This document shows, piece by piece, positions 1-59,540 of a stretch of DNA of 59,540 nt (position 1 is its first letter; the number at the start of each line of letters is the position of its first letter). The DNA is from Candidatus Omnitrophota bacterium (GTDB taxonomy: Bacteria; Omnitrophota; Gorgyraeia; Gygaellales; Profunditerraquicolaceae), in contig JAHIOW010000026.1 of NCBI GenBank assembly GCA_018895075.1, positions 1-59,540 of the forward strand. The letters run 5' to 3'. The notes below the pieces were generated by a model that ran no database searches, was not told where the DNA came from, and saw only the letters and a list, made by a program, of their open reading frames with translations. The position numbers were made by a program, and so were the translations under genes.

Positions 1-72
1 AAACTGCTCCCAATGGTCCCGGAAGATCTGAATGAGCCGGTTTTTATAGTAAATTGGCTTGTTGTCCATCAT
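1..72 (-). CDS. Partial ORF, first 24 codons only (MMDNKPIYYKNRLIQIFRDHWEQF...), runs off the left edge. Identity unknown; weak resemblance to N-termini of IS91-type zinc-binding transposases.
   Basis: Hand translation of the reverse complement of 1..72 (ATG ATG at 72..67). Same strand as all neighbours, 75 nt downstream of the acsB stop. Confidence 0.3.
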   Translation of the reverse strand, partial: MMDNKPIYYKNRLIQIFRDHWEQF

Positions 73-147
73 CGTCTTTTTGTTGATTTTAGCATAATTT
101 GAGATTAAAAGGGTCAATATAATTTCCTATGCTATCAAGCAAAAAAA

Positions 148-2328
148 TTATAACAAGCCAGGCATCTCTAGGGCAGGGTGTTTTACCTTCTGTAAGTAAC
201 TCAGTAATTCTTCTGAAGTCACAGCCTGTGTTTCATCAGCGATCCTTTGCGCTAAATCCGGCACCCCTAAATCCTTGGCCCTTTTCTCTAATTTATCACC
301 CAAGAGTTCTTTTAGCTCTTTGGGCATCCAGACTACTCTTTTTAGGCTGCCTTCAGCCGAGATGAATTTCTTACTGACGATATATAATTTACCTATACCT
401 AAAAAACCGGGGGTCTGTACGCCGCCACCTACTGAACCAGCCAATGTGGTAAAGCTCATCCCGCAGGGAGTCATGCCTGAATAATCCCGGTGGACAATCA
501 TAAACCCGTTTGCCTCGGGAATTATGGCCACAATACACTCGAAACATCCACATGAGGACTGCGGCGAATCCATCAATGAATACATACTTACCTTTTCAAT
601 GTTCTTGTTAGATTTCTGATATACAAAGTCATTTATATTCTTCCATTGGCCGAGTTTTTCCTCGAGTAACTCTCCCTTGGCTACAGGCTGATTTGGTCCT
701 GTAGGGGTAATTTCATAAGACGCCTTACCATCCAGCCAGGAATATGCGCCGCAGAGCCCCAGACGTTCAGGAGTGATAATACAGACGTGATTAGGGGCAA
801 ACGATTGGCACAAAGTGCATGAGTAGAACGTATCCACGCTCTCATCAGTCATTCCCATAATTCTTTCATCGCGTTCTTCATAGGCCTTCTTAGCCTGCGG
901 TAGGAGTTTCTCGACATCAGGCTGTTTTGTATAAATCTTTACTTCTACCTTATCCACAATCGCGCTATATTCCTGATGCAGCATCGCATGCAGTATAACG
1001 CCTATATGTTTAAGCCGGAACCCTTTATTAAAGGCATCAATAGATACTCTCATCCAGTTCATATCCCGCTGGCCGATATGCATTATGCCCATAGCATAAT
1101 TTATAAAACGGTGTATCTGGCGTTCTAAGATTGGCTCAAAATCCTTCTGCATTTTACGGCCGGCCACATCTACAATAATTGCCAGAGGCATAAATTTTTT
1201 ATTCTCCTCTAACTGGTCTATATCCGGGCCGATCAGCTCTACTTTACCGTCTTGGATCTGGTCTAGATTTTTGCTAGTCAAATACTCAAAAGAGAGGCTC
1301 GCCTTAGCGCCAAATTCAGCATGCAACTGCTCCTTTCTTACGCGCTCTCCTTCAAATGCCGCGGCGTAGGCAACGGGTATGGGAACATGAGCAACCTTTA
1401 CCTTAACCCCCCTTACCTCAATACAGCGTGAGACAATCTTTTTATAATCTAATTCTTTGACCAATGCCTCGTAACTTGTAATCCCCGAAGGCCTTATCTC
1501 TGGAATATCAGTATCTGCGATTATGGGAAAACCCATATTGATTGCACCGGCGCCCGTAGCATATTTTATGTCGTCCAGTTTACCCAAAACTAAACCAAAG
1601 GCAAAGACACGTTCTTTGGTGTACAAAAGGCATTTTTCTGCCTGGCCGGGCTTTAAACCCCCAAAGGTTAAAGCCGAACGTATTGCCCAATTCAGGGGAT
1701 ATATAGCCGAGATAGTATCCCGGCCATAAGGGACAATGTAATTATCCCAGCCCATCTGCACATTTTCCTCTAATAACTGGTCAATTATCGAGCGGCCGCC
1801 AGCCGCAGAACCGACAAATACCAATATATTCCTCTCTTGTAACTGCCGCACAATCTCTACCGCTGTCTTATTGTCAGGCGCAGCCCCTAAAATTGCGGCA
1901 AATCCCGGCATCCGGCCGTCTACAAGTTGTATCCCTAATGAACGCATAATAGTATCGGTAAAAAATCCATTGCAATCTTTTTGCGGTTCCTCGCCCATTA
2001 AATAACGCAGCGCGACAATTATCTCTTCAGATAATAAGGCGGCTATCCCGGCATCAAGGGCATTCCCTAAATAGGGAAGCCAGACCTTCTCTTCTGGGAC
2101 AGGAGGCAATAAGGACCTGGCATGCTCTAAGACAGGCGAAACATCCTTTAGGGTCTCAACCTTGATACCCATCAGGGCGTAGGTCAGGGGCAAATAGAAT
2201 GCGGTTTCAGGAAAACCGATCTTGGCATCAGGCCCCTTCTCTTTAATTGTCTTATCCAGAAAATCCGCTGCCTGCTTAAAAATATCATGTGCGCCCCTTA
2301 TAACCGCTGCTGCCACAACCTTAGACAT
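148..2328 (-). CDS. acsB: Acetyl-CoA synthase (CO-methylating), bacterial AcsB type
   Basis: 726 aa, a length typical of AcsB. A-cluster Cys-Gly-Cys region SPQSSCGCFECIV plus CTLCQSFAPNHVC. Adjacent to cooS/cooF. Confidence 0.93.
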   Translation of the reverse strand: MSKVVAAAVIRGAHDIFKQAADFLDKTIKEKGPDAKIGFPETAFYLPLTYALMGIKVETLKDVSPVLEHARSLLPPVPEEKVWLPYLGNALDAGIAALLSEEIIVALRYLMGEEPQKDCNGFFTDTIMRSLGIQLVDGRMPGFAAILGAAPDNKTAVEIVRQLQERNILVFVGSAAGGRSIIDQLLEENVQMGWDNYIVPYGRDTISAIYPLNWAIRSALTFGGLKPGQAEKCLLYTKERVFAFGLVLGKLDDIKYATGAGAINMGFPIIADTDIPEIRPSGITSYEALVKELDYKKIVSRCIEVRGVKVKVAHVPIPVAYAAAFEGERVRKEQLHAEFGAKASLSFEYLTSKNLDQIQDGKVELIGPDIDQLEENKKFMPLAIIVDVAGRKMQKDFEPILERQIHRFINYAMGIMHIGQRDMNWMRVSIDAFNKGFRLKHIGVILHAMLHQEYSAIVDKVEVKIYTKQPDVEKLLPQAKKAYEERDERIMGMTDESVDTFYSCTLCQSFAPNHVCIITPERLGLCGAYSWLDGKASYEITPTGPNQPVAKGELLEEKLGQWKNINDFVYQKSNKNIEKVSMYSLMDSPQSSCGCFECIVAIIPEANGFMIVHRDYSGMTPCGMSFTTLAGSVGGGVQTPGFLGIGKLYIVSKKFISAEGSLKRVVWMPKELKELLGDKLEKRAKDLGVPDLAQRIADETQAVTSEELLSYLQKVKHPALEMPGLL

Positions 2329-3592
2329 ATACCGACTCCTTTTCTTTTACAAAATCTATAATATCAGGATAACCAAAGTTTTCTTGGAGTAATCTATCTT
2401 TAAAAGAGGCGACATTAATCCTTTCTCTAATCAATCTTAAGAATACGCCGCTATTCTTTATATCGCCCGCCAATATTACGCCTGTTAAGAAATTATCCCT
2501 TAGGATTAATTTTTTATACCGGCCTGCCTTGGCATCGGATATCTTCAGTTCTTCAAACAAATTGCTCTCTTCTTTCTTGATTTTGTATATCCCCAAAGAT
2601 ATTACCGGCAGTCCAAAGAATTCTATAGAATTCATACCTAAAGAACCTGTATAGTTAATGTTTTCTCCGGCCATATTTGCCCCGGCAATCCTTCCCTGCT
2701 CAACCGCAACAGGCCAGAGGGCATTAACGCAAAGCCTACCCAGGACTAAATCAAAGCTCTCGCATACATCTCCGGCAGTATAAATATTGGATATATTAGT
2801 TTGCAGAAGCGTACTGGCGATTATACCCTCATTTATTTTAATCTGGGTCTCTTTTATTAAATCTGTATTGGGCGCTACTCCCTTACCTACCATTATCAGG
2901 GAACAGCCATATACCTTGCCAGAATCAAGTTTGACTGCTTTTATTTCACCTTCTCCAATGATTTCCTTAACATCCTGGCCTAAAATTATCTCTATTCCAT
3001 TCTCTTCTAATCTCTGTTGCAGGAGACAGGCAGCTTCAAAATCTAACATCTGAGATAAGACCTGTTTAGATTTCACAACCACCTTTACCTGGACGCCCCT
3101 TTTCCTAAGGGCATATGCTGCCTTAAGCCCCACAAGGCCGCCTCCTAAGACACAGGCCGTCTTAGTAATCGGTAACAGTCCCTGTATATCATTTATATCT
3201 TTCATTGTCCGCAAGCCGAATACCCCTCTTTTTTTAATACCTGGAATATCCTGAGGAAATTTGGAGCTGGCGCCGGTAGCAATCAGTAGATAGTCATATC
3301 CCAACTGGTTCTTATCTTCAAAAATAACCCGGTTCTTTCTGGGGTCAACCTTGCTGACTTTTTTATTTAACAAAAGTTCTATATTATTTTCTTTGTAAAA
3401 ACTTTCCGGCCGGTATAAAATCTTCTCTTCTTTTATATCCTGCGCTAAATAATAAGAGATCAGGCAGCGGCAATAAGCCGGGTAGTCCTCATCAGAGATA
3501 ACGACAATCTTGGATTCTTTATCTCGCTTACGGATTGCCTCAACCGCGGCAATCCCTGCCGCTGAATTCCCGATAATAATATATTGTTTCAT
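2321..3592 (-). CDS. FAD/NAD(P)-dependent pyridine-nucleotide-disulfide-family oxidoreductase, CODH-associated (CooS-CooF-FNOR type context)
   Basis: N-terminal GxGxxG (IIIGNSAAGIAAVEA) and a second dinucleotide fold (VLGGGLVGLKAAY). ATG at 3592 preferred over the GTG at 3598. Confidence 0.85.
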   Translation of the reverse strand: MKQYIIIGNSAAGIAAVEAIRKRDKESKIVVISDEDYPAYCRCLISYYLAQDIKEEKILYRPESFYKENNIELLLNKKVSKVDPRKNRVIFEDKNQLGYDYLLIATGASSKFPQDIPGIKKRGVFGLRTMKDINDIQGLLPITKTACVLGGGLVGLKAAYALRKRGVQVKVVVKSKQVLSQMLDFEAACLLQQRLEENGIEIILGQDVKEIIGEGEIKAVKLDSGKVYGCSLIMVGKGVAPNTDLIKETQIKINEGIIASTLLQTNISNIYTAGDVCESFDLVLGRLCVNALWPVAVEQGRIAGANMAGENINYTGSLGMNSIEFFGLPVISLGIYKIKKEESNLFEELKISDAKAGRYKKLILRDNFLTGVILAGDIKNSGVFLRLIRERINVASFKDRLLQENFGYPDIIDFVKEKESVYV

Positions 3593-3597
3593 TTGCA

Positions 3598-4098
3598 CTA
3601 TTCCTTACAAGGGACTGTCCCCGAAGGGGACTGTCCCTTGACAGCTGCTGGCAACTCTATTTCCTCCTGCCAAAGAATCGCTCCCGTAGGACAGGCCTTA
3701 ACGCAACTAGGCTCATCTTTATCCTGGCATTTATCGCAGCGTAGCGGTATCTTTGTCTTTACATTAGGCCTAATCGCCCCATAAGGACAAACCATCACGC
3801 ACATCCAACAACCTACGCAACGGCTCTCATCATGGAAGACCATGCCTTTTTCTTTATCATAGACGAGGGCAGCAGCCATACAGGCATCCACGCAAATAGG
3901 GTCTTTACAATGCCGGCAAGAAACTGGATAATTTTTATCTTTATGATGCAATACCTTTTTTCTGGGCAACGATAAGACTTCTTCCCGGATAGCGCTAAAG
4001 AGTGTTTCGCTTTTTGAATGCGCAACCGCACAGGCAATCTCGCAGGACTTACAACCCAGGCATTTTTTTACATCGTAATATAACTTCTTCATCTTCAT
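3598..4098 (-). CDS. cooF: CooF-like 4Fe-4S dicluster ferredoxin
   Basis: Four Cys clusters: CLGCKSCEIAC, CRHCKDPICVDAC, CVGCWMCVMVCP, CDKC..CVKACP. The C-terminal tail (KGQSPSGTVPCKE) is encoded by a palindromic repeat. Confidence 0.9.
   Translation of the reverse strand: MKMKKLYYDVKKCLGCKSCEIACAVAHSKSETLFSAIREEVLSLPRKKVLHHKDKNYPVSCRHCKDPICVDACMAAALVYDKEKGMVFHDESRCVGCWMCVMVCPYGAIRPNVKTKIPLRCDKCQDKDEPSCVKACPTGAILWQEEIELPAAVKGQSPSGTVPCKE
3611..3637. repeat. GGGACTGTCCCC-GAA-GGGGACTGTCCC double palindrome (type B GGGAC element)
   Basis: Near-identical copy at 45876..45903. Confidence 0.85.
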
Positions 4099-4135
4099 AG
4101 GGACACCCTATCTGCTAATCGGGAAGGTGTCCCCT
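4099..4135. repeat. AGGGACACCCT ... AAGGTGTCCCCT hairpin (type A GGGAC element)
   Basis: Inverted repeat in the cooS-cooF spacer. Confidence 0.8.
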
Positions 4136-4148
4136 ACCCATTAGTTCT

Positions 4149-4184
4149 AGGGACACCCTTAGCTTTAGCAAAAAGGGTGTCCCT
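4149..4184. repeat. Perfect 12-bp inverted repeat AGGGACACCCTT / AAGGGTGTCCCT with a 12-nt loop (type A)
   Basis: The same element, in inverted orientation, occurs at 52932..52967; the loop cores AGCTTTAGC and AGCTAAAGCT are close to reverse complements of each other. Confidence 0.85.
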
Positions 4185-4188
4185 GAGT

Positions 4189-6096
4189 TTATTGGTACAT
4201 AACCGGCTTCAACTTCAAGGCCTGTCTTTTTTTATCAATATGCTCAATCATAATCTTAGCCATCTGCATAGGTTCAGCGCAAAATTCAAACCGGCCACCC
4301 ACAATAGACTCTAAATCTTTAGTGAGATAATCGGTGAGATTTTTGCTTCCCAGCGTAGCAAATGGACTGGCACCAAAGACAGTATAGACACCCGAGGCGA
4401 CAAAATAAAAGCCGATTGTGATTGCCTTCTCAGACATCCACTCCGGCGCGCAACCTGCCGCAGGGATATCTGATAAATCCTCTCCTAGCCCACCCTCTTT
4501 TATAATATAGGAGGCAGCGGTTAATATACGCGAATTATCTACACAAGAGCCTAAATGTAAAACCGGCGGAATACCTACTGCTTCACAGATTTCCTGTAAG
4601 CCGCGGCCGGCGTATTCCTTGGCTGCCTCGGGAATCAATAATCCGTGTTTGGCGCAGGCAATAGCTGAACATCCAGTCTGCAACACCAAGACGTCGTTCT
4701 TTATCAGCTCTTTTACTAAAGTAGTATGAAAATAATCATGTGTCTGCTTGGGATTATTACAACCCACCACTCCGGCTAAGCCGCGCAACCTACCTGAAAT
4801 GATTGCCTCATTTAAAGGTTTATAGGTAGCCCGGTATTTACCGCCCAAGATTTGAAAAATAATCTCCTTGGTAAAACCGGCTACTAAATCCATCTCTTGT
4901 TTAGGGATATTCACTCTCTCTTTATTACGCTTCGTAAAATTTTCAATACCCGATTTGATAATCTGTTTGGCTACCTCATAGGCATTCTCCGGCTTGAATT
5001 CAATGTGGTTGACCCCCGGAAAACGCGCCTTGGGATTTGTGGTAATAAGTTTGGTGTGAAAACAAGTGGCGACCTCAGCTAACGCCGGCATAATACACTG
5101 CACGTCTACTATCATTACCTCAACCGCCCCGGTAATAATGGCTAATTCTTGTTGCAGGAAATTCCCCGCCACAGGTATGCCATGGCGCATTAAAACTTCA
5201 TTGGCAGTGCAACAGATACCCGCTAAATTGATCCCTTCTGCGCCCACGCCCTTGGCTAATTTAATTAATTCCGGGTCTTTGCTAGCCTTAACCGCCATCT
5301 CGGATAAAATGGGTTCATGGCCATGGACCACGATATTTACATAATTTTCTTTTAATACCCCTAAGTTAACTTTACCTCTGATAGGTACAGGCGCGCCTAA
5401 AATCACATCCTGTAAATCAGTAGCCACCATTGAGCCGCCCCATCCGTCAGAAAGGGCGCAGCGCAGGCCGGTATTGACCAGATTTTTATAGTCATTATCT
5501 ACGCCCATGGTAGTGGTATGTAATAATTCTACTATTTCTCTATCTATGCCGCGGGGCGCAATATTTAATTTCTTCCAAATGGCTTGTCGTTTTTTCGGTG
5601 CCCGTTTTAAAAATACAAGTTCACCCTCTTGTCTACCGAATTCCTCCAGCAATTTTTTAGAAAGAGCTTTGGTAATTTCTTCTTTTGTTTTATTAATATC
5701 GATACCGAATTCTTGCGCCAAATCTTTAAGTTTCTCAATATCTGATATCCCATAATCATGGGTATGACCTTCGGATAATAAAGATAAAGTATGGGCTACA
5801 TCCCTGCCGTGGTCAGAATGGGCAGAAGCACCTACTGCGACCTTACGCACTAAATTCCTGGCGGCAATGGTATCGGCATTGGCACCACAGACGCCCACAC
5901 TGGCCCCCTCGCCAAAAGGATCAATCCGGCAAGGCCCCATATCGCAGACAGTACAACATAGGCCCAATTGTCCAAATCCGCACTGCGGCTCTTGCGATTC
6001 TAATCTATCCCAGGCGGTCTTGATATTTTCTGCTTGTGCCTTTTTTAAGATTTCTTGCGTAGCCAAATCTATAGACTTCTGTTTACTATCTGACAT
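4189..6096 (-). CDS. cooS: Anaerobic Ni-Fe carbon monoxide dehydrogenase catalytic subunit
   Basis: About 635 aa. N-terminal CGFGQLGLCCTVCDMGPC cluster motifs; typical CooS/AcsA length. GGAGG sits 6 nt upstream of the ATG at 6096. Confidence 0.93.
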   Translation of the reverse strand: MSDSKQKSIDLATQEILKKAQAENIKTAWDRLESQEPQCGFGQLGLCCTVCDMGPCRIDPFGEGASVGVCGANADTIAARNLVRKVAVGASAHSDHGRDVAHTLSLLSEGHTHDYGISDIEKLKDLAQEFGIDINKTKEEITKALSKKLLEEFGRQEGELVFLKRAPKKRQAIWKKLNIAPRGIDREIVELLHTTTMGVDNDYKNLVNTGLRCALSDGWGGSMVATDLQDVILGAPVPIRGKVNLGVLKENYVNIVVHGHEPILSEMAVKASKDPELIKLAKGVGAEGINLAGICCTANEVLMRHGIPVAGNFLQQELAIITGAVEVMIVDVQCIMPALAEVATCFHTKLITTNPKARFPGVNHIEFKPENAYEVAKQIIKSGIENFTKRNKERVNIPKQEMDLVAGFTKEIIFQILGGKYRATYKPLNEAIISGRLRGLAGVVGCNNPKQTHDYFHTTLVKELIKNDVLVLQTGCSAIACAKHGLLIPEAAKEYAGRGLQEICEAVGIPPVLHLGSCVDNSRILTAASYIIKEGGLGEDLSDIPAAGCAPEWMSEKAITIGFYFVASGVYTVFGASPFATLGSKNLTDYLTKDLESIVGGRFEFCAEPMQMAKIMIEHIDKKRQALKLKPVMYQ

Positions 6097-6114
6097 ATAC
6101 ATCCTCCGTCTTAT

Positions 6115-6990
6115 TTATAATCCTGCGGCCTCCAAAACCAATGGCACTTTTTTATCCCAGCCAATAGGCATAATATGAATGCCCTGACACATGGGTTTTA
6201 ATTCTTTAATCAACCGTGCAGATATCTCTATGGATCTCTTGGCTCTGTCTTCTTTAGGCGCCGCGCTCATTTCATCTATTAAGTTCTGCGGGACAGTGAC
6301 GCCGGCGACATTTTCATTCATATACCTTGCCATCCCTGCAGACTTTAATAAGACTATACCGGCCAATATCGTGGTCTTCAGGTGTTTTATCTTGCTTAAA
6401 AAAATCTCAAAAATATTGATATCATAAACTGCCTGGGTCTGAAAAAATTCAGCCCCGGCCTCTATCTTTTTCTCCATCTTGATAATCTGCGGCTCTAGAG
6501 GATCTGCGCCGGGATTAACTACCGCGCCCACGCAAAATTTGGGGGCTGAACCCTCTAATTTATTTGCCTGCATATCAAAACCTTCCTGAAGTTTTCTTAC
6601 CACTTGCAATAATTGCACTGAATCCAAATCAAATACCGGTTTTGCCTCAGGGTGATCCCCTAAGGTAGTATGGTCACCGGTTAAGATTAAAAGATTCTCA
6701 ATACTTAAGGCTGCGGCAGAAAGGATATCTGACTGCAAGGCAAGACGGTTACGGTCACGGCAGGTTACCTGGAATATCGGCTCAAACCCCTTCTGCTTCA
6801 GGAGACTGCACACTGCCAGAGAACCCAGGCGCATTACCGAACTCTGCAGGTCAGTGACATTAATGGCATCCACCCGTCCACGAATGAGTTCGGCATCCTC
6901 TAATATTGTCTTAGTCTCTATCCCTTTCGGCGGCCCAATCTCCGAAGTCACCAAAAACTTCCCTAATTGTATCTTCTCTTTAAAGGTCAT
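6115..6990 (-). CDS. metF: Methylenetetrahydrofolate reductase
   Basis: 291 aa MetF-family TIM-barrel protein, located between folD and cooS. Confidence 0.88.
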   Translation of the reverse strand: MTFKEKIQLGKFLVTSEIGPPKGIETKTILEDAELIRGRVDAINVTDLQSSVMRLGSLAVCSLLKQKGFEPIFQVTCRDRNRLALQSDILSAAALSIENLLILTGDHTTLGDHPEAKPVFDLDSVQLLQVVRKLQEGFDMQANKLEGSAPKFCVGAVVNPGADPLEPQIIKMEKKIEAGAEFFQTQAVYDINIFEIFLSKIKHLKTTILAGIVLLKSAGMARYMNENVAGVTVPQNLIDEMSAAPKEDRAKRSIEISARLIKELKPMCQGIHIMPIGWDKKVPLVLEAAGL

Positions 6991-7039
6991 ATTTATTTTT
7001 GTTTAATGAACCTACCGATTTTCGCAGTGGAAGAAAATT

Positions 7040-7894
7040 TTAGGGTTCTTGCTGTAACTTTGCCGCCTCGACCAGGTTGCGCATCAACATAGTCACCGTC
7101 AAAGGGCCTACGCCGCCGGGAACAGGCGTAATCCAAGAGGCGCGTTTTTCGGCAGCCTCAAACTCCACATCACCTACAATTTTACCTTCAACCCTATTTA
7201 TACCGACATCAATTACTATTGCCCCCTCTTTAACCCATTCACCCTTAATTAATCCTGCTTTTCCTACTGCCACAATCAGTATCTCGGCCTTCTTTACATG
7301 CTCTTCTAACTTTCCTGCCTTAGATGTCCCGATATGACAAACCGTAACTGTGGCGAATTTATCTAACAGCAAAAGGGCTAAAGGCTTGCCTACAATCTCA
7401 CTATGCCCCACCACCACCACTTCTTTACCGTATAAATCAACCCCTGTTTCCTTTAATAATTCCATTACCGCCGCCGGCGTACAGGGCAACATCTTTGTTT
7501 CCCCGAATATAATCTTTCCTATATTAGCCGGATGTATTGCCTCTACGTCTTTTTCCGGCAGAATAAACTGGCTGATTTTTTTATAATCTATCTGGCCAGG
7601 CAAGGGCATCTGGATAATAATACCATTTATGGATTTATCCGCGTTTAATTTCTTTATAAATTCAATCAGCACGCTCTCGGTAGTATCCTGGCCTAGTTTA
7701 TGCAGCTGATAATCCAGGCCTAAATCAAAAGCGATTTTCTGTTGCGATTTTACATAGGCAGCTGCCCCGGCATTCTCGCCCGCCTGAATACTGGCCAAAA
7801 TCGGTTTATTCTTTAAAGATTGGGCCTGCCGCCTTACTTCCTCTTTTATCTTCTCTGCAATAGGTTTACCTTCTAATAATCTTGCCAACTTCAA
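7040..7894 (-). CDS. folD: Bifunctional methylene-THF dehydrogenase / methenyl-THF cyclohydrolase
   Basis: 284 aa. Conserved FolD features: YVKSQQK, LPLP, VVVVGHSEIVGKP, TPVPGGVGPLT. Confidence 0.93.
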   Translation of the reverse strand: MKLARLLEGKPIAEKIKEEVRRQAQSLKNKPILASIQAGENAGAAAYVKSQQKIAFDLGLDYQLHKLGQDTTESVLIEFIKKLNADKSINGIIIQMPLPGQIDYKKISQFILPEKDVEAIHPANIGKIIFGETKMLPCTPAAVMELLKETGVDLYGKEVVVVGHSEIVGKPLALLLLDKFATVTVCHIGTSKAGKLEEHVKKAEILIVAVGKAGLIKGEWVKEGAIVIDVGINRVEGKIVGDVEFEAAEKRASWITPVPGGVGPLTVTMLMRNLVEAAKLQQEP

Positions 7895-8429
7895 CCTCCG
7901 TTTGTTTCCTTATTTTTTTAATTAATTTGGCCTTACGCTCTAATTCTTTTCTTACGGAGCTAGTCAGTTTCTTCTCGCCCAGCGATTTTAGGTTTATCTC
8001 TACATTAAAATATGCCGCAGTAAAAGCCGATTCTAAAAGAACTGCCGCTACTGCTACATCGCTGATGAGATTGATATTGCCTTTCTTTATCAATGGCGGG
8101 CATAATTTTATCCCCTCAAAGCAAAGCCGACAGGCCATAAAAGGAACATCCAGCGCATCCCGGATATTTTTACTTTTGTAGGCAACTACGTCTAAATCTA
8201 CTAAATTCAGGAATTGTTCTCTCAGTTTCTCGGATTTTTCTAATATTTTCTTTAATTCGTTTTCATATTGAGCATATTTAGGTTTTCCTAAGGTAAAATT
8301 AACTACCATGCTGATTAAAGATGCGCCTACAGATGCGGCTAATGCACTGGCTGAGCCTCCTCCCGGAGCAGGGACTCTGGCTGCTAAATCATCTAAATAT
8401 TTGCTTAAGGTTGATTCTTTATAAATCAT
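7866..8429 (-). CDS. fchA: Cyclodeaminase/cyclohydrolase-family protein (FchA-like methenyl-THF cyclohydrolase)
   Basis: FTCD_C-type N-terminus (LDDLAARVPAPGGGSASALAAS). fhs-fchA-folD order as in acetogens. Confidence 0.85.
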   Translation of the reverse strand: MIYKESTLSKYLDDLAARVPAPGGGSASALAASVGASLISMVVNFTLGKPKYAQYENELKKILEKSEKLREQFLNLVDLDVVAYKSKNIRDALDVPFMACRLCFEGIKLCPPLIKKGNINLISDVAVAAVLLESAFTAAYFNVEINLKSLGEKKLTSSVRKELERKAKLIKKIRKQTEVEVGKIIRR

Positions 8430-10144
8430 GATAGTCCTGTAATATTTCCTTTCTCATCAATATCAATACCTTCGCCTACGGGATGGCTGGGTAAGCCGGG
8501 CATAGTCTGCATCGTACCACAGAGAGGATACAAAAATCCTGCGCCAGCGGAGGCGCGGATATCTCTTATGGGCAGAATGAAATCACGCGGCCTGCCTTTA
8601 AGATCTGGGTCATGCGATAGAGAAAGATGGGTCTTGGCCATACAGATAGGCAGATTATCAAATCCGCGCTCGGTAAAAAGCTTGACCCTGCCTTCAGCTA
8701 ACTCTGAGTACTCTACATCAGCCGCCCCGTAAATTGAAGTGGCAATAATCTTAATTTTTTCCTTTATCGGTGTATCTAAGGGATAAAGAAAAGTGAACTT
8801 CTTTGGTAGCGCCGCCGCTTTAATCACGCTCCTGGCTAAATCTACGCCCCCCTTTGAGCCCTTTAACCAAACCTCGCTCATCTGACAATCATCCGCGCCA
8901 AATTCCATTGCCTTCTTTTTTACAAAATCTACTTCCTGATCAGTATCAGAACTGAATCTATTGACGGCCACCACTACCGGTATGCCGAAAATCTTAATAT
9001 TCTCTATATGTTTTTCTAAATTACAGAGGCCTTCTTCTATTGCCGCTATATTCTCTTTAACCAAACCTTCATCCAGGGGTTTACCCGCTATAATCTTAAA
9101 TCTGCCGCTGTGCGCCTTTAACGCCCGGATAGAACAGACAATAACCGCGGCATCAGGGACAAGCCCGCTCTGGCGGCATTTTATATCAAAGAACTTCTCT
9201 GCTCCGCAATCAGCACCAAAACCCGCCTCAGTCACCACATAATCTGAACAGGCAAGCGCGATTCTATCGGCCAGGATGGAACTGTTACCGTGGGCAATAT
9301 TGGCAAATGGGCCGGCGTGCACAAAACAAGGGGTATTTTCAATAGTCTGAATCAGATTTGGTTTTAAGGCGTCCTTAAGGAGCGCGGTCATGCTCCCGGC
9401 AACCTTTAGCCCTTGGGTAGTTATCGATTTGCCCTCAGAGGTATCAGCTAGAATAATCTTTCCGATGCGCTGACGCAAGTCTCCTAAACCGCTGCTCAAT
9501 GCTATTATCACCATTATCTCTGAGGCCACCGTAATATCAAATCCGCTATCCCGCGGGACTCCGTCTTTTTTACCGCCTAAACCAATTTTTATATTTCTTA
9601 AAGCCCTATCGCTTACATCCACTACCCGGCGCCAGTATATCCTCTCAGGATCAATACTAAGTTTATTGCCTTTAAGCAGGGAGTTATCTAAAAACGCAGC
9701 CGCCAGATTATGGGCCAGGCCTATGGCATGCACATCGCCCGTAAAATGCAGGTTAAAATCCTCCATGGGTAAGACCTGAGAATATCCACCGCCTGCTGCG
9801 CCTCCTTTTATGCCAAAGACCGGGCCCAGCGAAGGCTGCCTGATACAGGCGGATGTAAGTTTACCCAATCTATTTAAGGCCATAGATAAGCCAATGGTAG
9901 TGACTGTCTTACCCTCGCCTAAAGGCGTGGGGGTGATTGCAGTAACTAATATGTATTTTCCCCGAGGCCTCTTCTTTATCTTATCCAGAATACCCAGGTC
10001 TATCTTGGCAATATAATCACCATAAGGAATGAGATACCTCTTATCTATCTTTAGCTTCCTGGCTATTTTTCCTATGGGTTCTTTTTTTGCGGCTTGGGCG
10101 ATTTTAATATCAGGTAGCATATCTGGCATCCAGCTCAAAGGCAT
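8426..10144 (-). CDS. fhs: Formate--tetrahydrofolate ligase
   Basis: 572 aa. TPTPLGEGKTVTTIGL P-loop region, full-length FTHFS. The true start may be one of the internal Met codons near 10120-10129. Confidence 0.94.
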   Translation of the reverse strand: MPLSWMPDMLPDIKIAQAAKKEPIGKIARKLKIDKRYLIPYGDYIAKIDLGILDKIKKRPRGKYILVTAITPTPLGEGKTVTTIGLSMALNRLGKLTSACIRQPSLGPVFGIKGGAAGGGYSQVLPMEDFNLHFTGDVHAIGLAHNLAAAFLDNSLLKGNKLSIDPERIYWRRVVDVSDRALRNIKIGLGGKKDGVPRDSGFDITVASEIMVIIALSSGLGDLRQRIGKIILADTSEGKSITTQGLKVAGSMTALLKDALKPNLIQTIENTPCFVHAGPFANIAHGNSSILADRIALACSDYVVTEAGFGADCGAEKFFDIKCRQSGLVPDAAVIVCSIRALKAHSGRFKIIAGKPLDEGLVKENIAAIEEGLCNLEKHIENIKIFGIPVVVAVNRFSSDTDQEVDFVKKKAMEFGADDCQMSEVWLKGSKGGVDLARSVIKAAALPKKFTFLYPLDTPIKEKIKIIATSIYGAADVEYSELAEGRVKLFTERGFDNLPICMAKTHLSLSHDPDLKGRPRDFILPIRDIRASAGAGFLYPLCGTMQTMPGLPSHPVGEGIDIDEKGNITGLS

Positions 10145-10493
10145 TTTTAATCAAGTCTAACCGAGGCCTGTATTTTTCTGAATATATTACAGAAACCACA
10201 TCAAACCTTGCCTTTTTATCTAAAAGGTTATTTTCCTTAAGGAAAATTAACGCTGCCCTGGCTATATGTCTCTGCTTGGAGTCAGATATTGCCTCGGCAG
10301 GCAAACCAAACCTATCGGAATTTCTTGTTTTTACTTCAATGAAACAAAACGTATCCTTATCTTTGGCAATGATGTCTATCTCGCCTAATTTTGTCTTATA
10401 ATTTTTTGCCAGAATCTTGTAATCATTCTTTTTTAATAAACTGATCGCAACTTCTTCACCCGCCCTGCCTAGATATAGATGTGCCTTAGGCAT
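10110..10493 (-). CDS. yraN: YraN-family (UPF0102) endonuclease
   Basis: 127 aa; GEIDIIAKD..FIEVKTR motif. Confidence 0.85.
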   Translation of the reverse strand: MPKAHLYLGRAGEEVAISLLKKNDYKILAKNYKTKLGEIDIIAKDKDTFCFIEVKTRNSDRFGLPAEAISDSKQRHIARAALIFLKENNLLDKKARFDVVSVIYSEKYRPRLDLIKNAFELDARYAT

Positions 10494-11148
10494 GATTAAA
10501 GGTCATTCTATGAATGATAGACGGACCAAATTTTTTTAAAGCGGCTCTATGCGCCTTTGTCGGGTAACCTTTATGCTGGCCGAATCCATATTTTGGATAT
10601 ATCTTATCATAGGAAATCATTATTCTGTCTCGGGTAACCTTAGCCAATATTGAGGCACAGGCAATGGACCTACAGCGTGAGTCTCCTCTTATAATATTTG
10701 TAAAAGACCGGTCAATATTGATTTTTACATTTCCATCAATAAGGATATGCATATCTGCCCGTTGTCTTTGGCGGTGTTTTAATTTATTTATTACCCCTTT
10801 AACTGCCTCCTCCATTGCTATCCGTGTAGCCACAAAAATATTTAAACGATCGATCATCTTTTCATCTACTATACCGATACCAAAAAAAGATTTATCAATA
10901 ATCTCAGGAAAGGCATCCTCTCTCTGTTGTGAAGTCAATATTTTGGAATCATCTATGCGATTTTCAAAATGCGGGTCTTTGAGCGTAACTGCTGCTGCCA
11001 CTACCGGACCGGCAAGAGGGCCACGGCCGGCTTCATCTACTCCAATAATTAAATTATATCCTCTTTTTTTAAATTTATTTTCGTAATAAAGCCCTGGCCT
11101 ATGCCTTTTATTTTTCCCTTGCATCAATCTTAGTAGCGTGCTTTCCAA
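10486..11148 (-). CDS. rnhB: Ribonuclease HII
   Basis: GVDEAGRGPLAGPV active-site motif. The N-terminus overlaps the rplS end, so the true start is probably internal. Confidence 0.92.
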   Translation of the reverse strand: MESTLLRLMQGKNKRHRPGLYYENKFKKRGYNLIIGVDEAGRGPLAGPVVAAAVTLKDPHFENRIDDSKILTSQQREDAFPEIIDKSFFGIGIVDEKMIDRLNIFVATRIAMEEAVKGVINKLKHRQRQRADMHILIDGNVKINIDRSFTNIIRGDSRCRSIACASILAKVTRDRIMISYDKIYPKYGFGQHKGYPTKAHRAALKKFGPSIIHRMTFNHA

Positions 11149-11458
11149 CTTTACCTCTCAAATAGTAAAGTTTTGCCCTTTTAACCTTCCCCAGACGTAC
11201 AACCTCAATGCTTTCGATGCTGGGTGCATATAAAAGAAAGACACGTTCGATGCCCTCTCCATAAGAGACCTTTCTTACCGTAAAAGTCATCCTTATTCCT
11301 GAGCCTCTCCTGGCGATAACTACGCCCTCAAATGGATGCAGGCGTATTTTATCCTGGCTTTCGCGTAGCCTAGTCAGAACCTTTACCGTATCACCTACAT
11401 TAAAAGCGGGAAACTCTCTTTTAGTATACTCCTCTTCGATTAGTTTTATCTTATCCAT
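11108..11458 (-). CDS. rplS: 50S ribosomal protein L19
   Basis: 116 aa; typical L19 sequence, downstream of trmD. Confidence 0.93.
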
Positions 11459-12149
11459 TTTTAACCCCTCTGTAGATACATCCTTTTAATAAATCCGGCC
11501 TTTTCCTATTTGTTATTTTAACCGCTTCCTGTTTTCTCCATTCTTGAATCTTTTTGTGATTTCCGGACAAAAGTACTTTTGGTACCTTCATCCCTCTAAA
11601 ATTTGCGGGTCTGGTATACTGGGGATATTCTAGTAGATTACCTTCAAATGACTCAAAATTCAAGGAATTTTTATCACCTAAGACTCCGGGTATAAGCCGT
11701 ATGAGGCAATCCACCAAAACTATTGCCGGTAATTCTCCTCCGGTTAAGATATAATCACCGATAGAAATCTCCTCATCCGCCAGATATCGCCTAACCCGCT
11801 CATCTATACCTTCGTAATGACCGCAGATTAAAATCAGATGCTTACAACCAGATAATCTCTTGGCTATTTTTTGATTCAGCCTTTTTCCTTGAGGAGATAA
11901 CAAAATAATTTTGGATTTTGGTTTTAGCGCTTCCACCGCCCTAAATATAGATTCAGGCCGCATGACCATGCCAGAGCCTCCGCCAAAAGGGCGGTCGTCA
12001 ACCTTCCTGTGTTTATCTTGAGTGTAATCTCTTAGATTATGAATGTATATTTTTACTTTATTTTTATTTTGCGCCCTCTTGATTATGGATTCATTTAATA
12101 TAGGCGCAAACATCTTGGGAAATATGGTAATGATATCGATACGCATCAT
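11451..12149 (-). CDS. trmD: tRNA (guanine37-N1)-methyltransferase
   Basis: 232 aa; [10 protein letters not shown] start, [19 protein letters not shown]. Confidence 0.94.
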
Positions 12150-12161
12150 ATTACTGAATTA

Positions 12162-13298
<1,137 letters not shown>

Positions 13299-13362
13299 TT
13301 AAAAGTCAAAACCCAAAAGTAAAAACCACAATTTAAAATTTAAAACTTTTGACTTTTGACTT
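13299..13362. repeat. Imperfect palindrome whose arms are heptamer arrays (AAAAGTC-type / CTTTTGA-type)
   Basis: queA-tgt spacer. Same heptamer family as 34655..34760. Confidence 0.7.
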
Positions 13363-14356
13363 AAATAATCAACATCGCATCGCCGTAACTATAAAATCTA
13401 TATTTTTTATCTATTGCCTCCTGGTATGCCTTTTTAATAAGGCCTTCTCCGGCAAAGGCGCATACCAGCATAAACAATGTTGTGCGCGGTAGGTGAAAAT
13501 TAGTCAAAAGGCAATCAATTATCTTGAATTTATATCCTGGATAAATAAATAAATCGGTGTCGGATTCCTTAAGTCCTGTTAAGATATATGTTTCTAGCGC
13601 CCTCACACTCGTTGTGCCCACGGCAAATATACGCCCCTTATGAGCAACTGTCTTTTTAAGCAGATCTTGAGCCTGTTCATCTATACAAAAATATTCCTTA
13701 TCCATCTTATGGCTTGTTATATCCTCGGTTTTAACCGGCTTAAATGTAGGATAATTAATATGCAAGGTAATATAGGCAATATTTATACCGCTAGACTCTA
13801 TTTCTGTAATGAACCCGGGAGTAAAATGTAACCCCGCTGTCGGCGCGGCAATTGAACCCTCTCTTTGCGCAAAAACCGTCTGATAATAAACACTGTCTAA
13901 ATCCTGGGGGGCTCTTTTTATATAAGGCGGTAAGGGGATCTGGGCTTGCCTGTATACCGCATCTATATCCGGGGCATAAAAAGTTAGCTCATCTCTAGCG
14001 GTCATCTCAGCATAAATCGTACCGCCATTAAATATTATCCTCTCCCCAAACTTTATACGGCTGGGTTTAATTAATGCCTTAAAAGTCAACCCCTCTTTTT
14101 GCTTAAGAAGCAAGGCTTGGACTTTACCGCCGGTCTTGCGCCTGCCCTCAAGGCGGCAGTGCAATACCTTGGTATCGTTTAAGGCCAAAAGATCATCTTT
14201 ACTAAAATAATTAACTAAATCTTTAAAGGCGCGGTGTTCTATTGTTTTCTCCTTACGGTTTATAACTAAAAGCCTGGCCATATCCCGCTCTCTTAAGGGG
14301 TATTGCGCGATTAAATCCTTGGGTAAATCGTAATCAAAATCCGAGAGTTTCAACAT
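13361..14356 (-). CDS. queA: S-adenosylmethionine:tRNA ribosyltransferase-isomerase
   Basis: QueA N-terminus MLKLSDFDYDLP at the ATG at 14356. The ORF-track extension to 14518 overlaps the SpoIID gene and is rejected. Confidence 0.92.
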   Translation of the reverse strand: MLKLSDFDYDLPKDLIAQYPLRERDMARLLVINRKEKTIEHRAFKDLVNYFSKDDLLALNDTKVLHCRLEGRRKTGGKVQALLLKQKEGLTFKALIKPSRIKFGERIIFNGGTIYAEMTARDELTFYAPDIDAVYRQAQIPLPPYIKRAPQDLDSVYYQTVFAQREGSIAAPTAGLHFTPGFITEIESSGINIAYITLHINYPTFKPVKTEDITSHKMDKEYFCIDEQAQDLLKKTVAHKGRIFAVGTTSVRALETYILTGLKESDTDLFIYPGYKFKIIDCLLTNFHLPRTTLFMLVCAFAGEGLIKKAYQEAIDKKYRFYSYGDAMLII

Positions 14357-14363
14357 ATCAAAT

Positions 14364-15518
14364 TTAGTCTGCTCTAGTTTTAAGCTGTGCTTGGGGATAA
14401 TAATATTGCAGAATCTGCTCGTAACTATAACCCTGCTTAGCCATAAAATAGGCGCCCCATTGGCACAATCCCACTCCATGGCCCCATCCTGAACCCACGA
14501 ACACAACATCTTGATCAACTACCTTTACATCAAAATTCGTGCTTCTGATGACATTAGGGCCGAGGGCATTTCTAAAATCCTTGGCAGGAATTTTTATATC
14601 TTTTTTATTGGTTGTTATCTTTAGATATGTAATACGGCCTGACTTATCTCTGCCTGATATTATAATATCTTTTATTGTCCCGCAATCGCTATAACCAAGT
14701 TTTAACAATGCATCTTTTATCTGCTTAAGCGATAAAACCTTATGCCAGCTAAAATGGGGGGAGTCCGCGCAGAAATTACAAGAGACCCCCTTTAAAGGTG
14801 GTATATCTATCCTCCAAAGCAAAGAGGCATCTTGCGTATGGCCACCGCAAGTGGCATGATAATAAGTAGAAAAAATCCTCTCTTGATAAGTAAGAACTTC
14901 GTATTGCGTCTTATCTACTGCCTTATTCGTACGATAACGCTCTGAACTCTTTCCGCCATAGACCTGGGAATAGATATCGGAAGTTACGTCGTAATCTTTA
15001 GCTTTACTTTCCTGTATCTGATAAAGTGCGTATGTGCGGCATAATATTGCTTGCGCCTTTAATGCCTCCAGGGGCCAATAATGCGATACCTCATGATACA
15101 AAATACCCTTGATATAATCTTCTAAGTCAATAAAATTGATAGCTGATAAGCGCAGATTGTCTTTTTGTATAAACTGTATACAACCCCTAAAACTTCTCCC
15201 ATCCAGTACAATTACCCCATCCTTTTTTGGCTGAATAAAGATTTTATTGGCATTAAAATGCATCATCCCCATCAGGATGGCGCCGCCAGAAGCAGTAACT
15301 GTGGTCTTTAGGTTTTTGCCCCGGTATAACACTTTCTGATTTAAAGAATCAAATACTTCGTAAGAACCTCTGACTCTCAGGCTTAAAGATACAGCATCCT
15401 GCACAATAGCTACCCGGATAAATCTCGGGGAGTAGGCAAAAGAACTGACAACTGATAACTGATAACTGATAACTAAAATGACTATAAGTATAGTTAGAAA
15501 TTTTATTCTGTATTTCAT
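14364..15518 (-). CDS. SpoIID/LytB-domain protein, secreted
   Basis: SpoIID motifs (YHATCGGHT; GHGVGLCQWGA). Signal peptide from MKYRIKF (ATG at 15518, ATGA overlap with the upstream stop). Confidence 0.85.
   Translation of the reverse strand: MKYRIKFLTILIVILVISYQLSVVSSFAYSPRFIRVAIVQDAVSLSLRVRGSYEVFDSLNQKVLYRGKNLKTTVTASGGAILMGMMHFNANKIFIQPKKDGVIVLDGRSFRGCIQFIQKDNLRLSAINFIDLEDYIKGILYHEVSHYWPLEALKAQAILCRTYALYQIQESKAKDYDVTSDIYSQVYGGKSSERYRTNKAVDKTQYEVLTYQERIFSTYYHATCGGHTQDASLLWRIDIPPLKGVSCNFCADSPHFSWHKVLSLKQIKDALLKLGYSDCGTIKDIIISGRDKSGRITYLKITTNKKDIKIPAKDFRNALGPNVIRSTNFDVKVVDQDVVFVGSGWGHGVGLCQWGAYFMAKQGYSYEQILQYYYPQAQLKTRAD
15443..15477. repeat. Heptamer array AACTGAC-(AACTGAT)x3-AACTAAA inside the SpoIID signal-peptide region
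   Basis: Counted directly; encodes VISYQLSVVSS. Confidence 0.9.
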
Positions 15519-15730
15519 CGGCGAGGCCATAGCCAAAATATTAGGGAGAGGAAAATACTGATTAATATACAGGTCACTACAGGAAAATAAAAAGTAAAAT
15601 TCTTCCTTTGCATGTGTATATCTCCGGGCAACCTGTCTATAAAAGGTATTTTATTCATAAAAGTCAATAATATCCCCGCGCCTATTAAAATAATACCGAA
15701 GATAATTAATGTTTTCCCGATTTCTTGCAT
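15515..15730 (-). CDS. DUF2905-family small membrane protein
   Basis: About 71 aa with two TM segments and an RLPGDI motif. GAGGT RBS before the ATG at 15730. Confidence 0.7.
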   Translation of the reverse strand: MQEIGKTLIIFGIILIGAGILLTFMNKIPFIDRLPGDIHMQRKNFTFYFPVVTCILISIFLSLIFWLWPRR

Positions 15731-16248
15731 CTTTCTACCTCTGAATAAATGCAACCGCAATAGTCCTGACAGTATATCCCTTGCGCCTTTGCTAAATTGT
15801 GTGCCTTTCTAAAACCCGGACGAAAATCTTCATAATAAAAACCTGTTCCCTCTACCCTGGAAATATCATTACCTATTTTCTTGAGTAATTCCTGATCCTG
15901 ATAAGGGCTAACTAACAAGGTTGTGGAGAAAGAATTAAATCCCTTATCTTTAGCCGCTCTTGCTGTTTTTATAAGCCGCAGGGACCAGCAAAGAAGACAC
16001 CGCCCGAGATTGGTTTCTTTTAAATTGACCGCCTGAAAAAACTCCGCAGGGTTGTATTCGGGATAAATAATTTCAAGATCAACCGTCCTGCTGAAATCTA
16101 TTACTGCCTGTTTCCTGTTGTTATATTCTTTAAAGGGATGGATATTGGGGTTATAGAAAAATCCCGTTACCTCAATCCCTTTCTCTCTTAATTTTTCCAA
16201 AGGATATATCAAACACGGCGCACAGCAGATATGCAGCAACAATTTCAT
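15706..16248 (-). CDS. queH: Epoxyqueuosine reductase QueH (DUF208)
   Basis: MKLLLHICCAPC N-terminus and C-terminal CGC motif typical of QueH. Confidence 0.85.
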   Translation of the reverse strand: MKLLLHICCAPCLIYPLEKLREKGIEVTGFFYNPNIHPFKEYNNRKQAVIDFSRTVDLEIIYPEYNPAEFFQAVNLKETNLGRCLLCWSLRLIKTARAAKDKGFNSFSTTLLVSPYQDQELLKKIGNDISRVEGTGFYYEDFRPGFRKAHNLAKAQGIYCQDYCGCIYSEVERCKKSGKH

Positions 16249-16288
16249 AGCTTGGAACTTATTGAAAATAAAGCAGTTGTAGCGCTAA

Positions 16289-16318
16289 AGGGTGGCACCT
16301 TGGGGAGCGTCCCCAATT
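16289..16318. repeat. 30-bp element AGGGTGGCACCTTGGGGAGCGTCCCCAATT (type C)
   Basis: 29/30 identical to 43862..43891. Overlaps the ruvB stop codon. Confidence 0.9.
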
Positions 16319-17399
16319 AGAATAGCTCTTCTTGTTTTTCTTTATTATATTTGATTCCGAAGTGTTCGAAAGTTAACTTGGTGGCGAGCCTGCCCCGTGA
16401 AGTGCGTCTCAAATATCCTGCCTTGAGTAAATACGGCTCTACAGTATCTGCGATGGTATCAACTTCCTCATTAAGGCTGGCAGCTAAAGATTCAATACCC
16501 ACCGGGCCTCCGCTATAGGATTCCAAGATTAATTTTAAGACCTTACGGTCCAAATCATCTAGCCCTGCCTTATCAATACCTAATTCTTCCAAGCTCCTGG
16601 CAGCAATCTCAATATCAACCTTCTTTACCTTTAAGACCTGGGCATAATCTCTTATCCGGCGCAATAACCTATTAGCTATACGCGGTGTCCCCCGCGCCCG
16701 CCGGGCAATCTCACCAGCCGCCTCTTCATCTATATCCATACCTAAAATCTTGGCAGAATGTTTTATAATCCTTGAGAGGTCCTCTGTCTTATAAAAATCT
16801 AAATTATAAAATATACCGAACCTGCCTCTCAAAGGCGCGGCTAATAAACCTGTCCTAGTGGTAGCGCCGACCAGCGTAAAAGGTTTAAGATTGAATTTTA
16901 TGGTTTTGGCATACGGCCCTTTATCAATCACAAAATCAATTTGAAAACTCTCCATTGCCGGATATAAAAATTCCTCTACAACCTTAGAGAGCCGGTGTAT
17001 CTCGTCAATAAAAAGAATATCGCCTTTTTCCAGATTAGTTAATATGCCGATTAAATCCCCTGCCCTTTCTATAGCCGGGCCAGAAGTAGCAGTTATCTTT
17101 GCGTGCATTTCATGGGCGATGATAAGGGCTAAAGACGTCTTGCCCAATCCCGGAGGGCCGGAGAGCAAAACATGTTCTAAGGGCTCATTTCTTTGTTTGG
17201 TGGCTGTCAGGCAAATCTTGAGATTCTCGACTGTCTCTCTTTGGCCTACGAACTCCGAAAGCCGAGAAGGCCTTAGAGAAATATTTAAAACAACATCCTC
17301 CTCGGTCTCCTGATTATCAGCGGTAATATTGGTATCCTCTAACCTAAGGGGTTTTGCGGGATTGTTCTTCAGTAATCTCTGTCTTGCCTCTTCTGCCAT
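16317..17399 (-). CDS. ruvB: Holliday junction branch-migration helicase RuvB
   Basis: GPPGLGKTSLA Walker A, FIDEIHRL, full-length RuvB. Confidence 0.95.
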   Translation of the reverse strand: MAEEARQRLLKNNPAKPLRLEDTNITADNQETEEDVVLNISLRPSRLSEFVGQRETVENLKICLTATKQRNEPLEHVLLSGPPGLGKTSLALIIAHEMHAKITATSGPAIERAGDLIGILTNLEKGDILFIDEIHRLSKVVEEFLYPAMESFQIDFVIDKGPYAKTIKFNLKPFTLVGATTRTGLLAAPLRGRFGIFYNLDFYKTEDLSRIIKHSAKILGMDIDEEAAGEIARRARGTPRIANRLLRRIRDYAQVLKVKKVDIEIAARSLEELGIDKAGLDDLDRKVLKLILESYSGGPVGIESLAASLNEEVDTIADTVEPYLLKAGYLRRTSRGRLATKLTFEHFGIKYNKEKQEELF

Positions 17400-18132
17400 A
17401 GGGTATGATATTCTCTTTATTCCTGATAATTTCTACCTCTCCAAATAATTCTTTCTGCCGGATGATAATTTCTTTTAATTTAATTAACTCTAATATAGCC
17501 AGAAAAGTTACAATTATCTCCATCTTATTCTTGGCCTGGGTAAATAATTCTGTCAGGCATAGGCTTGGTGAAACAAGCAATGAATGCAGGAGCTGGTGGA
17601 TCTTGGCCTCAATCGTAAATTCATCTTTGATTATTTCATAAAATAATTCCTTGGGGACACCTTTCAATGCCTTGGAAAAAGCATTTATCAGATCAAATAT
17701 ACTTGCCTCAAAATATATCTCAGTTTCACCGGCAATTTCTTCCTTGTGTTCTTCTGACCTGGGTCGTTTAAATACCTGGCTTTGATGAGATTCCCTCTGC
17801 CTTAAATCTTGCGCTATCTCTTTAAACTTCTCATATTCTAATAGGCGCTTAACCAATTCTGCACGAGGATCTTGCTGTTCTTTTTGTGTCTGGGGCGTTT
17901 CTTCTGCCGGCAGTAACATCTTGGATTTAATCTGTAGAAGCGTCGCTGCCATTACCAGAAATTCACCGGCAATATTTAAATCCAACAGCTTCATCAATTC
18001 TAGATACTGAAGATATTGCTGAGTAACTTTGGCTATGGGTATATCGTAAATATTAAGGTGATCTTTTTTTACAAGATATAAGAGCAGATCTAACGGGCCT
18101 TCGAATATTTCTAATTTTATCTCGCAACTCAT
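17344..18132 (-). CDS. scpA: Segregation and condensation protein A
   Basis: FEGPLDLLLYLVKK N-terminus typical of ScpA. Confidence 0.88.
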   Translation of the reverse strand: MSCEIKLEIFEGPLDLLLYLVKKDHLNIYDIPIAKVTQQYLQYLELMKLLDLNIAGEFLVMAATLLQIKSKMLLPAEETPQTQKEQQDPRAELVKRLLEYEKFKEIAQDLRQRESHQSQVFKRPRSEEHKEEIAGETEIYFEASIFDLINAFSKALKGVPKELFYEIIKDEFTIEAKIHQLLHSLLVSPSLCLTELFTQAKNKMEIIVTFLAILELIKLKEIIIRQKELFGEVEIIRNKENIIPYGRRGKTEITEEQSRKTP

Positions 18133-19106
18133 ATCCCCATTGCCTCTCTTGCTTCTTTAAGGGTCTTGGCAGCAATTAAAGTTGCTTTTTGCCTGCCTTT
18201 CTCTAATATCTTTATAATCTTTGGCTTGTCTTTAATTAATTCTTGGCGCCTTTTATGAAAAGGCTTCAATCTATCAATGATAAAGAAGCTGAGCCTTTTT
18301 TTACAATCGGTACACCCCAAACTAGCCTTGGTGCACCAATCATAGACCTGGCCTTTCATTTTCGGGATAAATAAGGAGTAATAAGAGAAAACATTGCAGA
18401 TATCGGGATGGCCTTTATCAGTCAACTTAATTCTCTGGGGGTCAGTAAACATATTTTGTATATTCTTTTTGATTAAATCTTCGGAATCACAAAGATTGAT
18501 GGTATTGCCGTAACTCTTACTCATCTTTCTGCCGTCCAGGCCCAGGAGCCGGGGTGATTCAGTTAATATCGCCTCGGGGGATGAGAATATTTTTCTTTTA
18601 TAGAGACTATTAAATCGACGGCTAATCTCGCGGGTAAGTTCTAAGTGAGGCAGCTGATCTTCGCCTACAGGGACTTTATCTGCCTTATAAAGTAAGATAT
18701 CCGCTGCCTGCAGGACTGGATAACCTAAGAAACCATAGGTACTTAAATTGCGTGTTTTAATTTCTCTCATTTGCTCTTTATACGTAGGGCATCTCTGTAG
18801 CCATCCTAAAGGGGTAAAACAAGAAAAGACCATATGTAATTCCAGGTGTTGGGGCACCTGAGACTGGATAAATAAAGTGGATTTATCAGGGTCTATGCCT
18901 ACGCTTAACCAATCAATGACATTATCGATGACAAACTCAGGTATACTATGCGCATCTTCGTATTCGCTCATCAGCGCATGCCAGTCAGCGACCATAAAGA
19001 AACATTCATATTCATCTTGTAATTTTATCCAATTATCCAATGCCCCCACAAGATGGCCGAGATGTAATCTACCTGTAGGGCGCATACCGCTTAATATACG
19101 TTTCAT
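18129..19106 (-). CDS. trpS: Tryptophan--tRNA ligase
   Basis: HLGH and KMSKS motifs. Start at MKRILSG (ATG at 19106, 1-nt overlap with the infB stop); the upstream ORF extension is rejected. Confidence 0.93.
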   Translation of the reverse strand: MKRILSGMRPTGRLHLGHLVGALDNWIKLQDEYECFFMVADWHALMSEYEDAHSIPEFVIDNVIDWLSVGIDPDKSTLFIQSQVPQHLELHMVFSCFTPLGWLQRCPTYKEQMREIKTRNLSTYGFLGYPVLQAADILLYKADKVPVGEDQLPHLELTREISRRFNSLYKRKIFSSPEAILTESPRLLGLDGRKMSKSYGNTINLCDSEDLIKKNIQNMFTDPQRIKLTDKGHPDICNVFSYYSLFIPKMKGQVYDWCTKASLGCTDCKKRLSFFIIDRLKPFHKRRQELIKDKPKIIKILEKGRQKATLIAAKTLKEAREAMGI

Positions 19107-21181
19107 TATAATTTCCTGGCTATTTTCTCTATATCGTATGCCTCTATTATATCGCCTTCCTGGAAGTCCTGGAAATTGCCTAAGGCTATCCCGCATTCAA
19201 ATCCATCCGCAACCTCCCTGGCATCATCTTTAAAACGTTTTAAAGTTGAAATTTTTCCTTCAAATATCGCCTGGTTATTTCTTATGAGATTAACTAAACC
19301 GGACCGGGTAATTTTACCTTTAGTTACAAAACATCCTGCAACTGTACCTATCCCTGATACCTTAAAAACCTTTCTTACCTCTGCCCTGCCTAAAAATACT
19401 TTCTTTAACTTTGGCTCAAGCATGCCTTCTAAGGCCGCCTTCATATCATTGGCTAATTCATAAATAATATTATAAGTCCTTACATCAACGCCTTCTTTAG
19501 CCAGTAATTCTTTAGCGCGCTCATCCGCAGCAACATGAAATCCTAATATCAAGGCATCTGATGCCACTGCCAATATTACATCCGAAGCATTTATCCTGCC
19601 TGTAGCTTCATGTATGATATTGAGCTTTATTTCTGAAGTATCCAGCTTGCTTAATATCTCTTTTATCGCCTCCAGGGACCCCTGCACATCTGCCTTGAGT
19701 ATCAACTTTAATTCTTTAAGCCTTCCTTCTTTTATCTGAGAATATAAATCCTGGAGGCTGATTCTCTTTACTGCCCTTAGCTGCTGTTGTTTTTCTTTCT
19801 CTTGGCGTTTTAGCGCTAGTTCCCTAGCCTTCTTTTCGTCTTCAACTACAAAGAACTGCTCCCCTGCCTCGGGAACCCCGGATAGGCCCAGAATCTCAAC
19901 TGGAAAAGAAGGCTTGGCCTCGGTTATCGACTGGCCACGGTCATTAAACATTGCCCTTATCTTACCGTAATATCTACCTGCAATTATATTCTCATTCAGG
20001 CGCAGCCTGCCATTCTGGATAAGCAGTGTTGTTACAGAACCTCTGCCTCTGGTTATTTTTGCTTCTAAAACTACTCCCCGGGCCAACCTTTCAGAATCCG
20101 CCTTTAACTCTAACATCTGCGCTTCTAAAAGTATCATCTCCAATAATTCATCGATTCCCTTTCCGGTCTTGGCTGATACGGCAACTGTGATGGTCTTACC
20201 GCTCCAATCTTCAGCTGCAAGATTAAGCTTGGCGAGTTGTTTTTTGACTTGATCGATATTCGCTTGCGTCCTATCAATCTTATTTATGGCTACAATTATA
20301 GGTACCTCTGCGGCACGGGCGTGATCAATGGCCTCTTGGGTCTGAGGCATAATCCCCTCGTCCGCAGCCACTACTAAGACAACTATATCAGTAACACGGG
20401 CCCCGCGTGCGCGCATAGCAGTAAATGCCTCATGGCCAGGGGTATCTAAAAAAGTAATCTCGCCTTGGGGTAAAACAACTCTATAGGCGCCGATATGCTG
20501 AGTAATGCCGCCGTGTTCTGATTCCACGACCTCGGTTTTTCTTATCGCATCTAAAAGCGAAGTCTTGCCATGATCAACGTGGCCCATAAGCGTAACTACA
20601 GGGGCACGGGGTTGTAAATTGCCAGGCCCGTCTGGCTGATAATGTATGCCTAAAACCACTTCCTCTTCATCTAGCGCCTTTTTTATCTGGTAGCCGTATT
20701 TCTGGCAAACCTTGTTTACGGTATCCTCCTCTAAAACTTGATTTATAACTGCCATTATCCTCATATCCAGCAGGGTCTTAATTAATAGCGATGGTTTCTC
20801 CTGGATTTTTATAGCTAAATCCTTAACGCTAATAGGAAGTTTAAGTTCCAATTCTTTAAGCTTGGACTCAACCTGAACAGGGGTAGTTTGTTTTACTTCT
20901 TCTGGTATCGGCCTTACCGGCGCAACTTCTTTGTGAACAGGTGTAATAAGTATTTCGGGGGCATGGGAAGGTGGCAGCCGAGAAATCCCTGCTATTTTTT
21001 TCTTTTTTAAGCCAACCTTGGATTTTGTCCGGGTTACTTTTCTGGCCTTGGCTCTAATCTTAGACGCTGTTTTTAGAGGGGCCTTGCTGCCGGCGGCGGC
21101 CTTAGCTGCTGTTTTTTTTGGTTTGTTCCTGGAAGCGGTTTTATCTTTAATCTCTGATTTTGATTTATTTAATTTTCTCAT
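19106..21181 (-). CDS. infB: Translation initiation factor IF-2
   Basis: 691 aa. Lys-rich N-terminus; GTPase motifs [17 protein letters not shown]. Confidence 0.95.
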
Positions 21182-21189
21182 CGCCTGTC

Positions 21190-22359
21190 TTATTTAGAGG
21201 CCAGCTTCTTTGCTTCCTTGATTAATTGCTGCGCCTTCTTTTTACCGATGCCTTTTATCTTTGTTAAACCTTTTATATCCGACTTTAAAATGTCTTCAAT
21301 GCTCGATAAACCCGATTCCTTAAATACAGCCAAAGTTTTCTCGCCTATACCGGGAATCTTGGCTAATACAGCTGCTTTTCCCTTTTCTTTTTCCTTTTCT
21401 TTTTCAACCTCAACAGCCACAGTAGTCTTACTGCGAATATCCAATTCCCAGCTAACGAGTTTAGAGGCAAGGCGGACATTCTGACCGTGCCTGCCAATAG
21501 CCAGTGAAAGCTGGTCATCATCTACAATGACCTCCGCCCTGAGTCTCTCCTTGTCCAATTTGATTTCGGAGACCTTCGCCGGCGAAAGCGCGGCTTTTAT
21601 ATATTCCTTTATATCATCACTGTAACGCACAATATCAATCTTTTCACCCTGCAGCTCATTGACAATATTTCTTACACGGTTACCCCGCATACCCACGCAT
21701 GCGCCCACAGAATCAACTTTTTCGTTTTTAGACCTCACCGCAATCTTAGTACGTTCGCCGGGTTGGCGCGCCATAGACTTTATCTCCACAATACCTTCAT
21801 AAATCTCAGGGACCTCTAACTCAAATAGTTTCTTTACCAGATTCGGATGCGTACGGGATAACATAATCTGGGGGCCCCTGGTATCCCTTTTCACTTCTAC
21901 AACATATACGCGTATAGGTTGGCCCATTTTGAATTCTTCCCTGGGAGACTGTTCGCGCTTCAGCAGGATACCTTCTGCCTTACCTAAAAGGTCAACAATG
22001 ATATTGTTTTTATCAAAGCGGTATACGCCTCCGGAAATAATCTCACCCGCCTTACCTTGAAATTCACGAAATACAACTTCCTTTTCTGCTTCTCGAATCT
22101 TCTGTATTATTACCTGGCGGGCAGTTGATGCAGCAATACGGCCAAAATCTATAGTCGTAATCTCCTTTTCATTTTTAAAGGCTTTTATTTGGCCGGTTTT
22201 TCGATCGAGTTCTATCTTCAGTTTATCATCGGATTTGATATTGACGACCTTGCGCGCTGCAGCCAGAAGGGCGCTCTCTATTGCCTCAATCAAAATCTCT
22301 TTCTTGATGCCTTTTTCTCTTTCTATTTGGTCTATAATGGTTAACAACTCTTGGCTCAT
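21190..22359 (-). CDS. nusA: Transcription termination/antitermination factor NusA
   Basis: S1 and KH domains; rimP-nusA-infB context. Confidence 0.94.
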   Translation of the reverse strand: MSQELLTIIDQIEREKGIKKEILIEAIESALLAAARKVVNIKSDDKLKIELDRKTGQIKAFKNEKEITTIDFGRIAASTARQVIIQKIREAEKEVVFREFQGKAGEIISGGVYRFDKNNIIVDLLGKAEGILLKREQSPREEFKMGQPIRVYVVEVKRDTRGPQIMLSRTHPNLVKKLFELEVPEIYEGIVEIKSMARQPGERTKIAVRSKNEKVDSVGACVGMRGNRVRNIVNELQGEKIDIVRYSDDIKEYIKAALSPAKVSEIKLDKERLRAEVIVDDDQLSLAIGRHGQNVRLASKLVSWELDIRSKTTVAVEVEKEKEKEKGKAAVLAKIPGIGEKTLAVFKESGLSSIEDILKSDIKGLTKIKGIGKKKAQQLIKEAKKLASK

Positions 22360-22396
22360 AAATATCTCCTGGTTGAAAAATTACTCCTAATTTCTA

Positions 22397-22855
22397 CTAT
22401 ACTATCTGTTTTGCCCTTGCAATCTTTAACAAGGGTATCTTAAATTGCCTTCCTTCTGTATCAATATATACTGAATCCTCTTCTACCTTTGCCACTATCC
22501 CTTCTATTTCCCTTTTATCGTTTATTAACTCAGTTAAAAAAAGTTTTACATTTCTATTTATACACCGCAAGAAATCTTTCTCAGTCGCTAAAGGCCTATC
22601 TAAACCCGGAGAAGAGATCTCTAAGGTATACCTTTGCTTTAATATGGCCTTTTCATCTAAAACCCTGTTAATCTCTTTATTGAGGCGACTGCATTCACCT
22701 AAGCTTATGCCGCCTTCAGGCCTATCCGCTAGGATCTTGAAAATCAAATCCCTTCCTTCGTATCTATAAAGAAATTCGATTAAATCTAATCCTTGCTCTT
22801 TTAAATAATTACTTATGAAATCCCGTAATTGAAGTATTGCCTCCTGCCTATCCAT
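22397..22855 (-). CDS. rimP: Ribosome maturation factor RimP
   Basis: EISSPGLDRPL motif. ATG at 22855 lies just after the proS stop. Confidence 0.88.
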   Translation of the reverse strand: MDRQEAILQLRDFISNYLKEQGLDLIEFLYRYEGRDLIFKILADRPEGGISLGECSRLNKEINRVLDEKAILKQRYTLEISSPGLDRPLATEKDFLRCINRNVKLFLTELINDKREIEGIVAKVEEDSVYIDTEGRQFKIPLLKIARAKQIV

Positions 22856-22856
22856 A

Positions 22857-24119
22857 TTAAGACACTCTGTTACACTGAGCAATCTTTTTTACCTGTCTTA
22901 AAACCGCCTGTTTGCTGCCGCTAATCTTTTTATGATTAAGGCGTAACTTCAATTCTATGCTGTTTTTCTTTAAGGATTCCTTACCGATGATTATCTGCAG
23001 GTTAATACCTAAAAGGTCGGCATCTTTAAATTTTACTCCGGCGCGTTCATCGCGGTCATCAAAAAGCGCCTCAATACCGCCTCGGCCTAATTCCCTGTAG
23101 ACCTCAGAAGCCTCTTTCATAATCCTTCTGTCCGTTACATCTAAGGCTAAGATGATTACCTGATAAGGGCTTATCTGGCCTGGCCAGATTATACCTTCCC
23201 TATCGTGGTTCTGTTCAATTATTGCTGCCATTAACCGGGAAACACCTATACCATAACAACCCATAATTATTGGTTTAAGTTTACCTTGGCCATCAAGAAA
23301 ATTTGCGCCCAATACAGAACTATATTTTGTCCCCAGTTTAAAAATGTGCCCTACCTCAATGCTATTTATTGTCTCAAGCTGCACCTCGCATTGGGAACAG
23401 ATTCCTTGTTTTTCTCCTATAGCAGGCCTGGCTGATTTACATCTGGGGCATATCCAGACCAAATCCTCGCCAATATCTGCCGGCACCATAAATTCATGAG
23501 ACATATTCCCGCCCATAACACCCGGCTCTGCCTCTACAGTTAAAATTTTTAATCCGCATCTTTTAAATATCCTATTGTAGGCCTTATGCATTAGTTTATA
23601 GTTCTTATTTATCCCCGCTTCATCTTTATCAAAACTATAAGCGTCTTTCATGATAAATTCATTTGCCCTGACCACCCCAAAACGCGGCCGGATTTCATCG
23701 CGGAATTTTGTCTGTATCTGATATAAGATTAAAGGTAACTGCCTGTAAGAAGAAATATGGTTTTTTACTAAATCTGTGATTACCTCTTCGTGGGTAGGTC
23801 CCAGGCAACTATTTCTGCCTCTACGGTCAGTAAACCTGATCATCACCTGGCCCATGTCTTTATCCCGGCCTGACCTTATCCATAATTCCTGCGGTTGTAA
23901 CGCGGGAAGCAATAATTCAGAAGCCCCGCAGGCATCCATCTCCTGGCGTATTATATCTTGGATATTATTCAATACCCTCAATCCCAAAGGTAAATATGAA
24001 TATACGCCTGCCATTAACATCCGGATCATCCCGGCACGCAGCATCAACTGGTGGCTAATCGATTCTGCTTCCTGAGGCGTCTCCTTTAGAGTCGGTATTA
24101 AGGCCCTTGACCACAACAT
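22857..24119 (-). CDS. proS: Proline--tRNA ligase, bacterial-type core without the INS editing domain
   Basis: Class II motifs (FRDEIRPRFGVVRANEF; GCYGIGVSRL). Only 420 aa; CPRC-x13-CSQC sits where INS normally is. Confidence 0.9.
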   Translation of the reverse strand: MLWSRALIPTLKETPQEAESISHQLMLRAGMIRMLMAGVYSYLPLGLRVLNNIQDIIRQEMDACGASELLLPALQPQELWIRSGRDKDMGQVMIRFTDRRGRNSCLGPTHEEVITDLVKNHISSYRQLPLILYQIQTKFRDEIRPRFGVVRANEFIMKDAYSFDKDEAGINKNYKLMHKAYNRIFKRCGLKILTVEAEPGVMGGNMSHEFMVPADIGEDLVWICPRCKSARPAIGEKQGICSQCEVQLETINSIEVGHIFKLGTKYSSVLGANFLDGQGKLKPIIMGCYGIGVSRLMAAIIEQNHDREGIIWPGQISPYQVIILALDVTDRRIMKEASEVYRELGRGGIEALFDDRDERAGVKFKDADLLGINLQIIIGKESLKKNSIELKLRLNHKKISGSKQAVLRQVKKIAQCNRVS

Positions 24120-24120
24120 C

Positions 24121-25200
24121 TTATCTCCCTATTTCTCTTAATAACACATCCGCGCATTTATTAAAAGGGATTTTCCTTGCGGGTTTACCTTGCTTAAATA
24201 AAAGCCCTTCTTTTTTACCAAAGGCAATTCCTATATCTGCCTCCCTGGCCTCACCCGGACCGTTAACCAGACAACCCATTATCGCAACCTTAAGAGGTTG
24301 CGAGTTTACTGTTAACAGTTTACAGTTAACAGTATTTAATCTTTCTTCAAGGTCTTTTACTATCTTAACTAAATCCACCTCGCATCTGCCGCAAGTGGGA
24401 CAACTAATAATTTCAGGGCTGAAGCGGCGTAATCCCAGCGCTGCTAAGATAGACTTTGCCGCCTTAACTTCTTCTTGAGGCTCATCTGTAAGCGATATCC
24501 TTATTGTATCACCAATTCCCTCTAATAGCAAATTACCCAGGGCGATACTAGACTTTATTATCCCCAGCTCGGATAAGCCCGTAGCGGTTACGCCTAAATG
24601 CAAGGGGTAGCCACAAAGCCTGCTAAATTTGCGATACGCTTCTATTGTATCGAAGATATTAGAGGCCTTCAAAGAAACTACGATATCATAAAACCCGGAT
24701 TTCTCTAAAATCTTTATATAATCCAGGGCGCTTTTAACCATCTTATCTGCTACTGAATGACACTTGACGCTTGACGCTTGACACTTTCTTATTGACCCCG
24801 AATTAATTCCCACCCTTATAGGAATACCGCCTGTCTTTGCCGCCCTGGCTATTTCACGGATTTGCTCTCTCTTGTATATATTGCCAGGGTTTAACCTTAT
24901 TTTATCCACTCCAGAGTCTATGGCTTTTATGCCTAGACGCCAATCAAAATGTATATCCGCCACTAAAGGTATCTTCACCTTAGGCTTAATCTTACTTAAT
25001 GCCTGGGCATCGGCATTATCTTTCACTGCCAAACGGACAATCTCACAGCCAACGCTTTCTAATTTCTTTATCTGCCTGATGGTTCTTTCTATATCTTTCG
25101 TCTTGGTCTTGGTCATTGATTGTATGGCAATAGGATTTTCCCCGCCGATACAAATATTACCTATTTTTATGATTTTAGTCTTGCCTCTTGTTATCTTCAT
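24121..25200 (-). CDS. ispG: 4-hydroxy-3-methylbut-2-enyl diphosphate synthase
   Basis: IAIQSMT, and the CPTCGRC / Fe-S C-terminal domain. Carries two in-frame heptamer arrays. Confidence 0.93.
   Translation of the reverse strand: MKITRGKTKIIKIGNICIGGENPIAIQSMTKTKTKDIERTIRQIKKLESVGCEIVRLAVKDNADAQALSKIKPKVKIPLVADIHFDWRLGIKAIDSGVDKIRLNPGNIYKREQIREIARAAKTGGIPIRVGINSGSIRKCQASSVKCHSVADKMVKSALDYIKILEKSGFYDIVVSLKASNIFDTIEAYRKFSRLCGYPLHLGVTATGLSELGIIKSSIALGNLLLEGIGDTIRISLTDEPQEEVKAAKSILAALGLRRFSPEIISCPTCGRCEVDLVKIVKDLEERLNTVNCKLLTVNSQPLKVAIMGCLVNGPGEAREADIGIAFGKKEGLLFKQGKPARKIPFNKCADVLLREIGR
24303..24337. repeat. Heptamer array (AGTTTAC/TGTTAAC/AGTTTAC/AGTTAAC/AGTATTT), in frame within ispG
   Basis: Counted directly; encodes TVNCKLLTVNS. 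Confidence 0.85.
24761..24788. repeat. Heptamer array CACTTGA-(CGCTTGA)x2-CACTTTC, in frame within ispG
   Basis: Counted directly; encodes KCQASSVKCHS. Confidence 0.9.
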
Positions 25201-25203
25201 CGC

Positions 25204-26283
25204 TTATTTAAAAAAATTGGATATCTTATCCCCGAAGAATTTCATCAGGTCAATATAAGTTACATATACTGCTAATAATATAATCAAACTTAAGCCTGCC
25301 TGGGTAATAATACGCTCGCTCTTTATGCTTAAAGTCCTGCCTCTTACCTTCTCAACAGCCAACAATGCAATATGGCCTCCGTCTAATACCGGAAAAGGTA
25401 AGAGATTAAATATGGCCAAACTCACGCTCAAGACAGCCATCAGATGCAAAACCGCAATTATACCCGCATCTTTTACTTTAGAAGTTATATAGAATATGCC
25501 CAAAGGGCCGGTTACTGATTCGCGCATCGATAACTTGCCGGTAATCATACGCCAGATAGCCTTATAGGTTAGAACAGTCAAATCCTTAGTTTTATTTAGG
25601 CTTAAGAAAAGGGATTCTAAAAGGCCATGCCTTACTTTTATAGTCTCATCATCCGGCGCTATACCCAGTAACCCTACTTTGCGTTTTTGGCCTAATGCAT
25701 CGCTGAATAGTTTTTCCTTTATCTTTACATCTATCGTATGCTCTTTATTATCCCGCAAGATAGAAAGCCCGACCATAGTATTTGTTTTTTTGCTCTGAAT
25801 GGCATCTAATAAATCTTCCCAGGATTCTACTGACTTACCGTCTACGGCTGTAATCTTATCGCCAATTTGTATCCCGGCATCTTTTGCTCCAAAACCATCA
25901 ACTAGGCCGCCTACCTTGGTAGTAAGCGTAGGATAACCGACAAAGAATATCAACCAGAAGCATAAGAATCCCAATATGTAGTTTAATAAAGGGCCAAAGA
26001 ATATTATTGCCGCGCGCTGAATCGGCGGCTTAGCCATATATTCGTAACTTGCGCCTTTATATTCTTCTAGATTATCGCCGGCCAGTTTTACGTATCCCCC
26101 GAGGGGAATTGCGCTGATGCTGTATTGTGTATCATTTTTTTTCTTACTTAAAATCGCGGGGCCAAAACCTAAAGAAAATTTCTCTACTTTTACGCCCATT
26201 TTTTTGGCAATGATAAAATGTCCAAATTCATGGACTACTATCAATATGCCTAATATAAAAAGAAATACAATTAAGGAAGTCAT
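25204..26283 (-). CDS. rseP: RIP metalloprotease RseP (M50 site-2 protease)
   Basis: HEFGHF zinc motif, PDZ domain, multiple TM segments. Confidence 0.92.
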   Translation of the reverse strand: MTSLIVFLFILGILIVVHEFGHFIIAKKMGVKVEKFSLGFGPAILSKKKNDTQYSISAIPLGGYVKLAGDNLEEYKGASYEYMAKPPIQRAAIIFFGPLLNYILGFLCFWLIFFVGYPTLTTKVGGLVDGFGAKDAGIQIGDKITAVDGKSVESWEDLLDAIQSKKTNTMVGLSILRDNKEHTIDVKIKEKLFSDALGQKRKVGLLGIAPDDETIKVRHGLLESLFLSLNKTKDLTVLTYKAIWRMITGKLSMRESVTGPLGIFYITSKVKDAGIIAVLHLMAVLSVSLAIFNLLPFPVLDGGHIALLAVEKVRGRTLSIKSERIITQAGLSLIILLAVYVTYIDLMKFFGDKISNFFK

Positions 26284-26287
26284 ATAA

Positions 26288-27442
26288 TTATCCTAACCGG
26301 TTAACTACTCTAAGGGCCTCTTCTCTGGCCCAATTATCTGCCTCCAAGATATCTCCTAACCCAGGCTGCTTGATATTTTTATGCCTGTTCAGGACGCGCT
26401 CAATAACCTCAGGGATAGAAATAAACTCAAGCCTCCCTTTTAAAAACTCATCTACGCTGGCTTCATTAGCAGCATTCAGAACTGCCGGCATAGTCCCCGC
26501 CTCACTGGCTGCCCTATAAGCTAATGCTAAACAAGGAAATTTCTTAAAATCCGGCTTTTCAAATTTAAGCTCCTTTAGCTTAAAGAAATCGATACCGGGA
26601 AGCGCTGTAGGCAGCCTCTCGGGGTAAGAAAGGGCATATTGTATGGGAATACGCATATCAGTAACTGATAATTGCGCTAGAATTACTCCGTCTATAAATT
26701 CAACCATAGAATGGATTATGGCTTGGGGATGTATAAGTATTTTTATCTTATCTAATTCTACATCAAATAGAAACATTGTTTCTAATACCTCCAGCCCCTT
26801 ATTCATTAAGGTTGCAGAATCAACGCTGATTTTTTTACCCATCTTCCATTTAGGGTGCCTTAGAACCTGGGCGATAGAGATATTCTGGAGGTCTTTTTTA
26901 TTCTTCTCTCTAAACGGGCCCCCTGAAGCAGTCAGATAAATATTCTTTAATCTCTCCTTATCTTGGCCGTCTAAACACTGCCATATAGCTGACTGTTCGC
27001 TATCTATGGGTATAATCTTTACCTTTTTCTTTCCTGACTTGTTCATAATGATGGAACCCGCCATAACCAATGCCTCTTTATTGGCTAAGATAATGGTCTT
27101 TTCGCTCTCTATTGCCTTTAATAAGGGCGGCAGGCCCCCTGAACCGCTTATCGCCAATACAATCTCATCTGTGCGTTTCTGCCCAACCAACTCTTCTAAA
27201 CCGTCTTCTCCCATAAAGAGTTTGATCTTGGGGCTGATTTTAGGCTTTAGATTAACAGCCGCCTTTTGGTCTCTAACGCAAACGAATCGGGGATGAAATT
27301 CTTTTATCTGCTGATATAAAATATCAATATTAGAATTTGCGCTTAAACCGACGATAGAAAATCTATCGGGGAATTGTTTTATTACTTGCAGGGTATTCTG
27401 TCCTATCGAACCGGTTGAGCCTAGGATAGTGATGTTTTTCAT
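26288..27442 (-). CDS. dxr: 1-deoxy-D-xylulose 5-phosphate reductoisomerase
   Basis: ILGSTGSIG N-terminus; full-length Dxr. Confidence 0.94.
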   Translation of the reverse strand: MKNITILGSTGSIGQNTLQVIKQFPDRFSIVGLSANSNIDILYQQIKEFHPRFVCVRDQKAAVNLKPKISPKIKLFMGEDGLEELVGQKRTDEIVLAISGSGGLPPLLKAIESEKTIILANKEALVMAGSIIMNKSGKKKVKIIPIDSEQSAIWQCLDGQDKERLKNIYLTASGGPFREKNKKDLQNISIAQVLRHPKWKMGKKISVDSATLMNKGLEVLETMFLFDVELDKIKILIHPQAIIHSMVEFIDGVILAQLSVTDMRIPIQYALSYPERLPTALPGIDFFKLKELKFEKPDFKKFPCLALAYRAASEAGTMPAVLNAANEASVDEFLKGRLEFISIPEVIERVLNRHKNIKQPGLGDILEADNWAREEALRVVNRLG

Positions 27443-28233
27443 CTTAAAATGGTGCTGATATAAAAATAAAATGTCGGGGCAGTAAAAAGTAAACTATCAA
27501 CCAAATCTAAAACTCCTCCCATGCCCGGGATAAGATTGCCTGAATCCTTTACCTGGCAGTCGCGCTTTATAAGAGACTCGGATAAGTCGCCCAGTTGCCC
27601 TAAGATACCTAAAAAGATACCGATAAAAATAAGAGTGCAATAAGATAAATCTAAAAACGGCCTGCTCGCCAATGCGCCTAATACACTGAATATCAACCCG
27701 CCTATCGCCCCCTCTACAGATTTCTTGGGGCTGATATGGGGTATTAACGGTTTCCTGCCAAAACATGTACCTACGAGGTAGGCGCCGATATCGCCTAATT
27801 TTGTAACGATTAATACCATCGCGAAAAGCCCAAGGCCTCCCGGTAGATATCTTATCTTGATTAAGAAACTCAAGAACCAGGAAACATAAATTATGCCGAA
27901 TATAGTTGTAGAAATATCCACCACCACGCCATAATTCTGGCGCCTTCTGAACTGCATCAGGACTAAAAATAACAAGGCCAAAACGATAAACAGGAGTTCC
28001 CATATCTGGGTAACTTTAAAACGAAATAGTATCGAAAGCGGGATGATAACGCCCATACCCATGCCAAAATATTTATATATCTTTATCTCTTTCTTCTCTA
28101 GCATAGTAAAGAACTCGTAAAGCCCGACTATGATAAAGACAGTTATAACTAATCCAATTACCCACTTAATAAATACGCTGGCAATAATAAGAGAAATAAG
28201 TATAACTGAACTAAATATTCTTTTTGTGAGCAT
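27439..28233 (-). CDS. cdsA: Phosphatidate cytidylyltransferase
   Basis: Polytopic membrane protein with the CdsA signature (SxxKRxxxxKDxxxxxPGHGGxxDR-like: SLIKRDCQVKDSGNLIPGMGGVLD). Confidence 0.9.
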   Translation of the reverse strand: MLTKRIFSSVILISLIIASVFIKWVIGLVITVFIIVGLYEFFTMLEKKEIKIYKYFGMGMGVIIPLSILFRFKVTQIWELLFIVLALLFLVLMQFRRRQNYGVVVDISTTIFGIIYVSWFLSFLIKIRYLPGGLGLFAMVLIVTKLGDIGAYLVGTCFGRKPLIPHISPKKSVEGAIGGLIFSVLGALASRPFLDLSYCTLIFIGIFLGILGQLGDLSESLIKRDCQVKDSGNLIPGMGGVLDLVDSLLFTAPTFYFYISTILR

Positions 28234-28251
28234 TTATCCTCCCCAAAAAAT

Positions 28252-28986
28252 CTACCTTTTCTCTTGAGAGTCTATCCCCCCAAACCTGCGCTGTCGCTTC
28301 TGGTAAACTCTTATCGCCTCCTCTAAATCCTGCCTTTTAAAATCAGGCCAGTATTTTTTAGGAAAATATAACTCTGTATAAGAAAGCTGCCAGAGTAAAA
28401 AATTACTGAGCCGCATTTCACCGCTCGTGCGAATCAAAAGATCTGGATCAGGCAGGCCTCTGGTATAAAGATAGTTACTAAAACTTTCCACGTCTAAATC
28501 CTCTAAATTGGCCTTGCCCTCTAAAACCTGCTGGGTAAATTTTCTTACCGCCTCTATTATCTCTTGCCTTGCGCCGTAATTTAAGGCTAAGAGCAAAACT
28601 AAGCCTGTATTACCCCTGGTCTTCTCTTCTGCCTCTCTTATCTTGGCCTGCAATTCTTTGGGAATAGGCTTAGCTCTACCAATCCATCTAAACTTAATAT
28701 TATTTTTATCTAATTTTTTAATTTCCCGGCTCAAAAAATGATTTAAGAAGCGCATGAGCATGTCTACTTCTTTCTTGGGCCTTACCCAATTTTCCGCAGA
28801 GAAAACAAAGAATGATATTACTTTAATCCCTAAATTACCTGCTGCTTTTATGATTTCTCTGACCCTATTAATCCCTACCCGGTGCCCTGCTATCCGGGGC
28901 AGGCCCTTCTCCTTTGCCCAACGGCCATTTCCATCGATGATTATCGCAACGTGCCTAGGAATATTATTCTGATCTAACATGCTCAT
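28252..28986 (-). CDS. uppS: Undecaprenyl diphosphate synthase
   Basis: HVAIIIDGNGRWA and RTSGEMRLSNFLLWQ motifs. Confidence 0.94.
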   Translation of the reverse strand: MSMLDQNNIPRHVAIIIDGNGRWAKEKGLPRIAGHRVGINRVREIIKAAGNLGIKVISFFVFSAENWVRPKKEVDMLMRFLNHFLSREIKKLDKNNIKFRWIGRAKPIPKELQAKIREAEEKTRGNTGLVLLLALNYGARQEIIEAVRKFTQQVLEGKANLEDLDVESFSNYLYTRGLPDPDLLIRTSGEMRLSNFLLWQLSYTELYFPKKYWPDFKRQDLEEAIRVYQKRQRRFGGIDSQEKR

Positions 28987-28990
28987 CCCA

Positions 28991-29018
28991 ATAAAAAAGG
29001 GGATAAATCTCCCCTTTT
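28991..29018 (-). terminator. Intrinsic-terminator-like hairpin (7-bp stem AAGGGGA/TCCCCTT, 6-nt loop) followed on the minus strand by UUUUUUAUU
   Basis: Read directly from the sequence. Lies 97 nt after the coiled-coil lipoprotein stop and ends 5 nt before the uppS ATG. Confidence 0.55.
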
Positions 29019-29114
29019 CCGACGAAAGTGCGTCCCTCTCACTTGCCCCTTCTATTCCATCTTTATGGTCAACAAAATTCGCCTATCTTTAAAAAATATC
29101 TTCTACAATGATGT

Positions 29115-29504
29115 TTAATCTTTAGTCTTTCGCGACTTACCTTTTGGCAATGCCTCTTTAAGGTCTTCCTCAATCGCATCTTTAAGCCTGGTTATCTTCT
29201 GGATTTCTTCTTTTAAACTCTGGCTTACTAATTGTTCTTGCTCTAAGGCATTCTTTGTTGCCTGGAGTATTTCCTTTTCCTTTACCAATTCCTGGGCCAG
29301 GCTATTTAATTTATTTTCTAGCGTCATCTTCTCTTGTGAAAACTTGTTCATCCTCTCTTCTAAATCTAATCTGATAACCATCTCTTTATCACGCGCAAGT
29401 TTAAGCCGGTGCGCATTGCTGCAAGAACCCACTGTCCCCATAAGAAGTATTAAAGTTAGTATGCCTAATACCAGAATAAATCTATCCTTTATGCTCTCTT
29501 CCAT
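29115..29504 (-). CDS. Hypothetical coiled-coil lipoprotein
   Basis: 129 aa. Lipobox-like LLMGTVGSC after a TM segment; the rest is heptad-rich and charged. Confidence 0.55.
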   Translation of the reverse strand: MEESIKDRFILVLGILTLILLMGTVGSCSNAHRLKLARDKEMVIRLDLEERMNKFSQEKMTLENKLNSLAQELVKEKEILQATKNALEQEQLVSQSLKEEIQKITRLKDAIEEDLKEALPKGKSRKTKD

Positions 29505-29523
29505 AATATTACACCCCTGTTTC

Positions 29524-30180
29524 CTATTTAAGATTTTCTAGCGGTTCTTTAAGTTCGAATCTAGCCGGTTCTTTTGTCTCTTTTACTTTTGTCAGCCGGG
29601 GGAGGATCACAATCTCAACCCGGCGATTCAACTGGCACCCTTGCTTTGTATCATTAGAGGCAACTGGATGATATTCGCCGTAACCAATCGCTGATATACG
29701 TTCAGGCGAAATTCCTTTTTCATCAACCAAAAAATGTAAGACACTTAAAGAGCGCGCAACGGATAGTTCCCAGTTCGATTTCCAATTTGAATACTGAATG
29801 GGTTGATTATCCGTATGTCCTTCTATCCCTACGCTTAACTGGGGTACATTTTCTTTTAAGACCAGGGAAATCTTATCCAATATAGAATAAACCGCGGGCC
29901 TTATCTTGTCTTTACCTGAATCAAATACAATATCACCTACTACCGTAATCACTAAGCCCTTTTCCATCATTTCTAATTTAACCTGTTTATCCCGAATTTC
30001 CCCAGCCAACCTACTCTCCAGGATACCCCTGGCTTGATTCAATTCATCCAGTTGTTTAGACAATTCTTCAATTTTGCGGATATCCGAACGTCTTCCTTTT
30101 TGAAAGATAAATGTACATCCGGATAAACTTAAACTTAAAAACGCTATTAACGCAATCTTAGCAAATAATTTCATTTTCAT
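29524..30180 (-). CDS. OmpA/MotB-family peptidoglycan-binding lipoprotein with an N-terminal coiled coil
   Basis: Lipobox LSLSGC. OmpA_C motifs GHTDNQPI, NWELSVARS, NRRVEIVI. Confidence 0.85.
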   Translation of the reverse strand: MKMKLFAKIALIAFLSLSLSGCTFIFQKGRRSDIRKIEELSKQLDELNQARGILESRLAGEIRDKQVKLEMMEKGLVITVVGDIVFDSGKDKIRPAVYSILDKISLVLKENVPQLSVGIEGHTDNQPIQYSNWKSNWELSVARSLSVLHFLVDEKGISPERISAIGYGEYHPVASNDTKQGCQLNRRVEIVILPRLTKVKETKEPARFELKEPLENLK

Positions 30181-30213
30181 AAATTACCTCCCTTTTCTAA
30201 TAGACAAGGCCTG

Positions 30214-30242
30214 AATATAACATAATACATAAGTTTAGTCAA
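30214..30242 (-). promoter_or_regulatory. Candidate sigma70 promoter TTGACT-17 nt-TATATT for the OmpA-like/coiled-coil operon
   Basis: -35 at 30237..30242 and -10 at 30214..30219 (reverse complement). A GGGAGG RBS follows before the ATG at 30180. Confidence 0.5.
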
Positions 30243-30250
30243 GTGTTTGT

Positions 30251-31522
<1,272 letters not shown>

Positions 31523-32761
31523 TTACGGGTTCATCTGGAATATCTTGCGCGCGATATCCGGGTACTTGGCAATAAATTTCAACTCATCATCAACCAGGGG
31601 TTTTTGATTATGGACATTAGCATAGCGCACTAATTCCAGGATCTGGGTTGCCTCCTGGTCGTCACGGAAGACAACCTCTAATTTCTCATAGACATTTCTA
31701 AAACCCTTAATCCCTGAATATTCGCCCGCGGTAATTTTACGCCCCGTTTCAACTATCTCAGGTTCTCCCCGGCCCAATTCTTCAAAATCATAAAGTTCAT
31801 AATTACGCCTGTCCTTTAAGGCGCCGTCGGCATGGATGCCTGATTCATGGGCAAAAGCATTTGCGCCTAAGCCGGGTTGATTTATAGGTATAGGGACACC
31901 AAAGGCATAAGAGGCATATTTACCGATCTTGTAGGCCATCTTCAAGCCTACCCTTTCATCCAAGCGATAATCCTGCATGCCGCTGCCGTATTTTATGGCC
32001 AGGATTACAGAAACCAAATCTGCATTACCCGCGCGTTCACCCATGCCATTAATACAAGTATTAATGTAGGCGTCGTATCCGCAATCACAAGCTGCCTTTG
32101 CGCCGGCAATGGAATTGGCCACCACCAACCCCAAATCATTATGACAGTGGATCTCAGCGGGTATCTTAACCCCCTGGCAAAGCCGTTTTATACGTTCATA
32201 AATTGTAAATGGGGTGTCGCAGCCTAATGTATCGCAGTAACGAACCCTATGCGCACCTGCCTCTTTAGCTGCCCGGGAAAATTCAATGAGATAATCCATC
32301 CTGGTGCGCGAGGCATCCTCTGCATTTACGCCGATAGATTCAGCTCCTAATTTGCGCGCCTCTTTTACTGCTTGCGTCATTTCTTTTATCACTGACTGGT
32401 GGTTAAGTTTTCCTTTGAATTTATGCGTAATCATCTGATCAGAAGTAGAGATAGACAAATTCAGGTGTTTGAGGTTGGGCACTAATTTAAAGGCGGCCCT
32501 GACGTCGCCCTGGGTTGCCCTCAGCCACCCTCCCAAGCGGATAGGAGAAAGCACGCCCTTTTTTACTAACTCTAAATTAGCGTTTAAGTAATTGGTCTCA
32601 TGGCGCGTGAGCGGAAAACCAAACTCTGATTGGAATATCCCCATCTCATTTAGATATAGATTCATCATTGTCTTTTCCAGTTTAGAAAGGCAAATCCGGG
32701 AAGTCTGGACTCCATCGCGGTTGGTTACGTCAATAATATATATCTTAGGTTTATTAGCCAT
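31523..32761 (-). CDS. DRE-TIM metallolyase of the homocitrate / citramalate / 2-isopropylmalate synthase family
   Basis: DVTNRDGVQ, HCHNDLG, GERAGNA and HESGIH motifs. GAGGTGA RBS before the ATG at 32761; the ORF-track start at 32788 is rejected. Confidence 0.8.
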   Translation of the reverse strand: MANKPKIYIIDVTNRDGVQTSRICLSKLEKTMMNLYLNEMGIFQSEFGFPLTRHETNYLNANLELVKKGVLSPIRLGGWLRATQGDVRAAFKLVPNLKHLNLSISTSDQMITHKFKGKLNHQSVIKEMTQAVKEARKLGAESIGVNAEDASRTRMDYLIEFSRAAKEAGAHRVRYCDTLGCDTPFTIYERIKRLCQGVKIPAEIHCHNDLGLVVANSIAGAKAACDCGYDAYINTCINGMGERAGNADLVSVILAIKYGSGMQDYRLDERVGLKMAYKIGKYASYAFGVPIPINQPGLGANAFAHESGIHADGALKDRRNYELYDFEELGRGEPEIVETGRKITAGEYSGIKGFRNVYEKLEVVFRDDQEATQILELVRYANVHNQKPLVDDELKFIAKYPDIARKIFQMNP

Positions 32762-32950
32762 ATCATCACCTCTTAAATGAGCAGACAACTTACGGAGTAA
32801 AACGACGTAAGTTGTAGACCGAAGGTCGTCTGCGAATTTAATCCCGACGTATCGTCGGGATAAGTTCGGACTGATAAGTTATGTCGCTTAGATTATCTTT
32901 AATATATGGCTCCCTGCCTGCCGGCAGGCAGGCATAACTTATGTCCTCAC
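32762..32950 (-). promoter_or_regulatory. Highly structured 189-nt spacer / candidate 5' leader RNA: several nested hairpins including a C(UUCG)G tetraloop
   Basis: Stem pairs read from the sequence are 32781-86/32828-33, 32785-94/32806-15, 32817-20/32824-27, 32842-49/32853-60 and 32873-82/32925-34. There is also a 20-bp palindrome at 32913-32. Confidence 0.35.
32913..32932. repeat. Perfect 20-bp palindrome CCTGCCTGCCGGCAGGCAGG
   Basis: Related copies at 55745..55762 and 53946..53986. Confidence 0.9.
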
Positions 32951-34768
32951 TTACCTCTTGATTATCTTTTTAAACTCTTCTTTTTTGGGAACAGTCCGCA
33001 GGCTAAAGATTTCCTGGTTATCTAGAAGATAGGTCGGCCCGAACATAACCTTCAACTCTTTATTCAGGCTGATATTGTCTTTCAAAAGCCTTTTCCCCTC
33101 TTCGCTGCGGCTACAACTACTTATCTTATCTGCAGCCAATCCAGACAGGCAATCCTCCCACCAAGAACTATCAATATTTTTCGCCCGGCAGATAATATAA
33201 TCCCAAAAAAATCTGGGATAGTTCTTTTGCACGCATACGCTGCGCAGATACTCCTGGACCTCAGGCCTGCCTCCGGGGGCATCAAACTTATCTTCCTGCT
33301 CTACTGCCAAAAAATGTATAGCGGGATTAAATTCCCTTGTCATCTCTAACAGCTCTCTAGCATTCCTGTCATACAGACTTATAAATAAATCTAATTTCTT
33401 TTTTATTTTTTTCCTATCCGGAAAATAGGAGAAACCGCTGAATTCAGGTTTGACCATATAAAAATCGCCTTTTATTTCTAGATTTTCTTTTAGTTTATCA
33501 AATCCTTTTTCTTTGTCTACCTCTTTACCTAAAAGATAGGCGGGTAACGCCTTGATATTAAAATTGCTGAGGAATTTCCTAGCGCGCGCATCCGGATAAT
33601 ATAAATAAGAGACAACTAAGCCGGGAAATTGTGTTTTTAAAAATTTAATCATATCCTGGCTATCGCATACACTGCATATCTTAGGCGTAATAATCGAAAG
33701 GGTAACTCCGGAGGCCTTAGTAAATAGACACTCGGATTGCCCTGTGCCTGGTTTCTGGCATGCGCCGATCATGCCTTCCTGCTTGCAATTGGCATCAGAA
33801 AAACAGCGCGGTAAAATAGAGAGCATCTCCGGGTCATCCTTGATTTCATCGGAAAGGCGCAATTCTTCTACCTTATGCTCTATGATTTTTTTATCCTTTA
33901 GCGTTAAACTTAACTTACCCAACCGCCGGCCCTGCCATGATGGCCTCAATACTAAAACAGAATCTATTTTACTGTAAAGCTCTTCTTTATTATTGCCGTG
34001 CCTGCGGCTGCGGCCGGAAAAGACTACATCTATCTCAGCGATCTCCTTTATCAGCCTGAGGTCATCATCCTCCCCTAACTGGCTTAAAAGTATTATAATA
34101 TCCGCGTTCTTTTTCTTTAACTCCTCCACTGCCCCTCTAATCGCAATCTTAGGCCCGGAAAATTTAAGGTCAAAGGCCTTCTGTCTTGCAGACAGGCCGG
34201 TTACGCCAATTATACCGATTTTGACGCCAGCAACTTCCTTTATAATGTAAGCTTCAAACAGTGGAGGCTTTTCTTTAGGATCATTGGTCAGGATATTACA
34301 GGAAACAGGGCTTGGTTTTATCTTGGCTATATTTTCTAAAAGAAAATCTTTGCCAAAATTAAACTCATCGTCTCCCAAGGTTAGCGCATCGTACTTTATT
34401 AACTCTATGGCCTTAAGATTCATCAGGGTCCGTTGCATATCCAGTTGCGTATTTTGGGTATATTCATCCGTTAGGCCGCCAGCAAAAAATCCGCCTGAAT
34501 CCAGAACTAACGTATTGGGATTCTCTTTCCTTAATTCTTTGATTAATGTTGCCCGGCGCGCTAGCCCCCCATCTGATTCCTGAGGGCAATCGCAGGGGTA
34601 AATCATGGCATGGGTCTGGCCTGTATACAAAATCGTAATCTCTTGAGCATAACAGGTAAACGTAAAACTCAAAATGCAAAACGTAAAACTACAACTTAAA
34701 ATTGAAAATTTTAAATTTTGAATTGTGATTTTGACTTTTGACTTTTGACTTTTGACTTTTCTAATCAT
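32951..34768 (-). CDS. Secreted fusion protein: 5'-nucleotidase/metallophosphatase-like N-domain with a degenerate metal motif, plus a C-terminal CxxC thioredoxin/DsbA-like region
   Basis: The N-domain resembles UshA/SoxB-type phosphatases, although ILYTGQTH replaces the usual D-x-H. The C-terminal part has CSVC and thioredoxin-fold-like segments. The signal peptide is encoded by a heptamer-repeat palindrome. Confidence 0.5.
   Translation of the reverse strand: MIRKVKSQKSKVKITIQNLKFSILSCSFTFCILSFTFTCYAQEITILYTGQTHAMIYPCDCPQESDGGLARRATLIKELRKENPNTLVLDSGGFFAGGLTDEYTQNTQLDMQRTLMNLKAIELIKYDALTLGDDEFNFGKDFLLENIAKIKPSPVSCNILTNDPKEKPPLFEAYIIKEVAGVKIGIIGVTGLSARQKAFDLKFSGPKIAIRGAVEELKKKNADIIILLSQLGEDDDLRLIKEIAEIDVVFSGRSRRHGNNKEELYSKIDSVLVLRPSWQGRRLGKLSLTLKDKKIIEHKVEELRLSDEIKDDPEMLSILPRCFSDANCKQEGMIGACQKPGTGQSECLFTKASGVTLSIITPKICSVCDSQDMIKFLKTQFPGLVVSYLYYPDARARKFLSNFNIKALPAYLLGKEVDKEKGFDKLKENLEIKGDFYMVKPEFSGFSYFPDRKKIKKKLDLFISLYDRNARELLEMTREFNPAIHFLAVEQEDKFDAPGGRPEVQEYLRSVCVQKNYPRFFWDYIICRAKNIDSSWWEDCLSGLAADKISSCSRSEEGKRLLKDNISLNKELKVMFGPTYLLDNQEIFSLRTVPKKEEFKKIIKR
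34655..34760. repeat. ~105-bp imperfect palindrome built from AAAANNN / NNNTTTT heptamers, ending in (GACTTTT)x4
   Basis: Spans the serA stop / next-gene start junction. Encodes the N-terminal leader KSQKSKVK...FSILSCSFTFCILSFTF. Confidence 0.8.
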
Positions 34769-36345
34769 AACTTTATTACTTTCACTGCTAAAATATTCTC
34801 AGTCTTCTTTATTTGCTCAAGGACCTTACTGGATACGGGGCTGTCCACATTCAATACTGTAATGGCCTTACCGCCGGCTGTCTGCCGGCCAAAAGTCATT
34901 GCCGCAATATTGATATTGTGTTGGCCTAAAAGCGTGCCTAGATTGCCAATAATACCCGGTTTATCCCAGTTGCGGATTACAATCATCTCACCCAAAGGCA
35001 ACAATTCCACATAATAATCATCGACCTTGACAATACGCGGCTGTTTATTGGGAGAGAGCGTGCCGGCAACCCTCTTGGTTTCTTTATCAGTTTTTATCTC
35101 TAACTGAATCAGGGTTACGAATTCTTCCTCTTTAGAAGATTTTGCTTCCTTTATCTTTATGCCCCTTTCCTTAGCCAGGCTCGTAGCGTTGATGAAGTTT
35201 ACTGTCTCCTTTAATATCGGCGAAAGCAGCCCCTTCACCAGGGCCATGGTCAGCGGACTTAAATCGTATTGAATAATATCGCCGCTATAATTTATATTCA
35301 GCTCCTGGAACCTTCCTTCTATTAATTGGCTGGAAAATATCCCTAATTTTTCAGATAAATTTATATACGGCTCTAAAATTTTATAAACCTCTGCTTCCAC
35401 GCAAGGGTAGTTGGCGGCGTTGCGTATGCCTTTGCCTAAAAGCGCGTCGCGCACAATCTGGGCTACCTCTATAGCCACATTAACCTGCGCCTCTTCAGTG
35501 GATGCGCCTAAATGAGGAGTGGTTATAACATTATCTAACCGTGAAAGTTCAGAATCGATGAGTGGTTCTTTTTCAAACACATCTATAGCCGCTCCGGCAA
35601 CCTTACCTTCTTTAATAGCGCTGACTAAGGCCTCCTCATCAATTATGCCGCCACGGGCGCAATTGATTACCCGCGCGCCTTTCTTCATCAGCGCAAATTC
35701 ATCAGTGGATATTATATGTTTTGTCTCTTCGGTCAGGGGCGTATGCACGGTAATATAATCAGAACGCCTAAGCAGCCCCTTTAATTCCACTATTTCTACG
35801 CCCAGGCTCTCAGCAACCTCTTTGGATAAAAAGGGGTCATAGGCTAAGATTTTCATCCCAAAGGAAAACGCCCGCTTGGCTACCTCTCTTCCAATCCTTC
35901 CCAGCCCGATAATACCCAGTATCTTGTTATAAAGCTCCACCCCCATAAATTGAGAACGTTTCCATTCTCCTTGTTTTGTGGAGGCATTGGCCTGGGGGAT
36001 ATTCCTGGAAAGCGCCAGAATCATACTCAAGGTATGTTCGGCAGTAGAAATAGTGTTGCCGCCAGGCGTATTCATCACAATTATGCCCCTGGCTGTAGCC
36101 GCCTCTAAATCTATATTATCTAACCCCACGCCTGCGCGGCCGATTAATCTTAATTTTTTGGCTGCCTCAATTATATCCCTGGTTACCTTGGTTGCGCTCC
36201 TTACAATAAGCGCATCGTAATCTTTAATTGTATCTTTTAGGGCTTCAGGCGTCAGTTTAAGTTTTACATCCACCTGAAATTCTTTGACGCTGGTCAGAAT
36301 CTTCAGTCCTTCATCAGATAACGGATCGCTAACTAAGATTTTCAT
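34765..36345 (-). CDS. serA: D-3-phosphoglycerate dehydrogenase (long form with ASB and ACT domains)
   Basis: GLGRIGREVA NAD motif, about 526 aa. AGGAG RBS before the ATG at 36345. Confidence 0.93.
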   Translation of the reverse strand: MKILVSDPLSDEGLKILTSVKEFQVDVKLKLTPEALKDTIKDYDALIVRSATKVTRDIIEAAKKLRLIGRAGVGLDNIDLEAATARGIIVMNTPGGNTISTAEHTLSMILALSRNIPQANASTKQGEWKRSQFMGVELYNKILGIIGLGRIGREVAKRAFSFGMKILAYDPFLSKEVAESLGVEIVELKGLLRRSDYITVHTPLTEETKHIISTDEFALMKKGARVINCARGGIIDEEALVSAIKEGKVAGAAIDVFEKEPLIDSELSRLDNVITTPHLGASTEEAQVNVAIEVAQIVRDALLGKGIRNAANYPCVEAEVYKILEPYINLSEKLGIFSSQLIEGRFQELNINYSGDIIQYDLSPLTMALVKGLLSPILKETVNFINATSLAKERGIKIKEAKSSKEEEFVTLIQLEIKTDKETKRVAGTLSPNKQPRIVKVDDYYVELLPLGEMIVIRNWDKPGIIGNLGTLLGQHNINIAAMTFGRQTAGGKAITVLNVDSPVSSKVLEQIKKTENILAVKVIKL

Positions 36346-36402
36346 TTTTACTCCTTCAATGAGCACATAACTTACGAATCCCGAAACTTCGGGATGAGTA
36401 AA

Positions 36403-37545
36403 CTATGTGTGCGAATTGAATATCTCCTCTGCCGCCTTCACTCCCGCACCTAAATTAATTTTATATCCCATCTGACTTAAGACCTTCTCTAAACAAGCAA
36501 GGCAAAAAATAATATCAGATTTTTCAATATAGCCCATATGGGCAATCCTGAATATCCTGCTCTTGAATTCGCCCTGGCCTCCGGCGATAGTGACGCCGTA
36601 AGTATCGCGCATAGTCTTGACCATTTTTTCACCGTCTATACCCTGCGGGACCTTTGCTGCGGTGACCACATCAGAGGCAGCAGAGGCTGCAAATAATTCT
36701 AACCCCATTGCCTTCATAGCCGCTTTCGTGGCATCGGCCATTTTTTTATGGCGCAAAAAAACATTCTCAAGGCCATCCTCTTTGAGCATCTTTAGAGATT
36801 CACAGAGCGCTATAATCAAAGTTATGGCAGGGGTAAAGGGAGTATCGGTTTTATCTAACGCCTTTTTGGCAGCTTTTAAATCAAAATAATACTTTGGGCA
36901 TTTAGAATCCTGGACTAACTTCCATGCCTTGGGGCTTACCGATATAAAACCTAAGCCCGGAGGCAACATCAGGCCTTTTTGTGAACCCGAAACCACTACA
37001 TCGCAAAACCAGGAATCAGTCTGTAAATCAATTGCCCCTAACCCGCTTATGGCATCTACCACCAATACTGCCTGGCTATTCCTTACTATCTTGCCTACTG
37101 CCTCAATATCATTGACTACCCCGGTTGAGGTCTCACACAACGTAGTAAATACTGCCTTTATTTTAGGGTTTGCCTTTATTCTTTTTTCTATTTCGCGTGC
37201 CTCAACTGCCTCGCCCCACTGTACCTCAATAATTTCGGTATTAATGCCGTAACTATTACAAATCTCCGTCCATCTCTCGCCGAATTTACCGCCCTGGATA
37301 GTGATGGCTGTATCGCCGGCTGATAATAAGTTAGCTACCGCTGCCTCCATTGCGCCTGTGCCGGATGAGGCCAATATAAAAACATCATTTTTAGTCTGAA
37401 AAACATACCTTAGGCCCTCATTCGCCTCTTTTAAGATTGCCTGAAACTGTGGCGTGCGATGATGGATTATAGGCCTGCCCAGGGCCTCACAGACCTGTGG
37501 CGGTAATGGCGTAGGGCCGGGTGTCAATAAATAACTCTTTCTCAT
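36403..37545 (-). CDS. Class V aminotransferase (serine-pyruvate / phosphoserine aminotransferase type), likely the SerC-equivalent
   Basis: PLP-lysine motif SGSQKGLMLPPGLG. Adjacent to serA. Confidence 0.8.
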   Translation of the reverse strand: MRKSYLLTPGPTPLPPQVCEALGRPIIHHRTPQFQAILKEANEGLRYVFQTKNDVFILASSGTGAMEAAVANLLSAGDTAITIQGGKFGERWTEICNSYGINTEIIEVQWGEAVEAREIEKRIKANPKIKAVFTTLCETSTGVVNDIEAVGKIVRNSQAVLVVDAISGLGAIDLQTDSWFCDVVVSGSQKGLMLPPGLGFISVSPKAWKLVQDSKCPKYYFDLKAAKKALDKTDTPFTPAITLIIALCESLKMLKEDGLENVFLRHKKMADATKAAMKAMGLELFAASAASDVVTAAKVPQGIDGEKMVKTMRDTYGVTIAGGQGEFKSRIFRIAHMGYIEKSDIIFCLACLEKVLSQMGYKINLGAGVKAAEEIFNSHT

Positions 37546-37562
37546 TTGCCCATTCTCCTATT

Positions 37563-37591
37563 ATTAAACTGTTAAATTGTTACATTGTCAA
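37563..37591 (-). promoter_or_regulatory. Candidate promoter TTGACA-17 nt-TTTAAT upstream of the aminotransferase-serA unit
   Basis: -35 at 37586..37591 and -10 at 37563..37568 (reverse complement), embedded in a repeat hairpin. An AGGAGAA RBS follows. Confidence 0.4.
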
Positions 37592-37622
37592 AAGCAATTT
37601 AGCAGTTTAGCAATTTAACAAT
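37564..37622. repeat. Hairpin with arms of 7-8-mer arrays (AAACTGTT AAATTGTT ACATTGTC / CAATTTAG CAGTTTAG CAATTTAA)
   Basis: clpP-aminotransferase spacer. Confidence 0.7.
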
Positions 37623-37629
37623 AAAATTA

Positions 37630-38241
37630 TTATTTCTTCTTGGTTATGATAACTTCATCTACAAGGCCGTATTCCTTGGCTTCTTGGGCAGACATAAAAT
37701 AATCGCGGTCTGTATCCTTTTGAATCTTCTCCAGTGTCTGCTTTGTATGCAGGGCTAAAATCCCGTTTATTTTGTCCCGCAAATTTAAAATTTCTTTGGC
37801 ATGCCGGGAAATATCTTCCGCGGCTCCCTGAATACCGCCCCAGGGCTGATGAATCATAATCCGCGAATTAGGCAAGACGAAACGTTTGCCCTTGGTGCCT
37901 GCGCATAAAAGAAGGGCGCCCATACTTGTGGCCTGTCCTACGCAATAAGTGGCTACATCGGGTTTGAGGAACTGTATGGTATCGTATATCGCCAGCCCTG
38001 CGGTTACCGATCCGCCGGGCGAATTAATATAAATGTTTATCTCTTTCTTCGCATCTTCCATCTGCAAGAAAAGCATCTGGGCAATCACTAAGTTTGCCAC
38101 ATTATCGTCGATGGGCGTGCCGATGAATATAATGCGGTCTTTTAACAACCGTGAATAAATATCATATGCCCGCTCATAGCCCCGCGCAGTCTGTTCGATC
38201 ACCATTGGTACTAATGTCTGCATTTTTTTCTCCATAGCCAC
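37630..38241 (-). CDS. clpP: ATP-dependent Clp protease proteolytic subunit
   Basis: Ser-His-Asp triad context (GQATSMGA; MIHQP). Confidence 0.95.
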
Positions 38242-38250
38242 CTCCCTATT

Positions 38251-39129
38251 TTAAGAAGTTTCCTGCCAATTCGCTTCCCTTAATAAAAACTCTATCACGC
38301 AACGGCTCATATGATCGTCCTGCGGGATGTTTTCTCTTTTGGCGATCTCAGCCAACACTAGATAAACCTTAACCTCTTTTTTTGCCAGGGGCTCTAATTC
38401 AGAAGATAAAGCCTTTTCTCTCTCCTCTAGCTCCTGGCCAGAGACGCCCTTTAATGCCAAATCTAATTTTGCCTGCCTTACTAAATCTTGTAATTGCCGA
38501 TTAATTAAAGGCTGCGGCAGGCTGAAATCCAATCCCCTGGTTATATGCTCAATGATATCATTCTCTATTTTTTGCCGCCCTAGATTCTCCTTATGCATAA
38601 AAATCTGCCTCTCTACTGCCTTTTCCAATTCTAATAAATTTGGAAAACCTAACCCCCGGGCACAATTATCATCTATAGAATCAACTTTTCTGGCTTCTCT
38701 TAAAGCATCAATATTACGTTTTATCTCATCGCTGCTGACTTCAATCTTTTTATACTTAATCTCAAGGCCCTTATAGTGCTTAAGTTTAATCTCGGGCCTG
38801 ACTTCTACAGTTGCCTTAAATGAAAGGTTCTGGTTATCTAATTTGACATCGGATATATCCGGTAAATCAATTACCTCTAATCCTTCCTCTTTTACTGCCT
38901 CTTGATAAACATCCGGGACTAATTCCTCAAGCACGCGTTGCTGCATTTGGGGAGAAAAATGCTTCTCTAAAATATCTGCCGGGACATGGCCAACACGAAA
39001 ACCCGGGACCTTTGCCTCCTGGCCGATTTTCTTAGAGACCTCCTGGAATTTATTTTTTACGATATCACCGCTGACTTCTATACTAATCTCTCTTTTTGTA
39101 GCGTCTAACTTCTTAACCTCTCTCTTCAT
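38251..39129 (-). CDS. tig: Trigger factor lacking the central FKBP/PPIase domain
   Basis: Ribosome-binding signature GFRVGHVP in the N-domain and a recognisable C-terminal chaperone arm domain. Only 292 aa. tig-clpP context. Confidence 0.8.
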   Translation of the reverse strand: MKREVKKLDATKREISIEVSGDIVKNKFQEVSKKIGQEAKVPGFRVGHVPADILEKHFSPQMQQRVLEELVPDVYQEAVKEEGLEVIDLPDISDVKLDNQNLSFKATVEVRPEIKLKHYKGLEIKYKKIEVSSDEIKRNIDALREARKVDSIDDNCARGLGFPNLLELEKAVERQIFMHKENLGRQKIENDIIEHITRGLDFSLPQPLINRQLQDLVRQAKLDLALKGVSGQELEEREKALSSELEPLAKKEVKVYLVLAEIAKRENIPQDDHMSRCVIEFLLREANWQETS

Positions 39130-39140
39130 CCGTCCCTCGC

Positions 39141-39866
39141 TTACATACTAAATTTCTCGCCCAAATATATCTCTCTGGCCTGAGGATTGCTGATTAGTTC
39201 ATCGGCAGTGCCGGAAATAAGGATTCTGCCATCAGCTATTAAATAAGCACGGTCAGTTATTGAAAGTGTCTCCCGGACATTATGGTCGGTAAGTAAGATT
39301 CCCAGGCCTTTTTCTTTTAGTTCTCTGATAATCTCCTGCGCCTCGTTGACCACAATGGGGTCTATCCCGGAAAAAGGTTCATCCAAAAGTATACAGGACG
39401 GGTTAGTAACTAATGCCCGGGTAATCTCTAAACGCCTTCTTTCGCCTCCGGATAATGTATAGGCCTTGTTTTTAGCCAGGCGCGAGATATTCAGTTCCTC
39501 AAGAAGACTCCCCAGCCTGCGTTTTCTTTCGGTCCGGCTTATATCTAACGTCTCTAAGATGGCCATGATATTCTCTTCTACGCTAAGTTTCCTAAAAATA
39601 GAGGGCTCCTGAGAAAGATAGCCTATGCCATATCGGGCACGTTCATGAATACCTAAACTTGTTATATCCTGATCACCAAACATAATCTTGCCCTTATTAG
39701 GAGGGACAATACCTACGACCATATAAAAGGTGGTAGTTTTACCTGCGCCGTTAGGCCCAAGCAGGCCGACAATCTCGCCGCGCTTGACTGTCAAATCCAC
39801 GCCCTTGACTACCTGCCTGCCATCATAAGATTTACACAGCTCTTTAATTTCCAAAAGATGCATCAA
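39141..39866 (-). CDS. lptB: LPS export ABC transporter ATPase
   Basis: Walker A GPNGAGKTT, signature LSGGERRR, Walker B ILLDEP. Confidence 0.93.
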   Translation of the reverse strand: MMHLLEIKELCKSYDGRQVVKGVDLTVKRGEIVGLLGPNGAGKTTTFYMVVGIVPPNKGKIMFGDQDITSLGIHERARYGIGYLSQEPSIFRKLSVEENIMAILETLDISRTERKRRLGSLLEELNISRLAKNKAYTLSGGERRRLEITRALVTNPSCILLDEPFSGIDPIVVNEAQEIIRELKEKGLGILLTDHNVRETLSITDRAYLIADGRILISGTADELISNPQAREIYLGEKFSM

Positions 39867-40752
39867 GGTCCTCCGTGGAAGATATGATCAATTTAGGTCT
39901 TCCTACAAGCGTAATCCTTTTATCTAAGGCGCTATAAACTGCCTCATCACTATAAGAGATATTATCGCCTCTGGTAATCTTAACATTGCCCCGCGCAATA
40001 ATTTTCTCAATGCTACTACCCATAAGAGTGGGTGTCTGGCCGGATTCGCTTGTATCTTTACTTGTATCCTCATCAGACATAGTAAAATAGACATCCATAA
40101 TATCGCAATCAATCCCTATAGTTTGACTATCTACATTAACATTATTATTAAATACAGCCACATTTTTCTCATAATCTATCTGGAGTGGCCCGTCGCAGGT
40201 AATAATCGTCTTATTTCTATCCAGCATCCCTGATTGCCCCTGGTTCTTAATGCTGCTGACCTCTACAGTGACGTCTTTCTCCAAAGTCACTTTATTTAAA
40301 TCAGGTTGCCCTGTAGCGCCGGAGGCAGTGCTAAATAAATTATCTTTTTCTATATTGACTACATCTTTTGTGGTAACTATCTTATTTTTCCTGTCCCAGT
40401 CTAAAGAATCCGTGGTCAGCCTGGCGCCTGAGGAGCTAGTGATGATCACATTTTGCTCTAAATGCACCTTGCCTTCTATCTTATCAAAATCGCCTCTATC
40501 GGCCGTAAGGTTGACATCCTCTTTTTCCTCGTAAATATTACCTATTATGTCTTTAAGTTTTACGACTTCGGTAAATATATCCGCGGATTTAGCTGAAAGG
40601 TCCCAGGTCTTTTTGCCTTTATCGCCGTAGCCGGCCAGTGAAAAATCATTGATCTGCTGATCCGCTTCTTGAAGGTTTTCTTGTCCTCGCGCTTCTAAAA
40701 CAAAAACCATCAGGAATACAAAACTAAAAACTAATCCGCACCTTTTAAACAT
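39844..40752 (-). CDS. OstA/LptA-family periplasmic LPS-transport protein, possibly a combined LptC/LptA
   Basis: N-terminal hydrophobic anchor/signal, repetitive beta-jellyroll-like OstA sequence. Occupies the lptC-lptA slot between kdsC and lptB. Confidence 0.65.
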   Translation of the reverse strand: MFKRCGLVFSFVFLMVFVLEARGQENLQEADQQINDFSLAGYGDKGKKTWDLSAKSADIFTEVVKLKDIIGNIYEEKEDVNLTADRGDFDKIEGKVHLEQNVIITSSSGARLTTDSLDWDRKNKIVTTKDVVNIEKDNLFSTASGATGQPDLNKVTLEKDVTVEVSSIKNQGQSGMLDRNKTIITCDGPLQIDYEKNVAVFNNNVNVDSQTIGIDCDIMDVYFTMSDEDTSKDTSESGQTPTLMGSSIEKIIARGNVKITRGDNISYSDEAVYSALDKRITLVGRPKLIISSTEDLDASFGN

Positions 40753-41272
40753 TATAAAGTCCCACCATCTCTTTCCATCTTCCTTTAGCCTTGAGGATTA
40801 ACTCTGCAACCTCGCGCACCGCGCCCCTGCCGCCTTCTCTGGCGGTAATATAGTGGCTGGCCTGTTTAATATCGGCTACAGCATTAAATACCGCTATCGC
40901 AAGACCTGCTCTCTTCATCAGGCACAGGTCTACAAGATCATCTCCCACAAAACAAACCTCATCCATAGCCACCTTGTGCCTTTTTAAGATTTTTTCTAGA
41001 ACCGCACTCTTGGGAGAGATATTCTCAAATACTGCCTCCACCTGCATATCTCTGGCGCGGGGCCTGATTGCCCGCGAACCCTTGGCAGTGATCAGGACGG
41101 TCTTTATTCCTGCCTTTTTTAAAAGATACACCCCTAATCCGTCGTGGACATCAAAAAATTTCATATCGCATCCCCGACAATCATATATTATCCTGCCGTC
41201 GGTCAATACGCCATCTACGTCTAAGATTAAAAGTTTTATTTTCTTTGCCTTATTTAATATAGATTCTTCCAT
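40745..41272 (-). CDS. kdsC: 3-deoxy-D-manno-octulosonate 8-phosphate phosphatase
   Basis: HAD motif LILDVDGVLTDG; 175 aa. Confidence 0.9.
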   Translation of the reverse strand: MEESILNKAKKIKLLILDVDGVLTDGRIIYDCRGCDMKFFDVHDGLGVYLLKKAGIKTVLITAKGSRAIRPRARDMQVEAVFENISPKSAVLEKILKRHKVAMDEVCFVGDDLVDLCLMKRAGLAIAVFNAVADIKQASHYITAREGGRGAVREVAELILKAKGRWKEMVGLYNV

Positions 41273-41274
41273 GA

Positions 41275-42237
41275 TTACACTAACCCTGCCTTTAATAAAT
41301 CCTGCACATCTAAAAGGCCCAGGGGCCGGCCATTTCTGTCCACCACCGGCACCTCATCAATCTTTTTCTCCTGTAATATCCGCATCGCCTCTTGAGCCAG
41401 CATTGCCGGCCTTACGGTTGTGGGATTCTTGGTCATTGCCTCTTTGACTTTACGCTGGGCGAGATTGGAGTCTATCTCCATGTGCCGGCGTAAATCGCCA
41501 TCAGTAAAGATACCCACCAGTTTCCCCTTTTTATTTACTATGGAAGCGCTCCCTGCCCGGGCCCGGGTAATCTTAAACAAGACTTCTGAGACTTTTTTCT
41601 CTTGCCCAACCACAGGATTAGCCGCTCCCTTGCGCATAATATCTTCTACTTTTAAAAGCAGCCTTTTACCTAAAAGGCCTCCCGGATGATAAAAGGCGAA
41701 ATCTTTTTCTTTAAAACCTTTTAACTCTAAAAGGCAGACTGCCAATGCATCTGACATGGCCAGCATGGCAGTAGTAGAAGTGGTAGGGGCTAACCCTAAA
41801 GGACAGGCCTCTTTTTTTACATATGTATTTAAGACCGCATCGCTGTAACGCGCCAGGATAGAGGTAATATTACCGGTGATGGCAATGATCTTTGCGCCTA
41901 TCTTCTTTAATAGAGGCAATAATTTTTTAATCTCATCCGTCTGCCCGCTATTGGATATAATTATTACCATGTCCTCTTTGGTTACCCTGCCTAAATCACC
42001 GTGTATAGCTTCTGCGGAATGTAAAAATAAACTCGGTGTCCCGGTAGAAGAGAGTGTGGCGGATAGCTTCTGGCCGATAATCCCTGCCTTACCCATCCCA
42101 CTTACTACTACTCTGCCTCGAGAGGCTAAAATAAGCTGTATTGCCTTCTGAAAAGAACGATTTATATTCTTTTTAAGGCCCATGATTGCCTCAGACTCAA
42201 TATCTAAAACCTCTCTTGCGCGCTTGATTACATTCAT
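41275..42237 (-). CDS. kdsD: Arabinose-5-phosphate isomerase (SIS plus tandem CBS)
   Basis: SIS motif GMGKAG; C-terminal CBS pair. Confidence 0.92.
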   Translation of the reverse strand: MNVIKRAREVLDIESEAIMGLKKNINRSFQKAIQLILASRGRVVVSGMGKAGIIGQKLSATLSSTGTPSLFLHSAEAIHGDLGRVTKEDMVIIISNSGQTDEIKKLLPLLKKIGAKIIAITGNITSILARYSDAVLNTYVKKEACPLGLAPTTSTTAMLAMSDALAVCLLELKGFKEKDFAFYHPGGLLGKRLLLKVEDIMRKGAANPVVGQEKKVSEVLFKITRARAGSASIVNKKGKLVGIFTDGDLRRHMEIDSNLAQRKVKEAMTKNPTTVRPAMLAQEAMRILQEKKIDEVPVVDRNGRPLGLLDVQDLLKAGLV

Positions 42238-43070
42238 GTCGCTTTACCAGCTCCATAAGTTATGGCTTCATTTATTTTTTTAACCTGTTTTAAAAGTTCC
42301 TCTAATTCCTTTAAGTTAACCATATTCTGGCTATCGGATAATGCCTTATCCGGTTGAAGATGGACCTCTAAAAACAGGCCATCGCAACCAAAGGCTACTG
42401 CTGCCCGTGAAAGCCCTGAAACAAATTCACGCTGCCCGCCCGAAGAGGCGCCTCTACCGCCGGGCAGCTGCACACTATGCGTAGCATCATAAATAACCGG
42501 ATAACCAAACTCTCTTATAATACCCAGACTCCTGAAATCTGAAACTAAATTATTGTAACCAAAAGAGGTCCCGCGTTCGGTAATCAAGATTTTTTTATTG
42601 CCTGTGGATTCTGCTTTACGAATTATAGGCAGGATATCCCGGGGCGCTAAGAATTGGCCCTTTTTAATATTGATTATCCTGCCTGTTTTGGCTGCGGCAA
42701 CCACGATATCAGTCTGCCGGCATAAAAACGCCGGTATCTGGATTATATCCAAAACTTTTTTTGCCTCTTCAATCTCTTCGCAACAATGAATATCAGATAA
42801 TACAGGGACCTTTATCTTCTGTTTTATCTTATTAAGTACCTCCAGGCCTTTTTTCAGGCCCGGCCCGCGATAAGAATCTATGGAAAGCCGGTTTGCCTTA
42901 TCAAAACTGGATTTAAAAATAAAGGGAATGCCTAATCTGTGCGTAATCTCTTTTATCCTTTTTGCAGTCTCTAAACAATTTATCTCGGATTCAATCACGC
43001 AAGGGCCGGCAATCAAAATTAGCGGGCTGCCACCGCCGATCTTAATCTTACCCAGTCTAATCTGCGGCAT
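42234..43070 (-). CDS. kdsA: 3-deoxy-8-phosphooctulonate synthase
   Basis: KSSFDKANR and DATHSVQLPGG motifs. Confidence 0.94.
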   Translation of the reverse strand: MPQIRLGKIKIGGGSPLILIAGPCVIESEINCLETAKRIKEITHRLGIPFIFKSSFDKANRLSIDSYRGPGLKKGLEVLNKIKQKIKVPVLSDIHCCEEIEEAKKVLDIIQIPAFLCRQTDIVVAAAKTGRIINIKKGQFLAPRDILPIIRKAESTGNKKILITERGTSFGYNNLVSDFRSLGIIREFGYPVIYDATHSVQLPGGRGASSGGQREFVSGLSRAAVAFGCDGLFLEVHLQPDKALSDSQNMVNLKELEELLKQVKKINEAITYGAGKAT

Positions 43071-43809
43071 TATCTTGCCTCTTTCTTAAATATTCTTTTA
43101 CCTTTTCTAAATCCTCGGGGGTATCTACGCCAAGGGTGTCATATTTGGTCTCAATAACCTTGATGCGAAAACCTGCTTCTAAAATCCTCAGTTGTTCCAA
43201 GCATTCTATTTTCTCTAATTCGGAAACGGACAAATTTTTATAGGTAAACAGAAAATCCTTTGTGTAACCGTATAGGCCGATGTGTTTGTAATAAACTCCG
43301 GATTCGGCTTTAGAATTTTGCGCCCTAAAAGGAATTGCTGCCCGGGAAAAATAAAGTGCGAAATTATCTTTATCCACCACCACCTTAACCACATTAGGGT
43401 CTTCTATGTCTTGGGGATTTTCTATCTTCCTCATCAGGGTGGCTATGGAGAGGGATTTATCATCTAATAATGCCTGGGCCAGGGTATCAATCATCACCGG
43501 ATGAATCAATGGCTCATCGGCCTGGATATTTATTACTATTTTTACATCTATGGGGTTTACCACTTCGCTAATCCTGTCCGAGCCAGAACCGTGACCCTGG
43601 GCAGTTAAAATAACCTTGGCCCCAAACTCCCTGGCTATATTAGCTACCCTTTCATCATCGCAGGCAATAATTAAATCATCTAAAAGAAAGGCCTCTTTTG
43701 CCCGTTCCCAGACGTGTTGTAACATGGGCCTGCCTAAGATATCCGCCAGGACCTTACCCTCAAATCTACTCGAGGAATACCTTGCGGGTATTACTCCGAT
43801 AACATCCAT
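43057..43809 (-). CDS. kdsB: 3-deoxy-manno-octulosonate cytidylyltransferase
   Basis: IPARYSSSRFEGK N-terminus; 250 aa. Confidence 0.93.
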   Translation of the reverse strand: MDVIGVIPARYSSSRFEGKVLADILGRPMLQHVWERAKEAFLLDDLIIACDDERVANIAREFGAKVILTAQGHGSGSDRISEVVNPIDVKIVINIQADEPLIHPVMIDTLAQALLDDKSLSIATLMRKIENPQDIEDPNVVKVVVDKDNFALYFSRAAIPFRAQNSKAESGVYYKHIGLYGYTKDFLFTYKNLSVSELEKIECLEQLRILEAGFRIKVIETKYDTLGVDTPEDLEKVKEYLRKRQDNAAD

Positions 43810-43851
43810 CTTCCCTCACCTGTTTTGTAACCCTAAGCAATCAAATGGGTT

Positions 43852-44895
43852 CTATCTACTCAGGGTGTCACCTTGGGGAGCGTCCCCAATTCTTTGCAGA
43901 AGTTCTTTCCTGGTAACCACAGCTGTGCCTACCTTGCCTACTACAATACCCGCGGCAAAGTTAGCCAGGTGTGCTGCCTTGAGTTTCGCTGTTGTACAAC
44001 AAAGTCCTAATGTAAAAGCGCTTATTACCGTATCTCCTGCTCCGGAGACATCAAAAACCTCCTGGGCAACCGTGGGTATATGCTTCATGCGGCCATCTTT
44101 CTCAAAAAGTTTCATCCCCTGTTCACCCAGAGTCACCAGCATCGAATCTAATTCTAAATATTTAAGGATCTGAAATGCTGCGGAATCAATGTCTTGGTCG
44201 GTAAATAATCTGTCGTTATTTAATTGGAATCTATTCGTAGTGTCCTTAATCTTTAGGTTCCTTATCGCGTTTTCCAGTTCCTTGCGATTGGGGGTAATGG
44301 AAGTAACCCCGCGATAATATTGAAAATGCTCTTCTTTAGGGTCAACGGTGATAATCTTTTTGTGCTCATGCGCCAAGGAAATAAGTCTTTCCAGCAAATA
44401 CATATTGATTACGCCCTTGCCGTAATCCTCAATAACAATAGCATCAAACCCATCTATATTTTTTTGGATAAACCTGATAATCTTTTGGTTTAATTCTTTA
44501 GGAAGCGCGTCCGTGTGTTCCCAGTCAACCCTGACTACCTGCTGGTGCCCGGCAATGATGCGTGTTTTTAGCGTGGTGTGTCTTTTAGGCTCGATAAAGA
44601 TGCCTTTAGTATTTATCCTGCTTTTGCGCAATTGCGCAAATAAAATGTCGGTATTCTCGTCTTTGCCGCTAACCCCCACTAAACAAACTTCTCCATCAAG
44701 TGAACGGATGTTATTGGCTGCATTAGCCGCGCCTCCCGGCAGATAAGTCCTTTTCTTCGCCCAGATTACCGGCACAGGCGCCTCAGGCGAGATTCTATCC
44801 ACGTCACCCCAGATGTATCCATCCAGAATCAAATCTCCTACAACCAATATCTTGGCCTGAGGAAATTTTTTTACTATCGCCCTTAGTCCCTTCAT
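43852..44895 (-). CDS. hldA: D-glycero-beta-D-manno-heptose-7-phosphate kinase (RfaE domain I / PfkB family only; no adenylyltransferase domain)
   Basis: PfkB motifs (GGAANAA; DVSGAGDTV). About 347 aa with no domain II. The last ~13 codons lie in a 30-bp dispersed repeat. Confidence 0.8.
   Translation of the reverse strand: MKGLRAIVKKFPQAKILVVGDLILDGYIWGDVDRISPEAPVPVIWAKKRTYLPGGAANAANNIRSLDGEVCLVGVSGKDENTDILFAQLRKSRINTKGIFIEPKRHTTLKTRIIAGHQQVVRVDWEHTDALPKELNQKIIRFIQKNIDGFDAIVIEDYGKGVINMYLLERLISLAHEHKKIITVDPKEEHFQYYRGVTSITPNRKELENAIRNLKIKDTTNRFQLNNDRLFTDQDIDSAAFQILKYLELDSMLVTLGEQGMKLFEKDGRMKHIPTVAQEVFDVSGAGDTVISAFTLGLCCTTAKLKAAHLANFAAGIVVGKVGTAVVTRKELLQRIGDAPQGDTLSR
43862..43891. repeat. 30-bp element AGGGTGTCACCTTGGGGAGCGTCCCCAATT (type C)
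   Basis: 29/30 identical to 16289..16318. Forms the 3' coding end of the heptose kinase gene. Confidence 0.9.
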
Positions 44896-45821
44896 AGCTT
44901 TTCTATTATCGCCTGGGCGAGCAAGGGAAACATTATCTCATGATGGCCAATAATATAATAACCCTTTCCGCCGCTCATTACCGGACGAGACACAACATTT
45001 TGCAGGGGCCGATAATGATAGATCATATCAAAATTGGCAGTCACAAAGTCTTTGACTTTATCGCCTAAATTACGGGCTAAATTCAGGGCCTTTAAAAATA
45101 CCTCTGGCAGTATTACTGCAGAACCAAAATTTAATGCCACCCCCCCATTATTCAACCTGGATATATTTTCTACGAGCATCTGAAAATCCCTCAGGCTTCC
45201 TTCGCCGGTAAGCGCGGCATCAAAAGACGGATGCTGGTGTATAACGTCTGTGCCAATAGCCACGAAAACACAAAGCGGAATTTTATGTTGATAGGCCTGA
45301 TAAAGGATACTTAAATTCTTATAGCGTAATTTAGAACCGGAGATTTTATGGGCTACGGCATAGCCTAATCCCCGGCCATCCAGCACCCCTTCTTTTACTG
45401 CGTTATTTAAAAATTCCGCGGTTTCGCGGCACATTCCAAACCTACCATCGTTTAAGTTCTTACCCACATCCTCGGAAGTCCGGCCGCTAAAGGCAATCTC
45501 AAAATCATGGATTATACCTGCGCCATTTAAACAAATACAGGTAATGATTTTCTTTTTTATAAGTTCTATCAATACCGGGTTAAGGCCGGATTTTATCACA
45601 TGGGCGCCAAGCATAAAAATAACCGGCTTCTTTCTTTTATGGGCCCGAACAACCGCCTCGACTATAGCCTCTAGCTCTTTTGCTTTTAATAGGTTAGGTA
45701 AACAGTTGTAGAAACTTAAAAAACTTCTCTTACGCAGGGGCGCACGGGCAAAATCCTTAGCCCCTACTTTGCTATGCCTTTTTCTCATCGAATATGTCTT
45801 TACCTTATTTATATCTATCAT
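44892..45821 (-). CDS. Deoxyhypusine-synthase-like (DHS-fold) protein of unknown function, apparently lacking the catalytic Lys
   Basis: By-eye alignment to eukaryotic DHS at three segments. LGAHVIKSGL..LNGAGIIHD matches LGYTSNLISSG..TTAGGVEED. HKIPLCVFVAIGTD matches NHIPVFSPALTDG. FGSAVILPE sits where GGGVVKHH is. An ATG at 45821 is preferred over the TTG at 45833. Confidence 0.55.
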   Translation of the reverse strand: MIDINKVKTYSMRKRHSKVGAKDFARAPLRKRSFLSFYNCLPNLLKAKELEAIVEAVVRAHKRKKPVIFMLGAHVIKSGLNPVLIELIKKKIITCICLNGAGIIHDFEIAFSGRTSEDVGKNLNDGRFGMCRETAEFLNNAVKEGVLDGRGLGYAVAHKISGSKLRYKNLSILYQAYQHKIPLCVFVAIGTDVIHQHPSFDAALTGEGSLRDFQMLVENISRLNNGGVALNFGSAVILPEVFLKALNLARNLGDKVKDFVTANFDMIYHYRPLQNVVSRPVMSGGKGYYIIGHHEIMFPLLAQAIIEKL

Positions 45822-45875
45822 CCGAATTGACAATTATAGCATAAATCATAGCCAAATCAACTTGTATTTATTAAA

Positions 45876-45903
45876 GGGACTCCTCCCCGAAGGGGACTGT
45901 CCC
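45876..45903. repeat. GGGACTCCTCCCC-GAA-GGGGACTGTCCC (type B)
   Basis: Copy of 3611..3637, just 3' of the GT9-GT9 gene. Confidence 0.85.
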
Positions 45904-45914
45904 TGAATCTATAT

Positions 45915-47933
45915 CTATGCTAAAATTGAATCCGCTGCCCTTAAGACGTCTTCTACGGTTATGGCCTTAAGGCAAAGGAATTCTTTAACACAGTTGTGCG
46001 CCAGGCATTTGATGCAACCTACTTCTTTATGTAAGAACCGGTCGTTTTTTCCCGACGGCCCCCAGCGGGCGGGGCTTAGGCCTCTCTGGTTCCTGCCGAA
46101 AATAGAAATTACAGGAACGCCCACGCTTGAGGCAATATGTACCGGGCCAGAATCATTAGAGATAAATAAACTGCATCTCTTCAGCACGCTGGCTAATTGG
46201 CTAACTGAAGTCCTTGCGGCAAGATTAACCGCCGGCTGATGCATATCTTTGAGTACCTGCGAGGCCTTTATCTCGTCGCTAGAGCCGGCAATAATCAAAA
46301 CCTTAAAACCGTATTTTTCTATTAACCTGTCTGCGGCTTCAGCAAATCTCTTTGGCGGCCAGACCTTAGATATACAGCTTGCGCCCGGATGAATAGCTAA
46401 TAATTTATCGGATTTATTTATACCTTTCTGTGCAAATAATTGGTCTAACCACTCTTCTGACTCTGGCCTTATAGGCATAAACAGTTCTTTATCTGCGGGC
46501 TGAATACCTAGATATCTAACCAGGTCCAAATTGTATTCTAATTCGTGTTTACGGCCTGATTGTTTGGTGTGTTTTACCTTATCAGTAAGCAAGAATCCAA
46601 ATTTGCGGTTGTAACCTATCCTCTGCTGTATACCCGCAAAAAAGGTTACCAGATGTACGCGGTTTGCAGGATGAAGGATAAGCGCCAAATCAAACCTTTT
46701 TTTCTTTAGCTGATGAGCAAATTTAAGGGTCCCATACCAACTTTTATGTTTACCATTTTTATCGTAAATTATCACCTCATCCAAATAGGAATTACCTTCT
46801 ATTATCTCTCTGGCATAAGGGCCAACCATCATCGCTATCAAGGCGCAAGGGTACTCCTGCCTTAATGCCTTAATGACCGGAGTAGACAAAAGGACATCTC
46901 CGATTCTATCTGTGCGCACAATAAGAATACGTTTAAACTTGCTTTCGTAATTGGTAATTGGTAATTGGTAATTGGTAACTAACAACCTTCTAACTGCTGT
47001 TAATACATCCTCTACCTTTATCAGCTTCATACAGTCAAGGGTTCTGAATCTACACTGCGCCTTCTGGCAAGGCCGGCAGAAGATTTCCTTTTTCACCACC
47101 GCAAAATTATCTGACCATGGCCTGTATTTTCTCTCATTTGTCGGCCCGAACACCGCCACAACGCCAATATTTAAATAACTACCCAGATGTAATACTGCGC
47201 TATCATTAGTAATCAATAGTTTTGCCTTTTTTAGCAATGCCGCTAATTGCAATAGATTAGTTTTATTACAGAGATTCAAAATCTGCCCGGAGCATTTTTC
47301 TTTTATATACGCCGCTGTATCCCCATCTGCCTCCTCGCCCACCAATATAATTTTTGTATCTCTATTTTCTAAAAGACACTTACAAAGCCGGACAAATTTT
47401 TCTTTATCCCATCTTTTGATATGGCTCCTTGCCCCGGGTGAAACAACAACTATACTATCTTGCCCGGTTATATTATTTTCTTTTAATATTTGATTAATGT
47501 ATTCTTCATCTTCTGGCTTAATATTTAAACAGCTTTGCGCTTTGCCTGCTTTCGCGCTTTGCGCTCTATAAAGGTGCCTGTCCCTCATGTGTTCTATATT
47601 ATTAGGGGCAATCCGAAAAGGCGAAGTCCTGTATCTGGCAGGCAGAAACACGCCAAAAAGGCTGTTGCGCAAATCAACAACCATATCAAAATTTTCTTTT
47701 TTTAATTCTCTAAATAATCTTATCTTCTCCGTCAATCTTGCATGTTTATCATAAATAATGAGTTTATCTATACAGGGATTACCCTGGAATATCTCTTTTG
47801 GCCGCGGGCCTACTAAAACTGTAACCTTACTCTGCGGGAATTTTTCTCTTAAAGAATCTAAAACCGGCAAAGTCAGGATAACATCGCCTATATTGCTTAA
47901 GGTGATAAATAAAATCTTATTCGGTTTTGACAA
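45915..47933 (-). CDS. Tandem double GT9 (heptosyltransferase-family) glycosyltransferase fusion
   Basis: Two complete GT9 units, each starting K(I/R)ILxxxxxxIGDVxLxxPV and ending VEDVL..., joined by a heptamer-repeat-encoded linker. Confidence 0.85.
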   Translation of the reverse strand: MSKPNKILFITLSNIGDVILTLPVLDSLREKFPQSKVTVLVGPRPKEIFQGNPCIDKLIIYDKHARLTEKIRLFRELKKENFDMVVDLRNSLFGVFLPARYRTSPFRIAPNNIEHMRDRHLYRAQSAKAGKAQSCLNIKPEDEEYINQILKENNITGQDSIVVVSPGARSHIKRWDKEKFVRLCKCLLENRDTKIILVGEEADGDTAAYIKEKCSGQILNLCNKTNLLQLAALLKKAKLLITNDSAVLHLGSYLNIGVVAVFGPTNERKYRPWSDNFAVVKKEIFCRPCQKAQCRFRTLDCMKLIKVEDVLTAVRRLLVTNYQLPITNYESKFKRILIVRTDRIGDVLLSTPVIKALRQEYPCALIAMMVGPYAREIIEGNSYLDEVIIYDKNGKHKSWYGTLKFAHQLKKKRFDLALILHPANRVHLVTFFAGIQQRIGYNRKFGFLLTDKVKHTKQSGRKHELEYNLDLVRYLGIQPADKELFMPIRPESEEWLDQLFAQKGINKSDKLLAIHPGASCISKVWPPKRFAEAADRLIEKYGFKVLIIAGSSDEIKASQVLKDMHQPAVNLAARTSVSQLASVLKRCSLFISNDSGPVHIASSVGVPVISIFGRNQRGLSPARWGPSGKNDRFLHKEVGCIKCLAHNCVKEFLCLKAITVEDVLRAADSILA
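46947..46981. repeat. Heptamer array (GTAATTG)x4-GTAACTA forming the inter-domain linker of the GT9-GT9 fusion
   Basis: Counted directly; encodes VTNYQLPITNY. Confidence 0.9.
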
Positions 47934-48945
47934 TCTTTCTTATCTCCTCTAAAACTGCCTCTGGCGTGATGGCTTTCATACAGCGGCTATCTTTACAATT
48001 TACTGCATAACAGGGAACCTTACAGCCAACGTCTGCCTGTAAAATAGATACGTTATTTAAAGGCCATGGGCCGGTAACTAAAGGGGAGGTCGGGCCAAAA
48101 AGGGCAATTATCTTTTTTGTTCCTACGGCGTTGGCAATATGTAAAGGCCCGGTATCTGCGGTAATAAACAAATCCAGCCTCCTGCACAAGGCACCCAACT
48201 GTTTTATATTCAACTCCGCGGTTGCCAGAATAGGCTTCTTAAGCATCGATTTCTGTATCTCCTTTACCAGCGCAATATCTGAAGTACTGCCCGTAATAAT
48301 CACTTTAAATCCAGATTCAGCGATTAACCGGTCAATAAGCCTGGCCCAATAATGAGCGGGCCAGCGTTTGGGCAGCCAATTTCCTCCGGGGTTTATCCCC
48401 AGCAAAAATTCACCTTTGTTGACGGATTTACTATTTAAAAATCTGTCCACGAATGCCTCGTCTTCATCGCTGACAAAAAACTCGGCATATCTATCTTCAA
48501 CCCTTAAGCCCGCCTTTTCTATAATATTCAGGTAATAATCTATGCGGTGCAATGAGTCTCTTTTAATCGGCGCAATTTTCTGGGTCAGGAGAAAGGCGCG
48601 TTTTTTAGTGCTGTAACCGATTATCTGGGGGATACCCGCCAGCCTCATGATAAGGGCGCGGCTAAATGAACGATGTAACAAAAATACCATATCAAATTTT
48701 TTGCTTTTAAGGGATTGCACAAATCTCATTTTTTCTAAAAAGTTCCTGTGCCTGTCTTTCTCATCAAAAAGGATGATCTCATCCAGATGGGGATTGCCTT
48801 TTAAGATAAGGTAACAACGGCTGGGGATTATACAGGCGATAAAACTATCCGGGGAATTATGCCTGATATTCCTGATAACGGCTGTAGAAAACAATACATC
48901 CCCCAGCCAGTTGACATTAAAGATAAGTATGCGTTTGGCCTTCAT
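47917..48945 (-). CDS. GT9 heptosyltransferase-family glycosyltransferase
   Basis: 342 aa; RILIFNVNWLGDVLFSTAV N-terminus and DTGPLHIA motif. Confidence 0.88.
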   Translation of the reverse strand: MKAKRILIFNVNWLGDVLFSTAVIRNIRHNSPDSFIACIIPSRCYLILKGNPHLDEIILFDEKDRHRNFLEKMRFVQSLKSKKFDMVFLLHRSFSRALIMRLAGIPQIIGYSTKKRAFLLTQKIAPIKRDSLHRIDYYLNIIEKAGLRVEDRYAEFFVSDEDEAFVDRFLNSKSVNKGEFLLGINPGGNWLPKRWPAHYWARLIDRLIAESGFKVIITGSTSDIALVKEIQKSMLKKPILATAELNIKQLGALCRRLDLFITADTGPLHIANAVGTKKIIALFGPTSPLVTGPWPLNNVSILQADVGCKVPCYAVNCKDSRCMKAITPEAVLEEIRKIVKTE

Positions 48946-48947
48946 CT

Positions 48948-49742
48948 CTAATCGCTATCGCGGTGTTCCTTGATAAAAGTATAGAATCCTGAACTCTCTA
49001 TCCAGAAGACAAAGAGATTGTCACAGGTCGCGGAAATCCTTAATCTCTTTAAGGCAAATATATCATCATTAGGAAACTTTTTTCCCGGGGAAGTAGTCAC
49101 TGCCCCCTTATATCCGGCGTCTATAACTAACTGTCTTATCTGAGCATTAAAACCGCCCCCCGGATAACTGAAGATATTCACCTTCTGGCTCAATTTTTCC
49201 CGGAGGACCTTGCGGGAATCAAAAATCTCTCTCCTTAACTGTTCTTCTGACTTGATATTTGTTAATGGCTCAGGGCCCAGGGCATGGCTGCCAAAGGTAA
49301 TCAATCCGGAATCCCGCATCTGGCTAATCTCATCCCAGCTTAACCTGTCACCCCCTGGCCGTCCTACTTCATTAGTAATGATGAATATCATTGCCGGTAG
49401 ATTATATTTTTTTAAGATAGGGAAGGCATAGGTATAATTATTTTTATAGCCGTCATCAAAGGTTATCGCTACAGACTTAGGAGGGATTCTTTTTTTATGC
49501 CTGATAAGATCGGCTAACTCCTCTAAAGGCAAGACATTATAATTCTGCCTTTTTAAAAAACGCATCTGGCGCTCGAATACCTCCGCAGATACCGCCAGCC
49601 TATTTCCTGGCGCGGCGCCAGGATGAACCGAATGATACATCAGTATAGGGGCAACGTACTGGCTTTTTAGAAAAAAGCCAAAAGAAAACCCAGCAATAAA
49701 AATAACACCAAAAATACTGCTTAGGACTTTGCGTTTAGACAT
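48948..49742 (-). CDS. Polysaccharide deacetylase (NodB/CE4), membrane-anchored
   Basis: TFDDGY motif, N-terminal TM segment. Confidence 0.88.
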   Translation of the reverse strand: MSKRKVLSSIFGVIFIAGFSFGFFLKSQYVAPILMYHSVHPGAAPGNRLAVSAEVFERQMRFLKRQNYNVLPLEELADLIRHKKRIPPKSVAITFDDGYKNNYTYAFPILKKYNLPAMIFIITNEVGRPGGDRLSWDEISQMRDSGLITFGSHALGPEPLTNIKSEEQLRREIFDSRKVLREKLSQKVNIFSYPGGGFNAQIRQLVIDAGYKGAVTTSPGKKFPNDDIFALKRLRISATCDNLFVFWIESSGFYTFIKEHRDSD

Positions 49743-50824
49743 TCTGAATATACTCCTTCGGTCTCTGTAGCCATCTGTTCTCCGGAGAAATTCTGGCTGA
49801 CAAAACTCTGCGCCTGTGCTCCCAAAAACTTTCTCTTTTGCGCATCTCTAAGTAAATTTATTATTTCAGAGGATAACTGATTGCTATCCCGGGGTTCAAC
49901 CAGGATACCCGTATAATCATGCTTGATTAAACTCCTTATGCCTCCTACATCCGAACCAATAACCGCCAGGCCCTGCGCCATTGCCTCTATCAGGCTTAAA
50001 CCCAAACCTTCTTTTAAAGAAGGCATGACAAATAAATCCATAATGGAGAGTATTTCGGGCGTCTCGTAAACAGAAGGGACAAAATTTACGTTATTTTCTA
50101 TTTTTAGTTTTTGCACTAGCGCCTTAAGTTCCTTCTCCATCTTTCCTTCGCCTACAATGAGTAATTGCGCATCAGGGATTTCCTCTAAGACAGTTTTCAT
50201 TGCTTCTATCAGATAAATATGGCCCTTTACATCCGAAAGCCGGGCTACTATCCCTACTATCGGCCCCTCGCCTAATCCTAAATCTTTCTTTTTCTGTACT
50301 CTGTACTCTGCACTCTGCACTCTAAATCTGTTAACATCTATCCCATTATGGACAATGCTTATATTTTCTGCCTTAACGCCAAAATCTTCCATCAGGTGTT
50401 CTTTTACTGCCTGGCTTATAGCAATAGTCCTGTCTCCCCAACACCCAAACAATCTTCGCCAGAGCCGCGGTTTAAAAAAACCGTGGCAGGTAGAGATATG
50501 CGCCGTATGAGTCAAACTACTGAGTAAGCTTCCCAAGACCCCTGTAGTACGGCTGTTTGAATGCAGGATATCAATATTATTTCGCCTCAGCGCGCCTAAT
50601 AATTTAAATAAACTAACTACAATCTTAGGGCTAACCTCTGATTTTGTCTTCAGAGGCGCGGGGATATAGACAATACCTGCCTGGATAAATTTTGGAAGCA
50701 GCTCTCCGCCGCTGGAAGCAAGATATATATTATGGCCTTTAGCTCTTAAACCCCTGGCTAAAGTCAAAACATAACTGCTAATGCCTCCGATATTCAGATG
50801 GTTAGTAAGATAAAGAATATTCAT
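49721..50824 (-). CDS. GT4-family glycosyltransferase
   Basis: GT-B/GT4 motifs (GGISSYV; PSLKEGLGLSLIEAMA). Contains an in-frame heptamer array. Confidence 0.88.
   Translation of the reverse strand: MNILYLTNHLNIGGISSYVLTLARGLRAKGHNIYLASSGGELLPKFIQAGIVYIPAPLKTKSEVSPKIVVSLFKLLGALRRNNIDILHSNSRTTGVLGSLLSSLTHTAHISTCHGFFKPRLWRRLFGCWGDRTIAISQAVKEHLMEDFGVKAENISIVHNGIDVNRFRVQSAEYRVQKKKDLGLGEGPIVGIVARLSDVKGHIYLIEAMKTVLEEIPDAQLLIVGEGKMEKELKALVQKLKIENNVNFVPSVYETPEILSIMDLFVMPSLKEGLGLSLIEAMAQGLAVIGSDVGGIRSLIKHDYTGILVEPRDSNQLSSEIINLLRDAQKRKFLGAQAQSFVSQNFSGEQMATETEGVYSECLNAKS
50294..50328. repeat. Heptamer array (CTGTACT)x2-(CTGCACT)x2-CTAAATC, in frame within the GT4 gene
   Basis: Counted directly; encodes RVQSAEYRVQK. 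Confidence 0.9.
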
Positions 50825-50831
50825 ATTCTTT

Positions 50832-52922
50832 TTATTTCAACAATTTATCAACCGCCTCTAACACCTCTTCAGAACTTATTAACTCCATACACGTTCTAGT
50901 CTTGCACTTTGACTTATAACAGGGGCTGCAAGCTAAATCTTTCTTAATCACGATACAATCCTTTGCCGGCGGAAGATGGCGCCTGGGGTCTGTAGGCCCA
51001 AAAAGGGCAATAAAAGGCGTACCCACAGCGCAAGCGATATGTAAAGGCGCAGAATCTGGCGAGATATACACACTACATCTTTTAATCAGACAAGCGAGTT
51101 GATTAACCGTAGTCTTGCCACAGGCATTAATGAATTTTGTGCTTCTGAGCATATTCATTAAGGCAGAGGCAGAGTTTAAATCTCTACCTGTGCCGGTAAT
51201 AACAAAACGTATATCCCGGTGGGATAATTCCTGACAAAGTTTAGTCAGCTGCCTTAAAGGCCAATTCTTGGTAGTCCATTTCGGGCTGGCGCTGATGTTT
51301 ATCCCCACCAGTCTCTGGGTGCTGCTTATCCATTCAGAACTGAGGAATTGCTCTATATAATTTTCGTCTTCCGGAGTTGGCCAAAGTTCTAAATTAGGAT
51401 TCTCTAAATTTATGCCTAACATCTGCAGTATCCTGAATTGATGGGTTACGGGGCCTATGGCTGGTTTCTCATCTTTAACCCGATGGTTAAGAAGCAATCC
51501 CAGCTTGTTATTGCCATAGCCGTAACGAGTTAGAGCCAGTGAAAGGGCACAGAGGATATGGCTCTTACGGTTATTCTGCAGGTCAACCACCATATCGAAA
51601 TTCTTCTCCCTTAAAATACGCCCCCATTGCATCAGCCCCTTTATCCCCTTATCCTTGTTTTTAAAATCAGAGACTAATAATTCGTCAATATAGGGACAGG
51701 TTAAAAGCGCCTCTTTACATTCCTGGCTGGTCAGAAAACTAATCTTGTAATTAGGGGGGAATTTATCTCTTATCGCCTTTATCGCCGGCGTAGAGAGAAT
51801 AATATCGCCCAGAGAGCTAAACTTGATAATCAAAATCTTAAAATTCTCCAGCGCCTGCCTGTAAACATTGAGGGTATTTTCTACCATAAGCCCGACATTA
51901 TATTTTTCTTTAACCTTTTTATAGGCGTTCTCTGTTAACTTTACGGCCAGTTCTTTATCCTTAAATATCTTTATTGCTGCCTCGGCTATACCTTTAGGGT
52001 CAGAAGGAGGAACAAGCAATCCTGTCTGGCCATCTTCAATAATATCAATCACGCCTCCTACTCTGGTCGCTACTACGGGAACGCCGCAGGCCTGGGCCTC
52101 TATAATTACCCTGCCGAATGCCTCATGGGTGGTTGTGGAAAGCACCAAAAGGTCCAGACGCCCCAGGATTGCCGGAATATCCCTCTGCACCCCTAAGAAT
52201 TGGGTAATATGCCAAAGTCCCAATCTTTTTACCAGAACCTCTACCTGTTCCTTATAAGCCCCTTTAGAAGCAGGTGCATCTCCTACTATCCATATCTTAA
52301 GCCGCGGGATAACCCTGTATACTTCGGCCATGGCCTTAATAAAATATAGATGTCCTTTTATGGGAGTAATCCTTGCGATTATCCCCACATTAAATTCACT
52401 TCCTCTTTTCTCATCCCGGGCTACGTATTTAAATCTTTCTAAATCTACGCTGCGCGGTATTAATTTTATGCGCTCATAAGGAACGCTAAAATCATCGATC
52501 ATATGCCGGGCAATAACATTGCTTAAGACAATCACGCTCTTTGCCCAGCCCATCACGTAACCAAAAGGGTGCTTTTTATAATAACCATGGCAGGTAGTAA
52601 TGAATACCCTGGCTGTCTTTCTGCTGGCAAAGTAGGCAATCCAAGCCGGAACCCGGGAACGCGCATGCACAATATCTATCTCTTCTTTTTTAATAATTTC
52701 AGCTAAGCGGGGAATAGCCATGATCATAGTAAATAAGGATTTTTTATGTACGGGTAATTGGTAATGTTTAGCGCCGAAAGACTCTAAGTCCTTAACCATC
52801 TCTCCGCCGCTTGAGACCACGACTGCCTTATGTCCCTGCCTGATGAGATGACGGGCCAGATCCACTGTCCCGGTCTCAACCCCGCCTACATTTAATTCCG
52901 GCAATATCTGTAATATATTCAT
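50832..52922 (-). CDS. GT4-GT9 two-domain glycosyltransferase fusion
   Basis: N-terminal half is GT4 (NVGGVETGT; EAFGRVIIEAQA). C-terminal half is GT9 (ILIIKFSSLGDIILSTPAI; DSAPLHIA). Confidence 0.85.
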   Translation of the reverse strand: MNILQILPELNVGGVETGTVDLARHLIRQGHKAVVVSSGGEMVKDLESFGAKHYQLPVHKKSLFTMIMAIPRLAEIIKKEEIDIVHARSRVPAWIAYFASRKTARVFITTCHGYYKKHPFGYVMGWAKSVIVLSNVIARHMIDDFSVPYERIKLIPRSVDLERFKYVARDEKRGSEFNVGIIARITPIKGHLYFIKAMAEVYRVIPRLKIWIVGDAPASKGAYKEQVEVLVKRLGLWHITQFLGVQRDIPAILGRLDLLVLSTTTHEAFGRVIIEAQACGVPVVATRVGGVIDIIEDGQTGLLVPPSDPKGIAEAAIKIFKDKELAVKLTENAYKKVKEKYNVGLMVENTLNVYRQALENFKILIIKFSSLGDIILSTPAIKAIRDKFPPNYKISFLTSQECKEALLTCPYIDELLVSDFKNKDKGIKGLMQWGRILREKNFDMVVDLQNNRKSHILCALSLALTRYGYGNNKLGLLLNHRVKDEKPAIGPVTHQFRILQMLGINLENPNLELWPTPEDENYIEQFLSSEWISSTQRLVGINISASPKWTTKNWPLRQLTKLCQELSHRDIRFVITGTGRDLNSASALMNMLRSTKFINACGKTTVNQLACLIKRCSVYISPDSAPLHIACAVGTPFIALFGPTDPRRHLPPAKDCIVIKKDLACSPCYKSKCKTRTCMELISSEEVLEAVDKLLK

Positions 52923-52931
52923 CTCTTATCT

Positions 52932-52967
52932 AGGGACACCCTTTCAGCTAAAGCTAAGAGTGTCCCT
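52932..52967. repeat. AGGGACACCCTT ... AAGAGTGTCCCT hairpin (type A)
   Basis: Spacer between the LpxL-ELM1 and GT4-GT9 genes. Confidence 0.85.
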
Positions 52968-52970
52968 AAT

Positions 52971-53007
52971 AGGGGACACTCTGCCGATTGGCACAAAGGG
53001 TGTCCCT
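52971..53007. repeat. AGGGGACACTCT ... AAAGGGTGTCCCT imperfect hairpin (type A)
   Basis: Second hairpin in the same spacer; same two-hairpin layout as 4099..4184. Confidence 0.75.
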
Positions 53008-53025
53008 GAAACTTAAAAGTTGATT

Positions 53026-55026
53026 TCAGAGTGTCCTTACTAAGGCTTCCTCCACAATAACACTATCTTTTAGTATATGTATCTGCGGCTTTTGCTTCCA
53101 TAGTCTCTCAATAACCGAGGATATCTGGTAAGGCTGGCAGAGATAGATATATTTTTTCTGGGCCATATAATTTAAAAAATAATTATGCCGGCGATTAACC
53201 CTGGACTTAAAAACTATTGCGTAGCGCCCGCTTGCAGCCGCCTCGGAAACCATGGAGATACTCTCCGGAGAAACAATAACTATCTGGCTTTTGGCTAATA
53301 TCCCGCCTACGGCAAAAGGAAGATTCCGCTCATTGGCGATGATAAGAAATTTACAAGGCGGATAACTTTTAAATTCTTGTTTCACCAGTTCTTCAATCTC
53401 TTTAGATGTGCGGCGCGATGTGGTCACTAAAATCTGGCCATCTAGCCTGCCTAAAGATGCCTTGAGCTGATTTATAATCTGCCTGAAGACATGCCTGCTT
53501 AATTGAAAATCCCTGGTATCTCCTCCAATCAAAAACCCGATGACTAATTTTTTATCGGTCTGGGCATAAAAATCCAGCTCAGCCGCAGAAGAGGCAAGAT
53601 GCTCCTCATCTATCAGGTTCAATGCCCCTTCAGTGACTGTTACATTCTTTCTCTTTGGGGGCCGGTCATGTTTTGGCATCACCACCAGGTCAAAGCGCCT
53701 GGTGCTTAAAACAGAAGGCCGCATAATCACTATAGACTTAGCCAGATTTTCTCTGGAGACTATAAAATTAATTGCCGCCAGAGACGAACCGCAGGATATC
53801 ACGATATCGGGTTTTAGGCTGCACAGGCGCCTGTAGGTATTCTCTTCTAAAAGTTTCTTAAGGCACCAGAGGCAACCCTGACAGCGATATTTACCTGACA
53901 GGCAGCAAGCAAACATCAGGCAGTAGCGGGAAAATTGGCCTTTACCCTGCCTGCCCTGCCTCGCCGGCAGGCGGGCGGCAGGCAGGAATTTTACCTCTAA
54001 AATCTCAATATTGGCATTTATACCTTTATCTTTAAGGCAACCGGCAGCTACCTTAAGCAGGGACTGCGATTGCCTAAGGTGGCCTATCTTTCCATCGCTC
54101 AAAACCAAAATATTTTTTTCTTTTGTATGCTTCCATATCTTATAAGACCAGAGGTATTCCTTGGGGTATTTTACGATATATCTTTCAAAAGTCTGCACCA
54201 GTCTTCCTAAATTATCCCTTATATCTATATCCTCGTTGCCTGTCTTTTTAATCTCAAGGGGTGGCTCAATAATAACCTTAAGATGCGGCCCTCTCTGCCG
54301 TAGATAAAAGGCAGGGATAATAGTGGCGCCGTACTTTAAGGCCAGTCTTATCGCCCCGGAAGGCATAGAGGCATCTTTGCCGAAGAATTTCACTAGCGCA
54401 CCACTTCTTCCACCTTGATCTACAGTCATGCCTATGGCCTCATTATTCTTAAGTACCTGTATTAACTGCCTGGTTTGATTCTGCCTCTGGATTACCCGAG
54501 TACCTTTTTGACTGCGATATAGATTAAGCAACCGGTTTAAACGTGGATACCTTTGCTCACGGACAAAGAAATTAAAAGTAAACCCCAGGTGCGCCGCAAT
54601 GACATTAGAGAGTTCCCAATTACCTTCGTGCATCGCGACAATAATCACACCTTTGCCTTTTTTAAAACCCTCTTTTATATGCTCTAAGCCCTCAAACTCT
54701 ATATATTTAATGATGTATGCCTGATCAATTAAGGGGATGAGAAATATCTCAATAAGATTCTGGCCGAAGGTGCGGTAAAAATCTTTGGTGAGTTTGCGTA
54801 ATTGAGCAGGCATTAGTTTATCGCCAACTGCGGCCTTAATATTGGAGTAGGCAATTGCCTTGTGTTTGAGGTCAAAATAATAAAATAATTCGCCAAAACA
54901 GGCCCCTAAAGCAAAACTGACCCCTAAGGGCAACTTTCTTATCAGCGGGCCGTATACTCTAAAGAGAATACAACTTAAGTAGTCTATTATAGAATCTTTC
55001 TTCATCTGAGATAATCTGTAATTCAA
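53026..55026 (-). CDS. lpxL: Lipid A late acyltransferase (LpxL/HtrB-like) fused to an ELM1/DUF1022 (COG3660) domain
   Basis: The N-terminal ~300 aa is LpxL-like (HEGNWE, TVDQGG). The C-terminal part starts ILVLSDGKIGHLRQSQSL, typical of the ELM1 family, with LIGGDTRDF and TTSRRT. Confidence 0.75.
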   Translation of the reverse strand: MNYRLSQMKKDSIIDYLSCILFRVYGPLIRKLPLGVSFALGACFGELFYYFDLKHKAIAYSNIKAAVGDKLMPAQLRKLTKDFYRTFGQNLIEIFLIPLIDQAYIIKYIEFEGLEHIKEGFKKGKGVIIVAMHEGNWELSNVIAAHLGFTFNFFVREQRYPRLNRLLNLYRSQKGTRVIQRQNQTRQLIQVLKNNEAIGMTVDQGGRSGALVKFFGKDASMPSGAIRLALKYGATIIPAFYLRQRGPHLKVIIEPPLEIKKTGNEDIDIRDNLGRLVQTFERYIVKYPKEYLWSYKIWKHTKEKNILVLSDGKIGHLRQSQSLLKVAAGCLKDKGINANIEILEVKFLPAARLPARQGRQGKGQFSRYCLMFACCLSGKYRCQGCLWCLKKLLEENTYRRLCSLKPDIVISCGSSLAAINFIVSRENLAKSIVIMRPSVLSTRRFDLVVMPKHDRPPKRKNVTVTEGALNLIDEEHLASSAAELDFYAQTDKKLVIGFLIGGDTRDFQLSRHVFRQIINQLKASLGRLDGQILVTTSRRTSKEIEELVKQEFKSYPPCKFLIIANERNLPFAVGGILAKSQIVIVSPESISMVSEAAASGRYAIVFKSRVNRRHNYFLNYMAQKKYIYLCQPYQISSVIERLWKQKPQIHILKDSVIVEEALVRTL
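53946..53986. repeat. (CCTG)n-GCCGGC-(CAGG)n-type imperfect palindrome, in frame within the ELM1 domain
   Basis: Encodes LPAARLPARQGRQG. Confidence 0.8.
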
Positions 55027-56053
55027 TCCGCAAAACCAATATTGGTAAACGGTAAACGGTAAACGGTAAACGCTGGAGTCTTACAGCGTCTTTTTCAGTA
55101 GTAACAATTGTATCTATATTTTTGTTTTGTGACTGCTGGATTATATGCTCTAAATCTTTCTGCAGATAATGATGGTGGTCAGGGAATCTAAAAGATAAAC
55201 CAATATTGATACCCAGACTTATAACTAAATTTTCAAATGAATCGGGGTCGCCAATACCAGAGACCAAAGTTACAGTCTTTCCTTTTAATGCCTCAGGTGG
55301 TAATAACTTATCCACTTGGCCAATCTTATAGAAACCCAATGGCTTATGTATTGATTCTACTATGAGTGCTGAAGGATTAATGGAACTCAAAAAATCTTTT
55401 ATATCCTGGATATCGGGGTTAAGGTTGGTCTTGGTTAAGACAAATATGTCTGCCTGCTTAAGCGCAGAAAGCGGTTGACGTAAGATACCCCGCGGTAGCA
55501 GATGCTGGTTGCCAAAGGGGTCAGTGGCATCAATAGCTACAATCTCGGAGTCTTTTTTTATCTTCCATTGCTGCAGGCCGTCGTCTAAGATAACTGTATC
55601 CACGCCATAATCATCTCTGGCCCGATGAGCGGCGCGGATTCTATTTGCATCCACCAACACCGGTATATCTTTTAAGTGCGTCTTTAACATATAGGCCTCA
55701 TCACCCATAGTTTCACAACTGACGACTGACGACTCCTGCCTGCCGGCAGGCATGGGACGACTGACGACTTTCTTCTTATATCCTCTACTTAAGATCGCTA
55801 CCTTATGCCCCTGTTTGTCTAAATACCTGGCTATAAATTCTACTAAAGAGGTCTTACCTGTCCCTCCTAAGGTAACATTGCCTATACTGATAACCCTGCA
55901 ATCCAGGCGGTGAGGATTAAGGCCAGAGATAAAGATTAACATCCTTACCAGCAGGCCATAGATAAAAGAAAAGATAAGTAGAAAAATCTTTAAGATACTG
56001 GCAATAAATCCCTTATATTTATCTGTAGCCAGATTATAGAGATAGGCTTTCAT
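54959..56053 (-). CDS. lpxK: Tetraacyldisaccharide 4'-kinase
   Basis: GNVTLGGTGKTS P-loop, LSRGY, GDEA motifs. Carries two repeat-derived in-frame insertions. Confidence 0.9.
   Translation of the reverse strand: MKAYLYNLATDKYKGFIASILKIFLLIFSFIYGLLVRMLIFISGLNPHRLDCRVISIGNVTLGGTGKTSLVEFIARYLDKQGHKVAILSRGYKKKVVSRPMPAGRQESSVVSCETMGDEAYMLKTHLKDIPVLVDANRIRAAHRARDDYGVDTVILDDGLQQWKIKKDSEIVAIDATDPFGNQHLLPRGILRQPLSALKQADIFVLTKTNLNPDIQDIKDFLSSINPSALIVESIHKPLGFYKIGQVDKLLPPEALKGKTVTLVSGIGDPDSFENLVISLGINIGLSFRFPDHHHYLQKDLEHIIQQSQNKNIDTIVTTEKDAVRLQRLPFTVYRLPILVLRIELQIISDEERFYNRLLKLYSL
55044..55071. repeat. Heptamer array (GGTAAAC)x4, in frame near the lpxK 3' end
   Basis: Counted directly; encodes LPFTVYRLP. 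Confidence 0.9.
55731..55779. repeat. Composite element: 14-bp direct repeat GACGACTGACGACT flanking the CCTGCCTGCCGGCAGGCA palindrome, in frame within lpxK
   Basis: Direct repeats at 55731..55744 and 55766..55779. Encodes VVSRPMPAGRQESSVVS in the variable loop after LSRGY. Confidence 0.9.
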
Positions 56054-56061
56054 AGCTTTTC

Positions 56062-56090
56062 TATATTATCACAAGGGATAATCAGAGGCA
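56062..56090 (-). promoter_or_regulatory. Candidate promoter TTGCCT-17 nt-TAATAT upstream of lpxK
   Basis: -35 at 56085..56090 and -10 at 56062..56067 (reverse complement), in the 65-nt spacer before lpxK. Confidence 0.35.
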
Positions 56091-56118
56091 AGAATTTTCG
56101 GGGGTTTTGACCTGATAA

Positions 56119-57084
56119 CTAAATTACTTCTATGGTTGAAGGCGGCTTTTTAGTGATGTTATAGGTAACGCTTACTACTCCGGGAACCTGCTGGGTTATA
56201 TTTTGCGCTAATCTATCTAAGATATCATAGGAAAGTTTAGTGGGGGAACCGGTTTTGGCATCCACGCTCTCCCAGCACCTTACTTCTATCTGTAAACCAA
56301 AATCTCTTTTTCCGTCTCTTATACCTGTAACCTTATCTTCATGCAAGACAGCCAGATATTGAAACGCCCCTGTAGCAGAGAGTTCTTCTTCTACAATCTT
56401 AGTTGCCTTTCTTACTATCTCTATCCTTTCCGGAGTAACCTCTCCTATTACTCTAGTGGCTAATGCCGGGCCGGGAAAAGGCGGCCTGCCAAATATTGCC
56501 TCCGGTAAACCCAGAACTTTCGCTACCTCTCGCACCGCTGGTTTCCTGAGTTCTATTAACGGCTCAATAACCTTGTATCCATACTGTTTCTGGGTATCGA
56601 TTCCTAATTGTTCCAAGATATTATGCTGCCTTTTGATTCCGGCTACTGTCTCCTCAATATCAGTATAATTAGTACCCTGAAGGAGAAACTTTGCGCCGCT
56701 ATCCTTAACCAGTTTACCAAAGACCTCTTTGTAAAAGGCCTGGGTTATTGCCTCTCTTTTCTCTTCGGGATCAGTTATGCCTTTAAGGGCAGTAAAAAAA
56801 AGTTTTCGGGCATCAAACAGCTCCACCGGCACGCCTAATTCCTTAAACAATGAAACTACTTGCTGAGGCTCATTCTCTCTCATTAATCCATTCTCTATAA
56901 AATAGGTCTTCAGTCTCTTTCCTAAGGCCCTAAAACCTAACATCGTAACTGCTGAAGAATCTACGCCGCCGGATAAGGCATTAATCGCCAAACCCTCCCC
57001 CACAACAGAAGAAATTTCATCTATCTTCTTCTGAATAAATTCCTGAGGGCATAAATCCTCTAAGATTATCTCTTTAATCTCCAT
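56119..57084 (-). CDS. guaA: GMP synthase ATP-pyrophosphatase subunit (GuaA C-terminal half / subunit-B-like), standalone
   Basis: PP-loop SGGVDSS. GMP-synthase C-terminal motifs EPLIELRKPAVRE, PFPGPALATRVIGEVT. No GATase domain. Confidence 0.8.
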   Translation of the reverse strand: MEIKEIILEDLCPQEFIQKKIDEISSVVGEGLAINALSGGVDSSAVTMLGFRALGKRLKTYFIENGLMRENEPQQVVSLFKELGVPVELFDARKLFFTALKGITDPEEKREAITQAFYKEVFGKLVKDSGAKFLLQGTNYTDIEETVAGIKRQHNILEQLGIDTQKQYGYKVIEPLIELRKPAVREVAKVLGLPEAIFGRPPFPGPALATRVIGEVTPERIEIVRKATKIVEEELSATGAFQYLAVLHEDKVTGIRDGKRDFGLQIEVRCWESVDAKTGSPTKLSYDILDRLAQNITQQVPGVVSVTYNITKKPPSTIEVI

Positions 57085-57113
57085 CTATTCTCTTTTCTTA
57101 CTGATAAAAAACG

Positions 57114-57291
57114 TTACTGGATAGAAACAATCTTGACCTGAAATTCAAGCGTCTTGCCGGCAAGGGGGTGATTAAAATCTAACCTCCCTGCCCTCCTGAA
57201 TGACCATATCTTCTTGCTGGCCCATCAAGATACCGCTGGTAGCAAGCAAGATACCTGTAAAGAGTAAAGGTACATGAAACCATCTTATCAC
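57114..57291 (-). pseudogene. Remnant of an FKBP-type (SlyD-like) peptidyl-prolyl isomerase gene with a frame break, overlapping a 39-codon GTG ORF
   Basis: Hand translation of 57114..57182 gives LDFNHPLAGKTLEFQVKIVSIQ*, the canonical FKBP/SlyD C-terminus. The upstream frame (57172..57291, MIRWFHVPLLFTGILLATSGILMGQQEDMVIQEGREVRF*) is offset by one nucleotide. Confidence 0.5.
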
Positions 57292-57348
57292 TGCTCCTCC
57301 TTTTAAAAAGTAGTATATATTAATTCTTTCCTTCCAAAACGCTACCTT

Positions 57349-57513
57349 TTAACGGCCGTCATCCTTGCGCTTTGAATAACAATCCTTACAGTATACCGGA
57401 CGGTCATCTCTGGGTTTGAAAGGGACTTCGCATTCTTTCTTACAGTCTGCGCAAATCGCCTTGTGCATCTGCCGTGGCCCTGTGCCGAATCCACCATTTT
57501 GTCTAAATGCCAT
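57349..57513 (-). CDS. Small (54 aa) CxxC-x17-CxxC zinc-ribbon protein, not in the ORF track
   Basis: Hand translation gives MAFRQNGGFGTGPRQMHKAICADCKKECEVPFKPRDDRPVYCKDCYSKRKDDGR*. AGGAGG lies 4 nt upstream of the ATG. Paralog of the C-terminal part of the next gene. Confidence 0.75.
   Translation of the reverse strand: MAFRQNGGFGTGPRQMHKAICADCKKECEVPFKPRDDRPVYCKDCYSKRKDDGR
57417..57459. repeat. 43-bp segment identical to 57749..57791 (the CxxC-x17-CxxC coding core)
   Basis: Direct comparison of the two loci. Confidence 0.9.
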
Positions 57514-57542
57514 ATTGCCTCCTTTCGCTCTTATCCAAATAC

Positions 57543-58043
57543 CTAAGCGCGTTCTTTTCGCCGTCGGAAAAGCGGCTGCTTCCTTTTACCAGGCCTTCGG
57601 TTTTCGCCGCTTTGCTGTTTATCAAAATGGCGTCCTTGGGCAAAATCTCCCCCTCTGGGCCTGTTATCGTATTTTCCTTTAAACGAGCTGCCATCATTGC
57701 GCTTTGAAAAACACTCTCTGCAATATACCGGCCGGTCTCCGCTGGGCCTGAAAGGGACTTCGCATTCTTTCTTACAGTCTGCGCAAATCGCTTGAGTAAA
57801 GTTTCTTTCTCTGAAACTACTGTCTTGTTTTCCTCTGCTATAACGGCCAGAGCGATCGAAGCGCTGGAAAGGTTTTGAAAAATGTTTTCCCTCAAAAGGC
57901 CTTTCTGAAGGCTGGCTGATTAAGGTATCTATTTTCTTCTCCAAAGAAATCAACTGCTGTTGCATTTTATTAATTAGAGCTGCTACATCCGGCTCAACCT
58001 GTGGTGGCACTGAAGAACTATTGTGTTTAAAAGATTTTTTCAT
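57543..58043 (-). CDS. Arg/Lys-rich CxxC-x17-CxxC domain protein (166 aa)
   Basis: CADC-17 aa-CREC spacing counted exactly. AAGGAG RBS before the ATG at 58043; the ORF-track start at 58088 is rejected. Confidence 0.75.
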   Translation of the reverse strand: MKKSFKHNSSSVPPQVEPDVAALINKMQQQLISLEKKIDTLISQPSERPFEGKHFSKPFQRFDRSGRYSRGKQDSSFRERNFTQAICADCKKECEVPFRPSGDRPVYCRECFSKRNDGSSFKGKYDNRPRGGDFAQGRHFDKQQSGENRRPGKRKQPLFRRRKERA

Positions 58044-58059
58044 CTTGCTCCTTTTAATT

Positions 58060-58088
58060 ATTCTACTCCAAATAAAAACCCTCTGCAA
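58060..58088 (-). promoter_or_regulatory. Candidate promoter TTGCAG-17 nt-TAGAAT for the CxxC genes
   Basis: -35 at 58083..58088 and -10 at 58060..58065 (reverse complement). Confidence 0.35.
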
Positions 58089-58097
58089 TATATTTTG

Positions 58098-58757
58098 TTA
58101 TATCTTTTCTTCGATGGCGAGTTTAACTATCTTAAAGTTTTCCGATATATAATACTTCCTTTTATCTTCTTCTAATATTGAACCTAATTTGACCGTGTAG
58201 TCTCTTTTATCTAACGAATTTATCTTTTTTAATAATTTCTGTAAAATTTCAGAAGAGGATTCTAAGGGTATTCCCTTTTTTAATAAAAATTCTATATCAA
58301 AAACATCCCTGATTTCCTGCCTGTTTAAAAAGGCATTTATCTTTTCTCTCATCATATCTTCTAACGAAACAGCCCTTAAAAGAACTTGCCTATTAGAATA
58401 TTTGCTATAAGCGATTGCCTGCTCTGTCTTTATTTTCTTTGTTTCTTTGCGTATTTCTATTTTTAAACTGCGCGGATAACCTTTGGATTTTATCTCAAAA
58501 AGTAATGTATAAAATTTATTGGCGCAGTCTTTGATAGTATAATTTCCAGAAAGATACTCTTTTAAGTCTTTAAATAATTTATTGACATCAAGATTCTTAA
58601 TAATCCAGAAATCTAAATCAATAGAAAATCTATCCAATCCAAAACACAATCGCAGCATGGTGCCGCCGCCTAACACAAGAGAATCCAAAAATCTCCTGCT
58701 CTTAAATTTATCTAACACCTCTAATTCGAACTGTTCTTGTTTGATTAAATCTTGCAT
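58098..58757 (-). CDS. abiEii: AbiEii/AbiGii-family nucleotidyltransferase toxin (type IV TA)
   Basis: LVLGGGTMLRLCFGLDRFSIDLDFW N-terminal NTase motif. 13-nt overlap with the upstream antitoxin gene. Confidence 0.8.
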   Translation of the reverse strand: MQDLIKQEQFELEVLDKFKSRRFLDSLVLGGGTMLRLCFGLDRFSIDLDFWIIKNLDVNKLFKDLKEYLSGNYTIKDCANKFYTLLFEIKSKGYPRSLKIEIRKETKKIKTEQAIAYSKYSNRQVLLRAVSLEDMMREKINAFLNRQEIRDVFDIEFLLKKGIPLESSSEILQKLLKKINSLDKRDYTVKLGSILEEDKRKYYISENFKIVKLAIEEKI

Positions 58758-59332
58758 AATTTACCTGCCATATTTTTTGTTCTCTCAGGGAATATCTTAA
58801 TAATATCTTGTATTTTATCTTTATCAAACTTTCCTACATCAAGCGAATCGAAATCTAATTTGTATCTTCCCAAAGAGCAAAGATAAACAGAATCCACGAA
58901 TGCCTTTTCCTTAGTGGCTATAAAAATACCCTCTTTTTTTACAAAATCAAAATAATACTCCTTTTTGAATTTATAATAGTTTAATGCCACCCCCCTTACA
59001 TTAAACTTCTTAGAGCGCTTTAAAGAGACGCTCTCATAAAAATCTCTCTGTATCTGGGTCGTAACCTCATATAGCGAAAGAGCGGTCATAAAAGAGATAT
59101 ATGAAGGGACCTGCAAGAAGTTGGCTATCTTCAAAAAATCTTCTCGTTGAAAAATATCCCATTTTTCATCTAACACATAAAAGTTATTTTTAAGCCGCGC
59201 GAATAACCCCTTCTTTACATAGCGGCTGCAAAGAACCCTTGCTGAGGCCTGGCTTATGCCAAGTACCTGGCTAAACTCGGCTACATCAAAATAAAGCCTA
59301 TTCTTAAGTTTCTTCAAATCTAAGTAGTTCAT
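58745..59332 (-). CDS. abiEi: AbiEi-family antitoxin / transcriptional regulator
   Basis: N-terminal wHTH-like segment (FDVAEFSQVLGISQASARVLCSRYVKKGLF). Paired with abiEii. Confidence 0.7.
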   Translation of the reverse strand: MNYLDLKKLKNRLYFDVAEFSQVLGISQASARVLCSRYVKKGLFARLKNNFYVLDEKWDIFQREDFLKIANFLQVPSYISFMTALSLYEVTTQIQRDFYESVSLKRSKKFNVRGVALNYYKFKKEYYFDFVKKEGIFIATKEKAFVDSVYLCSLGRYKLDFDSLDVGKFDKDKIQDIIKIFPERTKNMAGKLCKI

Positions 59333-59340
59333 ATCAAATA

Positions 59341-59370
59341 CATATAATTAACATCTATGTTAATTATATG
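59341..59370. promoter_or_regulatory. Perfect 14-bp inverted repeat (CATATAATTAACAT-ct-ATGTTAATTATATG), candidate AbiEi operator
   Basis: Read directly from the sequence. 9 nt upstream of the abiEi ATG; overlaps the -10 box. Confidence 0.6.
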
Positions 59371-59391
59371 TTCTTATATAACCATTGTCAA
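59363..59391 (-). promoter_or_regulatory. Consensus sigma70 promoter TTGACA-17 nt-TATAAT for abiEi-abiEii
   Basis: -35 at 59386..59391 and -10 at 59363..59368 (reverse complement), exact consensus hexamers with a 17-nt spacer. Confidence 0.65.
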
Positions 59392-59540
59392 GTATTTTCT
59401 CGAGGTCTCTGAAAAAATCCTTGTTTTGTAATTATGGCGCCCTGACTAATAGCGCGTTTTCTTTCCTTCGTTTTAATATTTAAAGAACGCCTAATCCATC
59501 TCTTATCCTGCCCTAATGGCTAAAGCAGGCTGGAATACCT

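Follow-up and report, generated by a model that had tools for sequence, protein, structure and literature searches.

In-frame tandem heptanucleotide arrays in essential and lipopolysaccharide genes of Omnitrophota: positions, turnover and likely origin

Short tandem arrays of a 7-nt unit are present inside the reading frames of essential genes and lipopolysaccharide (LPS) genes in a stretch of 59,540 nucleotides from Candidatus Omnitrophota bacterium (assembly GCA_018895075.1, contig JAHIOW010000026.1, positions 1 to 59,540 of the forward strand), referred to here as the window. Because 7 is not divisible by 3, adding or losing a single unit would shift the frame. The question therefore arises whether the arrays are switches of LPS structure, as an earlier note on this DNA proposed for the glycosyltransferase genes (GT4, GT9-GT9) and lpxK, or tolerated selfish insertions, as it proposed for ispG.

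Heptanucleotide arrays of the window

Arrays were detected by TRF together with our own period scans, and gene identities were confirmed with Pfam. The window contains six strong period-7 arrays (score at least 12), while each of the other periods between 4 and 15 gave 0-2. Shuffling hardly produced any such array (mean 0.00 in 100 dinucleotide shuffles of the window, 0.03 in triplet shuffles), and in Omnitrophota loci totalling 664 kb period 7 accounted for 36 arrays vs 0-4 at periods 4-11. The excess at period 7 is thus well beyond chance. When weaker arrays are included, the in-frame array loci number eight and are spread over six genes, not the "eight genes" of that note, whose coordinates and frames were otherwise reproduced by TRF, our scans and translation. 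Five loci are perfect or carry one mismatch. The arrays measure about 4.4 copies per locus (29-32 nt; 2.4-6.6 copies across TRF and our own scans). All coding arrays are in frame on the minus strand, which is the coding strand, and translation through the three frames gives peptides with a 7-aa period. The coding arrays and a weak array are as follows.

15443-15474, minus strand: SpoIID array, AACTGAT x4.6 on the plus strand; coding (TCAGTTA)x4.6, the reverse of TAACTGA
24303-24337, minus strand: IspG site 2, aa 288-300, LNTVNCKLLTVNS; imperfect, period 7/14
24758-24786, minus strand: IspG site 1, aa 139-148, KCQASSVKCH; coding unit GTCAAGC / GTCAAGT
34716-34760, minus strand: array of the 32951-34768 gene, aa 3-18, in the positively charged N-terminal region of the signal peptide
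40720-40734, minus strand: weak array of the LptC-domain gene, AAAACTA, 2.1 copies, at the N-terminus
46947-46978, minus strand: GT9-GT9 linker array, aa 319-329, VTNYQLPITNY; (TTACCAA)x4.6, perfect
47532-47565, minus strand: GT9-GT9 second site, aa 123-134, RAQSAKAGKAQS; degenerate AGCGCAA array
50293-50323, minus strand: GT4 linker array, aa 168-178, RVQSAEYRVQK; AGAGTGC x2 and AGAGTAC x2
55044-55072, minus strand: LpxK site B, aa 328-337, RLPFTVYRLP; (CGTTTAC)x4.1, perfect
55718-55769, minus strand: LpxK site A, ACTGACG (plus strand) in about 4.4 copies, 55718-55734 and 55756-55769

Each coding array of the window uses a different unit, in agreement with the earlier note. The recurrence of units is better described by identity of the whole unit than by the YTGAY and GGTAA cores pointed out in the note, which no explanation required.

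The SpoIID array covers aa 21-32 (LVISYQLSVVSS) in the signal-peptide region of a protein identified by Pfam as SpoIID, and an array at the equivalent site was found in one other locus (L039). In the 32951-34768 gene, the coding unit GTCAAAA forms 4.6 perfect copies along with degenerate ones. The ATG of this ORF overlaps the stop of serA (ATGA); the NCBI product is shorter (559 aa), and the array would then form a 5' leader. This site (34716-34760) lies outside the coverage of the fetched orthologs. The N-terminal site of the LptC-domain gene possesses two full arrays in another genome (L107), and dprA and topA of a relative also contain arrays.

In IspG, the AlphaFold model shows pLDDT below 50 in two segments only, and these are the two array peptides (residues 141-145 at site 1; residues 292-299, coil, at site 2). 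At site 2, ACTGTTA and ACTGTAA units alternate with a period of 14, since either unit repeated on its own would give an in-frame TAA. The GT9-GT9 array at 46947 lies in the inter-domain linker of the fusion. The second GT9-GT9 site (80% matches and 20% indels in TRF) possibly holds the remnant of a palindrome insert; in a relative (L094) the array at the corresponding aa 127-133 is interrupted by a 45-nt palindrome. The GT4 array sits between PF13439 (12-166) and PF00534 (179-339). LpxK site A is interrupted by a 21-nt GC-rich palindrome at 55735-55755 (CCTGCCTGCCGGCAGGCATGG, encoding PMPAGRQ), and removal of these 21 nt leaves a perfectly periodic 31-nt array. What had been taken for a simple lpxK array at 55731-55779 is hence an ACTGACG array split by a palindrome.

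Compared with the eight coding loci, only 1-2 arrays of the window are intergenic. Two intergenic hairpins, both previously attributed to related arrays, were analyzed.

13299-13362, no strand assigned: hairpin between queA and tgt; arms of AAAAGTC-type heptamers and the complement GACTTTT
37560-37622, no strand assigned: hairpin between clpP and an aminotransferase gene; arms of period-8 tandem units

The attribution holds for the queA/tgt hairpin, with its heptamer arms, and fails for the other, with its period-8 arms. The queA/tgt hairpin has an MFE of -18.5 kcal/mol and z = -4.4 on the transcribed (minus) strand, and the second hairpin shows z = -3.8 and -6.0. The heptamer at 13345-13362 is a TTTTGAC unit found also at 34729-34760, and it is the sole recurring unit in the window.

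Array sites across Omnitrophota

Across the fetched Omnitrophota loci (1.52 Mb), 116 arrays were counted. Since ispG and GT4 served as anchors for fetching, the counts for these two genes carry an ascertainment bias, whereas the LpxK, GT9-GT9 and LpxL-ELM1 sites lie in the flanks and are free of it. ORFs of at least 120 codons contain 91 of the arrays, and about 80 map to a small set of array sites. Coding arrays cluster at IspG 141-148 (8 other loci) and 289-296 (10 other loci), GT4 170-174 (17 loci), GT9-GT9 127-133 (4 loci) and 322-332 (11 loci), LpxK 98-109 (site A, 12 loci) and 331-333 (site B, 5 loci, with 3 more mapping to the overlapping start of the next gene), and LpxL-ELM1 487-490. 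Seven of the eight window loci are at such shared sites (IspG x2, GT4 linker, GT9-GT9 x2, LpxK x2), which fall in disordered loops, linkers or signal peptides. The remaining 25 of the 116 arrays are outside ORFs and fall in the roughly 5-10% of non-coding DNA of these other loci; the intergenic density is therefore higher than the coding density. Some of them adjoin the next gene, directly between a stop codon and the following start.

At a given site the position is retained while the sequence changes. The GT4 linker peptides of different genomes are chemically unrelated (RVQSAEY, YAIRNTQ, GRRKKEE, FKIQNSK). The window GT4 and that of a syntenic relative (367 aa each) align without gaps and carry different arrays, and the linker stays constant at 27 aa with either 3.6 or 6 array copies. 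Related units were found homogenised within each lineage (AGAGTGC, AGAGTAC, AGAGAAC and AGAGGAC; CTATCGA, CTAACGA and CCAGCGA). In a second MAG, a T->C polymorphism at 50304 makes unit 2 of the window GT4 array equal to units 3-4. Arrays occur in both orientations at the sites, and in many lineages they have decayed without change in the protein. The length distribution has its mode at 29-34 nt (characteristic length about 31-32 nt) and shows no monotonic decay. Lineages with homogeneous ispG arrays possess 5.1 other arrays per 100 kb vs 0.76 in lineages with decayed ones (Fisher p = 0.012).

A simple picture of +21-nt insertions (1 + 3 copies) was considered and holds only in part. Set against solved homologues, three sites (IspG site 1, the GT4 linker and LpxK site A) have roughly the usual length, and for GT4 there is no net insertion against the PDB homologues. 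At IspG site 1, orthologs show other 7-aa-periodic peptides or lack about 7 aa. The loop of IspG site 2 is longer, by 5 to 19 aa, than in other phyla. The earlier description of in-frame inserts stands as regards the frame and the permissive loops and linkers, while several of the arrays are not net insertions. The notion of tolerated, selfish-like sequence, raised earlier for ispG, comes nearer to the truth than a switch, but the units of the arrays are overwritten at constant length rather than plainly inserted. What appears to be new is that the array sites are common to Omnitrophota and that the unit differs by lineage at fixed length, together with the sharing of one unit by unlinked sites of a genome and the nesting of a GC-rich palindrome in the arrays. 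No description of such tandem repeats in Omnitrophota was found in the searchable literature, in line with the earlier note.

Copying between loci and the GC-rich palindrome

In one genome the unit ACGCAAT occupies six unlinked sites, where the array boundaries and phase differ and no fixed cassette end is seen. Among pairs of arrays at different sites, the units are identical for 8.9% of those within a genome and 0.29% of those between genomes, vs 0.10% under the null, which puts sharing inside genomes at 86 times null; one genome supplies 6 of the 11 identical same-genome pairs, and metagenomic contigs were assigned to one genome only through shared contigs or duplicated sequence. This sharing rests on other genomes, since the coding arrays of the window all differ. 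Elsewhere, one genome has a 55-nt cassette of array and palindrome in near-identical form in both ispG and lpxK, with unrelated flanks. The six unlinked sites and the cassette together indicate that arrays were copied between loci. Units of the window also recur at different sites of other genomes: the VTNYQLPITNY peptide and TTACCAA unit of the GT9-GT9 linker are present identically in an LpxK (P0131), and CGTTTAC, the unit of LpxK site B, encodes an IspG site 1 peptide (P0018). No transposase, reverse transcriptase (RT) or RAYT gene was found in the window or in the annotated flanks (about 20-60 kb per genome).

The palindrome of LpxK site A belongs to a dispersed family with two further representatives in the window.

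32913-32932, no strand assigned: intergenic, perfect 20-nt palindrome CCTGCCTGCCGGCAGGCAGG
53945-53986, minus strand: double (nested) GC-rich palindrome, in frame in the LpxL-ELM1 linker at about aa 347-360 (...LPARQGRQGKG...)

The LpxL-ELM1 fusion has Pfam domains at 24-299 and 401-628. In-frame palindrome inserts of 21, 24 and 45 nt were found in lpxK, ispG, GT4, GT9-GT9 and LpxL-ELM1 of several genomes, and the palindrome is conserved between genomes with only 60-70% identity in housekeeping proteins. Nesting of the 21-nt form in arrays is about 200 times as frequent as expected by chance. A relaxed CCTGCC..GGCAGG pattern with mismatches returned mostly generic small palindromes, and a strict 20-mer search was used instead. 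An apparent placement at the exact array centre was an artefact, since each side had been required to hold at least 13 nt; without that bias the search gave splits such as 24/13, 13/22 and 10/21. An origin of the arrays as footprints of palindrome insertion and excision (7 or 14 nt left per cycle) was ruled out, because the array phase is continuous across a 24-nt insert, no target-site duplications were found at palindrome/array junctions, and essential genes would lose their frame with a 14-nt duplication. Neither a relevant report on the palindrome sequence in the searchable literature nor an Rfam family above the gathering threshold in the window was found.

Explanations, related repeats and implications

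The arrays are best read as tolerated, self-perpetuating heptamer arrays at permissive sites whose unit is rewritten at the DNA level, and neither as switches nor as adaptive insertions (probability about 0.6). This reading draws on the period-7 specificity, the conserved positions, the constant-length turnover of units, the sharing of units and of a 55-nt cassette within genomes, the disorder of the encoded peptides and the lack of copy-number or frame variants in the data analyzed. Arrays would persist at a few fixed positions where the protein accepts any sequence of the right length, each supplying about 10 residues through reading in all three frames, and selection for frame and loop length would keep them at about 4.4 copies. 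Inside an array the units may be homogenised by concerted evolution through misaligned pairing and repair, and the array may creep across adjacent linker sequence with the linker length unchanged. Arrays, sometimes with a nested 21-24-nt GC-rich palindrome, would also be copied to unlinked sites of the same genome. As molecular mechanism, we infer slippage, misaligned short-tract conversion or template switching. The period of 7 probably has a polymerase-based reason of the kind proposed by Mrazek (2007), as related in PMC4679880.

The contingency switch, in which one 7-nt unit more or less would frameshift GT4, GT9-GT9 or lpxK and toggle LPS structure, is the least credible of the alternatives. 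It would fit the occurrence of units that are not multiples of 3 inside LPS-biosynthesis ORFs and the heptanucleotide phase-variable repeats known from Haemophilus and E. coli NeuO. However, comparison of the window's assembly with five further sequence sets from other samples, among them both LPS-region MAGs and Logan runs, all at 99.4-100% identity, showed zero copy-number change in the covered arrays; these are consensus assemblies, in which low-frequency population variants would not show. No out-of-frame allele was detected at the array sites of fetched orthologs by a frame test that would miss an OFF allele if a shifted ORF of at least 120 codons still contained its array; each of the 25 non-ORF arrays is flanked by separate full-length genes, and none resembles a frameshifted gene. 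The invariant 27 aa of the GT4 linker and the copy number of only about 4, below that of typical phase-variable tracts, also speak against switching. So does the presence of such arrays in ispG and lpxK, where OFF would be lethal; in LPS genes they sit in conserved linkers or loops, just as they do in ispG. Arrays are moreover not confined to surface, host-interaction or restriction-modification genes, as ispG, lpxK, SpoIID and the dprA and topA of a relative show. Selection for a function of the DNA or RNA, for example as sites for a repeat-binding protein or as translational pause signals which, at domain boundaries or after signal peptides, would aid co-translational folding or export, is also very unlikely. 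The persistence of array positions across the phylum could indicate function, and their location at domain boundaries, at signal peptides and, for intergenic arrays, directly between stop and next start, as with TAACTGA and GGGNATC repeats, points the same way. But the unit is unconstrained between lineages and found in both orientations, many lineages let the arrays decay with the protein unchanged, arrays at one site have no common conserved sequence or structure, and no Rfam match was found in the window.

Two further explanations differ from the preferred one in how the arrays arise and spread. If they were purely local microsatellites, each would slip independently and survive where tolerated, with no transfer between loci. 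The heptamer slippage bias proposed by Mrazek (2007; related in PMC4679880), the disordered and linker locations, the related units at orthologous sites, which would reflect gradual concerted drift, and the separate unit of each window coding array all agree with this. It is nevertheless improbable in view of the identical units at up to six unlinked sites, the 86-fold sharing, the 55-nt cassette in two genes with unrelated flanks, the length mode at 29-34 nt and the replacement of sequence at constant length rather than by +21 nt. An active writer, that is a lineage-specific enzyme installing genome-specific arrays and the palindrome at preferred targets, existing arrays included, is also unlikely, if slightly less so; candidates are a reverse transcriptase that copies from a short template, a transposase of the HUH/RAYT type or an integrase. 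It would account for genome-specific units at many sites, for cassettes copied without flanking homology, for the characteristic length, for activity that appears on or off by lineage, and for a palindrome that is conserved over distant genomes and nests in arrays. Horizontal spread was likewise inferred for TAACTGA by MacGregor (2015), with 'no mechanism evident' (PMC4679880). Against a writer stand the absence of candidate genes from the window and annotated flanks, the varying boundaries and phase among copies of one unit with no fixed end, the lack of target-site duplications, and the gradual evolution of many units, which needs no writer. Against the preferred reading of tolerated, self-perpetuating arrays stands that ectopic copying without shared flanking homology has no established pathway here, nor does the window hold a candidate enzyme.

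Dispersed heptanucleotide repeats of bacteria have been known since about 1990 (STRR). The window arrays are members of this class, and the cyanobacterial STRR analogy drawn in the earlier note is apt. The SpoIID unit is the reverse of TAACTGA. Heptamers are the most abundant class of long prokaryotic SSRs, for which polymerase slippage was proposed (Mrazek 2007, as cited in PMC4679880 and PMC4692102). The long SSRs (5-11 nt) of that survey, as those papers present it, share with the present arrays the tandem heptamers, the period-7 excess, the environmental non-pathogenic hosts and the lack of classical phase variation. Relative to the survey as presented there, which predates the available Omnitrophota genomes, the additions here are arrays with a unit that is not a multiple of 3, in frame in essential genes, at phylum-conserved sites and with unit turnover. 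STRR and GGGNATC repeats of Xanthomonas and Nostoc are likewise dispersed heptamers, with about four units per array, intergenic copies near ORF ends and one unit at many loci of a genome, which here holds for relatives, as in the window only TTTTGAC recurs. They are, however, G-rich, quadruplex-forming and under-represented in ORFs, whereas the units of Omnitrophota are of many kinds and for the most part not G-rich, many of them lie in ORFs, and their four-copy mode coincides with reading-frame and linker-length constraints rather than quadruplex formation (PMC4692102). Regulatory roles were proposed for intergenic TAACTGA and GGGNATC repeats (PMC4679880, PMC4692102).

TAACTGA itself is found in Beggiatoaceae, Cyanobacteria and Bacteroidetes, and its reverse encodes SVISYQL, a type of peptide shared by the SpoIID array of the window (PMC4679880). 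IspG site 2 corresponds to TAACTGT, a one-base variant encoding LLTVNC-type peptide (PMC4679880), and the units of the other six window loci are unrelated to TAACTGA. As here, in-ORF TAACTGA copies lie at the periphery of protein structures and have no known dispersal mechanism; for the origin and spread of these heptamer repeats 'no mechanism is evident' (PMC4679880). Beggiatoa has one dominant unit, mostly directly upstream of start codons (PMC4679880), whereas Omnitrophota have many units per genome, retain orthologous positions phylum-wide and, in the window, carry mostly coding copies, internal to ORFs and not a few nt upstream of start codons.

Rickettsia palindromic elements are dispersed palindromic inserts of about 100-150 bp, in frame in genes including essential ones, which add tolerated peptide. 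Named earlier as an analogue, they do not match the heptamer arrays, which are not palindromic but direct repeats some 30 nt long. The nested 21-24-nt palindrome, a dispersed family inserted in frame into ORFs, is the better counterpart, although at 20-45 nt it is much shorter. REP/BIME elements are extragenic palindromes mobilised by RAYT transposases and usually species-specific. They resemble the GC-rich palindrome of 20-21 nt, which is dispersed, forms a stable hairpin, occurs also in intergenic regions and may be doubled by nesting. In contrast to them, it is also in frame in ORFs, is common to distant genomes and prefers heptamer arrays, and no RAYT gene was seen in the 20-60 kb or so examined per genome. 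Contingency loci of Haemophilus and Neisseria (PMC2651432) share repeats that are not multiples of 3 in surface-polysaccharide ORFs, but here neither copy-number polymorphism nor OFF frames were seen, the copies are few, essential genes are affected too and the organisms are environmental.

For the annotation of uncultured bacteria, tandem repeats in LPS genes are by analogy alone no ground for calling a gene phase-variable. The low-complexity 7-aa-periodic segments are driven by the DNA and not by the protein; masking them is advisable in alignments, phylogenies and structure predictions of Omnitrophota proteins. In IspG, LpxK and the glycosyltransferases, the array sites mark positions where an arbitrary inserted peptide is tolerated. 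It is a tentative possibility, unlikely on present evidence, that an enzyme-driven system of Omnitrophota, and perhaps of other heptamer-rich bacteria, repeatedly rewrites fixed sites in essential genes with genome-specific arrays of about 31 nt and a nested 21-nt palindrome, copying cassettes to unlinked sites without flanking homology. In that case the arrays would count as in-frame, site-resident mobile DNA of a new kind, and the system could supply the missing mechanism of STRR and TAACTGA-type repeats. About eight positions in conserved proteins, traceable over hundreds of genomes, form a natural time series. Homogenisation, constant-length overwriting, unit swap, palindrome insertion and decay can each be scored against the protein alignment, and the question of mechanism is therefore testable through comparative genomics.

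Period-7 arrays in the window

The whole window was scanned by Tandem Repeats Finder, with a self-match scan and a mismatch-tolerant score as cross-checks. The period-7 arrays claimed in the earlier note were present at the positions it gave.

Period-7 arrays identified in the window by Tandem Repeats Finder
15443-15474, minus-strand ORF, SpoIID
24303-24333, minus-strand ORF, IspG site 2
24758-24786, minus-strand ORF, IspG site 1
34716-34760, minus strand, gene 32951-34768
46947-46978, minus-strand ORF, GT9-GT9
50293-50323, minus-strand ORF, GT4
55044-55072, minus-strand ORF, LpxK site B
55718-55734, minus-strand ORF, LpxK site A, part of the array

Six uninterrupted runs of 12 or more matches were observed at lag 7 of the window, against 0-1 at each other lag from 4 to 15, and the mismatch-tolerant score agreed that the signal is specific to period 7. 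Shuffled windows contained a mean of 0.00 (100 dinucleotide-preserving shuffles) or 0.03 (100 triplet shuffles) period-7 arrays. The observation holds and is statistically secure. Every gene of the window is encoded by the minus strand, and translation confirmed that the arrays are read in frame inside ORFs and yield the 7-aa-periodic peptides quoted. By Pfam, the host genes are SpoIID, GcpE/IspG, the GT9-GT9 fusion, the GT4 glycosyltransferase and LpxK. Some details were corrected. The eight array loci belong to only six genes and not to at least eight; the ACTGACG array reported at 55731-55779 exists but is split by a 21-nt palindrome and is not simple; and of the two hairpins said to have heptamer arms, 13299-13362 is heptameric but the arms at 37560-37622 have period 8. 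The source is very probably Candidatus Omnitrophota: the window was identified as contig JAHIMD010000012.1 of GCA_018896475.1, with Omnitrophota MAGs as the relatives that are best named. Period-8 arrays were also found at ispG site 2 of L008:10001-11101 (GTTATCCC x4) and L016:2741-3733 (AACAGGCA-type x4), so a period of 7 is not a strict rule. At IspG site 2 of the window, ACTGTTA and ACTGTAA units alternate with a period-14 signal, because an array made of one of these units alone would put TAA in frame.

The N-terminus of the LptC-domain gene has a weak 2.1-copy AAAACTA repeat (40720-40734), probably an array in decay or in the making, since two full heptamer arrays occupy the matching position in another locus, L107. 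No heptamer array was found in the Wood-Ljungdahl cluster (148-10144), which encodes the ACS/CODH beta subunit, CODH (prismane family), MTHFR, FolD, a cyclodeaminase-domain protein and formate-THF ligase.

Array sites in proteins and across the phylum

An AlphaFold model of IspG was built on 26 orthologs (mean pLDDT 85.7). The sole segments predicted with pLDDT below 50 were residues 141-145 and 292-299, the two repeat-encoded peptides, both modelled as coil flanked by well-formed elements. The GT4 array (aa 168-178) is situated exactly between two Pfam domains (12-166 and 179-339), the GT9-GT9 array (46947-46978) where the two GT9 halves meet, and the arrays of SpoIID and gene 32951-34768 in N-terminal signal-peptide regions. 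The view of the repeat peptides as insertions held in part when lengths were measured against solved homologues: IspG site 2 is ~8 residues longer, but IspG site 1 is only ~1 residue longer and LpxK site A and the GT4 linker are of about normal length. The arrays therefore mostly replace permissive segments and do not simply add to them.

Alignment of IspG orthologs of ~70% identity revealed that both loops carry 7-aa-periodic peptides that differ between orthologs (RQSPVASRQSP, RLPFTVYRLP, RTSYIVHRTS, RVKGQGSRVKGQ and TTNHEPRTTNH, for example), and some orthologs are ~7 residues shorter there. DNA was read for 80 loci fetched from GTDB species genomes by an IspG profile. Among them, the CPxCGR-to-MGC span is 27 codons in non-Omnitrophota genomes and 30-46 codons, with period-7 DNA in most, in Omnitrophota and two Elusimicrobia. 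The IspG units are related and homogenised per lineage (CTATCGA, CTAACGA, CCAGCGA, ACCACGA, CGCTATC, TTACCAC, TAACTGT). LpxK orthologs likewise have period-7 arrays at two sites. A GT4-anchored metagenome scan added ~68 further LPS-cluster loci, giving 116 arrays in 1.52 Mb, all mapped to window-protein coordinates.

Array sites in window-protein residues, with the number of loci bearing an array (IspG and GT4 were the scan anchors, a design that inflates the counts for these two; the flank sites are free of that bias)
IspG 141-148, 8 loci
IspG 289-296, 10 loci
GT4 170-174, 17 loci
GT9-GT9 127-133, 4 loci
GT9-GT9 322-332, 11 loci
LpxK 98-109, 12 loci
LpxK 331-333, 5 (+3) loci
LpxL-ELM1 487-490, 4 loci
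SpoIID 26, 1 locus

Of the eight loci with in-frame arrays in the window, seven are at shared sites, the exception being the leader of gene 32951-34768, which is covered by no fetched ortholog. In two MAGs labelled Elusimicrobia (L047:6910-7965 and L056:10001-11056), the IspG site 2 loop is extended in the Omnitrophota style with period-7 DNA, which points to common ancestry, gene transfer or mis-binning. In L048, the two ispG arrays (7409-7437 and 7840-7871) are mutual reverse complements (AGGCTGA, AGCCTTC) ~430 nt apart on the same mRNA, and inverted copies of one unit flank a gene in L020 (4960, 5372) and in L008 (6106, 7680).

Unit turnover, copying and the nested palindrome

The GT4 proteins of the window and of its syntenic relative (L093/L094, one 79-kb ENA contig, also JGI Ga0315294_10000025) align without gaps at 367 aa each, while their linkers differ wholly: RVQSAEYRVQK from an AGAGTRC array in the window versus YAIRNTQYAIR from an ACGCAAT array in L094. 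Nearly all array-bearing, palindrome-free orthologs have a linker of 27 codons (a few have 28), whose length stays the same with 3.6 or 6 array copies; a more distant GT4 clade has a conserved 25-codon linker without array. Units at this site include a graded family (AGAGTGC, AGAGTAC, AGAGAAC, AGAGGAC, AGACAAC), the pattern that concerted evolution of a single old array should give, and unrelated replacements (ACGCAAT, GGAAGAA, CAAAATT, ACCACGA), and in many lineages the array has decayed to a faint 7-aa periodicity. Array length has its mode at 29-34 nt, with 4.x copies in 40/75 arrays and 3.x in 17/75, and no monotonic decay. Between two MAGs of the window population, a T-to-C change at 50304 makes unit 2 of the GT4 array identical to units 3 and 4; this single case is what intra-array conversion would produce. 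Because orthologs carry chemically unrelated peptides at any one site, the protein constrains length and not sequence, which is driven at the DNA level. The alternative of tolerated insertions raised in the earlier note was broadly right.

In the GT4 linker of L100:6884-8032 and L134:10001-11200, a GC-rich palindrome (~CCCGCCCTGGCAAAGCGAAGCGGGCCAGGG) other than the one described below is, with two flanking AGAGAAC units, repeated in tandem x2-3, stretching the linker from 27 to 47-60 aa.

Units are also shared between unlinked sites of one genome. In the L093/L094 genome, ACGCAAT occurs at six (IspG 1 and 2, DprA, LpxK A and B, and the GT4 linker) and GTCARGT in TopA and LpxL-ELM1. Array pairs at different sites were compared after locus de-duplication. 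Identical units were found in 8.9% (11/123) of same-genome pairs, to which six genomes contribute and one gives 6/11, against 0.29% of pairs from different genomes and 0.10% (maximum 0.29%) in a composition-matched null. A 55-nt cassette, ACGCAATACGCAATA-CCTYACCTGCTCAGGCAGGCARGG-CGCAATACGCAATACG, is present in both ispG and lpxK of the L093/L094 genome, two substitutions apart and with unrelated flanks, and a related cassette occupies the GT4 linker of L099. The 55-nt cassette is the most direct evidence that arrays are copied within a genome. Loci with homogeneous ispG arrays had 5.1 further arrays per 100 kb versus 0.76 for loci with decayed ones (Fisher p = 0.012), and the array process appears to be active in some lineages and shut off elsewhere.

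A conserved GC-rich palindrome, CCTGCCTGyCCGGCAGGCAGG, was found in Omnitrophota loci at 21 copies per Mb, as against 4 in other phyla. Period-7 arrays lie on both sides of 11/33 strict copies versus 0.15% of random positions (~200x); variant and double copies, too, were found inside arrays, and the host arrays have many different units. The inserts, of 21, 24 or 45 nt, are multiples of three, and the palindrome occurs both between genes and in frame in ORFs (peptide ~LPAGRQ). No match was found in Rfam and no description in the searchable literature.

Palindrome copies
Window 55735-55755, inside the lpxK array
Window ~53945-53986, nested double copy, LpxL-ELM1 linker
Window 32913-32932, intergenic
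Elsewhere: L010:10433-10453; L093:10429-10452; L094:10974-10997 and 18371-18415; L099:6217-6237; L110:698-717; L118:11200-11220; L121:13964-13983

Across a 24-nt insert the array phase is continuous only when the insert is ignored, so the palindromes were inserted without target duplication. An origin of the arrays as footprints of palindrome insertion was rejected on the same grounds.

Phase variation, known heptamers and the origin of the arrays

The earlier note proposed that arrays in LPS genes act as contingency switches. Same-population assemblies from other samples (a second MAG, three Logan runs, a JGI metagenome and another NCBI MAG) were 99.4-100% identical to the window, with 3-42 substitutions each. 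They showed zero array indels, all arrays being covered except 13345 and 34716, though consensus assemblies could miss rare within-population variants. Among the 116 arrays, 91 are in ORFs of at least 120 codons, and ~80 map to shared sites. The 25 outside ORFs occupy short spacers between two separate full-length genes, none having the appearance of a frameshifted gene, a test that an OFF allele inside a long shifted ORF would escape. The ispG and lpxK genes are essential, and the LPS-gene arrays occupy sites of the same type as theirs. The switch reading is not supported.

A 1-nt indel at 58052 between two MAG assemblies changes the product of a treble-clef zinc-finger gene (166 versus 140 aa), in a region with two copies of a 120-nt repeat (57345-57463 and 57676-57794, 84-85% identity). 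An AbiEii-family toxin (type IV toxin-antitoxin nucleotidyltransferase, 58098-58757) adjoins a 195-aa ORF without Pfam match at the contig edge. Another 1-nt indel, against Logan assembly SRR27458589, is at 45884 in the spacer between a deoxyhypusine-synthase-like gene and GT9-GT9, whose starts gene callers placed differently in the two assemblies.

The analogy with cyanobacterial STRR, dispersed genome-specific heptamers (PMC4692102), was well chosen, as the Omnitrophota arrays belong to this class by anatomy and period specificity. The SpoIID array is the very TAACTGA repeat of Beggiatoaceae, Cyanobacteria and Bacteroidetes, and the repeat of IspG site 2 differs from it by one base. In those groups, most TAACTGA repeats precede start codons, the few in-ORF copies being at protein termini and encoding SVISYQL (PMC4679880), and the GGGNATC repeats of Xanthomonas and Nostoc prefer four units and are mostly intergenic (PMC4692102). 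In contrast, the Omnitrophota arrays reside in frame in essential genes at phylum-conserved positions, their unit is overwritten at constant length, and they host a nested palindrome. Sporadic period-7 arrays in control loci (Elusimicrobia, Zixibacteria, Ignavibacteria, Clostridia) fit the generality reported in 2007 (Mrazek, as cited).

Heptanucleotides are reported to be the most abundant class of prokaryotic long SSRs, for which polymerase slippage was proposed as the cause (Mrazek 2007, as cited in PMC4679880 and PMC4692102). Local slippage alone cannot give shared units at unlinked sites and the 55-nt cassette in two genes. That an active enzyme-driven system lies behind the arrays seems improbable to us. 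The best-supported explanation is a self-perpetuating, DNA-driven repeat, which would be renewed by homogenisation of units within arrays and by copying between them, and which persists where a protein can accept any peptide as long as its length is kept.

Follow-up and report, generated by a model that had tools for sequence, protein, structure and literature searches.

The window, i.e., the whole stretch of 59,540 nucleotides analyzed here, carries a set of lipopolysaccharide (LPS) genes that are all located on the minus strand and, based on Pfam and NCBIfam, represent lpxK, LpxL-ELM1, GT4-GT9, GT4, CE4, GT9, GT9-GT9, a GSU2086-family gene (between the GT9 genes and hldA), hldA, kdsB, kdsA, kdsD, kdsC, lptC and lptB (Table 1). 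The Pfam domain scores of the window proteins were far above the curated cut-offs, which excludes chance matches. The profile searches matched exactly the domain set and order that a preliminary description of this DNA had given (GT9-GT9, GT9, CE4, GT4, GT4-GT9 and LpxL-ELM1), and recovered the kdsABCD genes that it had placed in the window. The region constitutes the core of a ~17 kb co-directional LPS super-operon whose gene order is conserved across Omnitrophota. At its 3' end, lpxK shares 47 nt with the beginning of the LpxL-ELM1 gene, an overlap also found in relatives. The ATG at 55005 (giving a protein of 659 aa that matches the public record P0001) is a more likely start for the fusion than the TTG at 55026. 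The GT4-GT9 protein can be split into GT4b (residues 1-360) and GT9d (residues 361-696).

Table 1. Genes, domains and sequence features of the LPS super-operon (positions are those of the window).
Feature	Position	Strand	Evidence or details
lpxK, tetraacyldisaccharide 4'-kinase	54959-56053	-	PF02606 270 bits; TIGR00682 195 bits vs. cut-off 92
LpxL-ELM1 fusion gene	53026-55026	-	PF03279 residues 24-299 (166 bits); PF06258 residues 401-628 (153 bits)
LpxL domain, late lipid A acyltransferase, N-terminal half of 659-aa fusion	54127-55005	-	PF03279 166 bits
ELM1/GtrOC1/KdoT-family GT-B domain, C-terminal half of 659-aa fusion	53026-54126	-	PF06258 153 bits vs. cut-off 27
SRRT motif of ELM1 domain, S530-R531-R532-T533 of 659-aa protein	53407-53418	-	Alignments
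GC-rich palindromic in-frame insertion, ELM1 domain	53935-53985	-	~14-17 aa, LPAARLPARQGRQGKGQ
GT4-GT9 fusion, 696 aa	50832-52922	-	Pfam: GT4 residues 12-335, GT9 residues 434-675
GT4a, stand-alone GT4 glycosyltransferase	49721-50824	-	PF00534 151 bits, PF13439 100 bits
CE4 polysaccharide deacetylase	48948-49742	-	PF01522 97 bits
GT9c, heptosyltransferase-type	47917-48945	-	PF01075 126 bits; TIGR02195 141 bits vs. cut-off 134.6
GT9a-GT9b fusion, 672 aa	45915-47933	-	Two PF01075 units, 250 bits together
Heptamer array at GT9a-GT9b linker	46947-46978	-	(GTAATTG)x4.6 on + strand; Tandem Repeats Finder score 64, 100% matches
GSU2086-family protein, deoxyhypusine-synthase-like fold	44892-45833	-	NF052581 412 bits vs. 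cut-off 250
hldA, D-glycero-beta-D-manno-heptose-7-phosphate kinase, rfaE domain I only	43852-44895	-	TIGR02198 366 bits vs. cut-off 345
kdsB	43057-43809	-	NCBIfam equivalog above cut-off
kdsA	42234-43070	-	NCBIfam equivalog above cut-off
kdsD	41275-42237	-	NCBIfam equivalog above cut-off
kdsC	40745-41272	-	NCBIfam equivalog above cut-off
lptC	39844-40752	-	NCBIfam equivalog above cut-off
lptB	39141-39866	-	NCBIfam equivalog above cut-off

All four GT9 units of the cluster match PF01075, and the genome encodes two further GT9 units on contig C28. The heptosyltransferase model TIGR02195 exceeded its cut-off with the GT9-GT9 protein (271 bits, highest on GT9b), GT9c (141 bits) and the GT4-GT9 protein (135 bits, highest on GT9d), while GT9a was best matched by RfaQ-type models at scores below their cut-offs, and TIGR02193 (WaaC-type, adding Hep I onto Kdo) remained under its cut-off for every GT9 unit, including the two on contig C28. 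The ADP-heptose pathway is present, with hldA in the cluster and gmhA and rfaE domain II on contig C53. The linker between GT9a and GT9b (VTNYQLPITNY) is encoded wholly by a heptamer array, and is short and variable across genomes. GT4a and GT4b are 30% identical to each other.

The fused genes are real, as they were found again in genomes assembled separately. Specifically, among 20 syntenic loci from many Omnitrophota families and independently assembled genomes (closed ones included), GT4 and GT9 are fused in all 20 and LpxL and ELM1 in 19, the exception (genome G141) being an LpxK-ELM1 fusion. GT9a-GT9b is fused in the eight same-family loci that carry it and in four others, and is split into overlapping or adjacent genes in seven. 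CE4 is present in 12 of the 20 loci and missing in eight, GT4a is missing in four and the GSU2086-family gene is found at the same position in six. Beyond this sample, there are more than 1100 fused LpxL-ELM1 homologues, all named ones of which are assigned to Omnitrophota/Omnitrophica; ELM1 was found in 148 of 151 sampled Omnitrophota genomes, and its open frames are 599-850 aa long for about 135 of 150 among the matches listed. The GT4-GT9 architecture also occurs in Aminicenantota, Armatimonadota and phage clusters. The fusions are genuine and, as the preliminary description had stated, foreign to the E. coli/Salmonella waa cluster; they are also common in Omnitrophota and, for GT4-GT9, found in other phyla, but there was no characterised case among them.

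Both halves of the LpxL-ELM1 protein retain the residues typical of their families. The H-x4-E motif of the LpxL domain (the genome has three LpxL paralogues, this one included) is intact, with H126, W130 and E131 invariant among 35 homologues, and the ELM1 motifs D-x4-H, HD, GG, SRRT and SxSMxSE are invariant or nearly so in the alignments. The SRRT context here is TTSRRTS; S-R-R is invariant in the window protein and 19 relatives, and the next residue is T in 19 of these 20 sequences and S in the remaining one. Structure prediction, which the preliminary description had proposed, yielded a confident model of the ELM1 domain (AlphaFold2; pLDDT 92.2, pTM 0.89), predicted to adopt a GT-B fold of two Rossmann-like domains. 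The model aligned to GT-B enzymes with Z of 16-20 over residues 1-361 (i.e., the whole domain), its Foldseek matches included MurG, MGD1 and Aquifex WaaA (2xci), and the domain matched a stand-alone ELM1-family protein with an hhalign probability of 99.8%. ELM1 follows the LpxL domain directly, without a flexible linker, and the model of the whole fusion has a pTM of 0.87. The small palindromic insertion in the ELM1 domain (Table 1) is unique to this genome, being absent from 19 relatives; its DNA is an imperfect palindrome and it falls in a surface loop, the only loop with pLDDT <50.

The precedent for such a domain is KdoT of A. baumannii, an ELM1-like CMP-Kdo:Kdo2-lipid IVA KdoIII transferase that is independent of WaaA (PMC12856342, PMC10936431). 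This kind of Kdo transferase was first demonstrated in Acinetobacter in 2025 (PMC12856342), and a distant homologue from Rickettsia complements the A. baumannii kdoT mutant (PMC12856342, PMC10936431). We equate KdoT (A1S_2903) with GtrOC1 because both come first in the ilvE-aspS outer-core locus. The ELM1 half of the Omnitrophota protein is most likely an extra, KdoT-like Kdo-sugar transferase, and, since the KdoT acceptor, Kdo2-lipid IVA, is the substrate of LpxL itself, the LpxL-ELM1 fusion is probably a bifunctional enzyme. Orthology to KdoT is suggested by the shared Pfam family and motifs. For the proposed enzyme, Rosetta-stone support comes from the fusion of ELM1 to the Kdo2-lipid IVA-using LpxL (19 of 20 loci) or, in G141, to LpxK, and from the LpxL-GT9 and LpxL-WaaA fusions of other phyla.

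Alternatively, it is possible that the ELM1 domain acts at the Kdo-lipid A stage with a donor other than Kdo, adding the first core sugar other than Kdo or decorating lipid A, a reading that we consider unlikely but still worth weighing. The fold search yields generic GT-B relatives and no donor-specific family, the ELM1-family outer-core paralogues of A. baumannii (GtrOC14, 19 and 22) are predicted to make other linkages, and SRRT is family-wide (a canonical stand-alone ELM1 protein carries it too), so that it does not point specifically to Kdo as donor. However, the sole member assayed in vitro is strict in its use of CMP-Kdo as donor, with the complementation by the Rickettsia homologue pointing in the same direction (PMC12856342), the conserved Arg pair has been proposed to bind the Kdo carboxylate, and kdsB, kdsA, kdsD and kdsC are found in the same operon; we favor, based on these observations, Kdo as the candidate donor. 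It is considerably less probable that the domain is non-catalytic, serving instead, like the plant adaptor protein ELM1, as a scaffold or regulatory module by which LpxL is anchored to other parts of the envelope machinery. While the A. baumannii KdoT single mutants D8A, H13A, H109A and D110A are still active (PMC12856342), the invariant ELM1 residues match the donor and acceptor motifs of GT-B enzymes, KdoT needs the second Arg of the conserved SRRT for activity (PMC12856342), and purified KdoT is catalytic by itself (PMC12856342).

The preliminary description had also noted that waaA and lpxB were absent beside lpxK and proposed that the ELM1 domain or one of the GT9 domains supplies a non-canonical step. 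Consistent with its observation, Pfam and NCBIfam found no WaaA or LpxB gene inside the window. Nonetheless, a canonical WaaA is encoded on contig C57 of the same genome (PF04413, 205 bits; 425-aa frame). A profile search for LpxB (PF02684) gave no match in this genome (an 88%-complete assembly), yet 149 of 151 sampled Omnitrophota genomes (9/9 in the same family) encode LpxB, which coexists there with the ELM1 fusion. In the closest sampled relative, lpxB adjoins rpsB (ribosomal protein S2) and an amino-acid (UMP) kinase family gene, and these neighbours, ribosomal protein S2 included, had no match in our assembly. Because the whole lpxB neighbourhood is absent from the incomplete assembly, the missing lpxB is an assembly gap, and nothing substitutes for WaaA or LpxB. 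The idea that an ELM1 or GT9 domain replaces either enzyme, which draws on the missing PF02684 match and the absence of both genes beside lpxK, is highly improbable in view of the waaA on contig C57, the LpxB of relatives that also carry the fusion, the loss of the entire lpxB neighbourhood (rpsB too) and the inability of KdoT to use lipid IVA without Kdo (PMC12856342). What survives of the proposal is that ELM1, as a relative of the WaaA-independent KdoT, probably does supply a non-canonical step, but not as a stand-in for WaaA or LpxB. The location of waaA elsewhere in this genome, the phylum-wide presence of lpxB and the frequency of the fusions in Omnitrophota make up part of what the preliminary description had named as counting against it. 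The impression of a genome without lpxB or waaA is corrected, and the WaaA of this genome, together with LpxB in 149/151 genomes, rules out a lineage lacking these enzymes (i.e., with a non-canonical lipid A route). Least probable of all is an origin of the fusions in errors of assembly or gene calling (lost stops or frameshifts in a draft metagenome-assembled genome): the GT9a-GT9b junction is a heptamer repeat, a slippage-prone type of sequence, but the same fusions occur in 12 to 20 independently assembled genomes, some closed, the linkers keep the reading frame and differ in sequence, and the LpxL-ELM1 model is a single continuous folded protein.

Under the model that we favor, LpxK would make lipid IVA, to which WaaA would add Kdo, with CMP-Kdo supplied by KdsA, KdsB, KdsC and KdsD. 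LpxL-ELM1, as a rigid bifunctional enzyme, would then catalyse two reactions on Kdo2-lipid IVA, with the N-terminal LpxL domain adding a secondary acyl chain and the C-terminal ELM1 domain (KdoT/GtrOC1 family) extending the Kdo region, most likely by a third Kdo from CMP-Kdo as in A. baumannii KdoT. GT4b-GT9d, GT4a with CE4, GT9c and GT9a-GT9b would build a heptose-rich inner core from ADP-heptose, GT4a and the CE4 deacetylase would give a hexosamine branch, and LptB and LptC would export the product; the fusions may couple consecutive steps in these small genomes (1 to 2 Mb). Taken as a whole, this explanation (an LPS super-operon with a rigid LpxL-ELM1 that acylates and adds a sugar, most likely the third Kdo, and a heptose-rich core) appears reasonably likely to be correct. 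The broader hypothesis that WaaA-independent third-Kdo transfer is an ancestral, near-universal Omnitrophota trait, built into a rigid LpxL-KdoT (LpxK-KdoT in one lineage) in which secondary acylation is coupled to Kdo extension of the same Kdo2-lipid IVA molecule, may or may not hold, with about equal probability.

What ELM1-like proteins do in bacteria came to light only in 2024-2025, and the functions known so far are from Acinetobacter and one Rickettsia homologue. The phylum-wide LpxL-ELM1 fusion provides independent comparative support for the ELM1 family working at the Kdo2-lipid IVA node, would extend the split Kdo pathway to the deep-branching, uncultured phylum Omnitrophota, and represents a natural candidate bifunctional enzyme for structural and mechanistic work. 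Further, the cluster allows the LPS core of Omnitrophota to be outlined from its genes for the first time, with the core predicted to be heptose-rich and, since CE4 is missing from eight of the 20 loci, to have an optional hexosamine branch.

Among known systems, the Omnitrophota ELM1 domain shares with A. baumannii KdoT the PF06258 family, the GT-B fold and the SRRT, HD and D-x4-H motifs, as well as its location among LPS core genes with GT4 and deacetylase genes nearby, and the KdoT acceptor, Kdo2-lipid IVA, is the substrate of its fusion partner. In contrast to KdoT, a stand-alone protein of ~35 kDa, the Omnitrophota domain, a candidate transferase, forms the C-terminal half of a 659-aa LpxL fusion (LpxK in one genome) and has a ~40 aa insertion that separates the N-terminal motif from HD; its host is predicted to make a core rich in heptose, a sugar that Acinetobacter lacks. 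The E. coli/Salmonella waa (rfa) cluster (LpxL, WaaA, WaaC, WaaF and WaaQ) resembles the present one in its LpxL, GT9 heptosyltransferase and GT4 core transferase families and in the supply of ADP-heptose and CMP-Kdo. Unlike here, however, the E. coli enzymes are all separate proteins, without an ELM1-family member or a CE4, and lpxK, kds and lpt genes do not share one operon with the transferases. In Klebsiella, WabN and WabH form a deacetylase plus glycosyltransferase pair that places GlcN in the core. A polysaccharide-deacetylase-family gene similarly adjoins a GT4 gene in the core cluster of A. baumannii, where the pair (2901/2900) gives core GlcN (PMC10936431); here, CE4 and GT4a are a putative pair, based on their adjacency. 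Finally, ESM Atlas contains LpxL fused to glycosyltransferases other than ELM1, i.e., to GT9 in a Verrucomicrobiota cluster and to WaaA in a Pseudomonadota cluster, both being leads from automatic clustering only. Common to these and to LpxL-ELM1 is a late acyltransferase joined to a glycosyltransferase that would act on Kdo-lipid A in the step immediately preceding or following its own.

The fused genes are at the centre of a ~17 kb co-directional LPS operon, with every gene across 39-56 kb of the window on the minus strand. Assignment with Pfam profiles reproduced exactly the domain architecture listed in the preliminary description of this DNA, and the content of the cluster is that of ordinary LPS biosynthesis, followed past the LPS genes by housekeeping genes (tig and clpP, then an aminotransferase, D-3-phosphoglycerate dehydrogenase and others). 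The four GT9 units of the cluster share 26-36% mutual identity and the two GT4 units 30%; judged at the sequence level, the GT9 units are old paralogues.

Features of the LPS cluster and the profile library by which each was assigned
Feature	Position	Strand	Assignment
GT9+GT9 (GT9a-GT9b)	45915-47933	-	Pfam, 672 aa
GT9 (GT9c)	47917-48945	-	Pfam
CE4 deacetylase	48948-49742	-	Pfam
GT4 (GT4a)	49721-50824	-	Pfam
GT4+GT9 (GT4b-GT9d)	50832-52922	-	Pfam, 696 aa
LpxL+ELM1	53026-55026	-	Pfam
LpxK	54959-56053	-	Pfam
GSU2086-family protein	44892-45833	-	NCBIfam, NF052581 412 bits
HldA, heptose-7-phosphate kinase	43852-44895	-	NCBIfam
KdsB, KdsA, KdsD, KdsC, then LptC, LptB	downstream	-	NCBIfam

A full-text literature search on DUF1022 found no paper. 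Under the Pfam name Mito_fiss_Elm1, the proteins GtrOC1, GtrOC14, GtrOC19 and GtrOC22 are predicted LOS outer-core glycosyltransferases of Acinetobacter baumannii, GtrOC1 being encoded by the first gene of the outer-core locus (PMC4172580). The first gene of this locus in strain 17978, A1S_2903, is genetically required for the third Kdo (PMC10936431), and its product has been identified in vitro as KdoT, a CMP-Kdo transferase that adds KdoIII onto Kdo2-lipid IVA, prefers a tetra-acylated substrate, is inactive on lipid IVA without Kdo, and needs the second Arg in a conserved SRRT motif to be active; a Rickettsia homologue can complement a kdoT mutant (PMC12856342). The ELM1 domain of the window carries the motif TTSRRTS; every relative examined has the same S-R-R, with T almost as constant, and its N-terminal D-x4-H, HD pair, GG and SxSMxSE are likewise invariant or nearly so. 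The D-x4-H and HD motifs match the spacing pattern of D8/H13 and H109/D110 in KdoT, and hhalign aligned the domain with a canonical stand-alone ELM1-family protein at 99.8% probability with the motifs in register.

The AlphaFold2 model of the ELM1 domain (pLDDT 92.2, pTM 0.89) adopts a complete GT-B fold (residues 1-361, Z 16-20 in the fold comparison), with MurG, MGD1 and Aquifex WaaA among its Foldseek matches. Fold searches with the model returned generic GT-B proteins only (UDP-GlcNAc 2-epimerases, MurG, MGD1, plant UGT-type glycosyltransferases), no donor-specific family being prominent, and no PDB sequence matched the domain at E <= 1. Foldseek also matched the model to 8gym_T1, 8b6f_A0 and 7tgh_T1, which are chains of the Tetrahymena respiratory complex I/supercomplex, a structural likeness that hints at the recruitment of a GT-B or ELM1-like protein into that complex.

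LpxL acts on Kdo2-lipid IVA, the same acceptor as that of KdoT. The LpxL half of the fusion retains an intact H-x4-E motif, and in the model of the full-length fusion (659 aa; pLDDT 89, pTM 0.87) the last LpxL element runs directly into the first GT-B strand with no flexible linker, which suggests a fixed two-site enzyme. When the domains of the window were mapped onto the stop-to-stop frames of 20 syntenic loci, drawn from the same family and many other Omnitrophota families, LpxL and ELM1 were fused in 19 (L032 among them, truncated at a contig end). The exception, the closed genome G141, encodes LpxK and ELM1 in one 718-aa frame (L036:2902-5055, plus strand), with ~20 residues between them, no stop and no LpxL domain, and has three LpxL paralogues, each stand-alone elsewhere in the genome. 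Other LpxL fusions in the ESM Atlas are LpxL-GT9 (a Verrucomicrobiota cluster) and LpxL-WaaA (a Pseudomonadota cluster). Given the shared acceptor, the LpxK-ELM1 frame of G141 and these partners of LpxL elsewhere, we read LpxL-ELM1 as bifunctional, that is, the protein would be a late acyltransferase and a KdoT-like transferase in one; the G141 frame and the fusions of other phyla point the same way, namely that enzymes sharing one Kdo-lipid A intermediate become fused.

We consider it likely that the ELM1 half is a glycosyltransferase acting at the Kdo-lipid A stage, and lean slightly toward CMP-Kdo as its donor. A donor other than Kdo is the less probable alternative; SRRT is a family-wide motif and as such is not specific to Kdo, and Acinetobacter has ELM1-family paralogues besides KdoT that may use other donors. 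By analogy with the addition of the third Kdo by KdoT, the ELM1 domain probably supplies a non-canonical step, as had been proposed from the sequence.

The fusions had also been tied to a missing WaaA or LpxB, a connection that does not hold. A profile search of the contigs of this genome (assembly of 1.05 Mb in 73 contigs) located WaaA on contig C57 (PF04413, 205 bits, 425-aa frame), and LpxB (PF02684) had no match in the assembly, which is 88.3% complete. LpxB is present in 149 of the 151 sampled Omnitrophota genomes (9/9 in the same family), and the ELM1 domain, which coexists with it, in 148 of the same 151. G055 is the nearest relative represented among the sampled loci, and there lpxB neighbors rpsB, a gene of the amino-acid (UMP) kinase family and an MsbA-like ABC transporter; nearly all ORFs in the 13 kb around it, ribosomal protein S2 included, were without a tblastn match in the window's genome, the sole matches being weak and at the paralogue level, and the lpxB region of a second relative likewise had nearly none. 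Because ribosomal protein S2 is universal and cannot truly be missing, the lpxB region is unassembled here. Hence, given this assembly gap and the coexistence of LpxB and ELM1 across the phylum, we reject the ELM1 domain as an LpxB substitute.

Gene order is kept throughout the 20 loci, and GT4b-GT9d is fused in all of them. GT9a-GT9b is fused in the eight same-family loci that carry the pair and in four others, and occurs as two overlapping or adjacent genes in seven; CE4, GT4a and the GSU2086-family gene are optional, each missing from some loci. That the fusions are artefacts is rejected by their recurrence in up to 20/20 loci and by the hypervariable GT9a-GT9b linkers (11-20 aa). The linker of the window, VTNYQLPITNY, is a heptamer array, (GTAATTG)x4.6 at 46947-46978, and such arrays form the linker in three same-family genomes (L026 and L030 among the loci), with the units CAATTAC, CCAACTG and GAATTCA, one per genome. 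More in-frame heptamer arrays lie at 47532-47565, 50293-50323 and 55044-55072 (inside GT9a, GT4a and the LpxK C-terminus, respectively). The ELM1 domain has a ~14-17 aa surface-loop insertion (LPAARLPARQGRQGKGQ; 53935-53985, minus strand) found in this genome alone, at the same place as the sole low-confidence loop of the model; its DNA is a GC-rich imperfect palindrome (CCTGCC.../...GGCAGG), and the insertion resembles the hairpin repeats present elsewhere in the genome, copied here in frame.

The genome has ADP-heptose genes, hldA within the cluster plus gmhA and rfaE domain II on contig C53, so the GT9 units, four in the cluster and two on contig C28, are likely to assemble an inner core rich in heptose; no GT9 unit reached the WaaC-specific cut-off. 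The two GT9 genes of C28 (690-6199; L006, L008) flank a ManC-like nucleotidyltransferase without the C-terminal isomerase part, and this locus is a possible second module for core or O-chain synthesis, dependent on a GDP-sugar. Each of the four cluster units (45915-52922) has, in its last ~40 aa, the four-cysteine motif C-x2-3-C-x4-5-C-x5-6-C (e.g., CSPCYKSKCKTRTC), which may be a zinc knuckle and is not known from WaaC or WaaF of E. coli. The GSU2086-family protein, weakly similar to deoxyhypusine synthase, is encoded between the GT9 genes and hldA in 6/20 loci. GT4a and CE4, which lie side by side, are reminiscent of genes 2900/2901 of A. baumannii, a pair responsible for placing GlcN on the core; since some loci lack GT4a and CE4, the corresponding branch would be optional.

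Outside the syntenic loci, the ESM Atlas has GT4-GT9 fusions in clusters from Aminicenantota, Armatimonadota and phages, and proteins with both GT9 and GT4 domains are frequent among the phage (Uroviricota) clusters of ~700-760 aa. The LpxL-ELM1 architecture was found there in Omnitrophota clusters only, and more than 1100 such fusions are in the protein database, all named ones among the best 120 being from Omnitrophota/Omnitrophica. The window's own LpxL-ELM1 protein is on public record (P0001) from a Candidatus Omnitrophica MAG. A scan of contigs of GTDB species genomes with the ELM1 alignment gave 576 relatives, of which the 80 kept were Omnitrophota or mislabelled Omnitrophota-like MAGs and are thus uninformative on other phyla. 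Our search for literature on KdoT together with LpxL returned the JBC 2025 paper alone, so that no account of the fusion was found; as far as we searched, the phylum-wide putative LpxL-KdoT fusion is undescribed, and the view that the fusions are unusual stands. The putative LpxL-KdoT fusion offers useful comparative guidance on a family for which a function in bacteria was established only in 2025.
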